A stretch of DNA of 64,000 bases, from NCBI GenBank assembly GCA_007132715.1, contig SLOE01000050.1, positions 4,640 through 68,639 on the forward strand, in the 5' to 3' direction. Numbering within the stretch: the first letter of the stretch is position 1; every line of letters begins with the position of its first letter. This document shows, in pieces, positions 1 through 64,000 of the stretch. The notes beneath the pieces are model-generated. The model did no database searches. It was not told the DNA's origin and worked only from the letters and a program-made list of their open reading frames with translations. Origin of the DNA: Bacteroidales bacterium. GTDB lineage: Bacteria; Bacteroidota; Bacteroidia; Bacteroidales; PUMT01. The position numbers and the translations under genes were made by a program.

Positions 1-1353
1 TGCTGCCTGCTCGCTTCCCATAACCGATATCTTAGCGTTGGGCCACATGAAGAGCAGCCTGGGATCGTAGGCCCTTCCGGCCATGGCATAATTGCCCGCC
101 CCGAAGGAGCCCCCGAAAACGATGGTGAATTTGGGCACATTGGTGTTTGCCACGGCATTCACCAGCTTGGCGCCGTCGCGGGCTATCCCGCCGTGTTCGT
201 ATTTTTTGCCAACTATGAAACCCGTTATATTCTGCAGGAAGATCATGGGGATCTTTCTCACTGAGCAAAGCTCGATGAAATGGGCCCCCTTAAGGGAGGT
301 TTCTGAAAAGATCACCCCGTTGTTTGCCAGGATCCCCACGGGGAATCCGTTGATATGTGCAAAGCCGGTCACCAGCGTGGTGCCGTAGTTCGCCTTGAAT
401 TCATGGAAGCGGCTGCCATCGACGATACGGGCTATTATCTCCCTTGAGTCGACCGGCTTTTTCAGGTCAACGGGTGCCAGTCCCCACAACTCCTCAGGAT
501 CGTAGAAGGGTTCTGCAGGTGATGCCATGTCGAGCTGCTGTTTTTCGGGCACCCTGAGCGTAAGGAATATGTCCCGGCAGATCTGTATGGCATGCCTGTC
601 GTTCAAGGCAAGGTGATCGGCCACGCCCGATATTCCGGTATGGACAGCCGCGCCTCCAAGCTCTTCGGCTGTTACCTCTTCGCCGGTGGCTGCTTTGACC
701 AGCGGGGGGCCGCCAATGAAGATGGTACCCTGGTTTTTCACGATGATCGTTTCGTCGCACATGGCGGGCACATAGGCGCCGCCGGCGGTGCATGATCCCA
801 TGACGATGGCTATCTGAGGGATGCCGGCGGCCGACATCCTCGCCTGGTTATAGAAGAAACGGCCGAAATCGTTGCGGTCGGGAAACACATTTGCCTGTTC
901 GGGCAGGAAGACCCCGCCGGAGTCGACCATGTAGACGCAGGGCAGGTTGTTCTCCATGGCGACCTGCTGTGCCCTCAGGTGCTTTTTTATCGTCTCCTTT
1001 ACATAAGTGCCGCCTTTGACGGTGGCGTCGTTGGCTATGATAACCGTCTCCCTGCCGCATACTGCACCGATACCTGTCACAATTCCCGCCGAGGGGAAAT
1101 CGTCGTTGTACATGCCGTTGGCGGCCAGCGGCGACAACTCAATGAAGGGTGTGTTGGCATCGAGAAGCAGGTCGATGCGCTCACGGGCCAGGAGCTTGCC
1201 TCTCTCCTTGTGCTTTGCTACCGCCTTTGAGGTGCCGCCTTCCTGCACCTTGCGAAGCCGCCCGTTATAGTCAGACAGTATCTGTAAAAAGGATTCCCTG
1301 TTTTTTATGAACTCCGGCGAGCCGGTAAGGATGTTTGATTTTATTCTGTACAC
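1..1353 (-). CDS. Acyl-CoA carboxylase carboxyltransferase (beta) subunit, methylcrotonyl-/propionyl-CoA carboxylase-like. Partial: the C-terminus lies beyond the left edge.
   Basis: Absent from the ORF track because it is open at the window edge. My minus-strand translation is open for 451 codons: (GTG)[21 protein letters not shown]...[12 protein letters not shown]...[14 protein letters not shown]...[33 protein letters not shown]. These are typical carboxyltransferase motifs. Putative GTG start at 1353. Confidence 0.85.
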
Positions 1354-1439
1354 CGGGTTGTTTTTTTGGTAACAATTAAAATACCAAATTATCGCCAATT
1401 TGTTCAAAATGCAAATAATTATTGACAGAGTTGCCGTTG

Positions 1440-2225
1440 CTAACGACTAGCCACCCCCAGTCTCCCGAAAAGCGACCTGGCTGCCTCATCGGGGCTGCCG
1501 GCCTCCTTAAGCGCTTTGAGATAGGCTGTGCCTATGATTGCCCCCGAGGTATGCTTCCATACGGTTTCGAGGGTGTTCCTGTTGTGAATTCCGAACCCGG
1601 TCATTACGGGATTCCCGAGATCGAGGCTGCCAAGCTTTTCGAGGTACTGCTCCTGTTCTCTGCTGAAAGATTCCTGCCTGCCTGTGGTGGATGATGCGCT
1701 TACCGCATAGATGAAGCCGCTGCCGAGGTTGTCGAGCATCCTTATTCTTTCAACGGTTGTTCCCGGGGTTACCAGGAAGATCATGTGAAGCTTGTGCCGG
1801 TTGAAAAGCTCCCTGTACTTATCCCTGTACTCCTCAGGCGGCAGGTCGGGTATTATCACCCCGCTCACCCCGGACTCTTCTGTCTTCCGGCAGAAAGTGC
1901 CCATGCCCATCTGCAGAACAGGGTTAAGGTATCCCATCAGTATGAGGGGTATTGAGATCCCGTTACGGGCACCGGCAAGCTGGCCGAGAAGCAGCCTTAG
2001 GTTCATGCCGTTGCGTATTGCGATACTGCTGGTCTCTTGTATAACGGGCCCGTCAGCCAGCGGATCGGAAAAGGGGAAACCCACTTCGAGGAAGTCCGCC
2101 CCGGCCTCCTCGAGGGAGCGGATAAGCGGTACTGTACTGTCGATGCGGGGGAAGCCCGCCGTCAGGTATATTGACAGGAGCTGCCGGTCCTTCCTTTTGA
2201 ACAGCTCATCAAGACGGTTCTGCAT
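1440..2225 (-). CDS. trpA: Tryptophan synthase alpha chain
   Basis: 261-aa ORF. The motifs [10 protein letters not shown]...[17 protein letters not shown] and the operon context match TrpA. Confidence 0.95.
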
Positions 2226-2246
2226 GATAGTCTTTTTTTTGGTTGT

Positions 2247-3434
2247 TTATTGATGCCTCTTTTGCATCGATTCGATATATGTGTCCATATCCTTGTCACC
2301 CCTGCCGCTCAGGTTTACTACAATAATATCGCTTTCGCGGAATTGCAGTTTATGGAGAGCCGCGATGGCATGGGCCGACTCCAGCGCGGGGATGATACCT
2401 TCCAGCCTGGTGAGCAGGTGAGCAGCCTCAACAGCCTCTTTATCGGTTACCGCCAGGTAACGGGCCCTTCCCGTTCTGTGGAGGTAGGAATGGAGGGGGC
2501 CTATACCCGGGTAATCGAGTCCCGCCGAAACGGAGTGAGCCTCCAGTATTTGTCCCCCTCCATCCTGCATCATCAGCGTCCTGCAGCCGTGGATAATTCC
2601 TGCCGAGCCGGTTGCAATGGTGGCCGCGGTCTTCCCGCTGCCGACACCTTCGCCGGCAGCCTCGGCGCCCACCAGCTTAACCTTTTCATCGGCTATGTAA
2701 TGGTAGAACGTACCTGCGGCATTGCTGCCGCCGCCTACACATGCCACGATGATGTCCGGATCGGGCCTGCCTTTCTTCTCCATGAGCTGGATCTTCATCT
2801 CTGCGGAGATAACGGACTGCAGCCTGGCGACCAGGTCGGGGTAGGGGTGGGGGCCGATGGTTGATCCGATAAGGTAATAGACCTCCGGATGGTTGATCCA
2901 GTACCTTATCGCCTCGTTGGTCGCGTCCTTCAGGGTCCGGCTGCCGGATGACACGGGAACAACCTCGGCTCCGAGCATCTTCATGCGCAACACGTTGGGC
3001 TGCTGTCTCTGCACATCCTTCTCTCCCATAAAGACACGGCAGGGCAGGTCCAGCAGCGCGCAGACCGTGGCAGTGGCTACGCCGTGCTGTCCGGCGCCGG
3101 TCTCTGCTATCACCTCCCTTTTATTCATCTCCATTGCCACAAGTGCCTGCCCGATCACGTTGTTGAGCTTGTGGGAGCCCGTATGGCACAAATCCTCCCT
3201 CTTCAGGTAGATCTTTGCCCCTAAGGCCCCGGAGAGGCTTTCTGCAAGGAACAGCGGAGTGGGCCGGCCGGCATAATCTTTAAGCAGACTGTTGAATCTA
3301 TCTTTGAATGAGGTCGACTCGAGTATGGCCTCATACGATGATGCAAGCTGCTCAATATTAGGGTAGAGCATCTCCGGTACCCAGGAGCCCCCGAACTCTC
3401 CGTAAAATCCTTTATTGTCAATTAACCTGTTCAT
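2247..3434 (-). CDS. trpB: Tryptophan synthase beta chain
   Basis: 395-aa ORF. FGGSWVPE, HTGSHKLNN (PLP lysine) and GGGSNAAG are canonical TrpB motifs. Confidence 0.97.
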   Translation of the reverse strand: MNRLIDNKGFYGEFGGSWVPEMLYPNIEQLASSYEAILESTSFKDRFNSLLKDYAGRPTPLFLAESLSGALGAKIYLKREDLCHTGSHKLNNVIGQALVAMEMNKREVIAETGAGQHGVATATVCALLDLPCRVFMGEKDVQRQQPNVLRMKMLGAEVVPVSSGSRTLKDATNEAIRYWINHPEVYYLIGSTIGPHPYPDLVARLQSVISAEMKIQLMEKKGRPDPDIIVACVGGGSNAAGTFYHYIADEKVKLVGAEAAGEGVGSGKTAATIATGSAGIIHGCRTLMMQDGGGQILEAHSVSAGLDYPGIGPLHSYLHRTGRARYLAVTDKEAVEAAHLLTRLEGIIPALESAHAIAALHKLQFRESDIIVVNLSGRGDKDMDTYIESMQKRHQ

Positions 3435-3457
3435 ATTCTCATCAATATCTCTTGTGA

Positions 3458-4081
3458 TTATTGTTTTGTCCTCAGTCCGGCAATGAAATGCCTGAGCGAC
3501 TGTACGCTTTTATATCCCGGCGATATCTCAAACCTGCTGTTCACATCCACACCGTACATTTTTCTGATATCGATCCCGCGCAGGTACTCAAGGTCGGTGT
3601 CGCCAATGCCCCCGCTCAGGAAAAAGGGGGTGGACAGACCGTAGCCCTCCAGTATGGCATGATTGAACTTTATGCTGTTGCCACCGTGGTACTTCCCTCT
3701 TGCATCGAACAGGAAATAGTTGCAGTTGCCCTCATAGAGGCCGATGTCAGACGGCAGACTGTCAGCTATCCTGAATGCCTTTATAACTTCGCAGTGGTTC
3801 ATCAACTCCCGGCAGTAGTCCGGCTCCTCATCGCCGTGAAGCTGCACGGCGTCAAACCCGTGCCTGGCCACCAGTCCGCGTACTTCCTGCAACGGCCTGT
3901 CCACCACAACGGCTACCTTTTTTACTGCCGGTGGTATAGCGCTTAGCTGCAACTGCCCTATTGTGACGGTAACATCCCTGGGTGACCCGGGATAGAAGAC
4001 AAAACCCATGTAATCGGGTTGCAGCAGTGCTATCTCACTCAGGTTGCGGTTATTTGCAATTCCGCATACTTTTATCTTCAT
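3458..4081 (-). CDS. trpF: Phosphoribosylanthranilate isomerase
   Basis: 207-aa ORF starting MKIKVCGI with ...DYMGFVF...VQLHG, lying between trpC and trpB. Confidence 0.9.
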   Translation of the reverse strand: MKIKVCGIANNRNLSEIALLQPDYMGFVFYPGSPRDVTVTIGQLQLSAIPPAVKKVAVVVDRPLQEVRGLVARHGFDAVQLHGDEEPDYCRELMNHCEVIKAFRIADSLPSDIGLYEGNCNYFLFDARGKYHGGNSIKFNHAILEGYGLSTPFFLSGGIGDTDLEYLRGIDIRKMYGVDVNSRFEISPGYKSVQSLRHFIAGLRTKQ

Positions 4082-4085
4082 CTTT

Positions 4086-4865
4086 TTACAGTTCGTTAAT
4101 AAATTTATTGCATGCGGCGGCAGGGTCGGTGGCCCTCATAAACAGAGTGCCGATCAGAAATCCCCTGTACCCGGCGCTTTTAAGTCCGGTAACGGACCTT
4201 GCCGATTCTATCCCGCTCTCCGCTATCATGGTGCACCCTTCAGGTAGTTTCGCCGCCATCTTATGCAGCAGAGCGGTGTTTACGCTGAAATCACCCAGGT
4301 TCCTGCTGTTGACACCCACCAGTCGCACCCCGGCAGGCAGCTTCCCTATGCCGCTTTCATCGTGTATCTCGAACAGCACTTCGAGTCCGAGAAGCCCGGC
4401 AAGATATGAGAGGTTCTCCATCTCACTGCGGCTGAGGATATCGGCAATGAGCAGTATGGCATCGGCGCCGATACTTTTCGATTCAAGCACCTGGTACTCA
4501 TCTATTATAAACTCCTTTCTGAGCAGTGGTCCCCCACATCGCTCCCTTACCCCGAGCAGGTCGTCGTTGCTGCCGCCAAAGAAGCGGTTGTCGGTGAGCA
4601 CCGATACTGCCGCGGCCCCCGCCTCGAAGTAGCCCGCGCAAACAGCAGCCGGCTGAACAGTATCGTTGATCACCCCCTGTGAAGGCGAGCGCCTCTTGAA
4701 CTCCGCTATTATCCCGGTGCTGTCTTTATCATTAAGAGTCTCCTTTAGTGAACTGACAGGCCTTTCGAAGTGGATGCCCTTTTCGAGGATGGCTGCCGGA
4801 ACCGACGCCTTTAACGCATCAACCTCCTTTAGCTTTGCCTTAACTATCTTTTCGAGTATTGTCAT
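4086..4865 (-). CDS. trpC: Indole-3-glycerol-phosphate synthase
   Basis: 259-aa ORF. GIIAEFKRRSPS, RKEFIIDEYQ and VGVNSRNL are IGPS motifs. Confidence 0.93.
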   Translation of the reverse strand: MTILEKIVKAKLKEVDALKASVPAAILEKGIHFERPVSSLKETLNDKDSTGIIAEFKRRSPSQGVINDTVQPAAVCAGYFEAGAAAVSVLTDNRFFGGSNDDLLGVRERCGGPLLRKEFIIDEYQVLESKSIGADAILLIADILSRSEMENLSYLAGLLGLEVLFEIHDESGIGKLPAGVRLVGVNSRNLGDFSVNTALLHKMAAKLPEGCTMIAESGIESARSVTGLKSAGYRGFLIGTLFMRATDPAAACNKFINEL

Positions 4866-4938
4866 TATCCAATTTATTCAGCAGTTTGCTGCAGACCGGC
4901 CGGGGAGTTCCGGCATCAGACTGCGGCGGGCACTGCTT

Positions 4939-5931
4939 TTACTGCATTTCCATCAGTTTTTTAAAACAGCCGTAAGCTCTTCCCGACTCGAGCGATTCCC
5001 GTGCTATGCCGACGCACCGGTCCAGATCCGTTCCGGGCCTGCTGCAGGAGATGGCCAGGGCCGAGTTTGCAAGCACGGTGTTTTTTTGTGCACCGGTACA
5101 CCTGTTCTCAAGAACGCCAAGGAAAATGGCAGCCGCCTCTTCGAGGGTGTCGCCCCCGTGAAGATCGGCGGCGCTGTTTTGCGGCATACCGAAGTCACCC
5201 GCACCGAGAAGCCCTTCGCCGGCAGGGGAGAATACCTTTATGCCGGCGGTGAGCGACACCTCATCGTAACCGTCGAGGCTGTGCAGCACTATATACTTTT
5301 TCTGCTCTTTCTGCATCAGGTAGTTGTACAGGCGTCCGGCTTCGATGCTGAATACGCCGCTGAGCTGGCATGGCGGGTCGGCCGGGTTCACCAGCGGGCC
5401 CATGATGTTGAAGATGGTCTTGATGCCGAGCTGTTTGCGTATTGGTCCCACTGCCTTCAGGGCAGGATGGAAAAGGGGGGCGTGCATGAAGCAGATGCCC
5501 GCCTTGTCGATCTCCCTTTTCAGCTTGTCGTTGCTGTTGGAGAACCTGTACCCGAAGTGCTCCATCATGTTGGAGGAGCCCGAGAGCGACGATACCCCGT
5601 AATTGCCGTGCTTGGCCACGGGTATGCCGGCGCCTGCGACCACGAACGAGGTAAGGGTAGATATGTTGAAGGTGTTCTTGCCGTCACCTCCCGTGCCGCA
5701 TACATCGATCATCTCTTCTCCGTTCAGGTCGGCCTTTACCGCCAGCTCCAGCAGCGCGTCCCTGAACCCGAGAAGCTCGCCGGGTGTTATGCTTCTCATG
5801 ATGTAGGATGAGAGCACTGCCGCTATCTGCGCCTCGTTGAGCTCCTGCCGGGCAATGCCGTGCATCAGCCTGCCGGCCTCTTCGCGGTCTAGCTGCTGTG
5901 ATTCCAATAATTTGTTCAGAATATCCTTCAT
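4939..5931 (-). CDS. trpD: Anthranilate phosphoribosyltransferase
   Basis: 330-aa ORF. DVCGTGGDGKNTFNIST and KHGN are TrpD signatures. Confidence 0.95.
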   Translation of the reverse strand: MKDILNKLLESQQLDREEAGRLMHGIARQELNEAQIAAVLSSYIMRSITPGELLGFRDALLELAVKADLNGEEMIDVCGTGGDGKNTFNISTLTSFVVAGAGIPVAKHGNYGVSSLSGSSNMMEHFGYRFSNSNDKLKREIDKAGICFMHAPLFHPALKAVGPIRKQLGIKTIFNIMGPLVNPADPPCQLSGVFSIEAGRLYNYLMQKEQKKYIVLHSLDGYDEVSLTAGIKVFSPAGEGLLGAGDFGMPQNSAADLHGGDTLEEAAAIFLGVLENRCTGAQKNTVLANSALAISCSRPGTDLDRCVGIARESLESGRAYGCFKKLMEMQ

Positions 5932-6213
5932 GTTATTTGGTCTGATAAATTTTGATGGGGGTTCATGTTATTTTGTCTACCGAAGGCTGATGCGGGCTTC
6001 ATCTGCATAAAGTAGGTTTATCAAGTTAATATTCAATTAATTATGTTTGACAGGTAATTCATACTCAGTGTTTCAATTCCGATGAATGTCACATCTGATC
6101 ATTTTTGCTAAAAGATAAATTATATTGCATGTGAGATCGACGAAGTCAAACCCCCATGCTTTATACATATCTTTTTGTGAGCTTTAGCTCATGGGCGTTT
6201 CGTTTTAAAAAGT

Positions 6214-6795
6214 TCAGCTCTCAAAGCCCCTGAGCCAGTTGAAAACTATCTTTTTACCGTCGGGTGTAAGAATCGATTCGGGATGGAACTGAACGCCGCA
6301 CACGTCGAGCTCGCGGTGACTCATGGCCATTATATATTGCTCATCGTCAACGGCATCGATCCGGAGGGTTTCCGGCACCCTGTCCCTTCTGACCACCCAC
6401 GAATGGTACCTTCCGCCCTGAAACCTCTCCGGCAGTCCCCCGAAAAGATAATGTACCGGCTCCAGCAGCGTAATGGTGGTTGCAACACCGTGGTACACCT
6501 TGTCGGTGTTGAGCAGGCTGCCCCCGAAAACCTCGGCTATGGCCTGCAGTCCCAGACAAACCCCGAAGATCCTCTTCTTCTCCTTGTACATGTCGATTAT
6601 CCTCAGCAGGTCGCCCGACTCCGACGGGATGCCGGGACCGGGGGAGAGGAGGATGCCGTCATACTGCTCAACCGATGCGAGGTCGATCTTGTCGTTCCTG
6701 AGGACCTCGGTGGTGTGGCCCGGGCACTCATTCACGTAATGGACGAGATTGTAAGTGAATGAGTCGTAATTGTCTACTATAAGGATTTTTGCCAT
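6214..6795 (-). CDS. trpG: Anthranilate synthase component II (glutamine amidotransferase)
   Basis: 193-aa ORF starting ILIVDNYDSFTYNL. It has GVCLGLQAI (catalytic Cys) and FHPES, and sits directly downstream of trpE. Confidence 0.93.
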   Translation of the reverse strand: MAKILIVDNYDSFTYNLVHYVNECPGHTTEVLRNDKIDLASVEQYDGILLSPGPGIPSESGDLLRIIDMYKEKKRIFGVCLGLQAIAEVFGGSLLNTDKVYHGVATTITLLEPVHYLFGGLPERFQGGRYHSWVVRRDRVPETLRIDAVDDEQYIMAMSHRELDVCGVQFHPESILTPDGKKIVFNWLRGFES

Positions 6796-6801
6796 GGTCT
6801 G

Positions 6802-8208
6802 TTATTTGAGGTTTTCTGCCATCTTCAGCGCCTGCTTGAGCGCCGAGAGCTTACTGTTTACCTCGGCGAGCTCTTTCGCCGGGTCTGATCCTATTACTAT
6901 CCCCGCGCCGGCCTGGTAAACGAGTCTGCCGGCAAAGCTTGCGAATGACCTTATCATTATCGCATGGTTGAGCGAGCCTTCCAGTCCCATAAATCCTATC
7001 GCGCCGCCGTAGTATCCGCGGGCGGTGGGCTCTATGCTGCCGATAAGCTTCAGGGCCTTGTGCTTGGGTGCCCCCGAAAGGGTCCCCGCCGGAAAGGTGT
7101 CGGCAAACACCCGGTAGGTACCCGACTTGCCAAATAGCTCGCCGGTAACGGTCGATACAAGGTGAATGACATGCGAGTAGGCATGCACCTCCTTGTAGCT
7201 GCTTACCCTGACACCGGCTGAGTGCCTGCTCAGGTCGTTCCTTGCAAGATCGACCAGCATGGAGTGTTCGGAGTTCTCCTTGGGATCGGCAAGGAGCGCC
7301 TTTGCCAGTCCCTCATCGCTCATCCTGTCGCCCGTCCTGGGTATGGTACCTGCTATCGGATTTATCGTGGCCATGCCGTTGCTCACCTGGAGCTGCGCCT
7401 CCGGCGAGGAACCGAAAAGCCTGTAGCCCAGATAATCGAAATAGAACAGGTAGGGAGAGGGGTTAACAGACCTCAGGGCGCGGTACACTGAGAACTCGTC
7501 GCCGTGGTATGCCTGCTCGTACTTCCGCGAAAGCACTATCTGGAACACATCGCCCCTGGCACAGTGTTTTTTGCCCTGCTCAACCATCTCCAGGTATGTT
7601 TCGTCGTCGAGGTTGCTTGTCTCTTCGCCCCTGGTCTCGAACGGAAAGGTCGTGGTGTTGCGGTTGGCAAGCAGTGAGAGTATTCTGCCTGCAAGTTGAC
7701 CTAAAGACCCGTCCTCCAGCTCGCAGATGGTCATTGTGCTGTTGAAGTGGTTTATTGCGATCACCACCGAATAGAGGTCGTACCTGAGCAGGGGGATGGG
7801 GTAGCCTGGCTGTGCGGGCCTTATGTCAACATTGTCGAACAGGTTTACCGCCTCCCAGGAGGTGAAGCCGAACAGTCCGGGAAAGAGCTTGTCGCCGGGA
7901 AGTCCTTCGATCCTGACCGACCGGGCAAAGTCATCAACCGCGTCAACCGCATCAGCGCCTTTTTCAATGGGTGTGATCACAGGCTGTTGTTGCCCGTGGA
8001 ACTGCCTGATACTTTTGCCGGTTACCTCAATTCCTGCTACCGGATTGAGACATATATAGGAAAAGGCATCCTGTCGCGAGCTGTAATCGGTGCATTCGAG
8101 CAGCAGGCTCTGGGGGAAAGAGTCGCGTAACCGCAGGTAGATGCCCACCGGTGTCAGGGTGTCGGCAGGGTATTCGCGGACTTCAGCTTTGAGGGTTAAT
8201 TTTTCCAT
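6802..8208 (-). CDS. trpE: Anthranilate synthase component I
   Basis: 468-aa ORF. It has the chorismate-binding C-terminal motifs GTLSGAPK and GYYGGAIG, and LLECT near the N-terminus. Confidence 0.95.
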   Translation of the reverse strand: MEKLTLKAEVREYPADTLTPVGIYLRLRDSFPQSLLLECTDYSSRQDAFSYICLNPVAGIEVTGKSIRQFHGQQQPVITPIEKGADAVDAVDDFARSVRIEGLPGDKLFPGLFGFTSWEAVNLFDNVDIRPAQPGYPIPLLRYDLYSVVIAINHFNSTMTICELEDGSLGQLAGRILSLLANRNTTTFPFETRGEETSNLDDETYLEMVEQGKKHCARGDVFQIVLSRKYEQAYHGDEFSVYRALRSVNPSPYLFYFDYLGYRLFGSSPEAQLQVSNGMATINPIAGTIPRTGDRMSDEGLAKALLADPKENSEHSMLVDLARNDLSRHSAGVRVSSYKEVHAYSHVIHLVSTVTGELFGKSGTYRVFADTFPAGTLSGAPKHKALKLIGSIEPTARGYYGGAIGFMGLEGSLNHAIMIRSFASFAGRLVYQAGAGIVIGSDPAKELAEVNSKLSALKQALKMAENLK

Positions 8209-8229
8209 CTGTTTATGCTTAAGGGTTTT

Positions 8230-8262
8230 AAACGAAAAGAGCCCGCTATGTTAAGCGGGCTC
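8230..8262 (-). terminator. trp attenuator: intrinsic terminator between the leader peptide and trpE
   Basis: The minus-strand RNA reads GAGCCCGC-UUAACAUA-GCGGGCUC (8-bp GC-rich stem) followed by UUUUCGUUU. It ends about 20 nt before the trpE ATG. The competing pairing is 8317-8305 with 8256-8244 (13 nt, perfect). Confidence 0.75.
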
Positions 8263-8291
8263 CTCGTATATTGTCATATAATCGACGGTCA

Positions 8292-8369
8292 TTACACACA
8301 ACGGCGCTTAACATAGCTTTTGATCTTGCCATGCCACCACCAGATGTTGTATGTATTAATACCAGTCAT
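8292..8369 (-). CDS. trp operon leader peptide (25 aa, three consecutive Trp codons)
   Basis: Hand translation gives ATG ACT GGT ATT AAT ACA TAC AAC ATC TGG TGG TGG CAT GGC AAG ATC AAA AGC TAT GTT AAG CGC CGT TGT GTG TAA, i.e. MTGINTYNIWWWHGKIKSYVKRRCV. It is below the ORF-track size cutoff. Confidence 0.75.
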   Translation of the reverse strand: MTGINTYNIWWWHGKIKSYVKRRCV

Positions 8370-8503
8370 AGTCTTTACTGTTTTGACACGGTAAAAGTAC
8401 AATATTTTTTAAAAAAACAGCACGGGTGAAAAAAAAATCGTAAGAGATGACTGCGTACAAAAAAAAATCACTATTATTGCAGGTGAATAAGACCGGATAT
8501 TTT

Positions 8504-8581
8504 ATGGCATCGTTACATACATATTACGCATGGAGCTTTTTTTTCTTTTATTTTCAGAATAAAAGGGGCCATGCTGTGTAG
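8504..8581 (+). CDS. Aromatic amino acid (Phe/Tyr/Trp-rich) leader peptide upstream of the tyrA-aro operon
   Basis: Hand translation gives MASLHTYYAWSFFFFYFQNKRGHAV followed by a stop. Nine of 11 consecutive codons are aromatic. A terminator hairpin lies 30 nt downstream. Confidence 0.7.
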   Translation: MASLHTYYAWSFFFFYFQNKRGHAV

Positions 8582-8610
8582 TGAACTGTTCATATAACTA
8601 TAAGAGACAA

Positions 8611-8643
8611 AAAGGGCCCCTTGAAATTCAAGGGGCTTTTTTT
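8611..8643 (+). terminator. aro-operon attenuator: intrinsic terminator
   Basis: GCCCCUUGA-AAU-UCAAGGGGC (9-bp perfect stem, 8616-8636) followed by seven U (8637-8643) and preceded by an A-run. Leader segment AAGGGGCC (8563-8570) is complementary to GGCCCCUU (8615-8622) and could act as the antiterminator. Confidence 0.75.
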
Positions 8644-8694
8644 GTAGGGTCCCTGAAGGAAGGGGCGACGCAATGAAAGATATAATAAAATATT

Positions 8695-9573
8695 ATGGAA
8701 AAGGAAACAGATAATAAAAAGCCGGTGGTCGCGGTGCTGGGGACGGGACTGATAGGATGCTCCATGGCTGACGGACTGAGAAATTGGGCCGGGGAGATTA
8801 TCGGCGTGGACAACAATACTGCCCACCTTGAAGAGGCGCTCGGCCGCGGATGGATTGACCGGAGCCTGCCGGCCGGAGAGGCCGTGAGGATAGCCGGACT
8901 GGTAATCATTGCCATGCCCGTGGATGCAACGGTAAGGATGCTGCCGGGAGTTCTCGACAATGCAGGCGATGCGGTGGTGATAGATGCCGGATCGGTAAAG
9001 GGCGCCGTGTGCCGTTCGGTTGAGGGGCACCGGTTCAGGGACAGGTTTGTGGCTGCCCACCCGATGGCAGGCCTTGCCGTTTCAGGTCCCGGAGCCTCCG
9101 ATGCCATGATATTCAGGAACAGAAAGGTGGTCATATGCGAGCGGGAGCGGTCCTCTGAAAAAGCGCTGGAAACCTGCATGGAGGTGTTCGGACGGCTGAA
9201 GATGGAACCGGTGTTCATGGACCCGCTGTTCCATGATCAGTGCGTTGCCCGGGTGTCCCACCTGCCGCAGGTGGTTGCCTATTGCCTGTCGGCTATCACT
9301 GCCGAGGAGAGTTCATTGCGCGACAGCATGCTCAAAATCGCCTCGTCGGGATTTGAATCGGCCACCCGGCTCTCATCCAGTCCCGCCGGCATGTGGCTTC
9401 CGATATTCAGGCACAACGCCGAAAACATTACCGGCAGCATTGACGAGATGATCAGGTACCTGTCAACCGTTAAGCAGATGATAGGAGCGGGCGAATGGGA
9501 AGCGCTGGGAGTATTTGTTGAAGAGGCCAATGATTCAAGGAAAAAATTTATGTCAGCATACAAAAACCGTTAA
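8695..9573 (+). CDS. tyrA: Prephenate dehydrogenase
   Basis: 292-aa ORF with an N-terminal Rossmann motif VAVLGTGLIGCSMA, plus HPMAG and VSHLPQ, which are typical of prephenate/arogenate dehydrogenases. Confidence 0.9.
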   Translation: MEKETDNKKPVVAVLGTGLIGCSMADGLRNWAGEIIGVDNNTAHLEEALGRGWIDRSLPAGEAVRIAGLVIIAMPVDATVRMLPGVLDNAGDAVVIDAGSVKGAVCRSVEGHRFRDRFVAAHPMAGLAVSGPGASDAMIFRNRKVVICERERSSEKALETCMEVFGRLKMEPVFMDPLFHDQCVARVSHLPQVVAYCLSAITAEESSLRDSMLKIASSGFESATRLSSSPAGMWLPIFRHNAENITGSIDEMIRYLSTVKQMIGAGEWEALGVFVEEANDSRKKFMSAYKNR

Positions 9574-9574
9574 C

Positions 9575-10852
9575 ATGGATAATTTACAAGAATTGAGCAA
9601 AAGCGGGAATGAAGGAGAGGGTGCCCGAACGCTAGTTTCTGGTGGCCGGGATGAAATGTCCCCTGCTGCGGGCCGAAACGAAATGCAGAGTGCTGCCGCC
9701 CGGATTGAAGCAGGCGGCAATGCCTCCCGGCCGGAAAAAGCCGGTGAGCAGGCGAAAGGAACCTGCATAATTGAAGCCCCTGACGGCACATACGCCGGTG
9801 AACCCGGAGTCAAGATGATAATTGCCGGACCGTGCAGTGCCGAGTCGCCTGAGCAGCTCCTGGAAACGGCAAGGGCGCTGCAGCAGTGCGGCAATGTTGA
9901 TTATTTCAGGGCTGGATTGTGGAAGCCCCGTACCTCGCCCGACTCCTTCCAGGGAGTTGGTGAAAGGGGACTTGACTGGCTGGAGACTGTAAGGAAGGAG
10001 ACAGGCATAAAGGTGGCGACCGAGATTGCCTGCGAGAAGCATGTTGCCGCGGCCCTTAAGCATAACATCGACCTGTTGTGGCTGGGGGCCAGGACCGTAA
10101 GCAATCCTTTCGTGGTGCAGGATATTGCCGATGCGCTGCGGGGGACCGATATACCCGTACTGGTCAAAAATCCTCTCAACCCTGATATTGAACTATGGTA
10201 CGGCGCCATCAACCGCCTTCTTAAAGCCGGTGTAAAAGAGGTTGGTGCAATTCACCGCGGCTTTTCGGTATGGGGCAATCATATGTACCGTAACCAGCCC
10301 ATTTGGCGCATTCCCGCCGAACTCAGTGAGCGGATGCCCGGAATTACCATAGTGTGCGACCCGAGCCACATAGCGGGTAAAAGCAGCCTGGTGCCACTCG
10401 TGGCCGAAAGGGCGCTTGAGCATGGGGTTGGGGGACTGATGGTGGAGGTGCATCCCGACCCGCCCTCGGCAATGAGCGATGCCTCCCAGCAGCTTACACC
10501 TGCCGCTTTTGCCTCAATGATGAAGGAGCTGGACCTCGACAGGAAGGGATGTTGCAAAGATGCACCGGAACTTATTGATGAGCTCAGCTCAGAGATGGAT
10601 ATGGTGGATGAGCTGCTGGTTCATGCCATTGCCAGCAGGATGGAGCTTTCGCGGAAGATAGAGAGAATGGGACATGCAGGATCATCAAAGCCGTCCGCAG
10701 CCGAAAAGTCCGCCACCGGCGAACGTCTTGCCAACCTTGCAACGGGAGACGGACTGCGTCCCGGTTTTATCAGCAGGCTCTTCGGCGAGATAACCAGGGA
10801 GTCGGGAAAGCTCAAATATTCCGTTAGTACCGGTTTTAAAAACCGGATATAA
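9575..10852 (+). CDS. Bifunctional 3-deoxy-7-phosphoheptulonate (DAHP) synthase (class I-beta) / chorismate mutase type II-like C-terminal domain
   Basis: IIAGPCSAES, FRAGLWKPRTSP and CDPSH are DAHPS/KDOPS-type motifs, and the C-terminal helical segment resembles chorismate mutase. The ORF is open from 9515. I prefer the ATG at 9575, one base after the tyrA stop. There is an unusual low-complexity N-terminal extension of about 80 aa. Confidence 0.85.
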   Translation: MDNLQELSKSGNEGEGARTLVSGGRDEMSPAAGRNEMQSAAARIEAGGNASRPEKAGEQAKGTCIIEAPDGTYAGEPGVKMIIAGPCSAESPEQLLETARALQQCGNVDYFRAGLWKPRTSPDSFQGVGERGLDWLETVRKETGIKVATEIACEKHVAAALKHNIDLLWLGARTVSNPFVVQDIADALRGTDIPVLVKNPLNPDIELWYGAINRLLKAGVKEVGAIHRGFSVWGNHMYRNQPIWRIPAELSERMPGITIVCDPSHIAGKSSLVPLVAERALEHGVGGLMVEVHPDPPSAMSDASQQLTPAAFASMMKELDLDRKGCCKDAPELIDELSSEMDMVDELLVHAIASRMELSRKIERMGHAGSSKPSAAEKSATGERLANLATGDGLRPGFISRLFGEITRESGKLKYSVSTGFKNRI

Positions 10853-11015
10853 CGATTACCTTTAAGGTTGATTTTTTTTACCGGTTTTGTGTTGCAGTAG
10901 TAAAAAATTCGCTAAAATCGGACTATCCTCCCGTGTAAGAGATGGCTTTAGCTTAGTACTCGGGTTTTCAAGTGAAACTGAATCCTGCTGCAATGCCGGA
11001 AAATAAGCTTATTGT

Positions 11016-12044
11016 ATGAAAAGAACAACCGTAGACCTTCACAGCCGTAAATCGGAAGTCCTCGTCGGGGAGTGCCTCGGCAACCTGGGTAAATATATTG
11101 ACGGAAGGCAGAACTTCATAATAACCGACAAAAACCTCGACAAACTATACAGGAAGCAGTTCCCTCGCACACCAGTCTATGTTGTTGAACCCGGTGAAAA
11201 GAGTAAGAGCCTGGAGACGGTGGCCGCCATATGCCGGTGGCTGCTTGAGCAGGGAGCTGACAGGAGCTCGTTCATCACGGGCATTGGCGGCGGTGTGGTA
11301 TGCGACCTGGCAGGGTTTGTGGCTTCCACCTACATGAGGGGTATTGGCTTCGGTTTTGTCGCGACCAGCCTGCTGGCGCAGGTGGATGCATCGATAGGAG
11401 GCAAGAACGGGGTTAACCTTGACGGCTACAAGAACATAATCGGCACCTTCACCCAGCCTGAGTTCGTCATTTGCGATGTCGATATGCTTCTTACCCTTCC
11501 TGAAAACGAATTTGTATGCGGCATGTCCGAGGTGATCAAGCATGCGCTGATAGAGGACAGAGACCATTTCGAACACCTCTGGAATTACAGTACCAGGATA
11601 CTGAGCAAAGACAGAAACGAGATGGAGCAGATAGTGACCCATTCGGTTGCTATCAAAGCTGCTGTGGTGGAGAGGGACGAACGCGAGCAGGGGGAGAGGC
11701 GGAAGCTTAACCTGGGGCATACCTGGGGGCACGCGGTTGAGACCGTGGCGGGCCTGCCGCACGGCGAGGCGGTGGCGGTGGGACTTGCTTTTGCGGCGGG
11801 ACTCTCGGTCAGTCGAGGTTCACTTACGGAGGAGGAGAGGGAGAGGATCATCAGGCTGCTCGGCATGTATGACCTGCCGGTGGAAACACAGGCCAGACCG
11901 GCTGACATATTCGATGTGCTGGTAAAGGACAAGAAACGGGAGGCGGGAGCGTTATGGTTCATACTGATGAACGGAATAGGAAATGTATCGATAGAGGCTA
12001 TAGGAACAGACGAACTTAAAAATTATGCTCTCAATGATACCTGA
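11016..12044 (+). CDS. aroB: 3-dehydroquinate synthase
   Basis: 342-aa ORF with GGGVVCDLAGFVASTYMRG and LLAQVDASIGGKNGVNL. Confidence 0.95.
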   Translation: MKRTTVDLHSRKSEVLVGECLGNLGKYIDGRQNFIITDKNLDKLYRKQFPRTPVYVVEPGEKSKSLETVAAICRWLLEQGADRSSFITGIGGGVVCDLAGFVASTYMRGIGFGFVATSLLAQVDASIGGKNGVNLDGYKNIIGTFTQPEFVICDVDMLLTLPENEFVCGMSEVIKHALIEDRDHFEHLWNYSTRILSKDRNEMEQIVTHSVAIKAAVVERDEREQGERRKLNLGHTWGHAVETVAGLPHGEAVAVGLAFAAGLSVSRGSLTEEERERIIRLLGMYDLPVETQARPADIFDVLVKDKKREAGALWFILMNGIGNVSIEAIGTDELKNYALNDT

Positions 12045-12690
12045 ATTCAAAGTGTGCGTTTGCATTGGCAACGTTCCCTTCGATGCCGTACCCGGCATTC
12101 TCGAAAAAGTGGAGATGGCGGAGATACGGCTTGACCTTGCCGAATTTGACGAGGCACAGATGAGGTCGGTTTTTGAAAGCCATCCCAACCTCATTGCCAC
12201 CTGCCGCGAGGGTAAGCATGATGACGCCGCCAGGGAGAGAGTTCTGAAAAGTGCAATAGAATACGGGGCCGCCTGGGTCGACATCGAGGACGATGCCTCA
12301 GTCGAATGGAAGGAGCGTATGATGGCAGTGGTTAAGGAGAGCCATGCGCGGCTTATCCTGTCGCGTCATTACTTTACCCACACACCCCCGGCCGGTGAGT
12401 TACGCACAATAGCCGGAAAGATGTTCGGCAGCGGCGCCGATGTTGCAAAGCTGGCCTGCCAGGTGAACAGCCCGGCAGAGGCTGCGGCCATACTTGGCTT
12501 GTATGAAGGTTTTGAAAATCTGGTGGCAATAGGCATGGGTCCCCTGGGCGTGATAACAAGGCTGGCAGCCCCTTTCCTGGGCGCACCCTTCACTTTTGCC
12601 GCATTCGGCGATAACCTGCCCACTGCCGCCGGACAGATCGAGTACAGCGAGATAACCTCTCTCATAGAAAGAATATCTGCATATGGTTGA
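12025..12690 (+). CDS. aroD: 3-dehydroquinate dehydratase, type I
   Basis: 221-aa ORF. AEIRLDL and GADVAKLA (Schiff-base lysine region) are type I DHQase-like. It overlaps aroB by 20 nt. Confidence 0.88.
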   Translation: MLSMIPEFKVCVCIGNVPFDAVPGILEKVEMAEIRLDLAEFDEAQMRSVFESHPNLIATCREGKHDDAARERVLKSAIEYGAAWVDIEDDASVEWKERMMAVVKESHARLILSRHYFTHTPPAGELRTIAGKMFGSGADVAKLACQVNSPAEAAAILGLYEGFENLVAIGMGPLGVITRLAAPFLGAPFTFAAFGDNLPTAAGQIEYSEITSLIERISAYG

Positions 12691-13720
12691 CGGGAACAGC
12701 CGCCCACGGCCGGAAAGAAGAGGCGACGGTTACTATGCCGTTTTCGGTAACCCCGTGCTTCACAGCAGGAGTCCCCAGCTCTATAACTCCATGTTCACCC
12801 TCCATGGCATAGATGCCTTCTATACCCGGATACTGACATACTCGGCCGGCAGGGTGTGTGCACTGATAAGGGGTATGGGACTGGCAGGGGGAAATGTCAC
12901 CACCCCTTTCAAGGATGAGGTGGTAAGCTGCCTTGACAGCCTGTCGCCCGATGCGGAGCTTATTGGTGCTGTCAACACGATAGTCAGCCGGAACGGAGTG
13001 CTGGCAGGTTACAATACCGATGGCACGGGAGTTACCGGCGCTCTTCTTGAGGCGGGTCATGATCCGGCAGGGAAGAGATGCATGGTGCTGGGCGCCGGCG
13101 GTGCAGGGAGGGCTGCTGCAGTTGGACTGGTACGGGCGGGGGGCGACGTTGTTATAGTGAACAGGAACGTTGGGAGGATCGCCGGTTTTGCAGGGAAGCT
13201 GGGTTGCAGAATTGCTGAGCCCGGAGATGCTGATCAGCTCTCTGCTGATCAGGGCGTAAGGAGTGTGCGGTCAGGCAGTAGTGATTTTTATACCGGCGAG
13301 TATGACATAATCGTTATTACCCTTCCCCCGGGTGTTTTCAGCGTCGACTCTAAAGATCTCCACGAAAAGCAGGTAATTGTCGATGCCAACTACAGGCCCG
13401 GCGGAGAAGCGGGAAAAGCGGGAGAAGCGGGAGATAGCGGACTGCCCTGCCAGGTGGTGAAGGGCGACAGGTGGCTGCTGCACCAGGCAACGGAAGCTTA
13501 CAGGCTGTTTACGGGAATGGATGCGAATACCGTCGTGATGGACAAGGCGATGGCACATGTGCCCGCACCTGACGATATTGTTACGGCGGCCATTGAAGAT
13601 GGACGACGGACTGCGGCGGAATACGGACGGCCCGGCCTGCTTGTCGATGCCGCAGGATATGATGCCGGGGAGTTTAAAAAGATAACTGATGAAGAAAAGA
13701 ACAGGGCCTTCGGCCATTGA
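12683..13720 (+). CDS. aroE: Shikimate dehydrogenase, with low-complexity insertions and a C-terminal extension
   Basis: The ORF has YAVFGNPVLHSRSPQLYNSMF, NVTTPFK, NTDG and LGAGGAGRA. At 345 aa it is longer than usual for AroE. Confidence 0.9.
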   Translation: MVDGNSRPRPERRGDGYYAVFGNPVLHSRSPQLYNSMFTLHGIDAFYTRILTYSAGRVCALIRGMGLAGGNVTTPFKDEVVSCLDSLSPDAELIGAVNTIVSRNGVLAGYNTDGTGVTGALLEAGHDPAGKRCMVLGAGGAGRAAAVGLVRAGGDVVIVNRNVGRIAGFAGKLGCRIAEPGDADQLSADQGVRSVRSGSSDFYTGEYDIIVITLPPGVFSVDSKDLHEKQVIVDANYRPGGEAGKAGEAGDSGLPCQVVKGDRWLLHQATEAYRLFTGMDANTVVMDKAMAHVPAPDDIVTAAIEDGRRTAAEYGRPGLLVDAAGYDAGEFKKITDEEKNRAFGH

Positions 13721-15170
13721 GGGGAGGATACAGGCCCCTCCTTCGAAGAGCTATGCCCAGAGGGCTATTGCTGTGGCCGCGATGGCTGAGGGGCGTTCGG
13801 TGATCCTGTCACCGGGTGACTCCGATGATGTGGTGGCTGCGGTAAATGTTGTGCGCCAGCTTGGCGCCAGGGTGGAAAAATGGCCTTTGAAGTCCGGTAC
13901 CCCAGGGTGCGCTGATGCCGGTAAGGTATCTGCCGGTAAACGGGGCAGGGCTGAAGAACGGGGAACAGAAATTGATCAGGGAACCGGTTCAGAACGCAAT
14001 GCTGAAGTGATGGAAGACAGTTCTGTTGCCAGTGGAGACCGGGGAGTAGAGCAGGGGAGTTCTGTTGCCGGTGGTGGTCAGGGAGTGGTGGAGAGGAGAT
14101 CGGCTTCCGGTACCGGACAGGGAGTGGATGAGGGACTGGTTGTTTGGGGGAGTTTGCAACGGCCGGATGGTGTGCTGGATTGCGGTGAGGCGGGTCTTAG
14201 CGTCAGGATGTTCTCGGCGGTGGCCTCCCTGTTTGACAGTCCCGTAACGCTTACCGGACGTGGATCACTGCTGAAAAGGCCGATGGTGGTTATTGAGGAA
14301 TCGCTCCGGGCACTGGGTGTTGAGTGCACCACTGTCAACGGCTGCCTGCCGGTTACAGTGCGGGGCCCCTTGCCCGGCGGAAAAGCTGTGATCGACGGTT
14401 CTTTCAGCTCACAGGTGCTCACGGGCATACTTATTGCCTCACCGTATGCCGCATCCGATGTCACCCTGCAGGTAAAGGACCTTAAGAGCCGGCCATATAT
14501 AGACATGACCCTCAGGGTGATGGCGGCTTTCGGTGTGGAGGTCGGAAACAGGGGCTATTCGGAGTTCCTTATAAGGCACGGGCAGAGATACCTCCCACGT
14601 GAGTACAGGGTGGAGGGGGACTGGAGCGGTGCTGCCTTCCTGCTCGTTGCTGGCGCAACAGGCGGAAGCGTGACCGTTGAAAACCTTGACACCGCTTCGC
14701 CGCAGGCGGACAGGGCCATTGTCGATGCCCTGGGTATGGCCGGGGCGAATGTTGCCTGCGGTGCCTCAGAGGTGACGGTATCGCGCGGCAACCTGAAGGC
14801 TTTTGAGTTTGATGCCACCGACTGCCCCGATCTTTTTCCTCCCCTTGTCAGCCTGGCAGCCTGTTGCGAGGGTACTACCTCCATAAGGGGGGCAGGAAGG
14901 CTTCTTCACAAGGAGAGCAACCGCGCGGCAACGCTAAGCAGGGAGTTTGCGAAGCTGGGTGTTGAAGTGGAGGTGACCGGCGATATAATGAGAATTAAAG
15001 GAGGCGGTTGCATTGGTGGCACTGTGGAGTCGCACGGCGACCACCGAATAGCAATGGCCTGTGCCGTAGCGGCGGTGGCAGCAAAGGGGGAGGTGATGAT
15101 AGAGGATGCAGGGGCCGTGGCAAAATCCTATCCCCTCTTTTTTGAGGACCTGGAGAGATTGAGACGTTGA
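13689..15170 (+). CDS. aroA: 3-phosphoshikimate 1-carboxyvinyltransferase (EPSP synthase) with an internal Gly/Ser/Glu-rich insertion of about 85 aa
   Basis: The ORF has QAPPSKSYAQRA, LDCGEAGLSVRMF, HKESNR and GDHRIAMA. The insertion lies at about nt 13884-14135. Confidence 0.93.
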   Translation: MKKRTGPSAIEGRIQAPPSKSYAQRAIAVAAMAEGRSVILSPGDSDDVVAAVNVVRQLGARVEKWPLKSGTPGCADAGKVSAGKRGRAEERGTEIDQGTGSERNAEVMEDSSVASGDRGVEQGSSVAGGGQGVVERRSASGTGQGVDEGLVVWGSLQRPDGVLDCGEAGLSVRMFSAVASLFDSPVTLTGRGSLLKRPMVVIEESLRALGVECTTVNGCLPVTVRGPLPGGKAVIDGSFSSQVLTGILIASPYAASDVTLQVKDLKSRPYIDMTLRVMAAFGVEVGNRGYSEFLIRHGQRYLPREYRVEGDWSGAAFLLVAGATGGSVTVENLDTASPQADRAIVDALGMAGANVACGASEVTVSRGNLKAFEFDATDCPDLFPPLVSLAACCEGTTSIRGAGRLLHKESNRAATLSREFAKLGVEVEVTGDIMRIKGGGCIGGTVESHGDHRIAMACAVAAVAAKGEVMIEDAGAVAKSYPLFFEDLERLRR

Positions 15171-15211
15171 TATTGACAAATACAATACTTTCAAGTGAAA
15201 ACTGATAAGAT

Positions 15212-16225
15212 ATGAACAGTACAGGAAGGATATTCAGAATAAGCCTGTTTGGCGAATCGCACGGCGTAGCCATTGGAGTGACCATAGACGGCTGTCCCCC
15301 GGGAGTTCCGCTTTCGGCCGGTGATTTTGCCGCCGACCTTGGCAGGCGCCGTCCGGGAAGGGCGGGAACCACCCCGAGGGTGGAGGAGGACCTCCCGGAG
15401 ATAGTTTCCGGCCATTTTAACGGCCACACTACAGGTGCACCGCTAACCATAATGTTCAGGAATAAAAACATCAAACCGGGCGATTATGATGCCCTTAAAC
15501 GTACGCCGCGCCCGGGCCATTCCGATTTCGTGGCGTGGAAGAGGTTCGGAGGCTTCAATGATCACAGGGGCGGCGGACATTTCTCGGGCCGTCTCACACT
15601 TTGCCTGGTGGCGGCCGGGGTGGTTGCGAAAAAGCTGCTGGAGGGGATAGATATAGCTGCCCGGCTGTTCAGCGCAGGCGGGGATGAGGATATTGACCGG
15701 GCGGTAAAAGCCGCCATGGAAGCCGGTGATTCGGTGGGCGGCATCGTCGAATGCCGGACAACCGGCATACCTGTCGGTTGGGGAGAACCTTTCTTCGATT
15801 CGGTTGAGTCGGTAATAGCCCACATGGCATTTGCCATTCCCGCAATAAAGGGAGTTGAGTTCGGGTCGGGCTTTACCGCCGCATCGATGAGGGGCAGCAG
15901 CCACAACGATCCCATAGTGGATGAGACGGGGCGGACCGCGACGAATAATGCGGGCGGGATAAGCGGGGGTCTCACAAACGGGAATGAGCTTGTATTCAGG
16001 ATTGCAGTGAAGCCTACCTCCAGCATCTCGGTGGGCCAGTCCACTTACAGCATCGAATCGGGAAAAATTGAGGAGCTGAAGGTAAAGGGGCGTCACGATG
16101 CATGCATCGCCCTCCGCGTGCCGGTGGTTCTGGAGGCGATAACCGCCGTGGCGCTGGCCGACCTGAAGATGATGGCCGAAAGCCGGCCTCCCCAAAAAAT
16201 AGTTATCAACAATGGTGCAAAATGA
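15212..16225 (+). CDS. aroC: Chorismate synthase
   Basis: 337-aa ORF with FRISLFGESHGVAIGVTIDGCPPG, GRRRPGR and RHDACI. Confidence 0.95.
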   Translation: MNSTGRIFRISLFGESHGVAIGVTIDGCPPGVPLSAGDFAADLGRRRPGRAGTTPRVEEDLPEIVSGHFNGHTTGAPLTIMFRNKNIKPGDYDALKRTPRPGHSDFVAWKRFGGFNDHRGGGHFSGRLTLCLVAAGVVAKKLLEGIDIAARLFSAGGDEDIDRAVKAAMEAGDSVGGIVECRTTGIPVGWGEPFFDSVESVIAHMAFAIPAIKGVEFGSGFTAASMRGSSHNDPIVDETGRTATNNAGGISGGLTNGNELVFRIAVKPTSSISVGQSTYSIESGKIEELKVKGRHDACIALRVPVVLEAITAVALADLKMMAESRPPQKIVINNGAK

Positions 16226-16306
16226 TAATATTTGTGTTATTGTTGCAGTTATTCCACTGTTTAATATGACGTCAGAACTTGTATTAACCTAACCCTAAAA
16301 CAACTC

Positions 16307-16753
16307 ATGAGAATTCTTTTTTTGTTGCTGGTTTTTGCAACTACACTGATGGCCTGCAGGTCGGGCAGGGATATGGCTGCTGTAGATCCCCCGCCGCCCC
16401 CGCCGGTTCGTGAACCCGTTGTGGTAGATCCTGAACCGGAACCCGAGCCGGAACCCGAGATACCTGTGCTTGAAGAGAAATTTGATTTTGAGAGAGAAGA
16501 GGACAGGGTAACCCAGGAGGTTAACCGATATTTTGTCATACTGGGCAGTTTCAGGGTGCATGACAATGCAAACCGTTTCAAGTCCGCCCTCGAACAGGAG
16601 GGTTTTAACCCGGTAATTCTTTTGTCGGAGACGGGGTTTAACAGGGTCTCGGTCGATTCATACACCAGTGAGGCGGACGCAAGGCAGAGGGTAATGCAGA
16701 TACGAAGGTCCTTCCCCCAGTACCATGACGCCTGGCTGCTGATCAGGCGCTGA
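16307..16753 (+). CDS. SPOR-domain lipoprotein with a Pro/Glu-rich linker
   Basis: Signal peptide plus lipobox (LMAC), a PPPPPP...PEPEPEPEPE linker, and a C-terminal SPOR-like fold (YFVILGSFRVHDNANRF...GFNRVSVDSYTSEADA). Confidence 0.8.
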   Translation: MRILFLLLVFATTLMACRSGRDMAAVDPPPPPPVREPVVVDPEPEPEPEPEIPVLEEKFDFEREEDRVTQEVNRYFVILGSFRVHDNANRFKSALEQEGFNPVILLSETGFNRVSVDSYTSEADARQRVMQIRRSFPQYHDAWLLIRR

Positions 16754-16788
16754 ACAGGCTTTAATGTAAGCAGCAATAACGCATCTCC

Positions 16789-17817
16789 TCAGAAGGCTTT
16801 CGCCCCGGCAGAGGTGAGGCAGGAGCACAGGTCGTAAATGCTTGTGAACCTGGAAGTGCTGCCTTGCATCATTAATTTCCATGTTCTAGTCCCGCCTTCT
16901 ATATCGATGCTGACAGTGGCCCCGCACTCTTCATTTTCAGCTACCCTGAAACCGTTCCTTTCCAGGGCATTCCTTGTCCACCGCCGCTCCGTTGCTGGTC
17001 CCCGAAGACCTATGATTTCCCTCAGTTCCCGCTTTATCCGGAATTCGCCCTTTCCCGTGCTAAAGGAGAGGTTCGTATTTTCGAACATCCTGCCGAACTG
17101 ATCGTCAAGGATCAGGTCTTCCGGTGCCCCCTGGCAAATCTGGCCCGGCAGCATAAGCCATATTTTTGTGGCTTCCTGAATAGCTATGCTCAGATCGTGC
17201 GTGGAGAATATTATTGTCCGTCCCTTCTCAGCCGCAAGCCGGTGAAGAAGGTGAACAATCCCGTACTTGTTTGGAAGGTCTAGGAATGCGGTAGGTTCGT
17301 CGAGCACTATTATACCCGTATCCTGGGCCAGGGTGCGCGCAATCATGGCCCTTTGCCTCTCTCCGTCACTCAGCTGGTCAATGTTCTTGCCGGCCAGCCG
17401 TGATATTCCCACCATATCAAGTGCCTCGTCAACCTTAATATAGTCCTGCTCCCCGAGTCTCCCCAGCCAGCCCGTATGAGGATAGCGGCCCAGCGACACC
17501 AGGTCGCGGACTTTCAGGTTGTTCACCCGTACCGGTTCGGTCGAAACGAAGCCGACCATCCTGGCGATCTGGTTTGCCGGGTAGCTCCTTATATCAGAAC
17601 CGGATAAATATATATTCCCCGAAAGGGGGGAAAGCAGCCTGACAATACTGCGAAGCAGGGTACTCTTACCTATCCCGTTGGGTCCGAACAGAGCTACCAG
17701 CTCTGACCGGCGTGCATCAACGGTGATGCCTCCGAATACTGTGCCGGAGGATTCCCGGGCTCCCCTGTATCCCACGGACAGGTTCTCGGTATGCAGAACA
17801 GGTAGCTGGTCGCCCAT
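16789..17817 (-). CDS. ABC transporter ATP-binding protein (FecE/BtuD family) with a C-terminal extension of about 90 aa
   Basis: Walker A GPNGIGKST, signature LSDGERQR, Walker B IIVLDEPTAFLD. It lies downstream of the permease in the riboswitch-led cluster. Confidence 0.9.
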   Translation of the reverse strand: MGDQLPVLHTENLSVGYRGARESSGTVFGGITVDARRSELVALFGPNGIGKSTLLRSIVRLLSPLSGNIYLSGSDIRSYPANQIARMVGFVSTEPVRVNNLKVRDLVSLGRYPHTGWLGRLGEQDYIKVDEALDMVGISRLAGKNIDQLSDGERQRAMIARTLAQDTGIIVLDEPTAFLDLPNKYGIVHLLHRLAAEKGRTIIFSTHDLSIAIQEATKIWLMLPGQICQGAPEDLILDDQFGRMFENTNLSFSTGKGEFRIKRELREIIGLRGPATERRWTRNALERNGFRVAENEECGATVSIDIEGGTRTWKLMMQGSTSRFTSIYDLCSCLTSAGAKAF

Positions 17818-17821
17818 AGTA

Positions 17822-18877
17822 TCAGAATATTCCGGTTAGTTTCTGGTTACGTATTACTATCCATATCACGACGGGAATGCCAATAAGCGCGGTTACCGAG
17901 TTTATCGGAAGGCTCCCTTCCATAGCAGGCAGCCTGGAGACAATGTCGCTGGCAAGCAATACAGCAGCGCCCGTGAGGGCGGTGGCCGGCAGCAGCACGG
18001 CGTGGTCGGCATTCCTGAACATCATGCGCGCGAGGTGGGGAACAGCAATCCCAATAAACGCAATTGGCCCGCAAAAGGCGGTTATCGTTCCTGCCAGAAG
18101 ACTGGTGCTGACGAATATGATGATCCTCGCTGCAGTAATGTTCACGCCCAGGCTCCGTGCATAGTTCTCGCCAAGCAGCATCGTGTTGAGCATCTTGACC
18201 GAAGCGCCCGCGATAAGCAGTCCCCCAACAACAGCGGGAACCATTATGGCCAGCTGGGGGCCGGTTACACCGCCAAGGCTGCCCATGGTCCATATCATGA
18301 ATGACCTGAGCATGGTTTCGGTGCTGAAATACTGCATGACACTCACAAGGGCTCCCGTTGCACTGCCGAACATAATACCCAGTATCAGTATGGTCATGAT
18401 ATCGCGTACTCTGAAGCTCACCAGGAGGATAAGGACAAGCACGGCACCCGATCCGGCCCACGCCGCAATCACCACCAGCCAGTCCCCTCCCGCTGATACC
18501 ATATAACCCGGGATCAGGGTAAGGCCCATTACCACGACCGCTACGCCCAGGCTTGCTCCGGCACTTATTCCCAGCACGTAGGGGCCTGCCAGGGGATTCC
18601 GGAAGACGGTCTGCATCAGCAGCCCGCTGACTGACAAGCCGGCTCCCGCTACCAGGGCGGTAATTGCTCTCGGCAGCCTCAGGTCAGTTACAATTATGTG
18701 CCATTCAGGCCTTGATGCCTCTCCGCCTGAAAGGATAATGAATATATCGGCTAAAGGTATCCTGACCGTACCGGTCAGGATGCCGGCAAGGAATAGCAGC
18801 AGCACTGATGCCGACAGGGTTACTATCAGGATGATGGTTTTGTTGTTTCGCCGGTCAGGGTCTGACGGGGTTGTCAT
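17822..18877 (-). CDS. Iron-siderophore/cobalamin ABC transporter permease (FecCD/BtuC family)
   Basis: 351-aa polytopic membrane ORF with RLPRAITALVAGAGLSVSGLLMQ, typical of the FecCD family. Confidence 0.92.
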   Translation of the reverse strand: MTTPSDPDRRNNKTIILIVTLSASVLLLFLAGILTGTVRIPLADIFIILSGGEASRPEWHIIVTDLRLPRAITALVAGAGLSVSGLLMQTVFRNPLAGPYVLGISAGASLGVAVVVMGLTLIPGYMVSAGGDWLVVIAAWAGSGAVLVLILLVSFRVRDIMTILILGIMFGSATGALVSVMQYFSTETMLRSFMIWTMGSLGGVTGPQLAIMVPAVVGGLLIAGASVKMLNTMLLGENYARSLGVNITAARIIIFVSTSLLAGTITAFCGPIAFIGIAVPHLARMMFRNADHAVLLPATALTGAAVLLASDIVSRLPAMEGSLPINSVTALIGIPVVIWIVIRNQKLTGIF

Positions 18878-18987
18878 CAGTTAATTTTTGTTTACAATGT
18901 TGGGTTTTTTGTGTTGATGCCAATTGATGAAAAGATCATGTTTGTTTGTTTGTGATATATTCATTTACCGTATGGTTAATGATCCGG

Positions 18988-20177
18988 TCATTCCAGTTTC
19001 CTGTAATAGACCTGCTCGTGGTCCGGTAAAAGTTTTCTGTGAAATATCGACACCAGGTCAGCCAGTATTATATGGGGATTTACGATACCTGATTCCCAGT
19101 AATCATTCCCTCCGTAACGGTTGGTCCGGGCATTGTTGTTGTATATGTTTCCCGCTGCCAGAGGAGGCAGGGATCCCAGTCTGCTGTCGGTTCTTAATAT
19201 ATCGCCGGCAGATTGCGCCGTACCTGTATTTATCCAATAATCAGCCTGCCGTCCCCTGCTGATCACACTCTCTATATCGACAGGAAAGTTTTCCCTTCCC
19301 CTGTTGTCTTCCCATAAATACCTGCCCCCCGCATCACTTACCAATGATGCGAAATGGGATCTCCCTCCGGGCACGAACCAGCTTCCCCTCCATGGCAGCC
19401 CGCTCATGACAACGGGTGCAGTCTCTGCAGTGGCTGCAATGTGAGCCAGCTCAGCATACCTGTTTTCTATCCCGGCAAAAATACTGTCGGCCATTTCCTG
19501 CCTGTTAAAAAGATGAGCAATGAACCGGATCCATCCGGCCTGTTCCAGGGGAGTTTTTTCCAGGTATTCGCCAACCATCACCACGTTCATACCCAGTTCC
19601 GATAACCTGCCCAGCCATGCCATTGAACCGGCACCCACCCCATACGCGAGTATTACATCGGGGTTCAGCTCCAGGATCTTTTCATAGTCCAGGTTGTTGT
19701 CATAGCCGATATCCGGCAGTTCGCCGTTATCAATACGGTCTCTCAGGACCTGGTTGTAAACCAGTCCCCCGCCCGAAACAGCCGAGATGGATGCTGTCTC
19801 ACCTAAAAGGTCGATCATTGCGATATGTGTTGTTGACATGCATATAACGGACCTTGCAGGTGTGCGTATAACCGTGCCGGCGGGTATGTCTGCGGGCAGT
19901 TCTTTGTCACGGTCTGCCAGGATGTAGGTGAATATCTCGCTGCGGGCTCCCTGCCACGGGTTGTAAACGGAGAGGACCCTGTATAGCCCGCGGTCCGTTA
20001 CTCTAAATCCCCCGGCACCGGAAATATCACTGCTGTCACCTGCCGGTGCATAACTCTCCACCGGAATACCTTCTCTGCCGACTGGTTCGCTGTTACCGGG
20101 ACCTTCGGGTGAAGCGCACGCCTTGAGGAAAATCAGCAAGGCTGCAGCCAGGCGGAAAATATGTGCAATGCTATCAA
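18988..20177 (-). CDS. Periplasmic/lipoprotein substrate-binding protein of the ABC importer (BtuF/FecB-like, class 8)
   Basis: The ORF is open to 20304 and overlaps the upstream protease gene. A lipoprotein signal (FRLAAALLIFLKAC) suggests a later start, possibly the TTG at 20177. The start is uncertain. The body resembles cobalamin/siderophore binding proteins (PDVILAY...). Confidence 0.8.
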
Positions 20178-20257
20178 GCTGTGCCTTTGGCGCTGAGCCG
20201 GCAATCAGCCCGACTGTGGCAGGTCGGATAAGTTCAGCCTTATTCGCAGTATATGTC

Positions 20258-22399
20258 TTATCTGATGATCTGTACCCTGGTAGCGATATGTTCATCTCCT
20301 CCAATTATCTTCAGAATATAGGTGCCCGGTGGATATCTCTCTACATTGAGAACTATACTTCCGGCACCGGCATCTATCTTTTCCCGGGTCACCAGGCTTC
20401 CGCCTGATGAATATAACTCAATATGCAGGTCGATGTCAAAAACCTGCTCTGATTCAATGACAAGGTAGGTGTTTGCAGGAACGGGATATACCCTGATCCC
20501 GGTTTCCGGCTGCCGGGGCAGGAAATTCGGACTGAGGGTGATAATATGTTGAACCGTATCGGCACAGGCCCTGTTTCTGACCACCTGGCTGACAGTGTAC
20601 TGACCTGTTTGGGAATAGGTGTGTGCCGGCTCCTGCCGGGTGCTGGTCCGCCTGTCACCAAACTCCCAGTAGTAGGAGGCGGCATTCTCGGAAAGGTCCA
20701 GGAACGCAACCTCCAGTCCGTCCTGCGAATAGTTAAAGCCTGCACGGGGGATGTTCGTTGCGTTTACAGCCACCTCTATCTCAGTTTCCTTCTCATCAAT
20801 TTCTTCGGCCAATGCAACTGCAAGTTTAACCTTGCGTTTCCCTCCCTGATTGTAGGTTACAAAATGTGGTCCCCTGCTATCTGCCGTACGTGGTGATGCT
20901 CCGGTTCCGAAATCCCAGGCCCAGGTTTCGGGATTGCCGGTGGAAAAATCGGTAAAAACCACCCTGTCACCCTGGCATATCTCAGTGGTGTTGACCGTGA
21001 AGCGTGCTGACAGCTCTTCTTCTCCCCAGGGGTTCAGTCCCCCGACAATAACTGCATCTGTGCTGTCGGGGTCTAGCCAGGGCTGCAACCGGCTGTCCGT
21101 ACCTTCATACCTGTCCCATGCCAGCGAAAACTTGCAGTAAAAATCATCTACCGCATCTCCGCAGCGCGCATCACCGCCTGTCAGCAACCCCATCAGGGAG
21201 CCGTTCCGGTCGAACAGGGGGCTGCCTGAGGAGCCTCCCTCTGTGGTGCCGAGGTCCCATCGCCCTATGTGCCAGTGCCCGTTGGCTGTGTATCCACTCC
21301 CAAAAGTGGCGGTTACCGGCTGTTCAACAGATACGGCTATCTTTTTTACATCGCCGTTGGGGTGGTGAATTGATGTCACCGGAGCTGCAGGCGGATCGGG
21401 CGACCTGCTCCATCCGGCATACCAGGCATTGTAGGATTTAGGGGGTTTTTCATTTAACCTGACCAGCGTGAAGTCCAGGTTCTGCTGGGTGGCAAGCAGT
21501 TCTGACCCTGAAAGGCTCTGGTTTAGGGGACCGTCACTCCCGTTGCAGAAAGGACTCTCGTAACCGAAAAGGAAAACGGTGTTTGCGGCCCTGATGCTGT
21601 TATCAATGCAGTGATTTGCAGTGAGCAGGTAGGGAATGCCGTCATTGGCGCTGTTATTGACCAGAACACCTGTACAGAGCTGTATACCGTTTATTACAAG
21701 CCTGGCAACGGCATTTTTTTCAGTCTGTAGGTTGTCTCCAGTGGGACAGTTTATATCTATGTTGCATTTTCCCGAGAACCCGAACCTGCTGCTCTTAAGG
21801 TTATGTATGCCGATAAAATCATGGGCTACGGTTCCGATCTCCAGCTCCCCGTAATGGGTAGTTCCTTTTTGCATTTGCATCTCCACGATAATACGGTCAC
21901 CTTCCACGGGTGAAACTGCAAGAGTTCCGCGCAGCTGGTTATTCCGGTAGTCAAATGCACCCAGTACCTGGTTAAGCGAGGGAGAGTAAAGGAAAACAGA
22001 GGCTCCTTCAGCGAGGGTGAACCGGCTGAAAATAATGTTCAGTGAGTATGCGCCGGCTGACCTGATTGAGACCCTCCAGACCCTTCGTCCATCTGCAAGC
22101 TCCTCCCAAATCCCGTCTTTCAGGGGATCTATGCTCACCGAAAAAGGTTTTGCAAAAACAAGGGGTTTCAGTCCGTTATTATTATCCGGCTCCATATCGG
22201 AGATATACCGGGAAACGTCGAAGGCGGGCATCTCTATAACCGGCAGCCTGCCGGGGGACCTGAGGAGGGCGGCGGCGGGCTCTCCTCCATGGCTTATCTG
22301 CGTTGCAGCATCATAAACCGGCAGACAGGCAAGGATCACCACAACCAGCAATCTGACCGGCAGTGTGCAATGATATTTTCTCTTGCCCCGTTCTGTCAT
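20258..22399 (-). CDS. Secreted S1-family (lysyl-endopeptidase/trypsin-like) serine protease with two PKD domains and a T9SS C-terminal sorting domain
   Basis: LTANHC (His), GGSSGSPLF (Ser), two PKD-like repeats (WAWDFGTG..., YYWEFGD...) and a C-terminal tail VYPVPANTYLVIE...GTYILKI typical of a type A T9SS CTD. The ORF is open to 22450. The signal peptide favours the ATG at 22399. Confidence 0.85.
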   Translation of the reverse strand: MTERGKRKYHCTLPVRLLVVVILACLPVYDAATQISHGGEPAAALLRSPGRLPVIEMPAFDVSRYISDMEPDNNNGLKPLVFAKPFSVSIDPLKDGIWEELADGRRVWRVSIRSAGAYSLNIIFSRFTLAEGASVFLYSPSLNQVLGAFDYRNNQLRGTLAVSPVEGDRIIVEMQMQKGTTHYGELEIGTVAHDFIGIHNLKSSRFGFSGKCNIDINCPTGDNLQTEKNAVARLVINGIQLCTGVLVNNSANDGIPYLLTANHCIDNSIRAANTVFLFGYESPFCNGSDGPLNQSLSGSELLATQQNLDFTLVRLNEKPPKSYNAWYAGWSRSPDPPAAPVTSIHHPNGDVKKIAVSVEQPVTATFGSGYTANGHWHIGRWDLGTTEGGSSGSPLFDRNGSLMGLLTGGDARCGDAVDDFYCKFSLAWDRYEGTDSRLQPWLDPDSTDAVIVGGLNPWGEEELSARFTVNTTEICQGDRVVFTDFSTGNPETWAWDFGTGASPRTADSRGPHFVTYNQGGKRKVKLAVALAEEIDEKETEIEVAVNATNIPRAGFNYSQDGLEVAFLDLSENAASYYWEFGDRRTSTRQEPAHTYSQTGQYTVSQVVRNRACADTVQHIITLSPNFLPRQPETGIRVYPVPANTYLVIESEQVFDIDLHIELYSSGGSLVTREKIDAGAGSIVLNVERYPPGTYILKIIGGDEHIATRVQIIR

Positions 22400-22494
22400 T
22401 TTCCAAAAGTACATGATTTTTGCATCATTTGAATATCCCATGAACGTCAAACCTTGCGTGCCAAATCGACGAGACGAGATAAGTTCTTCCCGTC

Positions 22495-23574
22495 CTAGCG
22501 TTGCCCGAAAGCCATAACCCGTGGCGCAATGCCCGTATTATATGTTTCTTCCTGATCATCGTCATTAAAAATATGCAGTTTCCCCGGTGAAGTATAATCA
22601 GTGATCTCAAGGGTGAAAAAACGGCCGGTTGAGGGGCATGTTGCTGCATAGGAGAAATTCTCCGGCAACATGGGTTCAGATGGCTGAACCTGACTGTCAA
22701 TACTCATTGAATATACGCCTCCAGCTTCTCCGTAATAGAGAGTTCCTCCGTCAGCAGAAACTGAGAGCCATGAGGGGTTGAAACCGTCACCTGTAGTTCC
22801 GATCACCACGCTGCGGTCCGCCTTCAAAGTCACCGGATTGATTCGTACAAGCCTGGAATCGGTCTCTTCAATTATTTCCGTCCAGGTCTCATTGTACACC
22901 ACCTTGCCCCTTGAAAGGACCCAGACGTTATTGTCGCGGTCGGTTACAAGCGCTACAGGGATATCGCCGGCCTCAACGGTGGCAACCACCTCATTACTGC
23001 GGGTGTCGATTACCGACACCGTGTTGTCGAATGCCCAGCCTCCACTGTTGGCAACATACAGGTGGTTGCCGGCCACCACCATCTGTTCCGGCCCCATTCC
23101 GACATCGATGGTATCGGTAATTATTCCGCTTTCCAGCTCAATACTGTATACGTGACCGTCAAGGTTGCCGTTTGAAAGGTAGCCGGATCCCTTCCCTGTA
23201 TAAGCGAAATACCTTGGATATGTAAAACCTGTTATGGTAGAAATCGATTCAAAGGTTACCAGGTCAACCACTTCGATCTTCTGCGAGTTGTTGGCCACTA
23301 TTACTCCAAGATCTCCGGCCAGGGTAAAGGATTGTACCACATCGCCGGCAGGCCGGCCGTTGACATGTTCAAAGAGGTTGTTCACGACTATGTTGGAGTC
23401 GGGGTCGTACCAGCTTATAGAGCCGTTGCTGGCGTTGAAGGCCCCTTCACAGGCTATGAATACTCCCCTTGCATAGCCTTCCCGCCGGGGGGTATCATCC
23501 TCTTTTTCACACGAGATAAAAAATATCGTACCTGCAGCTAACATGAAATTTAGCATTGTTTTTCTGAGATCCAT
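22495..23574 (-). CDS. Surface lipoprotein, YncE-like beta-propeller (possible corrinoid-capture accessory protein)
   Basis: Lipoprotein signal (FFISCEKEDD). The protein has repeated beta-strand blades (VANNSQKIEVVD, LYVANSGG, VSVIDTRSNEV). It lies immediately downstream of the riboswitch-controlled TonB-dependent receptor. Confidence 0.65.
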   Translation of the reverse strand: MDLRKTMLNFMLAAGTIFFISCEKEDDTPRREGYARGVFIACEGAFNASNGSISWYDPDSNIVVNNLFEHVNGRPAGDVVQSFTLAGDLGVIVANNSQKIEVVDLVTFESISTITGFTYPRYFAYTGKGSGYLSNGNLDGHVYSIELESGIITDTIDVGMGPEQMVVAGNHLYVANSGGWAFDNTVSVIDTRSNEVVATVEAGDIPVALVTDRDNNVWVLSRGKVVYNETWTEIIEETDSRLVRINPVTLKADRSVVIGTTGDGFNPSWLSVSADGGTLYYGEAGGVYSMSIDSQVQPSEPMLPENFSYAATCPSTGRFFTLEITDYTSPGKLHIFNDDDQEETYNTGIAPRVMAFGQR

Positions 23575-23668
23575 CTTTTAAGTTTATTCATTGAAACGGT
23601 GATTAATGTGAGAATAAGTATTGCGATCATTTGCCCCCATGCAGTGCCAATAGTTATATCTGTTTTTT

Positions 23669-25729
23669 TCAGTCTGCATCGTTGTAGCCAAGTGTAAATC
23701 CAAGGTGGAAAGTGCGTCCCGGCATCGCATAGGATCTGATCACCTGGTACTGTTCATTGAAAAGGTTCATCACCCTGAGCTGAACCATTCCTGAAATACC
23801 CCAAAGCTTCACATTGTATCCTCCCCATGCGTTAAAAACCCTGAATGGCGGCATCATGTGCAGGGGATTGTTGTCACTTGTCGTGTGCCTGCTGCCAGTG
23901 TAGTTGGCGGTGATTCCGAGATAGCCTTTTCCTGAACCGGCATTGAGGCTTATTGAGCCGCTGTGCGGAGGCACGTACCTGAGGTGTTTCGGACTGTTTT
24001 CGCTGTTTTCCGGATGAAGGCTTTCCACCAGTGACTTTGCATAGTTATAGCCGGCCCTGACGCCGTAGTGCAGATCACCTGTACTTCCGCCGGCTGACAC
24101 CGAAGCTTCCAGACCTCTGACATTAACCAGATCCCGGTTCTCCGGGTACCACCAGCTGTTATTGCCGCTGGGTACCCATTGTATCATGTTTTTTAACCGT
24201 GACCTGTATATGCCTGTTTCAGCCTTAAGGTGCAGGTGCTGACTGCTGAGAAGCACCGCCGACAGACCCACATCGGCAGAATATCCTGTTTCGGGAAGGA
24301 GGTCCGGGTTCCCGCCCGGATACCAGTATTTGTCATTGAAAGTGGGAACCCTGAACTGGTCTGAGTAGCTTGCAATAACCGAAAGCCAGCCGGGAGGCAG
24401 CCTGTACCTGGCGCCTGCAGAAAGAAGAACCGGTATATCGATACCGGGGTGATACTCCTTTCTTGCCGAGGTGTTGACAGTCAGTGCCGGCAGGGCCAGC
24501 TTGAGAGCGGTGACCGCTGCTGTCCTGTACTCGGCCGGTTGCCTGACATAATTTTCCGCCCCGGCTGAAAGTGCCGAGAAGATGACACCGCCATCGACCG
24601 ACAGATGATCTGTCAACCATACACGGTAGCTTGCATCACCCATATAACGCCTGGTTGTTATCTCTGAGACAGGACCAGCGATGCCGGAAGCGTTCCGGCT
24701 GCCGTTATCCCAGACCATGGTCTCGTCAAATATTGCCGTATTGACTGAAAGAACGGACCTGTGCCATATTTTTGACCATTTTGCGTATCCCCTGACTGAA
24801 TTGTCGCCCTGCACGGCACTGGCAGGAAGGTATGAACCCATAATTGCCGGAAGCTGTTTCTCCCGCACCTGGTACCACAGGCCTGCTTCAATAATGTTGC
24901 CGCGGGGCAGTCTCAGAAACAGGTTCTGTATGGTACCCCTGTTGTCGAGTGCATTATTGGCAATGGTTTCGCGGGGATTGCCCGGTTTGTAAATATCTGT
25001 GTAGCGGAAATCGTTTACAGCCTGGTGTGAGAATATGTTAAGGTGATATTGTACCCGGGGACTGCCAAATCTGCCGGCTACCGAATAGTGGCGGTTGTCA
25101 TATGAGCCCAGTTCACTCCTTACCTCTGTCCGCACCCTGTTGTTCCAGTCCGCCCTGTTCCCCAACAGGATCGCTCCACCGGTATTACCGCTGCCGGCAA
25201 TGCTCCCGGCAGCACCGTATACCACTTTGATTTCGTCGGCGGCCGAAACCGGCACCAGGGATAGGTCTGCCATGCCAAGGGTAAGGGAATTGAGTACGAA
25301 ACCGTTCCAGGATATGGCGGACTGGTATGAGTTTGTGCCGCGCAGGAACAGGGAGGCTGCTGAACCCGAGCTTCCGGGGGTATTTATATAGGCCGTGGTG
25401 AATGCCGGCAACAATGTGCCTAGATCGCTGCCTGTGAGTGCACGCGTTGAAATGGAGTCGGGTTCGGCTGACCTTTTGTCCTCATGAAAGAATGAACTGC
25501 GGTGCTCTTCTATAATAACCTCGTTAATATGAAGCAGCATGAGGCTGTCGGCGCCGGCCGCTGTACTCTTGGATACTTCTTTAATTTCCGGGACATCTGT
25601 TTCCGGGACACCTGTTGCCGGAATACCGTATGCCGGATTGCCTGGTACAGGCAATGAGATGATCATAAATATGCAAAAAGAGAATAACGTGGTTTTCAAA
25701 CCGGAAAAATTATGTTTAACCCCGAACAT
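23669..25729 (-). CDS. TonB-dependent outer-membrane receptor, BtuB-like
   Basis: Plug-domain motif LFLRGTNSYQSAISWNGFVLNS, a beta-barrel with a terminal aromatic-rich strand, and a cobalamin riboswitch directly upstream. Confidence 0.9.
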   Translation of the reverse strand: MFGVKHNFSGLKTTLFSFCIFMIISLPVPGNPAYGIPATGVPETDVPEIKEVSKSTAAGADSLMLLHINEVIIEEHRSSFFHEDKRSAEPDSISTRALTGSDLGTLLPAFTTAYINTPGSSGSAASLFLRGTNSYQSAISWNGFVLNSLTLGMADLSLVPVSAADEIKVVYGAAGSIAGSGNTGGAILLGNRADWNNRVRTEVRSELGSYDNRHYSVAGRFGSPRVQYHLNIFSHQAVNDFRYTDIYKPGNPRETIANNALDNRGTIQNLFLRLPRGNIIEAGLWYQVREKQLPAIMGSYLPASAVQGDNSVRGYAKWSKIWHRSVLSVNTAIFDETMVWDNGSRNASGIAGPVSEITTRRYMGDASYRVWLTDHLSVDGGVIFSALSAGAENYVRQPAEYRTAAVTALKLALPALTVNTSARKEYHPGIDIPVLLSAGARYRLPPGWLSVIASYSDQFRVPTFNDKYWYPGGNPDLLPETGYSADVGLSAVLLSSQHLHLKAETGIYRSRLKNMIQWVPSGNNSWWYPENRDLVNVRGLEASVSAGGSTGDLHYGVRAGYNYAKSLVESLHPENSENSPKHLRYVPPHSGSISLNAGSGKGYLGITANYTGSRHTTSDNNPLHMMPPFRVFNAWGGYNVKLWGISGMVQLRVMNLFNEQYQVIRSYAMPGRTFHLGFTLGYNDAD

Positions 25730-25740
25730 CTGTAACAGGA

Positions 25741-25930
25741 TCTGGCAGGTCTTCTGACTTACTCCCCTTCAGGACGCCTTCCCATTGCCGTAAACGGCAA
25801 CAGTGGCAAGAATGCCCTGAAGGATTGACGGAGATTACAGCAGCGGGTACTGTCCGGGATTCTCACCCGGTTCCCTTTTCATCCCGTTTGCAGGAAGTTG
25901 CAAGCAGGAACCAATCCTGATGCAAATATA
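25741..25930 (-). promoter_or_regulatory. Cobalamin (adenosylcobalamin-type) riboswitch
   Basis: The minus-strand sequence contains GGUUCC...AAAAGGGAACCGGGUGAGAAUCCCGGACAGUACCCGCUGCUGUAA...GCCACUG...GGGAAGGCG...AGUCAGAAGACCUGCC (B12 box). It ends about 12 nt before the receptor ATG at 25729. Confidence 0.9.
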
Positions 25931-26032
25931 GCCATTTTTTCATACACGTTCCGGGAGAGGTCTCTTTTCCTTATTTTACTTATCAACATCAGGGGGCCAT
26001 ATCTGTTAATTTTATAAATTTACCTTCTCTAA

Positions 26033-28060
<2,028 letters not shown>

Positions 28061-28138
28061 GGTTTTTCAATTTTGCAGATGTAGCCCGCATATTTTTTGT
28101 TATTATTGTGTTTTAATACCGAATAAAGCAATCTGAAA

Positions 28139-28690
28139 GTGTTTTTGGAAAGAATAAGGAAAAGAACAGGTGTTTTTCTGCTTGGAAGGAAGCTCAGGAA
28201 GCTGAAGCGCAACAAACAGTTTGTCAACCTGGCCGACGCCGGTAATGTTGGAATACTGTTTCAGCCGGCGGCAACCGGAAGCTTTGATGCCGTTCATGAA
28301 TTTGTGCGAAGGCTCGAGGGAGAAGGAAAGAAGGTTTTTGTGCTCGGTTATGTGGACGGTGAAAAGGTACCCGACCAACTGCTGCTGAGGAAAAGCTACC
28401 AGTTCTTCTGCCGCAGTGACCTCAACTGGCACTTCAGGCCCGAACCGGAGTTTGTAAACGAATTTATTGAGAGGGAGGTTGATATCCTTATGAACCTGAG
28501 TTTTGACGATATCTTCCCACTGGAGTACGTTCATGCTCTTTCAAGGGCAAGGTTCAAGACCGGAAGGTTCAGGGAAAACAACGACAGGACAGACCTGTCT
28601 ATCGATGTCCGCAACAACAGGGACACTGGATATCTTATTGAGCAGATAACCCATTATCTGCAGATAATTAACAGGAAACAAGAATATTAG
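28139..28690 (+). CDS. Hypothetical protein (conserved-looking, function unknown)
   Basis: 183-aa ORF with a GTG start that ends 3 nt before dapA. I recognised no motif. Confidence 0.5.
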   Translation: MFLERIRKRTGVFLLGRKLRKLKRNKQFVNLADAGNVGILFQPAATGSFDAVHEFVRRLEGEGKKVFVLGYVDGEKVPDQLLLRKSYQFFCRSDLNWHFRPEPEFVNEFIEREVDILMNLSFDDIFPLEYVHALSRARFKTGRFRENNDRTDLSIDVRNNRDTGYLIEQITHYLQIINRKQEY

Positions 28691-28693
28691 ATT

Positions 28694-29611
28694 ATGTCGA
28701 AGAAATTATTTCAGGGAACAGGGGTGGCTGTTGTTACTCCTTTCAGGGATGACGAAAGCATCGATTTTGCATCGATGGGAAAAGTAATTGAACACCTCAT
28801 TGAAGGAAAAGTGGAATACATTGTGGCACTGGGTACTACCGGCGAATCGGTGACCCTGAACCAGGATGAGAAAGCTGCTGTGATAAATTTTGTGCTTGAA
28901 AAGGTCAATAACCGGGTTCCAGTGGTTATGGGTGTCGGCGGCAACAACACCCATGAAGTGGTAAGTGCCGTACAGTCCGTTTGCGATGAGAACCTGCCGC
29001 TGGCCGGCATCCTCTCTGTTTCACCCTATTACAACAAGCCCACCCAGGAGGGTATTTATCTCCATTATAAAAAGGTTGCCACCGCCTCAAGTCTCCCGGT
29101 TATCATTTACAACGTTCCCGGCCGCACGGGCCAGAACATTACGGATGAAACCACTGTCAGGCTGGCCCGGGATTGCAGGAACATAGTCGCCACCAAGGAA
29201 GCTTCCGGAGATCTCAACCAGATCAATTACATACTTAAGAACAAACCAAAGGATTTCATGGTGATATCGGGCGATGACCAGCTCACCCTGCCCATGATAG
29301 CCCTCGGTGCATCAGGTGTCATTTCGGTTTCTGCCAATGCATTCCCTTTTGAATTTTCAGAAATGGTAAGGCTTGCACTGAAAGGAAAGTTCAGGAAGGC
29401 ACAGGCATACCAGAATGCCTTGCTTGATCTGATGAACGCACATTTCGTTGAGGGAAATCCAGCAGGTGTGAAAGCCAGCCTGAACATCAGAAAACTGATT
29501 CATAACAACCTCAGGATGCCCCTGTGCAAGGTTTCCACACCAACCTACAACAAGATCAGGTCACTTATCGAGGAGCTGGATGGTATCAAGAAGAGCCTGT
29601 CCGCCGGCTGA
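28694..29611 (+). CDS. dapA: 4-hydroxy-tetrahydrodipicolinate synthase
   Basis: 305-aa ORF with GTGVAVVTPF, GTTGES, IIYNVPGRTG and ATKEASG (Schiff-base lysine). Confidence 0.95.
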   Translation: MSKKLFQGTGVAVVTPFRDDESIDFASMGKVIEHLIEGKVEYIVALGTTGESVTLNQDEKAAVINFVLEKVNNRVPVVMGVGGNNTHEVVSAVQSVCDENLPLAGILSVSPYYNKPTQEGIYLHYKKVATASSLPVIIYNVPGRTGQNITDETTVRLARDCRNIVATKEASGDLNQINYILKNKPKDFMVISGDDQLTLPMIALGASGVISVSANAFPFEFSEMVRLALKGKFRKAQAYQNALLDLMNAHFVEGNPAGVKASLNIRKLIHNNLRMPLCKVSTPTYNKIRSLIEELDGIKKSLSAG

Positions 29612-29636
29612 TGACCGGCAACAGGCCCCTCAGTTT

Positions 29637-31658
29637 CTAATCCAGGTACCTGGCAAGCCAGTCCAGGAACTCATTATACCAGAACAGGGAGTTCTGGGGT
29701 GACAATATCCAGTGGTTCTCATCAGGATAGTATATAAGCCTGGCATCCAGACCCATTCTCTTGTATATACCATATACCAGCAGTCCGTGACCCACAGGCA
29801 CCCTGTAGTCAAGCTCGCCGTGGATTATCAGCATCGGTGTGCTGAAATTGTGTGCGAACATGGCAGGGTTTGCCTCCATCAGTCTGTCGAAATCTTCCCA
29901 TGGCGATCCGCTGTACTGGTGCGGACGGTACCAGGTGTAGTCGGTCGAAAACTGCATGTGGATATTGTAAACCCCTGCATGATTGACCAGGCACGCGTAC
30001 CTGTCGGTGTGCCCTGCTATCCAGCTTACCATGTAGCCGCCGTATGAGCCGCCGGTTGCTGCCATACGTGTCTCGTCAATAAAGCCCCTTCCGGTCATAT
30101 AGTCGGTTGCCTTCATTATATCCCTGAATGGCAGTTCTGCATGAGAACCGTGGATTGACTGTGCAAACTCCTGGCCGAAACTTGTTGAACCGTGAAAGTT
30201 GGGCAATGCCATAACATATCCCGGTTCAGCGAAGAGGTGGGCGTTCCACCTGTAGTGCCACTGATCGCCGAATATGCTGTGGGGGCCACCATGTATCATC
30301 AGTACCAGTGGATATTTTTTGTCCGGGTCAAAATCAGGCGGATAGACAATATACATCTGTATGTCAGCTCCGTTTGCCCCTTTATAGGTTACGTTCTCGA
30401 TATTGCCAAGCTTTATGGCGTCCAGTACATCTTTGTTGACAGATGTCAACTGTCTTGCGTTACCTCTCCTCTGCCGGGTGATATAGATATCGGCGGGACT
30501 GTTCAGGTTGTCGTGAGTGAATATGATCTCTCCCCCCGGGGTGACTTGCAGGTTATTGTTGTTGCCCTCATCAAACAGGATGGTGTGGGCTCCTCCGCCG
30601 GAAGGAATTGAGAACAGGGGCTTTTTTGCCTGATGCTGCGCATGGAAGAATATTGTACTGCCATCGTGCGACCATTGCCACTGTTCACATGAGAGATCTA
30701 TATCTGCCGTAATATTGCGGTGTGTTTCGTTTCCCCTGTCGTATACAACCATCTGAATATTATCGGCATAGAAATCAGCCTGGTTCTGCCTGCCGTAAAG
30801 TATCAGCGAGCCACAGGGACTGTATACAGGGTTGGTATCGTCGGCAGGATTGTGGGTGGTTATGTTCCTCATCTCACCGCTGCCGTCGGCCGGCAGCAGG
30901 AATATGTCGTAGTTCAGTTTTTCGAACGGTTCGGGTATGCTGTTCATAGATACCGCGATCTCGCTGCCGTTTGGAGAAATATCGTATGACACACCGCCCA
31001 TCATGGCAAAATAGTTTTGAGTGCCGGGCATCAGGTCAGTTACCTCGCCCGATTCTATATCGACAGAGAACAGACGCGGGTAAAACCCATCGGTCAGCCA
31101 TCTGTCCCAGAACCTGTACATCACGTTCTCGGTCACCTTTGCGGTTACCTTGCTCTCCCTCTGTTTTTTGATTATCTCTTCAAGCTTTTCGAAGCATCCG
31201 TTGTAGTCTGGGTGTATATTGGCGGCAAACGAGATTCTTTTACCATCCGGGAACCATTTGGGTGCGAACACGCCTACCGGTAACCGGGTGATTCTCCGTG
31301 CTTCGCCCAGGCCGTCTTCCATGATGTAGATCTGGGCAGGTATGCCGTCTCTGCGGCTCACAAAACCAATATGCTTGCCTTCGGGGCACCAGAATGGTGC
31401 AGATTCCCTGCCTGTAAAGGTAAGCTGGCGTTTCTCGCCGCTTTCGTTGTTCAGGAGGTATATAAAAGTAGAGGCTTCATTTGTTTCAATATCATATCCT
31501 GTTAGTGTAAAAAGTGTGCGGCTCCCGTCAGGAGACACCACGGGTGCACCTGCCCGGCGCATCTGCCAGAGATGTTCGGCGGTAAACCCGTCAGGATTCA
31601 TACCTCTTGCAGCCAGGACGAACGCTGCACTAATGAGCAGAACAGTTATTTTCTTCAT
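29637..31658 (-). CDS. S9 family serine peptidase (prolyl oligopeptidase/acylaminoacyl-peptidase-like), secreted
   Basis: 673-aa ORF with a signal peptide, an N-terminal beta-propeller region, the nucleophile elbow GGSYGGYM and a C-terminal GELDYRVP...H. Confidence 0.9.
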   Translation of the reverse strand: MKKITVLLISAAFVLAARGMNPDGFTAEHLWQMRRAGAPVVSPDGSRTLFTLTGYDIETNEASTFIYLLNNESGEKRQLTFTGRESAPFWCPEGKHIGFVSRRDGIPAQIYIMEDGLGEARRITRLPVGVFAPKWFPDGKRISFAANIHPDYNGCFEKLEEIIKKQRESKVTAKVTENVMYRFWDRWLTDGFYPRLFSVDIESGEVTDLMPGTQNYFAMMGGVSYDISPNGSEIAVSMNSIPEPFEKLNYDIFLLPADGSGEMRNITTHNPADDTNPVYSPCGSLILYGRQNQADFYADNIQMVVYDRGNETHRNITADIDLSCEQWQWSHDGSTIFFHAQHQAKKPLFSIPSGGGAHTILFDEGNNNNLQVTPGGEIIFTHDNLNSPADIYITRQRRGNARQLTSVNKDVLDAIKLGNIENVTYKGANGADIQMYIVYPPDFDPDKKYPLVLMIHGGPHSIFGDQWHYRWNAHLFAEPGYVMALPNFHGSTSFGQEFAQSIHGSHAELPFRDIMKATDYMTGRGFIDETRMAATGGSYGGYMVSWIAGHTDRYACLVNHAGVYNIHMQFSTDYTWYRPHQYSGSPWEDFDRLMEANPAMFAHNFSTPMLIIHGELDYRVPVGHGLLVYGIYKRMGLDARLIYYPDENHWILSPQNSLFWYNEFLDWLARYLD

Positions 31659-31833
31659 GGTTTTATATTTTTTGGGTTAAATTGCCTGTATTGTGATCTG
31701 TGAAGATTAAAAAAAAATAATTAAAATCCTATGAGATATCTGCAAGCTTCGACCGGAACATGATTGACAATTGAACAATTCATGAGTCTTGCACGTTGAT
31801 TAAAAACAGATAAGCTGATGTGCAACCAAAAAT

Positions 31834-32140
31834 ATGATCAAGATGGCATTTACATTGCAACTGAACGACAGGGCACCTGATTTCAGGCTGCCCGCAACTG
31901 ACGGCAAAACCTACTCGCTGGCAGATTTTGATGACGCAAAGGCTTGTATACTGCGGGCGCGGTATCGATTCTCCAAGGGACAGTTCGAAGATGACGGTGA
32001 ACGACCTTGAAAACGCCCTGGAGGATGTCCTTGCCGGCAGGCAGGTCCGACTGTCGCTGACCAACCCGGTCGGTTGCAACGTCAAATGGGATGGCAAAGA
32101 TGCCCACTGGATGCCTGCTGACGCATGCGATCTGGTATAG
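31834..32140 (+). pseudogene. Decayed thioredoxin-fold (AhpC/TSA-like thiol-disulfide oxidoreductase) gene: internal deletion plus frameshift
   Basis: The frame from the ATG at 31834 gives [37 protein letters not shown] and then runs to a stop. A second frame (31928-32140) gives [10 protein letters not shown]...LLAGRQV...GCNVKW, the usual C-terminus of this family. The central CxxC-containing part is absent. Confidence 0.6.
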
Positions 32141-32157
32141 GACGGCAGGTCAGCCAA

Positions 32158-32330
32158 CCCGGTCAGGGACGGTAATACAATACCCTGGTTCGGGAAATGC
32201 AAATCAGCGCCCCGGTAGAGGACTGCAGGTTAGCGGCCCTGTTACAGGACCGTAACTCTGTGTCCCGGTACAGGACTGCAAGACAGCAATCCTGGTAAAA
32301 ATAGCGTCATCTCCCCTGGTAGGGCACCCC
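32158..32330. repeat. Degenerate tandem array of about 7 units with a period of about 27 nt, consensus CCC(T)GGTAnAGGACnGnAA
   Basis: Units start at 32158, 32183, 32210, 32237, 32264, 32291 and 32314. The last unit overlaps the final codons (..VPYQGR*) of the 914-aa peptidase gene. Confidence 0.5.
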
Positions 32331-35051
32331 GTATTTAATCCAGTCCGCCGCCTCATGCCCTTTCAGGTGATGGTCAAAGTACTCCTTCATCCTGATTGTA
32401 TAGTCAACCTTGTTGGGGTACTTCTGCGGGTGATGCGGCTCGTCGCGGTACTGCAGGAAGATGATATCCTTCCCGGCGCGCCGCATTGCAAGATACAGTT
32501 CGATGGACTGCTCCCAGGGGACCGCCTCGTCCACATCGCCGTGCATTATCAGCAGGGGCGTATTTATCTCGTGGGCATAGAAGAGCGGCGAGTTTTCTAT
32601 ATAGAGGTAGCGCCGGTCAAACAGCGATGAACCGAGCCTGCTCTGACCGGTCTCATACTGGAACTGCCTTGCAAGTCCGCTTCCCCACCTGATGCCGCCA
32701 TATGCGCTTGTCATGTTCGAGACAGGGGCACCTGCTATTGCAGCCCTGAAGATATCGGTCTGGGTCACCACATAGGCTGTCATATACCCGCTCCATGAAT
32801 GGCCGTGCAAACCGATAGCGTCAGGGTCGGCTATACCCATATCAATAAGTTTCTGCACACCCGGAACCAGCGCGTTTACGGCCGACATACCGGGACGCCC
32901 GGCCTTGAAGTGAATATCGGGCAGGAATATCACGTATCCGTTGCTGGCATAATACCCGAACGAGGGGCGGTGGTTTATTACGGTCTGGTTGAAATCATGC
33001 AGCCTTTGCGAAAACTGCTCATAATAGTAAACAAATACCGGGTATCTTTTGGAAGGGTCGTAATCGCCCGGTTTGATAACAATACCGTCAAGCGGCACCC
33101 CGTCTGCCGATGTAAAAGAGATGAGCTCTGCCGTTCCCCAGTTGAACTCACTGGTCTGCCTCCCCAGATCCGACACCTTTACCGTGTTCCTGAAACGCCT
33201 GCCGGTAACCCACAGGTCTGGGAACTCATCATAGGATTCGCGGGTATACACTATGGTCTGCCCGTCTTCCGAAAGAAGCCTCAGCCGGAGGTTTCTCCCC
33301 TCGTCAAGAAGCAGGTTAACACCCTGCCTGTCGGCCCTGAGCGACCATATTGACCTCTCCTTGGTGTTCTCGTTGTACCCTTCGGCAAAGAGCATCTCGC
33401 CGCGGGCAATAAGAGGTTCACCATCAAGTCTCCTGATCCTGAATACAGTTTCGGTTTTCCTGCCTTCGCCGCCTGTTATGTTTACCATGTTGCCGGTACG
33501 CAGATTTGCCCTCCAGATATCATACCTGTCATATATCAGGATCGATTCCCCGTCATCCAGCCAGCCTGCCGTCCTGTAGCTGCCGGGTTCGGCCGGGCGG
33601 TCCATCGTTTCATTGTAGAAAGGAACATCGATATTTTCAGTCAGGTTCATGACCCTGCCCGCAGATACATCATATGAATGCCAGTGTTTATTGTCAAAAT
33701 GGATCAGGTAACGGCCGTTAGGCGACAGGGCCGCCATATCCTGGTGTTCCTCTGCTATCAGTGTTCTCTCCCCGTTTATCAGGTTTACCAGGTATATGTC
33801 CCTGAACCGTCCCTCCCAGGTTATTCTTTTCGCATAGGGAAGTGAGGAGGAGGCAAGTGCATGATCGCCTCCCCTGGGGGTGATCAGATCAGGCACATCT
33901 TCGTTGGCCAGCGGCACCAGCCTGTTCTCTCCGATGTGATATACGGCTGCCAGATTCTGCCTTCTCGCCTGGTTCCACTGGATCTTTTCATGTGTCTTGA
34001 TAAGCGGGTCATCGCCGTGCCAGATGTCGATATCCGCCTGCTGACTTATCGAATCGAGCACAGATATGTATTCTTTTTTTTCTTCTGGCTGGGCGGCAAA
34101 CCGGTCCGGCCTGAAACCGAAGAAAAGTCTCCTGCCGTTGCCGTTCCAACGCAGGTTGTTGTCATATGGCAGATACATGCCTTCAGGGGCATCCTCCTGT
34201 CCGGCGACCAACATTAGAACGCTGCCCGGCTCCCACACATGAAATGCCGCAGTTTCAAGGGTGTCCTTTTCCAGGTCTTCCGCTCTCATAAGGGCCAGGC
34301 GCCGTTCGCTCTCATGCCAGGTGAAGCTGCCGTACTTAGCTTTCCCCGTAGTGTCTATCACAGCGGGAGGTGCAGCGAGGTTGGCAAGAGAAAGGCTGTA
34401 AAGTCCGTTATTTACCTCCAGGGTGTCGCTGACGGTAAAAACCAGCGTGGTGGAGAGGCTGTCGACAGTATACGATTCCACAAAAGGCAGTGTTACCTCC
34501 CTGTTGTTCCCGAAGTCTTTTACCAGCAGCGGGGTGCCGGCCTTCTTCATCCTGTCATTCTGGTCTTTGTTAAGCGTGGTGTCCTCAACAGCATGGTAGT
34601 GCACAAAAAGGTAGCTGTGCAGTGTGCTGAAGGAGGCTCTTCTGACATCGTCAAAAGCGGTAGTTGAGCCGTCTGCCGTTCTTATCAGCACCGCTGTATT
34701 ATTTGGTCTCTCTGAGGCGGATTTGCCTTCTGTGCAGGCAAGGTGCGGCACCTGGATGAACAGCACCTTTTCCCCGTTTGCAGCGAAAGCGGGTCTTGTA
34801 CCACGGTCGACAATATATTCAGGGTCACCTGCGGCAGAGATGAGCACTCCGTATCCGTCGCCACGGTCGGGCGAAACTGCATAGGCAACCCATTTGCCGT
34901 CATGGCTTACTGCCGGCGACTGCATATGGTGAAAATTCATTATGTCTTCCAGCGTCATGGCTCGTCTTTCCTGTGCGGTAAGGCTGAGTGCCAGAATAAA
35001 AACAACCGGCAGCAAAATACCGGGTTTAAAAAGTTTACTGCTGTTAATCAT
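32307..35051 (-). CDS. S9 family serine peptidase with an extended N-terminal propeller region, secreted
   Basis: 914-aa ORF with a signal peptide, the nucleophile motif GHSWSGYM and a C-terminal HGDVDEAVP...H. Confidence 0.9.
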   Translation of the reverse strand: MINSSKLFKPGILLPVVFILALSLTAQERRAMTLEDIMNFHHMQSPAVSHDGKWVAYAVSPDRGDGYGVLISAAGDPEYIVDRGTRPAFAANGEKVLFIQVPHLACTEGKSASERPNNTAVLIRTADGSTTAFDDVRRASFSTLHSYLFVHYHAVEDTTLNKDQNDRMKKAGTPLLVKDFGNNREVTLPFVESYTVDSLSTTLVFTVSDTLEVNNGLYSLSLANLAAPPAVIDTTGKAKYGSFTWHESERRLALMRAEDLEKDTLETAAFHVWEPGSVLMLVAGQEDAPEGMYLPYDNNLRWNGNGRRLFFGFRPDRFAAQPEEKKEYISVLDSISQQADIDIWHGDDPLIKTHEKIQWNQARRQNLAAVYHIGENRLVPLANEDVPDLITPRGGDHALASSSLPYAKRITWEGRFRDIYLVNLINGERTLIAEEHQDMAALSPNGRYLIHFDNKHWHSYDVSAGRVMNLTENIDVPFYNETMDRPAEPGSYRTAGWLDDGESILIYDRYDIWRANLRTGNMVNITGGEGRKTETVFRIRRLDGEPLIARGEMLFAEGYNENTKERSIWSLRADRQGVNLLLDEGRNLRLRLLSEDGQTIVYTRESYDEFPDLWVTGRRFRNTVKVSDLGRQTSEFNWGTAELISFTSADGVPLDGIVIKPGDYDPSKRYPVFVYYYEQFSQRLHDFNQTVINHRPSFGYYASNGYVIFLPDIHFKAGRPGMSAVNALVPGVQKLIDMGIADPDAIGLHGHSWSGYMTAYVVTQTDIFRAAIAGAPVSNMTSAYGGIRWGSGLARQFQYETGQSRLGSSLFDRRYLYIENSPLFYAHEINTPLLIMHGDVDEAVPWEQSIELYLAMRRAGKDIIFLQYRDEPHHPQKYPNKVDYTIRMKEYFDHHLKGHEAADWIKYGVPYQGR

Positions 35052-35134
35052 AGCTGTTGGATTGAGTTTTATCAGATTGGATTATATTTTCCGGTTGTCA
35101 CTTTTTTCGGTGAAATGTAAAAATAGCAATAAGT

Positions 35135-35929
35135 TTAAAACAGATGAGCACCGTTGAAAGGGGCTCCGGTTCTGAATTCGAAAATCTCCTCAGGGTACTC
35201 TATACCGGTAAGGAACAGCCCGTGGGCAGGTGCCGAGGTGCCTGCCCTGCGCCGGTCCTGCGCCAGTATTATATCGCGGAAGTGTGTAACATTGATCCTG
35301 CCTCGTCCCAGCTCAAGCATCGTACCCACAATGGCCCTTACCATGTTCCTCAGGAACCTGTCCGCCTTCACCTCAAAAACGAGCATTCCGTCATGTTCTT
35401 TCCATGATGCACTGATAATTTTGCATATATGCGTTTTTACATTGCTGTTGGAGCGGCAGAAGGAGGAGAAGTCACTGTGCCTGAGCAGTTCGTTAGCTGC
35501 AAGGTTCATTGCATCAATATCGGGAGGCGGGTAGAGGTGGTAGCTGGTATCCTGCCTGAAGGGGTTCTTGCGGATGCTTATGAAGTATTTGTAGGTGCGT
35601 GATGTAGCGCTGAACCGGCTGTGGGTCTTCCTGTCAACCGGGAAGATGCCTGATATTGCTATGTCACCGGGGAGCATGTGGTTTAGCTTGCGTAACGTTT
35701 CGCCGCTGCTCCCGGGCATCAGTGACATCGAGTCAAAATGGGCGGCGAAATAGCTTGCATGGACCCCCGTATCGGTCCGTCCCGCCCCGGTAAGCCTGAT
35801 CTTCTCCTTAAGCAGAAGCGCCATTGCCTCTTCAATGGTCTGCTGCACACTCCGGGCATTGGGCTGTATCTGCCACCCGCAGTATTCCGTTCCCCGGAAG
35901 GAGAGTTCTATGAAATATCTCTGAGCCAA
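35135..35929 (-). CDS. truA: tRNA pseudouridine(38-40) synthase
   Basis: 264-aa ORF with YFIELSFRGTEYCGWQIQP, GAGRTDTGVHA (catalytic Asp) and FLRNMVR. Confidence 0.95.
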   Translation of the reverse strand: MAQRYFIELSFRGTEYCGWQIQPNARSVQQTIEEAMALLLKEKIRLTGAGRTDTGVHASYFAAHFDSMSLMPGSSGETLRKLNHMLPGDIAISGIFPVDRKTHSRFSATSRTYKYFISIRKNPFRQDTSYHLYPPPDIDAMNLAANELLRHSDFSSFCRSNSNVKTHICKIISASWKEHDGMLVFEVKADRFLRNMVRAIVGTMLELGRGRINVTHFRDIILAQDRRRAGTSAPAHGLFLTGIEYPEEIFEFRTGAPFNGAHLF

Positions 35930-36119
35930 TTATTATGCCTTTTGCCTGGTACTCTGCCTGGTTACACTGTAACAACACCCGGCAGAGATGCAAAGTTAAC
36001 AATTTTGGTTTGTTTGGGGGTTAACAGGCGCGTTACTGCCGGCGGGGACCTTTTATTTGATTTAATATGCTAAATTTGTGTAGATATAAACCGTATCGGA
36101 AAATTAAAACTCCGGACAT

Positions 36120-38075
36120 ATGCAAACAGGATCAACTGCATTCAATATACCGGATGGACCGGCCGGAAAGCCGCTTGCGGCAGCAGCTGCTGTGCTGATA
36201 ACTGTTCTCCTCCTGGCAGCCGGACCTGTCGCCAGGACTCAGGAGTTCGACAATGAATCCCGGTCAGTTTACATACTCGACATAGCAAGGTATGTAAAAT
36301 GGGAGAATATTGACGACATATCTGTTTTCAGGATAGGTGTCCTGGAGCCGGTCGGGGATCTTTTCCCGGTGATCAGCCACAATGCATCACTCAGGGGCGA
36401 AATACAGGGCAGGCCCGTGGAGGTAGTAAGCTTTGAAACAATCGATGAAATTACACCGGTAAACCTCCTGTATGTGAACAAGCGGTATGATTACGACATT
36501 GCGCTTGTGCTCGCCCGCACCAGGGGCAACCATACCCTCCTTATAAGCGAAAATTACGAGTTCCACAGGTCGATGATAAATTTTATTGTTTATGACGGTC
36601 AGCAGAGGTTTGAGATCAATGAGGACCGGATGTACGAGGAGGGCCTGCATGTAAGCGAGCTCTTCAGGGAGCATGCCGTGACGACGGAGGCGGACTGGCA
36701 GGAGATATACCGTCTGGTGGAGCGGGAGCTGGAGCAGGAAAAGATACTGGTGCTGGAGCAGAACCGCCTGATAGAGGAGCAGCTTGCCGAAATAGATATG
36801 CAGTCCGTGCGGATAGAACAGCAGCGTGACCATATTGAGAGGCAGATGGAGGAGATAGAGCGGCAGGGGGAGCTTCTTGAAAAGCTTGAAAGCGAAATTG
36901 CCGCCCGCCGGAGTGAGGTGGAGAGGCAGAACCTGCAGATAGCAGAGCAGGGCAGGGAGATAAGCGAGCAGATGGAGGAGCTGGAAGAGAACCGCAGGGA
37001 GGCGGAAAGGCAGGGCGCCATCCTGGCAGGTCAGATGGAAAGGATTGCCGAACAGGAGGACATGATAGCAGAGCAGGATGTCATCCTGGGCAGGCAGCTT
37101 GAACAGATAGAGAAGCAGAGGTTGCTGATATGGTTCTTCATTGTTATGCTGGTATTTATCGCAGCTCTTGCCTATTTCATATATAAAAGCTACCGGATAA
37201 AGAAAGAGGCCAATATAAAGCTGGAAGAGAAGAACAGGCTGATAACCAAACAGCGTGATGAAATTCAGCAGCAGAGAGACAGCATAGCAGAGCAGAGGGA
37301 CAGGATAGCCGAACAGAACCAGCTTATTTGGGATTCAATAAACTATGCCCAGAGGATACAGCGGGCGATCCTGCCCGATGATAACAATTTCAGTGTTATA
37401 CTCGACCATTTCTTCATTATGTACAGGCCCAAGGATGTGGTAAGCGGTGATTTCTACTGGGAATCGAAGATTGGCAACGAGGTTATTGTGGTGGCGGCCG
37501 ACTGTACCGGTCACGGAGTGCCGGGCGCTCTTATGAGCATGCTGGGGGTGACCTTCCTCAACGATATAGTGAATACCCGTAAGATTACCCGTCCTTCAGA
37601 GATACTGGACAAGCTGAGGGAGGATGTGATCAGTGCCTTCCACCAGCAGGGTAGCCGCAAGGAGGAGATACAGGATGGCATGGACATTGCAGTATGCGCT
37701 ATCAACCAGGAGAACAAGACAATCCAGTTTGCCGGGGCCAACAACCCGCTGATACTCATCCGCGGAAGCGAGGTCTTCCAGTATAAGGGCGACAGGATGC
37801 CCGTTGCGATAAGCGACAGGATGATTGACTTCAACAACCATGTCATTGAACTGCAGGAGAACGATCAGGTCTACATCTTTTCTGACGGTTACATTGACCA
37901 GTTCGGCGGGGAGAATAACAAGAAATTCATGCGCAAGAGACTCGTCAGTCTCCTGATGGAGATCAAGGACGAACCGATGACGAGGCAGAAGGAGGTGCTG
38001 GTTCGCAGCTTCGATGAGTGGAAAGGTGATAACGAGCAGACCGATGATGTTGTCATGATCGGTCTCAGGATATAG
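36120..38075 (+). CDS. Membrane-anchored PP2C/SpoIIE-family serine phosphatase with an N-terminal YfiR-like (DUF4154-type) periplasmic domain and a long coiled coil
   Basis: N-terminal YILDIARYVKWEN...FRIGVL, then about 200 aa of E/Q/R heptad-like repeats, one TM segment (LLIWFFIVMLVFIAALAYFIY), and C-terminal SGDFYW, AADCTGHGVPGALMS, DGMDIA and TDDVVMIG. Confidence 0.85.
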   Translation: MQTGSTAFNIPDGPAGKPLAAAAAVLITVLLLAAGPVARTQEFDNESRSVYILDIARYVKWENIDDISVFRIGVLEPVGDLFPVISHNASLRGEIQGRPVEVVSFETIDEITPVNLLYVNKRYDYDIALVLARTRGNHTLLISENYEFHRSMINFIVYDGQQRFEINEDRMYEEGLHVSELFREHAVTTEADWQEIYRLVERELEQEKILVLEQNRLIEEQLAEIDMQSVRIEQQRDHIERQMEEIERQGELLEKLESEIAARRSEVERQNLQIAEQGREISEQMEELEENRREAERQGAILAGQMERIAEQEDMIAEQDVILGRQLEQIEKQRLLIWFFIVMLVFIAALAYFIYKSYRIKKEANIKLEEKNRLITKQRDEIQQQRDSIAEQRDRIAEQNQLIWDSINYAQRIQRAILPDDNNFSVILDHFFIMYRPKDVVSGDFYWESKIGNEVIVVAADCTGHGVPGALMSMLGVTFLNDIVNTRKITRPSEILDKLREDVISAFHQQGSRKEEIQDGMDIAVCAINQENKTIQFAGANNPLILIRGSEVFQYKGDRMPVAISDRMIDFNNHVIELQENDQVYIFSDGYIDQFGGENNKKFMRKRLVSLLMEIKDEPMTRQKEVLVRSFDEWKGDNEQTDDVVMIGLRI

Positions 38076-38084
38076 AACCGGGGA

Positions 38085-38333
38085 CTATTTGCATTCCCAC
38101 CGTGTGGTGCGGCTGCCGATGGTCACATCCTCCTCGTCAAGTATCTCCTCCAGCCGGAGGCCTGAGTATTTTTCCCATTCCGTTGCGCTTTCAAGAGCAC
38201 CATCAACATATGTGGCTTTTCTGCACATCATCGAGTCCTCCAGCTCGCAGGATTTAAACATGAACGATCCGGCTGCAAAAAAAGTAACTACAATCAGCGC
38301 TGCCAGGTTTTTTTTGAAATTCATTCTTTTCAT
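38085..38333 (-). CDS. Small secreted or lipoprotein-like hypothetical protein
   Basis: 82-aa ORF with a signal-like N-terminus (LAALIVVTFFAAGSFMFKSC) and three Cys residues. It is convergent with the phosphatase gene. No homology recognised. Confidence 0.4.
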   Translation of the reverse strand: MKRMNFKKNLAALIVVTFFAAGSFMFKSCELEDSMMCRKATYVDGALESATEWEKYSGLRLEEILDEEDVTIGSRTTRWECK

Positions 38334-38540
38334 CCGTATAAAGTTTACAAATCTATGGTCAGATGGAACTCACCGCGCTTAAACATGGCTCGTTTCATAA
38401 TATACCAGGTATAACAAATGTGTTTTACGGGTACCGGCACGAAAATTATGGGAATTATTCGAAAAATGCAAGGAATTATCTGGTTTTCCCTTTAACTCTA
38501 AATGATTATTTTTACACTTTTTCCTGAGAAGAGACTTTTG

Positions 38541-40118
38541 ATGAATTTGAACAGAGAGACCCGTAGGAGACGAACATTCGGCATTATCAGCCATCCTGAT
38601 GCAGGTAAGACCACCCTTACTGAGAAACTTCTGCTGTTTGGAGGTGCCATACAGGTTGCCGGCGCCGTAAAATCAAACAAGATCAAGAAGTCGGCCGTGA
38701 GCGACTTCATGGAGATAGAGCGGCAGAGAGGCATATCGGTAGCCACATCCGTCATGGGATTTGAGTACGGAGGTTATAAGGTGAATATCCTTGACACGCC
38801 CGGTCACCAGGATTTTGCCGAGGATACATACCGTACGCTGACTGCTGTTGACAGTGTGATAATAGTCATTGATGCAGCGAAGGGTGTTGAGACGCAGACA
38901 AGGAAGCTGATGGAAGTATGCCGTATGCGTAAAACGCCTGTAATTGTATTTATAAACAAGATGGACAGGCCCGCCCTCGATCCTTTCGAGCTGCTTGACA
39001 ACCTGGAAAAAGAACTGCAGATCAGTGTCTGTCCCCTCAGTTGGCCGATCGGTAGCGGAGGAGGTTTCAAGGGTGTGTTCAATATGCATGAACAGAAGCT
39101 TGACCTTTTTTTACCGTCAGCGAATCAGCCGGAACAGCAGGATATTGAGGTAAGTGATATCCTTTCGGGGGAAGCGGACAGCTATATAGGGTCAGGGGCC
39201 TCAACACTGAAGGATGACCTTGAACTTGCCCTGGCCGGTTATCCTCAGTTTGACAGGGAACGATACCTGGGGGCAGGTCTGGCTCCCGTGTTCTTTGGCT
39301 CTGCACTTAATAATTTCGGCGTCAGAGCTTTGCTGGACTGCTTCCTGGAGATAGCTCCCTCACCGGGTACCACAAAAGCAGTTGAGAGGGAGGTGCATGC
39401 CGGCGAGGATAAATTCACCGGATTCGTGTTCAAGATACATGCCAATATGGATCCCAACCATCGTGACCGGCTGGCTTTTGTGAAAATCTGTTCCGGCATG
39501 TTTGAGCGCAATAAGCCGTATCTTCATATACGCACCGGCAAGAAGCAGAAATTCAGCAGTCCCACAGGCTTTATGGCAGAGCGGAAATCGGTGATTGACG
39601 TGGCATACCCCGGCGATATCATTGGCCTTCACGATACAGGTAATTTCAGGATAGGAGATACTTTGACAGAGGGCGAGGTGCTTAATTTCAAGGGAATACC
39701 CAGTTTCTCACCTGAATTCTTCAGGTATGTTGAGAATGGTGACCCTCTTAAGTTCAAGCAGCTTGCAAAAGGGCTTGACCACCTTATGGATGAAGGTGTT
39801 GCGCAGTTGTTTGTCAACCAGGTGAATGGAAGGAAGATAATTGGCACAGTGGGACCTCTGCAGTTTGATGTGATCGAGTTCAGGTTAAAGCATGAATACG
39901 GGGCTACCTGCAGATACGAACCTCTGAATATTCACAAGGCCTGCTGGATGGAAAGCAGCAGCCGGGAGCAACTGGACGATTTCAGAATGCGCAAGCAGCA
40001 GAATATGGCAAAGGACAAGCGGGGCAGGGATGTCTTCCTTGCTGATTCAGAATACAGCCTTCAGATGGCAAGGGAAAAATATGACGCAATCAGGTTTCAT
40101 ACCATATCGGAGTATTGA
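38541..40118 (+). CDS. prfC: Peptide chain release factor 3
   Basis: [31 protein letters not shown] and NKMD are GTPase motifs. The ORF is open from 38502, but the ATG at 38541 (MNLNRE...) gives the usual length of about 525 aa. Confidence 0.95.
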
Positions 40119-40405
40119 TAATGAGCAATTCATGACAGCCGGTACGGCACCAGGGAATATCACGCCATATGGGCAAATGACGATTGTCATAATTTTTATG
40201 GTGTACTTGACTATTTTCGCCGGCGTTGATTTTGGTCCTTAACAAATATAAACCGGTGTCATGTAGAGCTGACCTTCAATTTTCGAATTATTTTGTACAT
40301 TTGTTTGACCTATTCCGGTTTATGTTATATATTGCAATTATAATCAAGTCATTAACCATAACAGGCAGTAGTAAATTAATTATATAAAAGTAAAATTTCA
40401 TCCAC

Positions 40406-41026
40406 ATGGAAAATAAACTTCAGGAATTAACTGAGAAGATCTATGCTGAAGGGGTCGATAAGGCCAATAAAGAGGCTCAGCAGATTATTGACAATGCCAG
40501 GGCCGAGGTTGAGAAGATGCAGGAAAAGGCACAGGAAGATGCCGGCCAGATAATTGAAAAGGCTAAGAAGGAAGCAGAGGAGATTAAGAAGAATGTGAAC
40601 TCTGAAGTTAAGCTTTCGGCAAGGCAGGCGATTAATACCATCAAGCAGCAGATCACAGGTCTGATAACGGCAAAGGCTGCCGGTGAGAATATAAAAAAGG
40701 CTTTTAAGGACAAGGAATTTCTTCAGAAGATTATTGAGACAGCCGTGAAAAACTGGGATCCTAAGTCAGGCAAAACTATGGATATGGTTATTTTGTTACC
40801 GGAAAAGGACAGGAAGGAGCTTGACGATTATTTTAACAAAAAGCAGAAGGCTCTGCTGGATGCCGGACTGGAGATCAGATTTGATGACAGCATGGAGGCA
40901 GGTTTCAAGATAGGACCCAAAGATGGCAGTTACCAGATCAGCTTTACGGATGAGGATTTTGAGAATTTTTTCAGAAACTACCTCAGGCCCCGTACCAAAG
41001 AATTGCTTTATCCGGAAAAAGATTAG
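40406..41026 (+). CDS. V-type ATP synthase subunit E
   Basis: 206-aa ORF with a charged helical N-terminus (KIYAEGVDKANKEAQQIIDNARAEVEKM). It is the first gene of the V-ATPase operon. Confidence 0.85.
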   Translation: MENKLQELTEKIYAEGVDKANKEAQQIIDNARAEVEKMQEKAQEDAGQIIEKAKKEAEEIKKNVNSEVKLSARQAINTIKQQITGLITAKAAGENIKKAFKDKEFLQKIIETAVKNWDPKSGKTMDMVILLPEKDRKELDDYFNKKQKALLDAGLEIRFDDSMEAGFKIGPKDGSYQISFTDEDFENFFRNYLRPRTKELLYPEKD

Positions 41027-41154
41027 TGCCGGATGGTAAGGTTGTCAGCAACTACTGCTGCGGCAACTGCAACCGGTTTATCCCGGCAGATCCGGGCCCG
41101 GTTTTAAAAGTGATGATCAAGTATTAATATGAAATTAACCTGTATAATTCCATA

Positions 41155-41985
41155 ATGTTTGAAAGAAACTATTACTACCTGGTAGCCGGACTGCCTGACA
41201 TTCTGATCGACCAGAAAAAACTCAGCTTTTCCATAGCCGATTTCAGGGAGGATATGGAGTATCATTTGCACCCTGATGATTACAGGCTTGTTGAGATGCT
41301 GCACCTTCCGGCCGATAACAATAATCTGCTGAATCTTCTGATGAAATCGGGCGGGGAATTTGATGATAGCGGTAAGTATTCACAGGAAGAACTTGAGGAG
41401 GAGATCAGGGAGCCAGGAGCTGCACCCGGATACATGCAGCGGTTCATTACCGCCTATAAATCAGAAACCTCCGTTTTTGAGGGACTGTCCTGGGAGGACC
41501 AGCTCACCTGGCTCTATTATGATCATGTCAGGGGGTGCTCCAATAAGTTTCTGCGGGATTGGTTTGAGTTTGACCTCAACATAAGGAACATTGTTGCAGG
41601 CATCAATGTAAGGAAGCACAAGCTGAAGGGGAAAAAGTACCTTATCGGCGACAATTATATTGTCCAGGCCGTAAGGAAAAGCACCCTGAAGGACTTCGGC
41701 CTGGCAAATGACTTTGAATACATGGAGAAGCTGATTTCGGTCCAGGACAATGATAACCTCCTGGAGAGGGAGAAGGCAATGGACATTATGAGGTGGGACT
41801 TTCTGGACGAGGCCAATACATTTAACTATTTCACAGTAGAGGTATTGCTGGCTTATGTCATCAAGTTGCAGATGGTGCAGCGCTGGCTGGATATGGATCA
41901 GGAGACCGGACAGGAGTTGTTCAGGAAACTGCTTGATCAGCTTGAGAAAAGCTATGAGTTTCCCAAAGAGTTTTCGGAAAAATAG
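41155..41985 (+). CDS. DUF2764-type protein (subunit C-like component of Bacteroidota V-ATPase operons)
   Basis: 276-aa ORF starting MFERNYYYLVAGLPD. It lies between the E and A subunit genes, as in known Bacteroidota V-ATPase operons. Confidence 0.75.
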   Translation: MFERNYYYLVAGLPDILIDQKKLSFSIADFREDMEYHLHPDDYRLVEMLHLPADNNNLLNLLMKSGGEFDDSGKYSQEELEEEIREPGAAPGYMQRFITAYKSETSVFEGLSWEDQLTWLYYDHVRGCSNKFLRDWFEFDLNIRNIVAGINVRKHKLKGKKYLIGDNYIVQAVRKSTLKDFGLANDFEYMEKLISVQDNDNLLEREKAMDIMRWDFLDEANTFNYFTVEVLLAYVIKLQMVQRWLDMDQETGQELFRKLLDQLEKSYEFPKEFSEK

Positions 41986-42015
41986 TATAAAATAATTCGC
42001 TAACCATATTTTATA

Positions 42016-43785
42016 ATGAAAGAAAATAATATAACCAGGGGTAAAGTGACCGGAGTTATAGCCAACCTTGTGATGGTTGATGTTGACGGACCGGTTTCTC
42101 AGAATGAAATTTGCTATATCAATCTCGAAGGCGTCAGGCTGATGGCAGAGGTCATCAAGGTTTTTGAGAAACGTGCCTACATCCAGGTATTTGAGAGTAC
42201 CAGGGGGTTGAAGGTCGGCACTGATGTCGAGTTTACCAGGGGGATGCTCGAGGTAACACTCGGTCCCGGAATTCTTTCCCGGAATTACGATGGACTTCAG
42301 CATGACCTCAACAAGATGGACGGGGTGTTCCTGAAGAGGGGTGATTATACCGCCGCTCTGGACGACAAAAAGAAATGGACGTTCAAGCCGCTGGCAAAGA
42401 AGGGCGACCAGGTTCTGGCCGGTGACTGGCTGGGCGAGGTGAATGAGAATGAACAGCCGCACAAGATCATGGTACCTTTCAAATTCGAGGGTAAATACAA
42501 GGTTAAAAGCGTTGCGGATGAGGGTGAGTACACTGTGAATGACGAGATCGCTGTTCTGACCGACGGGAAAAACAACGAGGTGCCGGTTACCATGGTCCAG
42601 AAGTGGCCCGTCAAGATACCTATCAAGACCTACAGGAATAAACCACGACCTTTCAAACTTCTTGAGACCGGGGTCAGGACCATGGATACACTTAACCCGA
42701 TCGTGGAGGGTGGAACAGGGTTCATTCCCGGCCCTTTCGGTAGCGGCAAGACTGTTCTCCAGCACGCGATATCAAAACAGGCAGAAGCTGATATAGTTGT
42801 TGTTGCAGCCTGTGGGGAGAGAGCAAACGAGGTTGTTGAGATCTTTGCCGAGTTCCCGGAGATCGATGACCCGAGAACCGGCAGGAAGCTGATGGAGCGC
42901 ACCACAATTATCGCCAACACATCAAATATGCCTGTTGCAGCCCGTGAGGCATCTGTATATACAGCCATGACCCTTTCGGAATATTATCGCGCCATGGGTC
43001 TCAAGGTCCTGCTGCTTGCCGACTCAACATCGAGATGGGCACAGGCCCTCAGGGAGATGTCAAACCGCATGGAGGAGCTTCCCGGCCCGGATGCCTTCCC
43101 GATGGACCTTCCGGCAATTATTTCCAACTTCTATTCAAGGGCGGGCTTTGTTTACCTGAATAACGGCGAATCCGGTTCCATAACATTTATAGGTACCGTA
43201 TCACCTGCGGGTGGTAACCTGAAGGAACCTGTGACCGAATCGACCAAAAAGGCAGCACGCTGTTTCTACGCTCTTTCACAGCAGCGTGCCGACAGCAAGC
43301 GCTACCCTGCGATCGATCCGATTGACAGCTATTCGAAGTATATCGAATATCCCGAGCTGCAGGATTATATAAAGGAGAAGATATCCGATACATGGGTGGA
43401 CAACGTGATGCTTGTTAAAAATATACTTATCAGGGGCAAGGAGGCTTCGGAGCAGATCAACATCCTGGGAGATGATGGCGTGCCCATCAGTTATCATGTT
43501 GATTTCTGGAAGTCCGAGGTTATAGATTTTATCATTCTCCAGCAGGACGCATTTGACCCGATTGACCGTTCGTGCCCGATGCCCAGGCAGAAGTACATGC
43601 TTGACAAGGTTCTGGATGTTTACAATACAGAATTTGAGTTTGAATCATTTGAAGAGGTTAACCCCTATTTCAAGCGGATTATCAACGAGCTCAAACAGAT
43701 GAACTATTCGGAGTTTGAATCTGAGCAGTTTAAGAGACATGAAAAAGAATTGTATTATATAATCGACGAAAAGAAATCAAAGTAA
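42016..43785 (+). CDS. V-type ATP synthase catalytic subunit A
   Basis: 589-aa ORF with Walker A GPFGSGKT, LLADSTSRWAEALRE-like LLADSTSRWAQALRE, and VSPAGG. Confidence 0.95.
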   Translation: MKENNITRGKVTGVIANLVMVDVDGPVSQNEICYINLEGVRLMAEVIKVFEKRAYIQVFESTRGLKVGTDVEFTRGMLEVTLGPGILSRNYDGLQHDLNKMDGVFLKRGDYTAALDDKKKWTFKPLAKKGDQVLAGDWLGEVNENEQPHKIMVPFKFEGKYKVKSVADEGEYTVNDEIAVLTDGKNNEVPVTMVQKWPVKIPIKTYRNKPRPFKLLETGVRTMDTLNPIVEGGTGFIPGPFGSGKTVLQHAISKQAEADIVVVAACGERANEVVEIFAEFPEIDDPRTGRKLMERTTIIANTSNMPVAAREASVYTAMTLSEYYRAMGLKVLLLADSTSRWAQALREMSNRMEELPGPDAFPMDLPAIISNFYSRAGFVYLNNGESGSITFIGTVSPAGGNLKEPVTESTKKAARCFYALSQQRADSKRYPAIDPIDSYSKYIEYPELQDYIKEKISDTWVDNVMLVKNILIRGKEASEQINILGDDGVPISYHVDFWKSEVIDFIILQQDAFDPIDRSCPMPRQKYMLDKVLDVYNTEFEFESFEEVNPYFKRIINELKQMNYSEFESEQFKRHEKELYYIIDEKKSK

Positions 43786-45110
43786 TGGAAACTAAAGCTT
43801 TTCAGAAAATATACACGAAGATAACCCAGATCACCAAGGCAACCTGTTCACTGAATGCCGAGGGTGTAGGTTATGAGGAACTGGCCTCGGTTAACGGCCG
43901 CCTGGCTCAGGTTGTTAAGATACAGGGGCAGAATGTGACCCTCCAGATATTCGGAGGTACCGAAGGTATTCCTTCAAATGCCGAGGTTACATTTTACGGG
44001 AGGCCCCCGGTAATCAAGGTGAGCGATGACCTTGCAGGCCGTTTCTTCAATTCATTCGGACTGCCGATAGATGGCGGACCCGAGGTTGAAGGTGACGAGA
44101 GGGAGATAGGCGGGCCCTCGGTGAACCCGGTGAGGAGGGAACAGCCATCCGAGCTTATTGCAACCGGAATTGCGGGTATCGACCTGAACAATACCCTTGT
44201 CACGGGTCAGAAGATACCTTTCTTTGCCGATCCCGACCAGCCGTTCAACGAGGTTATGGCAATGGTCGCCCTTAGGGCAAAGGCCGACAAGATTATTCTA
44301 GGCGGCATGGGGCTGACCAATGACGATTATCTTTATTTTAAGAATGTTTTTGACAATGCCGGTGCACTTGACCGTATCGTCAGCTTTGTAAACACCACAG
44401 AGGACCCTCCGGTTGAACGCCTTCTTGTACCCGACATGGCCCTTACCGCTGCAGAGTATTTTGCTGTCGACAAGAACGAGAACGTGCTGGTGCTCCTAAC
44501 AGATATGACCCTGTATGCCGATGCGCTCAGTATCGTTTCAAACAGGATGGACCAGATACCTTCGAAGGACAGTATGCCCGGATCGCTATACAGTGACCTG
44601 GCAAAGCTGTATGAAAAGGCCGTTCAGTTCCCGGAAGGCGGTTCGATCACCATTATTGCCGTAACCACCCTTTCAGGCGGCGATATTACTCACGCGATAC
44701 CTGACAATACTGGTTATATTACCGAGGGACAGCTATTCCTGCGCCGTGATACCGAGATCGGAAAGGTGATAGTCGACCCTTTCAGGAGCCTCTCCCGCCT
44801 CAAGCAACTTGTGATCGGCAAGAAGACCAGGGAAGATCATCCGCAGGTGATGAACACTGCGGTACGTCTCTATGCCGATGCGGCCAATGCCCGTACCAAG
44901 CTTGAGAACGGATTTGACCTGACCGACTATGACGAGAGGACGCTCAAGTTCGCTAAGGAATATTCGAACAAGCTGCTGGCCATTGATGTCAACATCGATA
45001 CCGACACTATGCTCAATACGGGATGGGAGCTTTTCAGCGATAACTTCACCCAGGCAGAGGTGGGTATCCGCAAGGAGATGACGGACAAATACTGGCCGCG
45101 TAAAAAATAG
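43785..45110 (+). CDS. V-type ATP synthase subunit B
   Basis: 441-aa ORF with a non-catalytic nucleotide-binding fold (LVLLTDMT..., GSITIIAVTTLSGGDITHAIPDNTGYITEGQ). Its ATG overlaps the subunit A stop. Confidence 0.95.
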   Translation: METKAFQKIYTKITQITKATCSLNAEGVGYEELASVNGRLAQVVKIQGQNVTLQIFGGTEGIPSNAEVTFYGRPPVIKVSDDLAGRFFNSFGLPIDGGPEVEGDEREIGGPSVNPVRREQPSELIATGIAGIDLNNTLVTGQKIPFFADPDQPFNEVMAMVALRAKADKIILGGMGLTNDDYLYFKNVFDNAGALDRIVSFVNTTEDPPVERLLVPDMALTAAEYFAVDKNENVLVLLTDMTLYADALSIVSNRMDQIPSKDSMPGSLYSDLAKLYEKAVQFPEGGSITIIAVTTLSGGDITHAIPDNTGYITEGQLFLRRDTEIGKVIVDPFRSLSRLKQLVIGKKTREDHPQVMNTAVRLYADAANARTKLENGFDLTDYDERTLKFAKEYSNKLLAIDVNIDTDTMLNTGWELFSDNFTQAEVGIRKEMTDKYWPRKK

Positions 45111-45144
45111 TTGTCCGGATTACTGAACTGAAAATAACGATTGC

Positions 45145-45750
45145 ATGGCCATAAAATTTCAATACAACAAAACTTCGCTTCAGGACCTTAACAAGCAGTT
45201 GAATATCAGGGTAAGGGCTTTGCCGACGATAAAGAACAAGGAGACGGCGCTGAGGATGGAAGTGAAGAAAGCCAAGGACGAGGCATCTGCACTTGACGAA
45301 AAGCTCGAGGAGAAGATCAGAGCCTATGATTACATGGCAAGGTTATGGGTGGAATTTGACCAAAATCTTATAACCATAAGCGATGTTGAAGTATCTGTCA
45401 AAAAGATAGCAGGGGTTAGGACACCGGTGCTTGATGACATTATTTTCGAAATAGCCGACTTCAGCCTGATAAATAAACCGGACTGGTACTTTGACGGGAT
45501 AAAGATACTGAAAGAGCTTGCCCAGGTAGCGATCGAGAGGGAATTTTTCTACAGGAAGATGAAGCTTCTTGACCATGCCAGGAAAAAGACAACCCAGAAG
45601 GTAAACCTTTATGAGAAGGTTCAGATCCCCGGTTATGAGGAGGCTATACTGAAGATCAAGAGGTTCCTCGAGGATGAGGAAAACCTTGACAAGTCATCCC
45701 AGAAAATAGTTAAAACACGTCAACAGCAAGCAGAGGAGGCACAGATATGA
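45145..45750 (+). CDS. V-type ATP synthase subunit D
   Basis: 201-aa helical ORF (TSLQDLNKQL...RALPTIKNKETAL) in the operon position after subunit B. Confidence 0.85.
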   Translation: MAIKFQYNKTSLQDLNKQLNIRVRALPTIKNKETALRMEVKKAKDEASALDEKLEEKIRAYDYMARLWVEFDQNLITISDVEVSVKKIAGVRTPVLDDIIFEIADFSLINKPDWYFDGIKILKELAQVAIEREFFYRKMKLLDHARKKTTQKVNLYEKVQIPGYEEAILKIKRFLEDEENLDKSSQKIVKTRQQQAEEAQI

Positions 45751-47564
45751 TATCACCAATGATCAAGTATTCACTGCTGATATATCACCAGGAGTACGAA
45801 GATATCCTTGATGAACTGCGTGATCTCGGAGTGGTGCATGTGGTTGAAAAGGAGCAGGAGATAAGTGATGAGATCAGGGATAAATACCAGTACATAGACA
45901 AGGTGGATAAAGCCATAAGGTTCCTTAAGAACAGGGAAAATGACCATCCGGTAATAGGAGGCGAGCTTTACGGCAAGGATGTCTATGAGGAGCTTATCGA
46001 GCTGCAATCCCGCCAGGAGGGAATAATAAACAAGTTAAATACATTAAGGAAAGAGATACACGAGCTGGAGCCCTGGGGAAACTTTTCTCCCGATATGGTT
46101 GATAAACTCAGGGAGGAAGGTATAACCCTGAGGTTCTTTATCTGTCCCACCCGGAAGTTTGAACAGGAGTGGAAAGAGAAGTATACGATAGAGGAGATCA
46201 GTGTACATGGGGGACAAAACCATTTTATATTAATCTCCAGGGAGGGTGAAGAGGTAGATATCCCTGCCGAGGAGATTGCTCCGCCTTCACGCTCACTTGC
46301 CGGCCTCCGTGAAGAAAAAGAGGGTATCAAACAGGAGATGGAGGTCATTGAGAACAGGTTTGAGGAGATGGCGCGGATGGATCTGGATGCCCTTGTAAGG
46401 TACAAAAATGAGCTTATCCAGGAGCTGGAGTATGAAAAGGCGGTCCACAATACGGCAAGGGAAGCAGAAGAAAAGCTTATGATACTTGAGGGATGGGTCC
46501 CCAAAGAAGCAGCTCCGAAACTGAACAAATACCTTGACAACAGTTCGGCCGCATATATTACCTCGGTGCCGGGGCCGGATGACAAAGCTCCTATTCACCT
46601 TAAGAACAAGGGTTTTGCCAGCAAGTTTGAAAAGCTTGGTGAGCTATACTCCCTGCCAACCTATAAGGAGCTTGACATGACGCCTTTCTTTGCGCCTTTC
46701 TATGCTCTCTTCTTCGGCTTCTGCCTCGGCGATGCAGGATACGGTATACTGATGGCAGTTGCAGCAATTTTTGCCAGGAAAAAGGTGCAGAAAGAGTTGA
46801 AGCCCATGGCCGTGCTGGTTTTTTACCTGGGCCTGGCAACCCTGTTTTTCGGACTGATAGGCGGTACATTCTTCGGGATAAACCTTTACCATGCCGATCT
46901 GCCGGTATACCGCGACCTGCAGGCAATGTTTACCGAGCGGGGTACGGATATCAACATGATCCTGTTCTACCTTTCGATTATCCTGGGAGCTATCCAGATA
47001 ATATTCGGTATGGTGCTCAAGGCTGTTAATGAGACAATACAGTTCGGGTGGAAGTATGCCATGGGGACCTATGGCTGGCTCACCCTCATTGTGGGCAGCA
47101 TTCTGGTCTATCTGACAAGCATGGTAACGGGAATTCCCATGGAAGCCCTTAACCCGGTATTATATATGATACTTGGTGTAAGCGGCTTGATGATACTGTT
47201 ACTTAACAATCTGAACAGGAATATATTTACCAATTTCGGACTTGGTCTCTGGAACACCTACAATATGGCTACAGGACTTCTGGGTGATATTCTGTCGTAT
47301 ATCCGGCTCTTTGCCCTGGGTATTGCAAGTGCCATCCTGGGATTTGTATTCAACAGCCTGGCCGTATCGATGAGCGGCAATATTCCTGTGGTAAGCGCCA
47401 TAGTGATGATCATCATCCTGATTTTCGGTCACAGCATCAACCTGTTTATGTCGGGGCTCGGGTCGTTTGTCCACCCAATGCGTCTCACTTTCGTGGAATT
47501 TTACAAAAATGCCGGTTTTTCCGGGGGAGGCAAGAAATATAATCCATTTAGAAATATAGAATAG
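45747..47564 (+). CDS. V-type ATP synthase subunit I (a-subunit, membrane stator)
   Basis: 605-aa ORF with a soluble coiled N-terminal half and a polytopic C-terminal half that carries the conserved LSYIRLFALG arginine motif. Confidence 0.92.
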   Translation: MISPMIKYSLLIYHQEYEDILDELRDLGVVHVVEKEQEISDEIRDKYQYIDKVDKAIRFLKNRENDHPVIGGELYGKDVYEELIELQSRQEGIINKLNTLRKEIHELEPWGNFSPDMVDKLREEGITLRFFICPTRKFEQEWKEKYTIEEISVHGGQNHFILISREGEEVDIPAEEIAPPSRSLAGLREEKEGIKQEMEVIENRFEEMARMDLDALVRYKNELIQELEYEKAVHNTAREAEEKLMILEGWVPKEAAPKLNKYLDNSSAAYITSVPGPDDKAPIHLKNKGFASKFEKLGELYSLPTYKELDMTPFFAPFYALFFGFCLGDAGYGILMAVAAIFARKKVQKELKPMAVLVFYLGLATLFFGLIGGTFFGINLYHADLPVYRDLQAMFTERGTDINMILFYLSIILGAIQIIFGMVLKAVNETIQFGWKYAMGTYGWLTLIVGSILVYLTSMVTGIPMEALNPVLYMILGVSGLMILLLNNLNRNIFTNFGLGLWNTYNMATGLLGDILSYIRLFALGIASAILGFVFNSLAVSMSGNIPVVSAIVMIIILIFGHSINLFMSGLGSFVHPMRLTFVEFYKNAGFSGGGKKYNPFRNIE

Positions 47565-47596
47565 ACATTAAATTATTTACTTAACTTAATCTTTAA

Positions 47597-48058
<462 letters not shown>

Positions 48059-48081
48059 GAAGCGGAACAAGATCAATACGG

Positions 48082-48119
48082 GGACCCGCCATGCTGTATT
48101 GCAGGCGGGTCCTGTTTTT
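48082..48119 (+). terminator. Intrinsic terminator after the V-ATPase operon
   Basis: GGACCCGCC (48082-48090), a 13-nt loop, GGCGGGTCC (48104-48112), then TGTTTTT. Confidence 0.7.
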
Positions 48120-48202
48120 ACGGCTATTTTAAGGTATCATCTTTGAAAAATCTTTAATAAGGGCTATATTGCAGCATAGATAAAATATCACCCTTTACCG
48201 AA

Positions 48203-48634
48203 ATGCCTGAAATGATAATGTCAAACAGACTGAATCTGCGCAGCTTTACAATGACCTTTCTGGGCTTTGCTGCCTTAATCTATGTAATGGCTGGTTGTGA
48301 GAAGGATGACCTGGTTGCCATAAGGAGCATTGACACTGTTGAACCGGTTATTGTCTGGAGAACAGCTGAAACGGGCGGTAAATTTGTTGCCAACAGGAAG
48401 ATCGATCTGGTCGAATTCGGTGTATGCTACAATACATCTCCAAATCCAACAGTTGAAGATAACGTGGCACCTGGAACCGGCCTGGAGGAGATAATAGAAG
48501 CAAGCAGGTATGAGGCAGAGTTCAAAAGCACCATATCACTGCTTTTGCCCGGCACCACTTATTATATAAGGGCTTATGTGACTACCGGCTCAGGTACGGC
48601 TTACGGGAACCAGCTTACCTTTACAACAAACTGA
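48203..48634 (+). CDS. Hypothetical lipoprotein with an Fn3/Ig-like domain
   Basis: Lipobox MAGCEKDD. GVCYNTSPNPTVEDN...TYYIRAYV...YGNQLTFTT resembles the short beta-sandwich domains common in Bacteroidota surface proteins. Confidence 0.5.
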   Translation: MPEMIMSNRLNLRSFTMTFLGFAALIYVMAGCEKDDLVAIRSIDTVEPVIVWRTAETGGKFVANRKIDLVEFGVCYNTSPNPTVEDNVAPGTGLEEIIEASRYEAEFKSTISLLLPGTTYYIRAYVTTGSGTAYGNQLTFTTN

Positions 48635-48669
48635 CAGACCACAGGAATGGCCCCATACCAATTTATCAT

Positions 48670-49602
48670 ATGATATCCATTTGCATACCTGTTTATAACT
48701 ACAAAGTTGGGAGGTTGGTCAGGGATCTTGAATTACAGGCATATAGTTGCGGTGTTCCCTGTGAATTGGTAATAATAGATGACCATTCACCTAAAGCCTT
48801 AAGGGAACTTAACGAGGCTCCCTGCAGCAGGCACAGGTATATTAAGCTGGATGCCAATGTGGGGCGCTCGCGTATACGCAATATGTTTACACAATATGCC
48901 AGGTATGACTGGCTTCTGTTCCTTGATTGTGATTCAGAGATCATTACCGGCGAATTCCTGAAAAACTACATCAGTGAAATATCAGGAAGTGATGCGCCTG
49001 TTATTTGCGGGGGCAGGATATATGACAAGAACCTGCCTTCACCCGGGGAAAGGCTACGGTGGAACTTCGGCAGGGAAAGAGAAAGTATACCGGCTGCTGT
49101 CCGGCAGAAAAGCCCGGTCCGCTATTTTATGACCAACAACTTCCTGATAAGGAGAGAGGTTTTTGATTCCGTGAAATTTGATGAGAGGATAACCCAATAC
49201 GGGTACGAGGATACACTTTTCGCATATAATCTGGGGAAACTAGGCCTGAACATAACGCACATTGACAATCCCCTGATGCACTCGTGTGTTGAGACCAATT
49301 CGGCATTCATTGAAAAAACCGACAGGGGTATTGCAAACCTGGTGAGTATTATCCAATATACCGGCCAGGACACCGGCTTTATCAATACCGTCAGGATATT
49401 GGGCGTATATTTCGGCATGAGAAAGAATATTGCGGGCATACTTGCCGGGTATATACTGATGTTGTTGCGGCCGGCTTTAAGGATCATGCTTTGCCGCCGG
49501 GTTTCATCACTCTACCTGTTCGACCTGTACAAGCTTGGTTTGCTGCATCTGCTGATGAGAAAAAAAGGACCCCCGAAAAGAACTCCGGGGGTCAGCAGTT
49601 AA
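48670..49602 (+). CDS. Glycosyltransferase family 2
   Basis: The ORF starts ISICIPVYN and has VIIDDHS and a DCD(S) DxD-like motif, consistent with a GT-A fold. Confidence 0.8.
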   Translation: MISICIPVYNYKVGRLVRDLELQAYSCGVPCELVIIDDHSPKALRELNEAPCSRHRYIKLDANVGRSRIRNMFTQYARYDWLLFLDCDSEIITGEFLKNYISEISGSDAPVICGGRIYDKNLPSPGERLRWNFGRERESIPAAVRQKSPVRYFMTNNFLIRREVFDSVKFDERITQYGYEDTLFAYNLGKLGLNITHIDNPLMHSCVETNSAFIEKTDRGIANLVSIIQYTGQDTGFINTVRILGVYFGMRKNIAGILAGYILMLLRPALRIMLCRRVSSLYLFDLYKLGLLHLLMRKKGPPKRTPGVSS

Positions 49603-49673
49603 AACAGGCGTAATTTATCCTGATCCTTTATATGCGGTAATACTTCAACCGGTGCTGTAAAGATTTTTTATTA

Positions 49674-50474
49674 TTACCCTATCATTATTACCGAGGCCGG
49701 ATCATTAACCCTCAGTGTGAAAGATTCGGTGAGGAACAACCGGACCTCCTTGTCGTTATGCGATTCATAACCTATTGAGATATCCTGCCCGATAACCAGG
49801 TTGATATCCTCTGCGGAGGAAGGTACCAGGAATGCCTCTTCAATGAAATGGCACATAATTACCGGTCCTCCCAGCAGTTTTTCCAGCTGAAGCTTAAGCG
49901 GATATCCCTTGAAATGTGACGATATCTGCTTCCACAACGCGGGACTGACTACCAGTGTCCAGGGACCGGGGACTGATGCATCCATCATCTTTGTGATGCC
50001 CTCCGAAACCGTTGAGAGCAGGCCTTCTATGCTGCCGGGCAACTGCAGCTTTTCTGAAGCATTAACATCTTTGAGACCGGTGACTGATGCATTTTTCAAT
50101 CCGTAGTAGACAGTCTTTTCCTCAAACTCAGCCAGCTTGACGGCCGCATCTTCCAGCGGATCAAGATCTGCATCCCTGGCTCCCCTGGCCAGGTTGTCCA
50201 GTTCCCATATGTTAAGTTTAAAGCTTACCCGTGGTTCGATAAGCGGCTGTACCTTGTGAATGCCGTAAACAACGCCTTTTTTATCCTGTCCGCCCGGAAT
50301 ATCAAGTCTTCCGGCAGGCACTGCAGCATAGTCCCATCCATATGGTCCGCTTATTTCGGCGAACCTTCGTGCTGAAAGATGAGAGTTGAGTATCTGTTTT
50401 GCTGCCGAATTGATTTCCTGCCATGCTTCGTCAGAAAGCGGGGCCAGTGATTGCTTTAATATGTCCATAACCAT
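49674..50474 (-). CDS. Encapsulin nanocompartment shell protein (family 1, linocin M18-like, HK97 fold)
   Basis: The 266-aa ORF aligns by eye along its length with Thermotoga maritima encapsulin: LKQSLAPLSDEAWQEI, GPYGWDYAAVP, WELDNLARG, LGQDISIGYES and RLFLTESFT. Confidence 0.92.
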   Translation of the reverse strand: MVMDILKQSLAPLSDEAWQEINSAAKQILNSHLSARRFAEISGPYGWDYAAVPAGRLDIPGGQDKKGVVYGIHKVQPLIEPRVSFKLNIWELDNLARGARDADLDPLEDAAVKLAEFEEKTVYYGLKNASVTGLKDVNASEKLQLPGSIEGLLSTVSEGITKMMDASVPGPWTLVVSPALWKQISSHFKGYPLKLQLEKLLGGPVIMCHFIEEAFLVPSSAEDINLVIGQDISIGYESHNDKEVRLFLTESFTLRVNDPASVIMIG

Positions 50475-50786
50475 TTATTTTATTTTTCCTATTCCCAGGT
50501 CAGACGGATTATCATCTTTGCCGTCCTCCTTAAAAAGTTGTTTTCTTAGTTCGTCGTCCCACGCAGGCATGTTCTTCCGCAGCCATTCGATGGTTTTGCA
50601 TGCATGTTCGATCTCTTCATCCCTGTTGTGGATAAGAATATCCCTCAGTTCTTCATCTTTGGTTGTAACAACGCGCTGGTGATACCAGTCCACTGCCTCA
50701 ACCTCTTCCTTGAGGCTGTTCAGCGCCCTTGAAAAATCCCTGTCGCGGGGACTGAGCTCTTCTACAGGTTCATGATAATTTGACAT
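50475..50786 (-). CDS. Encapsulated ferritin (EncFtn/Flp cargo) with a C-terminal encapsulin targeting peptide
   Basis: 103-aa ORF with EEVEAVDWYHQR and DEEIEH (Glu/Tyr/Glu/His ferroxidase ligands as in R. rubrum EncFtn). The C-terminal SDLGIGKIK resembles the GSLGIGSLK-type targeting peptide. Its stop codon abuts the encapsulin ATG. Confidence 0.88.
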   Translation of the reverse strand: MSNYHEPVEELSPRDRDFSRALNSLKEEVEAVDWYHQRVVTTKDEELRDILIHNRDEEIEHACKTIEWLRKNMPAWDDELRKQLFKEDGKDDNPSDLGIGKIK

Positions 50787-50985
50787 TTCCTTATCGTTTT
50801 ATGTTCAACAATCATATAAAACATAAAATTAAAGATTATAATGCCCAACACCAAATACCCAGGAACTGAATATTATTGTTTTATGCAATACACGGAAGAC
50901 GGAAAGGGTTAAGAATTCCGAAATCTGCCGGATACCTTCACAAAATCAAGTGTCCGGGTGACAGCACAGATTGTTGACACAGAAG

Positions 50986-51840
50986 TCAGAACCTGAGCGA
51001 CTTCAGGTAAGTGGCAGCAGATGCCAGACATGCCAGTCCGTCGACCACATTGTCCTTCTCAACGAAATAGTGCCTGATATCCTGGTCCACTGCCTCAGCA
51101 AGTACAGTGCCGAAATCGATTATGCCGCTTCCGGGACAGGCAAATGTCTCTTCCTCTCCCGGTGCCATGTCTTTGATATGGAGCAGGGGATACCTGCCGC
51201 GGTACTTCCTGAGTGTTTCAACCGGGTCGGCTCCACCTTTCCTGGTCCAGTAAATATCCAGTTCACACTTTACAAGTTGCTCATCGGTGTTCTCCATCAG
51301 GTAGTCAAACGGTACAACACCCTCTTCGGTGGCATGGAACTCAAGATCGTGATTGTGCCAGCAAAGGGTTAATCCCCGGCTCCTGCACACCTCACCGATC
51401 CTGTTCAACAGGTCGGCACTTGTCTTGCAGTCGTCGAGCGAAAGCGGGGCCCCTCCGAACCATGGCCAGTAAAGGACCGCATATTCAAGCTCAAGGGCGT
51501 TAAGCCTGTCCAGTGAGCGGTTCACCTCGTCCATGTTTTCTGAAAAAGTGGCGCCGCCTGCCACCACCTTCATCCCCAGGCTGCTCAGGTAACCCAGGAA
51601 GGATTGAGCCGAGTCGCCAAGGTAATTGCCTGTTTCAATCTCGGTGTAGCCCATGCCGGCGGTTGCTGCAAATACCTCCTGCCAGTCGCCGTCTCTCAGC
51701 TCATTTCTGATCATTCCGGTTATATAGCCTATGTTCTCAAGCTTCCTGACATCATCCCCGCAGGAAGTGAGGGTTTTCGGTATGAATGCCGCTGCCGTGC
51801 CGGCAGCAACGGTCTGGATAAACTTTCTTCTGTTAAGCAT
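50986..51840 (-). CDS. Sugar phosphate isomerase/epimerase (xylose isomerase-like TIM barrel) with a Tat signal
   Basis: 284-aa ORF with the twin-arginine motif NRRKFIQ. The TIM-barrel family is assigned from overall similarity only (moderate). Confidence 0.75.
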   Translation of the reverse strand: MLNRRKFIQTVAAGTAAAFIPKTLTSCGDDVRKLENIGYITGMIRNELRDGDWQEVFAATAGMGYTEIETGNYLGDSAQSFLGYLSSLGMKVVAGGATFSENMDEVNRSLDRLNALELEYAVLYWPWFGGAPLSLDDCKTSADLLNRIGEVCRSRGLTLCWHNHDLEFHATEEGVVPFDYLMENTDEQLVKCELDIYWTRKGGADPVETLRKYRGRYPLLHIKDMAPGEEETFACPGSGIIDFGTVLAEAVDQDIRHYFVEKDNVVDGLACLASAATYLKSLRF

Positions 51841-51851
51841 GGTTTTATGTT

Positions 51852-53186
51852 TTATCGGGTTATTTCGGGCAGTTTCCAGGGAGCCCTGTATGAAGGAGTA
51901 ACAAGTTCATTTGCCTTGTCGCTGTTTGTGAACCGGGAATTTACATCGTCCCAGACAAGCAATGATTCTCCTGTCCTTGCTGCAATATTCGGAACATGGA
52001 CATGGATTGCTGCTGCTCTGGCCGTTGAAGGTGGACATACCGGTTTTTCCCTTGATTTGATACAGTCAAGGAAATTTCTGACATGGTAGGGATGGGCCTC
52101 CCTGATACCGGAAATCTCTGTTGCATCTGCCTTATGACTTTGTGTTCCCCCATCCCATTCGGGTATGACCCTGTAGCCGTGCCTGTCGGTTATAACAGTA
52201 CCGTTGTCGCAAATAAATGCAACACCGTATGATTTACCCCAGGGTCCGCTTTGAATGCCCGCTGTCATCTCCCACGAGATGACATAATCCTTTTTAGGAT
52301 AGACTACCGTCATGGTGTCAAATGTTTCACGCTGCCTTTGCTGTCCGCTGTTGTTTGTTGCAAAGGTCATCACCTCTTCAGGTGCATCGATCAGGTCATT
52401 TACCCAGAGGCCCATGTCGATCAGGTGCACACCCCAGTCCGACATCAGTCCCCCGCCATAATCCCAGTAATGCCTCCATGAGCCGTGAAAGCGGCTCCTG
52501 TTAAAGGGTCTTTCGGGAGCAGGCCCAAGCCACATGTTGTAATCAACACCTTCGGGTACGGGTTCGTCATCCCTGAAGGGGGTGCCCAGTCCGTAGTTGA
52601 AGTTGCCCCATATCTTGACTTTTCTCAGTTTACCCAGTGAACCATTCCGTACCAGCCCGATGCTCTCCCTGAAGGCACGGTTGCTGCGTTGCTGCTGCCC
52701 CACCTGTACTATCTGGTTGTATCTGTCTGCAGCACTTACCATAATATTGCATTCGCCAATGGTGTTGGCCAGGGGTTTCTCGATGTACACGTCCTTGCCT
52801 GCCTGCAGGCAGTATACCATGTTCAGGCAGTGCCAGTGGTCGGGTGTGCCGATGATTACCGCATCAATGTCACTTTGCTCCAGCATCTTTCTGAAGTCGC
52901 TGTAGAGAGTGGGTTGCTGGTTGTATTCTTTCCTGATAGTTTCTGCACGCTCGTTGAGCACTCCCTCGTCTACATCACACATGGCTACACACCTGGTGTC
53001 TTCATTATCAAGATGGTCCCTCAGTATCTTGAAGCCAAAGTTCCTGCAGCCGATAACTGCAATATTGATCCTGTCGCTCGGTGCAACACGGGCGGCCCAT
53101 ACCCCGGAGGGGATCACTGTTGCCAGTCCGATCCCCGCTGAAGCCGCGGCAGTCTTACGTAAGAAATTCCTTCTGTTAATATCCAT
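51852..53186 (-). CDS. Gfo/Idh/MocA family oxidoreductase with a Tat signal
   Basis: The ORF is open to 53342, but the ATG at 53186 gives MDINRRNFLRKTAAASAG (Tat motif). It has a Rossmann motif (INIAVIGCRNFG) and EKP. Confidence 0.85.
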   Translation of the reverse strand: MDINRRNFLRKTAAASAGIGLATVIPSGVWAARVAPSDRINIAVIGCRNFGFKILRDHLDNEDTRCVAMCDVDEGVLNERAETIRKEYNQQPTLYSDFRKMLEQSDIDAVIIGTPDHWHCLNMVYCLQAGKDVYIEKPLANTIGECNIMVSAADRYNQIVQVGQQQRSNRAFRESIGLVRNGSLGKLRKVKIWGNFNYGLGTPFRDDEPVPEGVDYNMWLGPAPERPFNRSRFHGSWRHYWDYGGGLMSDWGVHLIDMGLWVNDLIDAPEEVMTFATNNSGQQRQRETFDTMTVVYPKKDYVISWEMTAGIQSGPWGKSYGVAFICDNGTVITDRHGYRVIPEWDGGTQSHKADATEISGIREAHPYHVRNFLDCIKSREKPVCPPSTARAAAIHVHVPNIAARTGESLLVWDDVNSRFTNSDKANELVTPSYRAPWKLPEITR

Positions 53187-53451
53187 GTTTAGAGATTTGG
53201 TAGGTATTGGGTTATTAAATGGTACTGCACCGAAAAATACAACGTTTATGTATAATATCAGCATAAACCGGTAAATTTTTTTAACAGAGACCGAAAGGCA
53301 GGGATGTAAGAGATCCCTGCCGGGCGGAGTTAATAAAGCCATTACTTTCGCAGTCTTTAAGGTAAGTATGCATTTGAAGTAAAAAAAGGTTATTTTTAGG
53401 GTTTGATAGAAAAAGCTGCCTTTTATAGAGGGGCACAGTAAAAATTTAGAA

Positions 53452-54570
53452 ATGCAGGTAAAATTTCCGGCTTATTTTAAGCTTGTTGTTATCCTTGCCG
53501 GGATGGTGCTTATAGTTATTATAATGCGTTCGGCCAAGATAGTGCTTGTGCCCCTGTTGATATCTGGACTTCTTGCCATACTTATCAGCCCGTTCACATC
53601 CTGGCAGGAGAGGAAGGGTATTCCTTCACTACTCGCCGTCTCAACCAGCCTGATAGCCCTTCTTGCCGCTATTACAGGTATTATTTATTTCTTTTACAAC
53701 CAGCTGCTTGGGTTCTCCCGGGACCTTAGTGCGCTGGAGAGCCGGGTTGAAGAGATCATAGGGGCTGCCAATGATTTTATTACTGACAACTTTGAAGGTG
53801 TTGTGCCCATTTCGATTGACAGCATCAAAGACACCCTTTTCCAGCAGGTTTATGAGAATATGGATGCCCTTACACAGGGCATAATTGCAACTGCCGGGAC
53901 GGTAACCATGATATTCATAATGCCTGTTTACATATTTCTTTTTCTCTATTTCAGGAAGTTCCTGGTGGAGTTTGTGCGGCGTGCTTTTTCCGATCATCAC
54001 AGGGAGAAGGTTTCACGGGTGATCAACAGTGTTCAGGGGGTTGTACAGAACTATATCAAGGGGATGTTTGTGGTGATCTGTATACTGGCCGTTCTAAACA
54101 GCATCGCCCTATACAGCCTCGGGATCCGTCATGCCATGCTCTTTGCAGTTTTTGCAGCTTTTCTGAATGTTATCCCTTTCCTCGGTCCGTTCATAGGCGC
54201 CACACTGCCTATTCTCTTTGCGTTGCTGACAAAGGACTCTCTATGGTATCCCATAGGGGTATTCCTTGCATTTTATGTCATTCAGCTGATGGAAAGTAAT
54301 ATCTTCACTCCAAAGATCGTTGGAGGAAAGGTCTCTATGAATCCGCTTATGACTATAATTGCACTGTTCATTGGGAATTTTATCTGGGGACTTGCGGGTA
54401 TGATACTGTTCATACCGGGGATGGCGGTACTTAAGGTGATATTTGACGAGATTGAGGGTATGGAACCTTACGGATTCCTTCTGGGTAAGGTGAGCGACAG
54501 CAATGCTGCCACCACCGGGAAACGGGAATACAAACTTCTTGCCGAGATCAAGAAGCGTATGAAATTTTAA
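53452..54570 (+). CDS. AI-2E family transporter (PerM/YhhT-like)
   Basis: 372-aa polytopic ORF with NVIPFLGPFIG, typical of the family. Confidence 0.85.
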   Translation: MQVKFPAYFKLVVILAGMVLIVIIMRSAKIVLVPLLISGLLAILISPFTSWQERKGIPSLLAVSTSLIALLAAITGIIYFFYNQLLGFSRDLSALESRVEEIIGAANDFITDNFEGVVPISIDSIKDTLFQQVYENMDALTQGIIATAGTVTMIFIMPVYIFLFLYFRKFLVEFVRRAFSDHHREKVSRVINSVQGVVQNYIKGMFVVICILAVLNSIALYSLGIRHAMLFAVFAAFLNVIPFLGPFIGATLPILFALLTKDSLWYPIGVFLAFYVIQLMESNIFTPKIVGGKVSMNPLMTIIALFIGNFIWGLAGMILFIPGMAVLKVIFDEIEGMEPYGFLLGKVSDSNAATTGKREYKLLAEIKKRMKF

Positions 54571-54631
54571 AATGGGTTTGAAATAACAAACTGAGTTAAG
54601 TGAAACTAGCTTAAACAATAAACAACAGATT

Positions 54632-55351
54632 ATGAGAGTACTTAATTTATGGCTTATTGCAGCACTTGTTCTCTCTTCAGGCATATCAAATGCCCAGTCG
54701 CGCGACGAGGTTATGGCGCTCCACCTGGAAGCTACAGGTCAGAAGCTGCTCAGCGAGGTTAACCGGATGCAAATTACCGGTACCGCGGTGCAGATGGGGA
54801 GGGAGGTGCCCTTTATTACAATCCGGGCCAGACCTGACAAGGTATACAACGAAGCTACCATTGAAGGGATGAAGGTTATCCAGGCTTTTGACGGGACCAC
54901 GGGGTGGGTAGTCGAGCCATGGTTAAGTGAGGAGCCCCGCGAACTTACCGAAGATGAACTGGCGAATGTCATGCGGACAAGCGAAATAGACAGCGACCTG
55001 TTCAACTGGAGAAGAAGGGGGCGCGAATTACACCTGGTGGGTGTTGAAACTTTTGAGGGCCGCGAGGTTTATAAACTGGAGCTTTTTATCTCTGAGGAAT
55101 ATAACTACTTATACTACCTGGATACGGAAACATTCCTTATTACGAAGATTGTTAACCGAAGCATGAGCCCGAGTGGTGATCTGCTTGAAGGAGAGACAAA
55201 AATAGTTGATTACATGAGGGTTAACGACATAATGTTCCCCGCCAGGACAGAGTTCCGGTTCGGGGGGCAGTTGCAGATGATCAACCTTGTTGAGGAGATA
55301 CAGATAAACCCTCCAATAGATGACCGTATTTTCTCAATTCCTAATGACTGA
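54632..55351 (+). CDS. Secreted hypothetical protein, LolA-like/outer-membrane lipoprotein-sorting fold suspected
   Basis: 239-aa ORF with a signal peptide (ALVLSSGISNAQS). The beta-rich sequence has GTTGWVVEPW. The family call is tentative. Confidence 0.45.
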   Translation: MRVLNLWLIAALVLSSGISNAQSRDEVMALHLEATGQKLLSEVNRMQITGTAVQMGREVPFITIRARPDKVYNEATIEGMKVIQAFDGTTGWVVEPWLSEEPRELTEDELANVMRTSEIDSDLFNWRRRGRELHLVGVETFEGREVYKLELFISEEYNYLYYLDTETFLITKIVNRSMSPSGDLLEGETKIVDYMRVNDIMFPARTEFRFGGQLQMINLVEEIQINPPIDDRIFSIPND

Positions 55352-55359
55352 ATATACGC

Positions 55360-58314
55360 GTGCAGGAACCCACCGGAGATCTTGATCTTGTGTCACTGGA
55401 CAGGGAGCTGGCCGGAGAGCTCCTTTGCGATAAGGTGACCAGGCTGCTTTATGCTACAGACGCTTCGGTTTACAGGGAACTTCCAATTGCCGTATGCCAA
55501 CCGGTTAATGAGACTGATATCATTAAACTTGTCAGGTTTGCCTCGACGAACGGCTTGTCCGTTATACCACGGGGTGCCGGTACATCCCTGGCCGGGCAGG
55601 TTGTTGGCAACGGTATTGTTGCAGACGTATCCAGGTATATGAACCGGATCATCGAGTTCAATGCCGAAGAGAGGTGGGTAAGGGTTGAACCGGGGGTAGT
55701 GCTGGATGAACTTAACCAGTATCTCAGTCCCCACGGTCTCTTCTTCGGTCCCGAAACATCCACTTCAAACCGTTGCATCATCGGCGGAATGCTTGGCAAC
55801 AACTCCTGCGGTGCCCATTCGCTGATATACGGAAGCACCAGGGAACATACCCTGGAGGTGAGGGCCGTACTTTCAGACGGCAGCACTGCCGTTTTCGGAA
55901 GCATGACTACTGAGCAGTTCAAATACATGTGCAGGGGAGGGAATCTTGAGAACAGGATTTACAGGCATATCGACAAGACGTTGGGAGACAGCCGCACAGC
56001 CGCCCGTATAAGGAGCGGGTACCCCGATCATCGGGTGACACGCCGGAACACCGGTTATGCCCTTGATCTTCTGCTGGAGACGGCACCCTTTACCGATGGC
56101 GGCAAAGATATAAACCTCTGCACCCTGCTGGCAGGTTCTGAGGGCACCCTTGCCTTTACAACCGAGATCAAGCTTAACCTGGTCCCGCTGCCTCCTCCCT
56201 GCAAGGCACTGGTATGTGCGCACTTCAATACCCGTGAGGAAGCGCTGAGGGCGACCCGGCTGGCTCTTGAGTTCGGTCCGGGTGCGGTCGAGATGATGGA
56301 TGACATCATACTGAGACTTACCAGCGATAATATTGAGCAGAGGAAGAACCGCTTCTTCATTGAGGGAGCCCCGGCTGCCATACTGATAATTGAATTTACG
56401 GGAGAGACAGACGACCGGATCATTCAAACGGCCTCTGCCATGGAGAAGCGTATGAGGGATGCCGGTTACGGCTATCATTTTCCCGTCATCACGGGTAAAG
56501 ATATTCCCAGGGTGTGGAGCCTCAGGAAAGCCGGACTGGGAGTGCTGTCGACCATGAAAGGGGATGCCAAGCCGGTATCTCTGATCGAGGATACATCGGT
56601 GAGAGTGGATGTGCTGCCGGAGTATATTGACGAGGTGAATGCCCTGCTTGGAAAGTACGGCAAGGAGGTGGTTTTTCATGCCCATGTGGGGTCGGGAGAG
56701 CTTCATATGCGGCCGGTACTGAACCTGAAAGATCCCGTCGATGTCGATCTTTTTTACAGGATAGGCAGGGATGTAGCTCTTCTGGTAAGGAAATACCGCG
56801 GCTCCCTCAGCGGCGAGCATGGCGACGGGCGTCTCAGGGGAGAGTTCATTCCCCTGGTCCTTGGAGAGGATAATTACAGTCTGTTATGCGAGCTTAAGGA
56901 AATCTGGGATCCGCAGGGTGTGTTCAACCCGGGCAAGATAACCGGAACTCCACCCATGAACACCCATCTTCGTTATGTTCCCGGGAGGGAGGTGAACGAA
57001 TACGAGACCCTGTTTGATTTTTCACCCTGGGGAGGAATAGTCCGTTTTACCGAGCAATGCAATGGATCGGGTGACTGCCGCAAGAGTGAGAAAGCAGGAG
57101 GGACCATGTGCCCCAGCTTCATGGCAACGAGGGATGAACATGCGACCACCAGGGCCAGGGCAAACCTCATGAGGGAATTCCTTACTAATCAACCGGGCAG
57201 TGACCCGTTCAGCAGCAGGGAACTTTATGATATTTTGGACCTTTGTCTCTCATGCAAGGGGTGTAAGTCGGAGTGCCCCTCTAACGTCGATATGGCTAAG
57301 CTTAAAGCCGAGTTCCTTCAGCACTGGTACGATGCAAACGGCGCTCCCCTCAGGTCCCGGCTGGTTGCCAACATTACCCTGATAAACAGGATCGGATCAG
57401 TATGGCCCGGATTGTTCAATGCTGTTGTAAGCAACCCTGCCGTTTCGAAACTGGTAAAAACTCTTGCCGGGTTTGCACCTGAAAGGAGCATACCCCGGCT
57501 GCACTCCCAAACCCTCCGTGGGTGGATGCGCCGTTACCGGTTCAGGATAGACGGCGGTGACCACCACAATGGCAGGGTGCTTCTTTTTGCAGATGAGTTT
57601 ACCGGTTACAATGACGTGCATGTGGGCATCAGGGCCGTTATGCTGCTCGACCGCCTCGGTTACCGTACTGACATTAGGAAACACGGTGTGAGCGGACGTA
57701 CATTCATCTCCAAGGGTTTCCTGCGCAGGGCCAGGAAGATCGCACACAGGAACATTGAACTTTTTTCAGGCATATCAGTCAATTATGTTGCGATTGTCGG
57801 TATAGAACCTTCAGCCATCCTCACCTTCAGGGATGAATATCCCGATCTTGCAGGGCGTGAGTTTACCGACAGGGCCAAAAAGCTGGCCGGATCAGTATTC
57901 ATGATTGATGAATTCATTGCATCTGAGTCCGACAAAGGAAAGATAACAACCGGGCAGTTTACCCGGGAGCCGGCAGAAGTGCTTCTGCACGGCCATTGCC
58001 AGCAGAAGGCGGTGGCTTCAACCGCCCCGGCCATTAAGATGCTTTCCCTTCCGGAGAATTACAGGGTGAGGGAGATCCCGTCAGGATGCTGCGGCATGGC
58101 CGGATCATTCGGGTATGAGAAGGAACATTATGAGTTGTCTGTGAAGGTAGGCGAGCTGGTACTCTTTCCTGAAGTTAGGGCAGCTTCTCCCGGTACCCTG
58201 ATAGCTGCACCCGGCACGAGTTGCAGGCACCACATAACCGACGGCACCGGGAGAAAGGCCCTTCACCCCGTTGAGATCCTGTATGACGCACTCACACAGT
58301 CGCCAGAAACCTGA
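55360..58314 (+). CDS. FAD-linked oxidase fused to Fe-S/CCG domains (YdiJ/GlcD-GlcF-like D-2-hydroxyacid dehydrogenase)
   Basis: 984-aa ORF with a GTG start. It has an FAD-binding PCMH region (VIPRGAGTSLAGQ), a ferredoxin-type CxxCxxCxxxCP (CLSCKGCKSECP) and the CCG motif SGCCGMAGSFG. Confidence 0.9.
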   Translation: MQEPTGDLDLVSLDRELAGELLCDKVTRLLYATDASVYRELPIAVCQPVNETDIIKLVRFASTNGLSVIPRGAGTSLAGQVVGNGIVADVSRYMNRIIEFNAEERWVRVEPGVVLDELNQYLSPHGLFFGPETSTSNRCIIGGMLGNNSCGAHSLIYGSTREHTLEVRAVLSDGSTAVFGSMTTEQFKYMCRGGNLENRIYRHIDKTLGDSRTAARIRSGYPDHRVTRRNTGYALDLLLETAPFTDGGKDINLCTLLAGSEGTLAFTTEIKLNLVPLPPPCKALVCAHFNTREEALRATRLALEFGPGAVEMMDDIILRLTSDNIEQRKNRFFIEGAPAAILIIEFTGETDDRIIQTASAMEKRMRDAGYGYHFPVITGKDIPRVWSLRKAGLGVLSTMKGDAKPVSLIEDTSVRVDVLPEYIDEVNALLGKYGKEVVFHAHVGSGELHMRPVLNLKDPVDVDLFYRIGRDVALLVRKYRGSLSGEHGDGRLRGEFIPLVLGEDNYSLLCELKEIWDPQGVFNPGKITGTPPMNTHLRYVPGREVNEYETLFDFSPWGGIVRFTEQCNGSGDCRKSEKAGGTMCPSFMATRDEHATTRARANLMREFLTNQPGSDPFSSRELYDILDLCLSCKGCKSECPSNVDMAKLKAEFLQHWYDANGAPLRSRLVANITLINRIGSVWPGLFNAVVSNPAVSKLVKTLAGFAPERSIPRLHSQTLRGWMRRYRFRIDGGDHHNGRVLLFADEFTGYNDVHVGIRAVMLLDRLGYRTDIRKHGVSGRTFISKGFLRRARKIAHRNIELFSGISVNYVAIVGIEPSAILTFRDEYPDLAGREFTDRAKKLAGSVFMIDEFIASESDKGKITTGQFTREPAEVLLHGHCQQKAVASTAPAIKMLSLPENYRVREIPSGCCGMAGSFGYEKEHYELSVKVGELVLFPEVRAASPGTLIAAPGTSCRHHITDGTGRKALHPVEILYDALTQSPET

Positions 58315-58391
58315 CTTTTATCTTGTTGTAATCAAAAGTCAAGTGTTAGCTTTGTGTACCGTTTCCCTTGTCTCGGACCTATTGCAAACGC

Positions 58392-59819
58392 ATGAACACC
58401 TATCTGACGGTCATATTAAGCTATTTCCTCTTCATAATACTTGTATCGCTTTTTACCCGGCGTATTGCCAGCAGGTCGGCCGCCGATTTCCTGGTGGCTG
58501 GCAGGAACCTGGGACTGATTGCATGTGCGGTAGTGGTAGCCTCGGAGTGGCTTGGCGGTATGAGCACCATCGGGGTCAGTGAAAAAGCCTTTACCTCGGG
58601 CACGATGCAGCCGGTGCTCTACAATATTTCCACTGCCATTGGTATGATCATCATAGGGTTTACCGTTGCCCGCCATTACCGGGAGAAGAACGTGCATACG
58701 GTAAGCGAGATGCTTGAGAGTCTTTTCGGCAGGCGTACAAGGAGTGTCTCGGCCGTTGCATTCCTTGCAGCCTACATCACCCTTTCATATGTGCAGCTGC
58801 AGACCTGTGCAAGTGTCCTTGGCCCCCTTTTCGACATAAGCTGGATCAACGCAGTGCTTATATCGTCGATAGTGATAACCGCCTACACCTATGTGGGCGG
58901 TATGCACGCGCTGGCGATCACAGGGATCATACATGTAGCAGCTATGTTCATCGGCATAGGTATTGCTCTCATTGTGGGACTGGACAAGATGACCGGCTTC
59001 GCATCTCTTTCTTCGCGTCTCGTGGAGCTGGGGTCGCCTGCCAACTGGTACATTCCCTTCAGCGGAGGCATGTCGTATGCCATGTCACTTATAGTCGGCG
59101 GGGTGCTGGGCGGTATGGCCGGCCAGGCCAGCATACAGCCCATATTTGCCGCACGCAATGTAAAGACGGCAAGGAATTCTGCAATCCTTTCGAGCCTTAT
59201 CATTGCCCCTTTCGGGATCATGGTGGCACTGCTGGGTCTCATTGCAATGACAGGCTACTTTATAGATGCTGAAGCGGTTACAAATCCCAAGATGGTGCTG
59301 CCCACCCTGCTGACGACTAAAGAGTTCATTCACCCCTTTTTCGGTGGACTGGCACTGGCGGGTATACTGGCTGCCATTCTCTCAACGGTGGGTCCGGTAA
59401 ACTTCGCGGTGGTGACCATAGCCACCAAGGATATCTACCACAGCCTGATAAACAGGACGGCGGTGGACCAGAAGATAGTTGCCACAGCGCGCAGGCTGGT
59501 CATCCTTGTCAACTTCGTAACGATTCCCATGGCGATATTCATTCACGGTGCAATACTTGATGCTGCATATGTCTCCTACGCAATAAGGGCCATCGGGGCC
59601 ATAGTGATTCTGCTGGGTATTTACCGCAGGGGCTGGATAAGCTCTGAAGGAGTAAGGTGGGCTTTCGCCGGAGGTACGGTGGCTGTGCTCCTTGCAGTGG
59701 CCGGCAATAAAATGGGCTGGTTCAGGATAGAGGAGACCTTTGTAGGTGTGGGCTCGGCGGTACTGTTTATAGTAGCCGGCAACATCAGGGAGAAGCTCAG
59801 ACGATCAGGGTCTCGTTAA
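58392..59819 (+). CDS. Sodium:solute symporter family transporter
   Basis: Polytopic ORF that is open from the TTG at 58368, with an ATG at 58392. FLVAGRNLG and the overall SSF-like topology support the call. Confidence 0.85.
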   Translation: MNTYLTVILSYFLFIILVSLFTRRIASRSAADFLVAGRNLGLIACAVVVASEWLGGMSTIGVSEKAFTSGTMQPVLYNISTAIGMIIIGFTVARHYREKNVHTVSEMLESLFGRRTRSVSAVAFLAAYITLSYVQLQTCASVLGPLFDISWINAVLISSIVITAYTYVGGMHALAITGIIHVAAMFIGIGIALIVGLDKMTGFASLSSRLVELGSPANWYIPFSGGMSYAMSLIVGGVLGGMAGQASIQPIFAARNVKTARNSAILSSLIIAPFGIMVALLGLIAMTGYFIDAEAVTNPKMVLPTLLTTKEFIHPFFGGLALAGILAAILSTVGPVNFAVVTIATKDIYHSLINRTAVDQKIVATARRLVILVNFVTIPMAIFIHGAILDAAYVSYAIRAIGAIVILLGIYRRGWISSEGVRWAFAGGTVAVLLAVAGNKMGWFRIEETFVGVGSAVLFIVAGNIREKLRRSGSR

Positions 59820-59820
59820 A

Positions 59821-61044
59821 ATGTTATTTTGTATGGAAACTCCGTTAAAGGGTATTATGGTTACCGAGCTTGCAAATGTGCTGGCCGGTCCCAGTGTAGG
59901 CCTGTTCCTGGCCGAGATGGGTGCAACGGTGATCAAGGTTGAGAACGTAAGGTCGTGCGGCGACGTGACCAGGCACTGGAAACTTCCGGTGGAGGACCCG
60001 GATACCGATATATCAAGCTACTTCTCATGCGTTAACTGGGGAAAGCAGTCCCTCGCCGTTGACATGACCACCGGCGACGGACTGGAGGTGGTCCGCCGCC
60101 TGGTGTGCAAAAGCGATATCCTTCTTGCCAGCTACAAACCCGGCGACGCCGAAAAGCTGAAGGTGGACTACAACTCGCTTAAGGCCCTTAACGAAAACCT
60201 TATTTATGCGCACGTGACAGGTTACGGCTCAGGAAATCCCCGGGCGGGATATGATGCCATCATACAGGCTGAGAGCGGTTTTACCTATATGAACGGTGAG
60301 CCCGGCGGCAATCCGACCAAGATGCCGGTTGCACTGATGGATGTGCTGGCGGCTCACCAGATGAAGGAGGCCATACTGCTGGCCCTGCTTTCCCGTGAAA
60401 GGGGAGGCGGGGGACAGTTTATAGAGGCTTCGCTTCTCAAATCGGGCGTTGCGTCTCTGGCCAACCAGGCCACAAACTGGCTGGTCGGCCGGTCGATACC
60501 CCGGAGGATGGGGTCGGACCATCCTAACATAGTGCCGTACGGTACCATCTTTTCAACTGCCGATGGCAAAGAGATAGTGCTTGCTGTGGGCACCGACAAA
60601 CAGTTCGGCGAGCTGTGCCGTCTGCTGGGGAGACCGGAGCTGGCGGAGGATGGTAAGTTTATTAAGAATTACAACAGGGTTGTCAACAGCGAAGAGCTCA
60701 AGAGGGTGCTCCAGGAACTCATAGGCAGGTATGAAAGAAAAGAGATACTTGAGCTGCTGGAGAGCAGGCGGGTTCCTGCAGGCGGGGTGTTTAACATGAA
60801 AGAGGTTTTTGAAACGCCCGAAGCAGCCGCGATGCTGATTGAGGCGCCATTCAACTCAGGATCGATAAAGGGGGTCAGCTCCGTTGGTTTTTCATCGGAC
60901 CGGATAGAGGTGGCCAAGAACCTGCTGCCGCCCCCGCACTATGGTGAACACAGCAAACAGATACTGACAACCCTGCTGGGATATTCCGGGGTCAGGATCG
61001 ATGAACTTCTGAAAAACAATGTTATATATGCAAGCAAAGAATGA
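59821..61044 (+). CDS. Family III CoA-transferase (CaiB/BaiF/Frc-like)
   Basis: 407-aa ORF with VTELANVLAGPSVGLFLAEMGATVIKVE and PVALMDVLA (catalytic Asp region). Confidence 0.88.
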   Translation: MLFCMETPLKGIMVTELANVLAGPSVGLFLAEMGATVIKVENVRSCGDVTRHWKLPVEDPDTDISSYFSCVNWGKQSLAVDMTTGDGLEVVRRLVCKSDILLASYKPGDAEKLKVDYNSLKALNENLIYAHVTGYGSGNPRAGYDAIIQAESGFTYMNGEPGGNPTKMPVALMDVLAAHQMKEAILLALLSRERGGGGQFIEASLLKSGVASLANQATNWLVGRSIPRRMGSDHPNIVPYGTIFSTADGKEIVLAVGTDKQFGELCRLLGRPELAEDGKFIKNYNRVVNSEELKRVLQELIGRYERKEILELLESRRVPAGGVFNMKEVFETPEAAAMLIEAPFNSGSIKGVSSVGFSSDRIEVAKNLLPPPHYGEHSKQILTTLLGYSGVRIDELLKNNVIYASKE

Positions 61045-62146
61045 CAGTCAGACGGTTATCATTGACGGCAGCCGCCTGGTAACCGAAGCTATGGCCAGGG
61101 CAGGGGCCGATGCTTTCATAGGCTACCCCATTACTCCGGCCAACCTGCTGTACCAGTATGCAGGCCGGCGCCTGCCCCTGATGCTTCCCGCCCCCGATGA
61201 AATAACCACATTGCAGTGGATGTCGGGTCTGGCGGCAGCCGGCAGGATCCCGGTTACGGCAACATCATTCCCCGGGTTTGCACTGATGATAGAATCGGTA
61301 AATATGGCTTTCATGATGGAATTGCCTATGGTTATCGTGCTTGTCCAGCGACTGGGACCGGCAACAGGGACAGCCACATGCGGAGCACAGGGAGACCTGG
61401 CACTGCTGAGGGGTATGATATCGGGTGGCCACCAGGTGCCGGTGCTGTGCGGTGACGGCTTTAAGGATACCTGGAATCTTGCTGCAGAAGCAGTACACAC
61501 GGCGGTCCGGCTCCGGACCCCGGTGGTTTTCCTTACTTCGAAGGAGGAGATGATGACCCGCAAAAGCTTCGATCTGTCACTGCTGGATGATATCTTCCCG
61601 GTTGAGAGACGTTCCCCCGGGGGGGCTCACTACAAAACCTACGACCCGGGAGAAGACGGTATCCCGGCGTTCCTTCCCGTGGCTAACGCGAGCCGGCAGG
61701 TGCGGCTCAATGCCTCCACTCATGACATGGAAGGAATACTGCGTCATTCCACCGATGAGGCCATGGCCAATACCAGGAGACTTGAGGATAAGGCCGGGAA
61801 CCATCTTGACAGTTACACCCGTTACCAATACGATAGCCAGGAGGATGCCGCCACACTCGTGGTATCCTACGGTATAACCGCTGCTGCTGCCAGGGAAGCT
61901 GTAAGCGGTATCCGCGAAAGCGGAAAAAAGGTATCACTGCTTGTCGCAGGCACATTGCTGCCTTTGCCGGGTATCTATTACCGGATTACAGGTAAATATG
62001 ACAGGGTGGTAATAGCCGAGGAGAATATCAATGCCCAGTTTGCCAGGCTTATGTTTGGAGAGGAGCTGCCTGGAAGGGTGCGTACTGTAGGTGCGATAGG
62101 AAAGATGATTGCTCCCGGGGATATAACAAAGGAGGTACTGTTATGA
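61019..62146 (+). CDS. 2-oxoacid:ferredoxin oxidoreductase alpha subunit
   Basis: 375-aa ORF with GADAFIGYPITPA and ATSFPGFALM. The start is either 61019 or the ATG at 61028. Confidence 0.85.
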   Translation: MLYMQAKNDSQTVIIDGSRLVTEAMARAGADAFIGYPITPANLLYQYAGRRLPLMLPAPDEITTLQWMSGLAAAGRIPVTATSFPGFALMIESVNMAFMMELPMVIVLVQRLGPATGTATCGAQGDLALLRGMISGGHQVPVLCGDGFKDTWNLAAEAVHTAVRLRTPVVFLTSKEEMMTRKSFDLSLLDDIFPVERRSPGGAHYKTYDPGEDGIPAFLPVANASRQVRLNASTHDMEGILRHSTDEAMANTRRLEDKAGNHLDSYTRYQYDSQEDAATLVVSYGITAAAAREAVSGIRESGKKVSLLVAGTLLPLPGIYYRITGKYDRVVIAEENINAQFARLMFGEELPGRVRTVGAIGKMIAPGDITKEVLL

Positions 62147-63408
62147 GCACAATACTGAGAAAGAAAGATCTGCCCTACTGCAAAGGGTGCGGACATGACC
62201 TGATAGCAAAGAATACGGCAAAGGCACTGGAGCGGATGGGGCTTGAGGCCCTGGATGTGACGGTGGTGACCGATATAGGCTGTCACGGTATTATTGACGG
62301 CTGCCTCAATACACACACTGTTCATGGACTCCATGGCAGGTCTGTTGCTCTCGGCGCCGGTATCGCTATGGGAACCGGGCGACAGGGGAATAAGATCATC
62401 GTATTTATAGGTGACGGCGGCAGCACTATCGGACTGCAGCATATACTTGAGGCCGCCAGGCTGAACCTCGACATGACCGTGGTGGTGCATAACAACATGC
62501 TTTACGGGATGACCGGGGGGCAGACAAGCGGACTGACTCCCTGCGGCTTCAAAACAACCACATCGTCTGAGGGAAATCCCTGGTCAGGCTACGACCTTTG
62601 TGCCCTTACGCACACTTCGGGTGCTGCGTTTTCAGGCCGGATAGCCGGCGTGGGTGATATTTCCGGTACACTGCAGGAGGCATTTGAAACTGCCGGGTTC
62701 TCGCTGATCGAGATCGTTGAGATTTGTCCCAGTTACGGCGTAAGGCTCAATCCCGGAAAGAAGCTCAGGGAGATCATGGAGAGTTCAGGAAAGTTGCCCG
62801 GGAGGTGGATGAACGACAGGAAACCTTTTGTTCTTGAGCAGGGCAAGAAGAGAGGCGACCTTCTGAAGGAGCTTAAGACTATTACCGCAAGTCATGATAT
62901 GCCGCCAGGCGGCCCAGTTTCTGTCATTTTAAGCGGTTCGGCCGGCGAGGGTGTTCAGCTTGCCGCGGGCATTCTTGCCACAGCTGCTGTAAGCACGGGA
63001 TACCACGTTACACAGAAGGGCAGCTACCCTGTTACGGTAGGTGTTGGATTCTCCACAGCCGAGGTTATCATTTCACCCCGGCCGGTAATGTACCACGGCA
63101 TTGACATACCCGATATGGTGGTGATCACTTCTGTCGACGGACTGGAGCACTGCAGGAGAAGAATAGAGGCTATGAAAGGAGGCAGCCTCTTTATTGACAG
63201 CTCGCTTGAGTGCCCGCCAACAGGAGCAGGGGTGGTTGCTCACGATTTCCGTTCTGTCGGTGCAAGAAATGCGGCACTGTTTGCACTGTTCAGGATGGCC
63301 GCAGTCACAGGCATCCTGCAGCCGGAGGTTATTAAAAGCACCGCCCTGGCGAGCGGGTTGCCGGCCGCCGTTCCGGTGGGCAAAATGATGGAGCTTGCCA
63401 CCGGCTGA
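62143..63408 (+). CDS. 2-oxoacid:ferredoxin oxidoreductase beta subunit (TPP-binding) fused to a gamma-subunit domain
   Basis: 421-aa ORF. The N-terminal half has CKGCGH, DIGCHG and GDGG...NNMLYGMTGGQ. The C-terminal half has ILSGSAGEGVQLAAGILA, typical of the gamma subunit. It overlaps the alpha gene by 4 nt. Confidence 0.85.
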   Translation: MSTILRKKDLPYCKGCGHDLIAKNTAKALERMGLEALDVTVVTDIGCHGIIDGCLNTHTVHGLHGRSVALGAGIAMGTGRQGNKIIVFIGDGGSTIGLQHILEAARLNLDMTVVVHNNMLYGMTGGQTSGLTPCGFKTTTSSEGNPWSGYDLCALTHTSGAAFSGRIAGVGDISGTLQEAFETAGFSLIEIVEICPSYGVRLNPGKKLREIMESSGKLPGRWMNDRKPFVLEQGKKRGDLLKELKTITASHDMPPGGPVSVILSGSAGEGVQLAAGILATAAVSTGYHVTQKGSYPVTVGVGFSTAEVIISPRPVMYHGIDIPDMVVITSVDGLEHCRRRIEAMKGGSLFIDSSLECPPTGAGVVAHDFRSVGARNAALFALFRMAAVTGILQPEVIKSTALASGLPAAVPVGKMMELATG

Positions 63409-63466
63409 TCAGATACCGTAACATCATGAGATCCCCCGGCGCTGCCGGCAGGGCAGTATCCCGCAG

Positions 63467-63544
63467 GTTTGGCGCCGTCATTCCGTCTAAAGGTTTGGCG
63501 CCGTCTTTCCGGGCAAAGTCGTAGCGCCGTCATTCCGTCTAAAG
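63467..63544. repeat. Three tandem 26-nt units in the intergenic region upstream of rpsF
   Basis: The units are GTTTGGCGCCGTCATTCCGTCTAAAG (63467), GTTTGGCGCCGTCTTTCCGGGCAAAG (63493) and TCGTAGCGCCGTCATTCCGTCTAAAG (63519). Confidence 0.6.
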
Positions 63545-63706
63545 GTGTCCCGGTGCAAATGAGCAGTGTTGATTGTCTGGAGTATCGGCAAAAAACTTTT
63601 GTGAAAAGGGAAAAAGTTATTACTTTTGCAGCCTGTTTTATCAGAACTTTGTCCCCGACCCATAAATCCGGGGCGGTTAAATCAAATTATTAACAAATAA
63701 ATCATT

Positions 63707-64000
63707 ATGTTAAATCAGTACGAAACCGTTTTCATTATTACTCCCGTTTTGTCTGAAAGTCAGATGAAGGAAGCGGTTGAAAAAGTCAGGAAAATTATCA
63801 CTGACAACGGAGGAGAGATAGTCCACCATGAGGACTGGGGATTGAGGAAACTGGCCTACCCCATTAGAAACAAATCCACGGGCTTTTACAACCATTTTGA
63901 GTTCAGGGCGCCCGGTGAGCTTGTCGCAAAGCTTGAGACAGAATATAAGCGTGATGAGCGCTTTCTGAGGTTTCTCACTTTTCGCATGGACAAGTATGCG
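63707..64000 (+). CDS. rpsF: 30S ribosomal protein S6 (partial, runs off the right edge)
   Basis: Hand translation from the ATG at 63707 gives [53 protein letters not shown]..., a canonical S6 N-terminus. It is open at the window edge, so it is absent from the ORF track. Confidence 0.93.

Follow-up and report, generated by a model that had tools for sequence, protein, structure and literature searches.

Vitamin B12 is a scarce nutrient contested among microbes, and the current models of its uptake in Bacteroidota (BtuB, G, H, J and FCD) consist of binding and transport proteins only. The Btu loci of Bacteroides thetaiotaomicron have a cobalamin riboswitch leader, a BtuB-BtuG pair and a BtuFCD-type importer; the accessory proteins described for them are non-enzymatic B12-binding lipoproteins. 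No protease or peptidase was found as a locus component in the papers searched on Bacteroides B12 uptake, including a 2026 review, which agrees with the statement in the original prediction that the described Bacteroides loci lack one; likewise, the literature search found no lysyl endopeptidase, serine protease or T9SS cargo tied to a B12 locus. In animals, proteases are required for freeing dietary B12.

Porphyromonas gingivalis has a CTD-bearing serine endopeptidase specific for Lys, PepK (PG0553 / PGN_1416), which leaves the cell through the T9SS and stays attached to its surface (PMC4674972). Of the Bacteroidota enzymes of the type discussed here, it is the closest one to have been studied experimentally, likened by description and absent among the matches listed; differently from the protease reported below, it requires Arg-gingipain for its activation and has no reported link to B12 uptake (PMC4674972). 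In the same species, the T9SS Lys-gingipain (Kgp) feeds the HmuY/HmuR haem system (PMC12094164). Also in this case a T9SS lysine-specific protease acts upstream of a surface tetrapyrrole-binding lipoprotein and a TonB-dependent receptor, but the likeness is an analogy only: Kgp is a non-homologous cysteine protease of family C25 and its ligand is haem, not a corrinoid. The kgp gene is not known to belong to the hmu operon.

The window analysed here, a stretch of 64,000 nucleotides from a Bacteroidales bacterium, contains a minus-strand series that follows the plan of the B. thetaiotaomicron loci and differs from them in its accessory gene, which is predicted to encode a T9SS-secreted hydrolase. 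The order is cobalamin riboswitch, BtuB-like receptor, BtuG-like lipoprotein, protease and BtuF-, BtuC- and BtuD-like genes:

25923 to 25930, minus strand: TATATTTG, putative -7 promoter motif of Bacteroidota type, at the riboswitch 5' edge (motif match only)
25727 to 25930, minus strand: cobalamin riboswitch aptamer RF00174 (Rfam cmscan, 102.4 bits, E 1.7e-24)
23669 to 25729, minus strand: TonB-dependent receptor, BtuB-like (Pfam Plug and TonB_dep_Rec_b-barrel)
22495 to 23574, minus strand: BtuG-like surface lipoprotein, DUF5074 beta-propeller (Pfam DUF5074, E 2.7e-16)
22404 to 22411, minus strand: TACTTTTG, putative internal promoter motif (-7 type), 5 nt ahead of the protease ATG
20258 to 22450, minus strand: protease ORF in its longest form, 730 aa from TTG 22450
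18988 to 20295 (ORF to 20304), minus strand: BtuF-like substrate-binding lipoprotein (Pfam Peripla_BP_2, E 9e-20)
17822 to 18877, minus strand: BtuC-like permease (Pfam FecCD, E 1.4e-72)
16789 to 17817, minus strand: BtuD-like ABC ATPase, last gene of the cluster (Pfam ABC_tran)

From receptor to ATPase the genes are spaced by 94 nt, 95 nt, an overlap, 110 nt and 4 nt; the cluster ends with the ATPase, and the gene beyond it is convergent. A promoter/terminator scan found no terminator-like site on the minus strand in the intergenic spacers of the cluster. The protease stop codon (20258-20260) falls within the ORF of the binding protein, for which, among ATG, GTG and TTG codons, only the starts at ATG 20295 and TTG 20304 retain the signal peptide, giving an overlap of 38 or 47 nt, respectively; ATG 20295 is the likely start, because no other canonical start precedes the signal/lipobox ...LLIFLKAC. 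Thus, the riboswitch-led order on one strand with gaps of at most 110 nt and the position of the protease stop inside the binding-protein frame, both put forward in the original prediction, are confirmed by the Rfam and Pfam matches and by the coordinates. The protease is predicted to be co-transcribed with the btu genes.

On sequence evidence, the neighbours of the protease appear to be a genuine B12 system, because the riboswitch scores 102 bits and both receptor and propeller have their best matches in solved Bacteroides BtuB-BtuG chains. The RF00174 match spans the full model (positions 1-189) and its 102.4 bits compare with a gathering score of 31.5. The best PDB sequence matches of the receptor are the BtuB chains 8p97_A, 8p98_A, 8bmx_C and 8blw_A of BtuB-BtuG complexes (E about 3e-22), and those of the DUF5074 protein are 8p97_B and 8bmx_D, the chains of the BtuG partner (E 2e-32); the closest solved relatives of the pair are thus the B. 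thetaiotaomicron complexes, and sister loci share with that species also DUF4465/BtuJ. By inspection, the N-terminus of the BtuG-like protein, FFISC-EKEDD, can be read as a lipobox Cys with an acidic signal for surface export after it. In NCBIfam, the best matches of the receptor (TonB-B12) and of the permease (BtuC, 214 bits) and those of the ATPase (FecE and corrinoid ABC ATPase models) are all under the cutoffs. The assignment of the BtuF-like protein to B12 rests on its context, because its PDB matches are weak and include haem and iron binders only.

The 3' end of the riboswitch adjoins the start codon of the receptor, ATG 25729, and no terminator-like hairpin was found between the aptamer and this ATG; therefore, control of the first gene is probably exerted at translation initiation. 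With the aptamer placed directly at the first start codon, only btuB may be under its direct control, the effect on the downstream genes depending on polarity. Expression of the protease is expected to be B12-dependent. A sigma-70 promoter scan is uninformative for Bacteroidota promoters, and a search for the combined -33/-7 pattern gave no match near the cluster. The TAnnTTTG motif is found 201-263 nt before the called receptor start in six of eight loci examined, window included, a position that fits the 5' edge of the riboswitch. It also occurs in the spacer between BtuG and protease in half of the eight close-clade loci, the expectation being about 0.03 per spacer; it is missing from this spacer in most riboswitch-led loci outside the close clade, while many stand-alone and riboswitch-less protease copies have it just upstream. 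Its position just before the protease start would allow internal, riboswitch-independent expression, so that an internal, B12-independent promoter for the protease is possible.

The original prediction extended the protease to 22450. This 730-aa form is probably too long, and the start is more probably ATG 22399 (MTERGKRK..., 713 aa), because it provides a normal signal peptide and a length in agreement with the homologues (695-720 aa). The resulting protein is organized as follows:

22301 to 22399, minus strand: start and Sec signal peptide, residues 1-33, MTERGKRKYHCTLPVRLLVVVILACLPVYDAAT (judged by inspection), before the invariant Q34 of the family alignment
21782 to 22300, minus strand: N-terminal prodomain, residues 34-206, about 170 aa, a beta-sandwich followed by a disordered linker with Lys202
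21020 to 21781, minus strand: lysyl-endopeptidase catalytic domain, residues 207-460 (phmmer against PDB, Foldseek)
21611 to 21613, minus strand: catalytic His263, corresponding to His57 of Achromobacter protease I (API)
21473 to 21475, minus strand: catalytic Asp309, corresponding to API Asp113
21227 to 21229, minus strand: catalytic Ser391, corresponding to API Ser194
21143 to 21145, minus strand: Asp419, the S1-pocket residue for lysine, aligned to API Asp225
20534 to 21007, minus strand: pair of PKD domains, residues 465-546 and 555-622 (two beta-sandwiches in the AF2 model; Pfam PKD and PKD_4)
20258 to 20497, minus strand: T9SS type A C-terminal sorting domain, residues 635-713, and stop codon (Por_Secre_tail, TIGR04183)

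The catalytic domain matches 4nsv, 4nsy and 1arb in the PDB (phmmer, E 1.2e-38, residues 207-459), and Foldseek comparison of the protease model with 4nsv/1arb gives a target-normalised TM of 0.89, with an rmsd of 2.1 A and 36% identity. The triad is invariant in alignments of 26 and of 79 sequences, and together with Asp419 it is invariant in the family alignment and in all 24 B12-linked homologues. The LTANHC and GGSSGSPLF active-site motifs, from which a lysyl-endopeptidase-type S1 enzyme had been predicted, are both found, and the structural matches to Lys-C and API support that assignment. Indeed, API and Lysobacter Lys-C (MEROPS S1; 1arb, 4nsv) have a homologous catalytic domain with the same triad, S1 Asp and Cys positions, and they also have a long N-terminal pro-region, which ends where mature Lys-C starts (its Gly1 aligns to residue 207), and a C-terminal extension. 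Differently from these enzymes, in the window protease the extension is made of two PKD domains and a T9SS sorting domain, His210 of API is replaced by Thr and the gene sits in a B12-uptake operon. The gene product is predicted to be an active serine endopeptidase of the Lys-C / Achromobacter protease I family, presumably lysine-specific.

The Pfam domains of the protein are Trypsin_2, two PKD stretches and Por_Secre_tail (PF18962, 34.1 bits against a cutoff of 27), and NCBIfam TIGR04183 matches with 30.8 bits (cutoff 23), in accordance with the two PKD domains and type A sorting domain of the original prediction. The AF2 model is confident at residues 80-200 (pLDDT above 90) but not at residues 203-210 (below 50). 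The protease would be made as a pre-pro-enzyme, exported by Sec and then displayed on the surface or released by the T9SS. Only the prodomain, the catalytic domain and the CTD are kept across the B12-linked homologues; thus catalysis, and not the PKD domains, is the conserved feature. Indeed, the PKD region is variable, some linked homologues having a fasciclin domain in its place and some nothing, and the PKD domains were ruled out as the B12-relevant part.

Conservation of the linkage was assessed over loci encoding protease homologues, with close relatives at 41-60% identity and distant ones at 32-47%. The original prediction had asked whether any relative keeps the linkage: every close relative keeps it, and so do about a third of the distant ones, in several architectures. 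The same gene order is present in the eight close relatives sampled; the riboswitch is found in seven of them, while in the eighth, L083, the contig starts after the riboswitch position. L001 and L084-L089 share ligA together with the series riboswitch-BtuB-BtuG-protease-BtuFCD, and a scan of metagenome contigs with the protease as single query gave one locus, L083, showing protease-BtuFCD. Among the distant homologues, a btuF-like gene lies downstream on the same strand in 21 of 65 assessable loci, and within 200 nt of the protease in 18 of the 65; the two genes overlap by 4 nt in six loci and by 1 nt in two, which indicates translational coupling.

The distant loci differ in the B12 module that accompanies the protease. 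Three of them (L007, L010, L033) have riboswitch-BtuBG-protease-FCD, four (L037, L038, L041, L053) have riboswitch-DUF4465(BtuJ)-protease-FCD, with only BtuJ between riboswitch and protease, L006 has riboswitch-BtuBG-protease without FCD, and L052 has riboswitch-TBDR-protease-TPR-FCD. In eleven loci protease-FCD stands alone, in unrelated neighbourhoods and without a riboswitch within 10 kb upstream; there, no B12 biosynthesis or salvage genes were found upstream, the genes present being esterase, acetate kinase, PTA, transglutaminase, LacI and YidC. Thus, the most constant neighbour of the protease is btuFCD, not the riboswitch, and the protease is kept while its partner module rearranges, which is the usual signature of functional coupling. 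The protease-btuFCD unit is present in two cultured strains, Prolixibacter bellariivorans ATCC BAA-1284 and Mariniphaga sediminis SY21. These gene orders point to the protease as an accessory that is conserved in the corrinoid-uptake operons of Bacteroidota which are mostly environmental and presumably carry a T9SS. About two thirds of the family members have no B12 genes within 10 kb, and their neighbours are unrelated genes; they include proteins with the same PKD architecture from Marinifilum and Ancylomarina (L003-L005), so that the enzyme family as such is not B12-specific.

The protease appears most likely to release, outside the cell, corrinoids held by carrier proteins, a role already put forward in the original prediction. 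Scarcity of B12 would lead to expression of the operon behind the riboswitch, and the secreted protease would cut corrinoid-holding proteins, its presumed substrates, which may be B12-dependent enzymes and corrinoid proteins of lysed cells or the B12 binders of other organisms; the freed cofactor would then pass to surface BtuG (BtuJ in other lineages), to BtuB and, through BtuFCD, into the cell. As a whole, the proposal that a Lys-C-type T9SS protease frees protein-held corrinoids for riboswitch-led Btu uptake is advanced tentatively, at a little less than even confidence. Gut Bacteroides take up B12, even when it is bound to intrinsic factor, without a protease (PMC6143338). Further counterweights to corrinoid release are the unlinked two thirds of the family, the eleven riboswitch-less protease-btuFCD loci, the possible internal promoter and the position of the aptamer at the first start codon.

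The protease could instead be a general nutritional or housekeeping secreted enzyme with its own promoter and no specific role in B12 uptake, its adjacency to the btu genes being inherited genomic baggage. The majority of unlinked homologues in varied neighbourhoods is consistent with such an enzyme, as are the TAnnTTTG just upstream of the window copy and of many stand-alone or riboswitch-less copies, and the presence on one contig of a single genome of two paralogues, L007, which is B12-linked, and L034, which is not. However, adjacency persists at 32-47% identity although the flanks, and even the upstream B12 module, differ; the 1-4 nt overlaps with btuF in eight loci and the four loci in which only BtuJ separates riboswitch and protease also argue for a specific association, and chance adjacency to one of the few btuF genes of a genome is expected at about 1 in 1000 per locus. 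On balance, a general protease seems unlikely.

Quite unlikely is also that the protease clips the cell's own lipid-anchored BtuG/BtuJ or other surface proteins, so that soluble "corrinophores" are set free, diffuse, pick up B12 and come back to BtuB. Wherever genes for surface B12 binders are present the protease is beside them, whether BtuG (window, L001, L007) or BtuJ (L037, L038, L041, L053); protease and binder are both expected at the cell surface, and in P. gingivalis the haemophore HmuY, a lipoprotein, is similarly released by Lys-gingipain (PMC12094164). The eleven protease-btuFCD loci, however, have no adjacent BtuG/BtuJ gene, and no specific cleavage site was identified in the sequence. 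The BtuG-like protein does have a Lys two residues past the lipid Cys (C-E-K-E-D-D), but a Lys near the lipid Cys is general in Bacteroidota surface-export signals and thus says little for shedding.

A non-catalytic corrinoid binder, in which prodomain or PKD domains would hold B12 as a displayed reservoir like BtuH/BtuJ, is very improbable. The known accessory proteins of these loci are beta-sandwich/Ig-like B12 binders (PMC13616437, PMC8941943) and the prodomain is itself a beta-sandwich; however, in Foldseek it has weak, generic CUB/CBM-like matches only, with no B12-binding fold among the top 50, and it is common to unlinked members. Moreover, triad and S1 Asp are strictly kept in all linked members, the PKD domains are dispensable across them, and no DUF4465 or BtuH-type C-terminal B12-binding domain was found in the protease by Pfam. 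Finally, an amidase that acts on the corrinoid itself, cutting the aminopropanol-propionamide bond or side-chain amides and so remodelling unusable cobamides outside the cell, deserves hardly any credence: its sole basis is the general notion that serine endopeptidases cleave amide bonds and that enzymes for cobamide remodelling are known, whereas the protein has the active site and S1 pocket of an ordinary lysine-specific endopeptidase, both shared with the unlinked paralogues.

Release of protein-held corrinoids thus remains the preferred explanation. The broader statement, that T9SS-bearing Bacteroidota have a dedicated, operon-encoded extracellular lysine-specific protease, either freeing B12 or shedding their own binders, we consider moderately probable. 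These findings suggest protein digestion as an undescribed step of bacterial B12 scavenging, and a conserved secreted protease in these operons would imply that much environmental corrinoid is protein-bound and needs enzymatic release. If true, bacterial vitamin uptake would gain its first described step of enzymatic "pre-digestion", and vitamin-acquisition systems a new functional class, in parallel to the gastric and pancreatic proteolysis by which animals absorb B12 and to gingipain-assisted haem capture. It would also widen the pool of B12 counted as bioavailable in sediments and other anoxic habitats, and assign a physiological function to the T9SS Lys-C-like proteases, a family that is widespread but unstudied.

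The minus strand of the window carries a tandem run of seven features, a riboswitch followed by six genes:

25727-25930, minus strand, cobalamin riboswitch (Rfam, 102.4 bits)
23669-25729, minus strand, TonB-dependent receptor (Pfam/NCBIfam)
22495-23574, minus strand, DUF5074 beta-propeller (Pfam)
20258-22450, minus strand, flagged protease ORF (Pfam, NCBIfam)
18988-20304, minus strand, Peripla_BP_2 binding protein (Pfam)
17822-18877, minus strand, FecCD permease (Pfam)
16789-17817, minus strand, ABC ATPase (Pfam)

The spacers between successive genes, from the receptor to the ATPase, are 94, 95, about -38, 110 and 4 nt. The protease stop codon falls within the binding-protein ORF, whose only canonical starts that keep the signal peptide, ATG 20295 and TTG 20304, each overlap the protease gene; the order, strand and overlap described in the original prediction are borne out by this annotation. 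The protease ORF it proposed also stands in its presence and features but not in its start, for which ATG 22399, giving 713 aa, is more likely. The top solved relatives of the receptor are the BtuB chains of Bacteroides BtuB-BtuG complexes (8p97, 8p98, 8bmx, 8blw). The propeller, whose N-terminus has a lipobox Cys and then an acidic export signal, has its top solved relatives in the BtuG chains of those complexes. The permease has BtuC as its nearest NCBIfam match, and none of the PDB matches to the binding protein, a class III binder, is close; the B12 specificity of the importer part is assigned from gene context. Genes and riboswitch together make this a Bacteroidota-type corrinoid-uptake locus.

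The protease is a genuine pre-pro-enzyme of the lysyl-endopeptidase type and carries a T9SS tail. Pfam detects Trypsin_2, two PKD stretches and Por_Secre_tail, the NCBIfam score for the type A sorting domain exceeds its cutoff, and the top PDB sequence matches are Lysobacter Lys-C and Achromobacter protease I (API; E about 1e-38), confirming the S1-type protease with two PKD domains and a type A C-terminal domain (CTD) first read from the sequence. Since the PDB alignment begins exactly at Gly1 of the mature enzyme, corresponding to residue 207, residues 34-206 represent the pro-region. The AlphaFold model (mean pLDDT 84) places in order a beta-sandwich prodomain, a disordered linker at about 203-210 with Lys202, the protease domain, two Ig-like domains and the CTD; its protease domain superposes on Lys-C with a target-normalised TM of 0.89 and an rmsd of 2.1 A. 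His263, Asp309 and Ser391 are invariant across the family alignment, as is Asp419, which corresponds to API Asp225, the residue that sets lysine specificity. The prodomain modelled alone gave only weak, generic CUB/CBM-like matches, and this fold search detected no B12-binding fold. Among studied Bacteroidota enzymes, the closest analogue of the protease is P. gingivalis PepK, a Lys-specific serine endopeptidase secreted via T9SS (PMC4674972).

The synteny survey, the main test suggested with the original prediction, was positive, adjacency being kept in close and in some distant relatives. All close relatives placeable on a contig have the gene order of the window: BtuB-BtuG-protease-BtuF-BtuC-BtuD is found in L001 and L002 (60% identity) and in L084-L089 (41-54%), while L083 (57%), cut at its 5' end, retains protease-BtuFCD. 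The riboswitch was found by nhmmer in L001 and L084-L089, and also by Rfam in L084 and L089; a divergent ligA adjoins the BtuB to BtuD run in all of L001 and L084-L089. A slot beside divergent ligA-DUF6913-dapA (window 26054-29611) recurs in L001, L084-L089 and the more distant L041, L059, L060 and L066, ligA in the window and in these last four being called from a 666-668 aa ORF at the matching position alone. Its content varies by lineage, as riboswitch-BtuBG-protease-FCD, riboswitch-BtuJ-protease-FCD or bare protease-FCD, and it looks as if the capture module was exchanged in situ. Window ORFs 29637-31658 (673 aa) and 32307-35051 (914 aa) are putative peptidases by size and synteny, their counterparts next to the L001 and L084 loci being S9 prolyl-oligopeptidase/tricorn-like genes.

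Scanning one genome per species for more distant homologues yielded 80 loci with 32-47% identity, annotated by tblastn and blastp with the window proteins and, for riboswitches, by nhmmer and Rfam. A BtuF-like gene follows on the same strand in 21 of the 65 assessable loci (complete protease ORF, 1.5 kb or more of downstream sequence), within 200 nt in 18; in 8 loci it overlaps the protease by 1-4 nt. The architectures are as follows:

riboswitch-BtuB-BtuG-protease-BtuFCD: L007, L010, L033, and L078 with a TPR gene inserted
riboswitch-DUF4465-protease-BtuFCD (DUF4465 is the B12-binding BtuJ family): L037, L038, L041, L053
riboswitch-BtuBG-protease, importer absent: L006
riboswitch-receptor-protease-TPR-BtuFCD: L052
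protease-BtuFCD, no riboswitch, upstream genes unrelated: L022, L029, L039, L042, L048, L049, L054, L057, L059, L060, L066

It is btuFCD, rather than the riboswitch, that is the most constant partner of the protease. Neighbour-joining scatters the linked copies over the Bacteroidales/Marinilabiliales-type part of the family and puts none in a basal clade, which holds Flavobacteriales, Ignavibacteria and Zixibacteria-type sequences. The prodomain, active site and CTD do not vary among linked copies; the middle domain may be PKD, fasciclin or none.

Several related loci contain further ORFs or elements. One, a conserved ORF of roughly 90 aa (MASIRxLKKD...NH...), separates the btuF-like gene from the btuC-like gene in L041 (13266-13538), L045 (16535-16819), L052 (16466-16747), L059 (12675-12947), L060 (12842-13114) and L066 (12881-13153); an 89-aa ORF in L086 (11458-11727), assigned by position and size only, has no precomputed Pfam match. 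The window lacks this conserved ORF, its btuF-btuC gap (18878-18987) being just 110 nt long. In three B12-linked loci a very large TPR-repeat protein (1031-1219 aa), which may be a further accessory component, separates protease and btuF (L052 12222-15317; L078 5538-9197; and a 1042-aa ORF in L045, grouped here by size and position alone). L026 (8959-9844) has two divergent Haem_bd (PF14376) genes upstream of the protease, possibly another tetrapyrrole link; its -137/-156/-129 aa pattern recurs, by ORF sizes only, in L054, L057, L019, L027 and L032, Prolixibacteraceae-type loci both linked and unlinked to btuFCD. A 98-aa GIY-YIG nuclease-domain ORF (9485-9781) lies between the BtuG and protease genes of the riboswitch-led, btuFCD-less L006, and in L038 a DUF805 RNA motif (5848-5913; Rfam, 68 bits) precedes small ORFs about 3 kb upstream of the cobalamin riboswitch.

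At the 5' edge of the aptamer (25930-25923, minus strand) stands a Bacteroidota-type -7 motif, TATATTTG, which recurs at the equivalent position in most close relatives. The aptamer 3' end coincides with the receptor start codon, with no terminator between; direct control is therefore probably translational, on the first gene, and it may also affect the genes downstream of the receptor, protease included. The B12 riboswitches of B. thetaiotaomicron lower locus expression about 70-fold (PMC6143338). A second TAnnTTTG, TACTTTTG, lies at 22411-22404 (minus strand), 5 nt ahead of the protease ATG; it fits the Bacteroidota -7 consensus and marks a possible internal promoter, a candidate from motif match. 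A working promoter here would produce a riboswitch-independent protease transcript with a very short leader or none. The motif occurs in the BtuG-protease spacer of four of eight close-clade loci and of few other riboswitch-led loci.

The reading best supported is of a lysine-specific protease, outside the cell or on its surface, that aids corrinoid acquisition, a role that is plausible though unproven. Established so far are the riboswitch, the order of the genes and the conservation of their linkage, together with the family, intact active site and secretion signal of the enzyme; its substrate and regulation are inferences. The enzyme would degrade corrinoid-holding proteins outside the cell, and the released cofactor would be captured by BtuG (or BtuJ) and passed to BtuB and BtuFCD. 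One rival is that it clips the cell's own BtuG or BtuJ into soluble binders, by analogy with Lys-gingipain, which clips HmuY. A second is that it acts as a general protease, unconnected with B12 specifically: no B12 gene lies within 10 kb in about two thirds of the family, Marinifilum and Ancylomarina proteins with the domain layout of the window protease among them, and L007 (linked) and L034 (unlinked) are paralogues on one contig. Adjacency is nevertheless retained through deep divergence, changed chromosomal neighbourhood and a swapped upstream capture module, which is hard to explain without functional coupling. The two remaining rivals, a non-catalytic binder and chemistry on the corrinoid itself, have essentially no support, given the strictly conserved active site and no B12-binding fold detectable in the prodomain search.

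The literature on BtuG, BtuH, BtuJ and BtuBG complexes, and a 2026 review of the whole relay, describe binding and transport proteins only and list no protease or peptidase among Btu-locus components, in agreement with the original prediction; a targeted full-text search of a limited literature likewise found no protease tied to B12 loci. The presence of a protease in the B12 cluster is real, and since the studied gut Bacteroides loci, unlike the window operon, lack such a gene, it may have been overlooked so far. The protease extends a known enzyme family by a new member, as the operon extends the Bacteroidota Btu loci by a new variant.

Follow-up and report, generated by a model that had tools for sequence, protein, structure and literature searches.

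What do two closely spaced genes on the minus strand of a 64,000-nucleotide stretch of Bacteroidales DNA (the window) encode, and does their product fit a known system? An earlier note on this DNA had described open reading frames of 103 and 266 aa and interpreted them as an encapsulated ferritin-like cargo (EncFtn) and its encapsulin shell; their coordinates, strand and lengths were borne out. Our results indicate that the pair is very probably a classical family-1 (Flp/EncFtn-type) encapsulin operon, which builds an iron-oxidizing, iron-mineralizing nanocompartment. Curated profile searches, ferroxidase residues, docking tail, fold and gene order agree on the EncFtn-encapsulin interpretation, and no evidence contradicting the assignment was found. 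What we established directly is the family membership of the two proteins, their catalytic and docking residues and the fold, together with the order of the genes, the selection on them and the motifs at the boundaries of the pair. The coding features are as follows.

50786..50475, minus strand: EncFtn coding sequence, 103 aa plus a TAA stop, with the two-helix ferroxidase core at residues 3-87

EncFtn residues 86-96: acidic linker KEDGKDDNPSD, 11 residues from the core to the LGI of the targeting peptide, which begins with S95-D96

50478..50504, minus strand: C-terminal targeting (docking) peptide SDLGIGKIK, EncFtn residues 95-103

49674..50468, minus strand: family-1 encapsulin shell coding sequence, 264 aa from a conserved MDILK start

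Judged by its sequence, the small protein is an encapsulated ferritin (EncFtn). It matched PF22277 with 130.8 bits (cut-off 27) across profile positions 1-85 of 85 and TIGR04535 with 130.9 bits (cut-off 125), and the ferroxidase-center pattern previously attributed to the 103-aa frame (EEVEAVDWYHQR and DEEIEH) is present. Profile searches, which the earlier note had proposed as a check, placed both the EncFtn and the encapsulin above their curated cut-offs. Because the family E-values of the two proteins are 1e-38 and 1e-77, the observed gene pair is not a chance finding. The EncFtn matched the solved structures 3k6c, 5n5f, 5da5 and 7oe2 at 5e-25 to 2e-22, and the matches of EncFtn to solved EncFtn decamers and of the shell to T=1 shells cover the full length.

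Seven metal-site residues, E27, E28, E30, W34, Y35, E58 and H61, were invariant in 121 aligned sequences. Using the offset from the structure-match alignment, they correspond to E31, E32, E34, W38, Y39, E62 and H65 of the R. rubrum protein, a numbering that takes the first six residues of the reference sequence as given. The ligands of the di-iron ferroxidase center are E28, E58 and H61, with Y35 (R. rubrum E32, E62, H65 and Y39), and E27, E30 and W34 are the entry-site residues (R. rubrum E31, E34 and W38). A dN/dS of 0.03-0.12 showed that the gene is under purifying selection. We rejected an assignment to the EncB/EncC-type cargo of T=3 systems: the protein scored 57.9 bits against NF058679, below the cut-off of 90, and M. 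xanthus EncC matched it at 0.0024 only.

Crystal and cryo-EM structures of the H. ochraceum and T. maritima shells show the docking motif GxLGIxxL in its bound state, and the LGI core and terminal Lys were shown to drive binding of the cargo peptide. The EncFtn tail PSDLGIGKIK fits this motif and contains both the LGI core and the basic end; it deviates by Ser for Gly at position 1 and by Ile for Leu at the last anchor. The proposal that NPSDLGIGKIK is close to family-1 targeting peptides is upheld by this match to a structurally defined motif. The consensus L-G-I-G-K-I-K is kept in the 115 parsable EncFtn homologs. In contrast to the tail, the linker is hypervariable, with 10 to 34 residues (median 22) among EncFtn homologs, and linkers of 10-20 or 10-40 residues have been described for known cargos. 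The short linker of 11 residues might change the loading geometry.

The best solved match, 3k6c (5e-25), is NE0167, which represents an “s-FLP” class that has no targeting peptide, and the window protein is itself only 103 aa long. These observations would suit a free short FLP, in which case the shell would be empty or filled with other cargo. However, the canonical tail SDLGIGKIK is conserved in the same 115 homologs, the EncFtn gene lies directly upstream of the shell gene, and a scan of all ORF tails in the window for an LGI-type motif found this tail to be the sole credible one. We consider a free protein very unlikely. Despite 3k6c being its best PDB match, the protein has a linker and a canonical tail, and it is therefore an FLP-TP. 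The same scan yielded one spurious overlapping ORF, which was rejected as a second cargo.

The shell matched the NF041155 encap_f1 equivalog with 260 bits (cut-off 100) over profile positions 1-260 of 261, and PF04454 Linocin_M18 with 259.4 bits (cut-off 24.3). As had been claimed, it is collinear with T. maritima encapsulin (9e-58 over residues 3-265), and the segments GPYGWDYAAVP, WELDNLARG and RLFLTESFT are present; a fourth motif, previously quoted as LGQDISIGYES, actually reads IGQDISIGYES. The match to the H. ochraceum shell was 4e-50. An exact-sequence look-up of the shell protein found no record in the assembly collection. The shell gene is also under purifying selection (dN/dS 0.05-0.09).

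An AF2 model of the shell (pLDDT 90.8, pTM 0.87) has the HK97-type fold, with A-domain, P-domain and E-loop and without phage-type extensions. The fold on which the earlier proposal depended was thus recovered, since Foldseek matched the model to 27 solved chains of T=1 encapsulins (TM 0.91-0.94, rmsd about 1.9 Å); with T=3 and T=4 shells it reached TM 0.75-0.82 and rmsd of 4-8 Å. Sequence E-values were 1e-58 to 1e-40 for T=1 shells versus 1e-10 to 1e-6 for T=3/T=4 shells, and EncA-type shells matched at 1e-10 only. The model thus supports a family-1 encapsulin with the HK97-type fold, closest to T=1 shells.

Encapsulins and phage capsids share this fold and are often confused, as PMC8346489 points out, and the shell gene could on that ground be taken for the remnant of an HK97-type prophage capsid gene, beside a small ORF for an unrelated ferritin-like protein. 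Against this, the shell has no PHROG match and is a family-1 equivalog match at 260 bits, no terminase, portal, protease or integrase gene is found among its neighbors in the window, the pairing with EncFtn is conserved, and selection is purifying on both genes. With neither a PHROG match nor phage genes nearby, a capsid remnant is effectively refuted, and we give it next to no chance.

The TAA of EncFtn occupies 50477-50475, and the earlier note had placed the shell ATG directly after it, at 50474. This ATG is literally present and opens a longer reading of the shell gene (50474..49674, minus strand, 266 aa), but it is found in this window alone; the start conserved across 14 related loci is ATGGAyAT (MDILK), here at 50468. 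Homologous shells are 263-264 aa long, and the comparison of starts makes it improbable that translation begins at 50474. Because the conserved start is the second ATG, the two genes are closely spaced rather than abutting, with the start 6 nt after the EncFtn stop in the window and 6-7 nt after it in close relatives. Cargo precedes shell in 13/13 related loci in which the junction is present; they come from Bacteroidales and, in one case, from a Spirochaetia MAG.

In the window, as in two relatives (L001 and L004), the two ORFs share a reading frame and are separated by the TAA, an arrangement in which read-through of the stop might produce an EncFtn-shell fusion in the style of archaeal Flp fusions. 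Yet the frame relation is lost in L002 and L003, the length and sequence of the spacer vary among relatives, and the free C-terminal peptide, which would be redundant in a fusion, is strongly conserved. Read-through is extremely improbable. An archaeal-type Flp-fusion encapsulin was likewise rejected, as the TAA separates the ORFs and relatives do not keep them in frame.

The gap upstream of EncFtn was said to be AT-rich and 199 bp long. This length is exact, and the G+C content is 36%, compared with 51% in the window. Three elements were found around the pair.

50824..50855, minus strand: promoter-like block TTTG-N20-TAATTTTA, 69 to 38 nt upstream of the EncFtn ATG

50797..50828, no strand: perfect 9-nt inverted repeat TTTTATGTT / AACATAAAA with a 14-nt spacer

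49558..49593, minus strand: intrinsic-terminator-like hairpin with an 11-bp stem (7 G-C pairs), followed by a T-run

The first of these resembles the Bacteroidota -33 TTTG / -7 TAnnTTTG type and is predicted to act as a Bacteroidota-type promoter. Nowhere else in the 64-kb window does the motif match (expected number 0, from 100 shuffles), and in L001, L003, L004 and L005, the last a distant locus, it recurs almost equally far from the ATG. It stays with EncFtn in L003, although a 910-aa gene is inserted upstream in that locus. No sigma-70-type promoter was found. The inverted repeat, which covers both the 3' end of the -7-like box and the beginning of the leader, is a possible operator or leader hairpin; by eye, both arms are kept in L001 and L004, with different spacers, and not in L002 or L003. 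The repeat had no Rfam match, and no known RNA element was detected in the 199-bp region at E<=1. A scan upstream of EncFtn revealed no Fur or PerR box within 3 mismatches of the E. coli and B. subtilis consensus sequences, from which sites in Bacteroidota may differ.

The hairpin lies ~80 nt downstream of the shell stop, within the last codons of a convergent GT2 gene; it is the sole such site in 49400-51100 and the putative transcription terminator. No terminator was found in that interval between the pair and the sugar-enzyme genes upstream, and read-through transcription from these genes may occur.

The pair had been placed between a glycosyltransferase gene and genes for Tat-exported sugar enzymes, and this description fits: its neighbors are the convergent GT2 glycosyltransferase, a xylose-isomerase-like TIM-barrel protein and a Gfo/Idh/MocA oxidoreductase, the latter two with visible twin-arginine N-termini (MLNRRKFIQ... 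and MDINRRNFLRK...). Neither the GT2 gene and the periplasmic sugar enzymes nor the V-type ATPase that also lies nearby suggests regulation by iron or stress. The genes flanking the pair differ between lineages. In the close lineage (L001-L004, L010 and L013), and only there, the V-ATPase/GT2/sugar-enzyme synteny is kept; loci L005-L008 and L011-L012 lack it. The pair thus forms a module of its own, and we rejected a functional link to its neighbors. A TonB receptor / FecCD ABC locus 25 kb away was also considered as an iron system and rejected; it sits behind a cobalamin riboswitch and is therefore a B12 uptake locus.

A different context was observed in Thermophagus (L008), where the pair lies among a divergent catalase gene and genes for AhpC/1-Cys peroxiredoxin, nitroreductase and a ZIP metal transporter, which is consistent with a role in iron and oxidative stress. 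The main role of the same machinery could then be oxidative-stress defense in oxygen-sensitive Bacteroidales, by scavenging Fe2+ and preventing Fenton chemistry, rather than bulk storage, and a dual role of Flp encapsulins has been proposed in the literature. However, the window and the six loci of the close lineage place the pair beside unrelated genes, L011 and L012 differ again in their surroundings, and a search upstream with a consensus from other bacteria gave no OxyR or PerR-type site. Given these differing contexts, the gene neighborhood is no consistent pointer to stress genes, and we regard stress defense as the main role only as a tentative possibility, with a real but less than even chance. 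It differs from the storage reading in emphasis and shares its mechanism.

Among known systems, that of T. maritima (maritimacin, TM_0785; PDB 3DKT, 7KQ5, 7MU1) has the same gene order, cargo then shell. Its shell is about 38% identical to that of the window (100/261 aligned) and collinear with it, and the window model superposes on it at TM 0.94 and rmsd 1.9 Å. The cargo tails, NTGGDLGIRK in T. maritima and PSDLGIGKIK in the window, have a DLGI core and a basic end in common. The flavin-site residues Arg79/Trp87 correspond to R80/W88 of the window shell, a candidate flavin site, and are invariant in 56 relatives. The two shells differ in the five-fold pore loop (DASVPGPW versus KDGIEGPY), and T. 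maritima is a hyperthermophile whereas the window host is a mesophile-type Bacteroidales/Marinilabiliales-like bacterium.

The EncFtn proteins of H. ochraceum and R. rubrum (PDB 5N5F, 7OE2/7ODW, 5DA5) match the core at 1e-22 with identical ferroxidase-center and entry-site residues, and the H. ochraceum shell superposes at TM 0.93. By analogy with these systems, a T=1 shell with about four decamers would be expected. The H. ochraceum docking motif GSLGIGSLR (GxLGIxxL) is closely matched by the window tail, from which it differs at position 1 (Ser in the window, not Gly) and at the last anchor (Ile, not Leu). It lies at residues 117-125 of 131, implying a much longer linker than the 11 residues of the window; the H. 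ochraceum linker offsets the 4 decamers of that system about 3 nm from the shell wall.

The earlier note had also considered such systems seldom annotated in Bacteroidota, a view that our comparison did not support. Many Bacteroidales and Bacteroidota entries with NCBI encapsulin names are among the best 120 of 1968 EncFtn homologs, and a 2021 census (Andreas & Giessen 2021) lists Bacteroidetes FLP systems in Geofilum rubicundum and Sunxiuqinia dokdonensis. NCBI names among Bacteroidales relatives include “encapsulin-associated ferritin-like protein” and “family 1 encapsulin nanocompartment shell protein”. The catalogued Bacteroidetes family-1 FLP operons and the PGAP-named proteins of Bacteroidales MAGs have in common with the window the phylum, the two-gene layout and the tail consensus [DS]LGIGKIK(K). 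Among the matches listed, the closest public relative is Marinilabiliales MAG GCA_007695015.1, with identical synteny and proteins 95% identical; its shell is still named “bacteriocin”. The best EncFtn match is also 95% identical.

Taken as a family-1 encapsulin operon, the two genes would probably share one transcript, which would start at the Bacteroidota-type promoter (about 40-70 nt ahead of EncFtn) and end at the terminator hairpin, about 80 nt beyond the shell gene. By analogy with homologs, whose mechanism is described in PMC8346489, PMC11202242 and bioRxiv 10.1101/2021.04.15.439977, EncFtn would form annular decamers with the di-iron center (E28, E58 and H61, with Y35 nearby) at dimer interfaces and E27/E30/W34 as entry site. 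The peptide SDLGIGKIK would dock through its LGI core and terminal lysines in the hydrophobic cleft that the P-domain and N-terminal helix of the protomer present to the shell interior, and the shell would most likely be a T=1 icosahedron, about 24 nm in size, in which sixty protomers enclose a few decamers. Fe2+ would enter through the shell pores, be oxidized by EncFtn and be deposited as ferric mineral inside, which would both store iron and keep Fenton-active iron from the cytoplasm. For assembly state and T number, as for loading, activity and regulation, we give what homologs lead one to expect; for the functional steps these homologs are 35-55% identical.

The window locus belongs to a short-linker EncFtn sub-clade (103-104 aa, linker of about 11 residues) that comes mostly from MAGs of soda-lake sediment Bacteroidales; in several of its members, LGIRNTK or LNIGNIK stands in place of LGIGKIK and the last hydrophobic anchor is replaced. 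This sub-clade might have a distinct loading geometry, with decamers tight against the wall or five-fold pores and a changed stoichiometry or binding mode, and its shell flavin site might have a redox role in iron release; we consider this combination unlikely. If it were true, storage of iron in this compartment could be important in habitats that are alkaline and poor in iron.

Altogether, the pair is real, intact and conserved, and its type is well known, with entries for the phylum in existing catalogues. As a further Bacteroidales example of that system, it means little beyond correct annotation, for which the two NCBI names given above would be fitting labels. Specialists may at most take an interest in the unusually short linker of the cargo, in the way the docking motif has drifted among sister sequences and in the invariance of the T. 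maritima flavin-site residues.

Two open reading frames that the earlier note had read as an encapsulated ferritin (EncFtn) gene and an encapsulin shell gene were both present on the minus strand, flanked by features that may mark the boundaries of the operon.

50786..50475, minus strand: EncFtn ORF, 103 aa, read from the sequence
50474..49674, minus strand: shell ORF, 266 aa as first called, read from the sequence
50855..50824, minus strand: promoter-like block TTTG-N20-TAATTTTA, resembling the Bacteroidota -33/-7 promoter type
50797-50828: perfect 9-nt inverted repeat, TTTTATGTT / AACATAAAA, with a 14-nt spacer, overlapping the downstream edge of the promoter-like block
49593..49568, minus strand, with a T-run to 49558: terminator-like hairpin, the only one in 49400-51100, ~80 nt past the shell stop

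Profile searches of the small protein exceeded the cut-offs of both Pfam EncFtn-like PF22277 (130.8 bits, cut-off 27, whole profile covered) and the stricter NCBIfam TIGR04535, "encapsulin-associated ferritin-like protein" (130.9, cut-off 125), while the EncB-family model remained below its cut-off (57.9 vs. 90). Among solved structures it matched NE0167 (3k6c) at 5e-25, and the EncFtn proteins of H. ochraceum (5n5f, 7oe2) and R. rubrum (5da5) all at ~1e-22. With the offset taken from the structure-match alignment, R. rubrum residues E31, E32, E34, W38, Y39, E62 and H65 correspond to E27, E28, E30, W34, Y35, E58 and H61. These seven ferroxidase-centre and entry-site residues did not vary when the query was aligned with 120 homologs, which bears out the ferroxidase-centre pattern pointed out in the earlier note.

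The larger protein proved to be a family-1 encapsulin, as proposed, with end-to-end matches to the NCBIfam equivalog NF041155, "family 1 encapsulin nanocompartment shell protein" (260 bits, cut-off 100), and to Pfam Linocin_M18 (259 bits), and no PHROG match. Its match to the T. maritima shell spanned residues 3-265 (9e-58; ~38% identical when aligned globally), and it matched the H. ochraceum shell at 4e-50 and mycobacterial T=1 shells at ~1e-43, but the T=3/T=4 shells of M. xanthus (EncA) and Q. thermotolerans at 1e-10 to 1e-6 only. The AlphaFold2 model, for which 56 homologs were used, was confident (pLDDT 90.8, pTM 0.87) and matched the HK97-fold encapsulin structures, superposing on T=1 shells with TM 0.91-0.94 and rmsd ~1.9 A, in contrast to TM 0.75-0.82 and rmsd 4-8 A for T=3/T=4 protomers. 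Because the model is closer to T=1 than to T=3/T=4 shells, the assembly would most likely be a T=1, 60-subunit shell of ~24 nm. The flavin-site residues of T. maritima, Arg79 and Trp87, correspond to R80 and W88, invariant in 56/56 aligned shells. The motifs quoted for the two proteins were all found, although one had been misquoted: the shell reads IGQDISIGYES, not LGQDISIGYES.

The proposed C-terminal targeting peptide also held up, since the EncFtn end, PSDLGIGKIK, matches the docking motif GxLGIxxL, which was modelled in the density of the H. ochraceum shell (as GSLGIGSLR) and is also visible in the T. maritima crystal structure (bioRxiv 10.1101/2021.04.15.439977). Both properties that have been shown to bring about binding in T=1 shells are there: the core is L-G-I and the C-terminus is basic. 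The corresponding sequences are NTGGDLGIRK in the native peptide of T. maritima and DGSLGIGSLKG in the T=1 consensus. In the 115 homologs that could be parsed, the tail kept the consensus L-G-I-G-K-I-K, and the preceding linker varied in sequence and in length (10-34 residues, median 22; 11 in the window, at the short end). A fixed tail on a variable linker is the pattern that marks a functional peptide held by a flexible tether. A scan of ORF tails in the window revealed no other credible ORF ending in an LGI-type motif. Some of the nearest short-linker sisters (P0002-P0012, 103-104 aa, 78-84% identity) have drifted docking tails (SLGIRNTK, SLRIRNTK, SLNIGNIK), with Thr as the last hydrophobic anchor.

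In the window sequence, the two ORFs are separated solely by the TAA at 50477-50475. The ATG that directly follows (50474), taken earlier as the shell start, is literally there but is likely not the real start. Comparison with 14 related loci showed a conserved shell start, ATGGAyAT (MDILK), preceded in close relatives by a 6-7 nt non-ATG spacer (TAG ATT ACT, TAA AAA ATT, TAA ATC GCT), and homologous shells are 263-264 aa long. Since the ATG at 50474 was found in the window alone, translation most likely begins at 50468, which would give 264 aa. The window, L001 and L004 have both ORFs in one frame, whereas L002 and L003 do not, and a read-through fusion was therefore ruled out as a conserved feature.

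The gap between EncFtn and the preceding gene is exactly 199 bp and AT-rich, as reported (36% G+C vs. 51% for the window), and its EncFtn-proximal 110 nt have 28% G+C. The -33/-7 promoter consensus of Bacteroidota is well established. The block resembling it was the single match in 64 kb, where zero were expected, and it recurs in L001, L003, L004 and the distant L005 at nearly the same distance from the EncFtn ATG, remaining beside EncFtn in L003 despite a 910-aa gene inserted upstream. The inverted repeat, which overlaps the -7-like box and the operon leader, is possibly an operator; its arms are retained with different spacers in L001 and L004 and absent in L002 and L003. We found no Rfam family in the EncFtn upstream region, no sigma-70 promoter near the gene pair, and no close Fur/PerR box upstream of EncFtn by the E. 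coli/B. subtilis consensus, from which Bacteroidota sites may differ. The terminator-like hairpin falls within the final ~12 codons of a gene that converges on the operon, the glycosyltransferase (GT2) gene at 48670-49602, and its stem codes for the GT2 C-terminus, KKGPPKRTPGVSS.

A scan of genomes yielded seven loci, one in a Spirochaetia MAG and six in Bacteroidales MAGs, of which four belong to a single soda-lake sediment series; EncFtn was directly upstream of the shell in all seven. The flanking order (V-ATPase I, V-ATPase K, hypothetical and GT2 on one side; xylose-isomerase-like TIM-barrel, Gfo/Idh/MocA oxidoreductase and AI-2E on the other) is common to close relatives only (L001-L004, L010, L013). 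In Thermophagus (L008 4274-10296, GCA_052400625.1) the neighbours of the pair are genes for a nitroreductase, an AhpC/1-Cys peroxiredoxin, a ZIP metal transporter and, divergently oriented, a catalase, and in L011 and L012 it adjoins Lon protease and housekeeping genes. These differing neighbours argue that the pair is a self-contained module. Values of dN/dS against L013, L001 and L004 were 0.03-0.12 for both genes, which are under strong purifying selection. The EncFtn-shell gap in L008 is ~150 nt, not 6. Between TIM-barrel and EncFtn, L003 carries a 910-aa ORF (2777-5509) and L010 a GH28 family protein (4276-5673), which makes the upstream junction a variable spot.

Other loci in the window included a riboswitch-headed locus.

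25727-25930, minus strand: cobalamin riboswitch RF00174, 102 bits, heading the locus 16789-25930

After the riboswitch, this minus-strand locus encodes a TonB-dependent receptor, a DUF5074 protein, a trypsin/PKD protein with a T9SS sorting tail, a periplasmic binding protein, an FecCD permease and an ABC ATPase, and looks like a B12-type uptake rather than an iron system. A minus-strand trp operon (1440-8208; trpA, B, F, C, D, G, E) is divergent from an aromatic amino-acid cluster on the plus strand (8695-16225), which has the genes for prephenate dehydrogenase, DAHP synthase, DHQ synthase, dehydroquinase, shikimate dehydrogenase, EPSP synthase and chorismate synthase. The V/A-type ATPase operon (40406-48058, plus) comprises an unassigned 206-aa ORF, DUF2764, the A, B, D and I subunits and the K proteolipid, and is followed by a conserved 143-aa lipoprotein-like ORF without a Pfam match (48203-48634). 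The 496-aa Gfo/Idh/MocA ORF (51852-53342, minus) has probably been called with too long an N-terminus: alignments with relatives begin only at residue 16-37, the L013 ortholog is called at 443 aa, and the twin-arginine motif MDINRRNFLRK begins at residue 53. A 984-aa fusion of FAD-linked oxidase and 4Fe-4S dicluster domains (55360-58314, plus) precedes a sodium:solute symporter, a family III CoA-transferase and 2-oxoacid:ferredoxin oxidoreductase subunits.

The Flp/EncFtn class is the second-largest family-1 cargo class, reported from 23 bacterial phyla (2021 census, PMC8346489). In the systems of R. rubrum, H. ochraceum and T. maritima, for which the mechanism is established, targeting peptides tether EncFtn decamers inside a T=1 shell; the decamers are ferroxidase-active but have no mineral storage of their own, and therefore the shell serves as the store (PMC8346489, PMC11202242, bioRxiv 10.1101/2021.04.15.439977). 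The window system has the full set of sequence- and fold-level hallmarks of the EncFtn and family-1 shell families, and it does not fit the s-FLP (short ferritin-like protein without a targeting peptide), Flp-fusion (Flp domain and shell in one polypeptide) or EncB/C classes. The suggestion that these systems seldom receive annotation in Bacteroidota was not upheld. The search returned 1968 EncFtn homologs at E<=1e-3, and the best 120 include many Bacteroidales/Bacteroidota MAG proteins, several already named by NCBI, as do the shell homologs; the census supplementary table (Andreas & Giessen 2021) lists Bacteroidetes FLP systems in Geofilum rubicundum and Sunxiuqinia dokdonensis. However, in the closest public relative, a Marinilabiliales MAG (95% identity), the shell is still labelled "bacteriocin" and the cargo has no name. 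Altogether, the operon is real and intact and was correctly interpreted as a known system type; it is an ordinary operon, one more case of the EncFtn-encapsulin system, with three mildly distinctive traits only: a short linker, sister sequences whose tails have drifted, and a flavin-site pair that does not vary.
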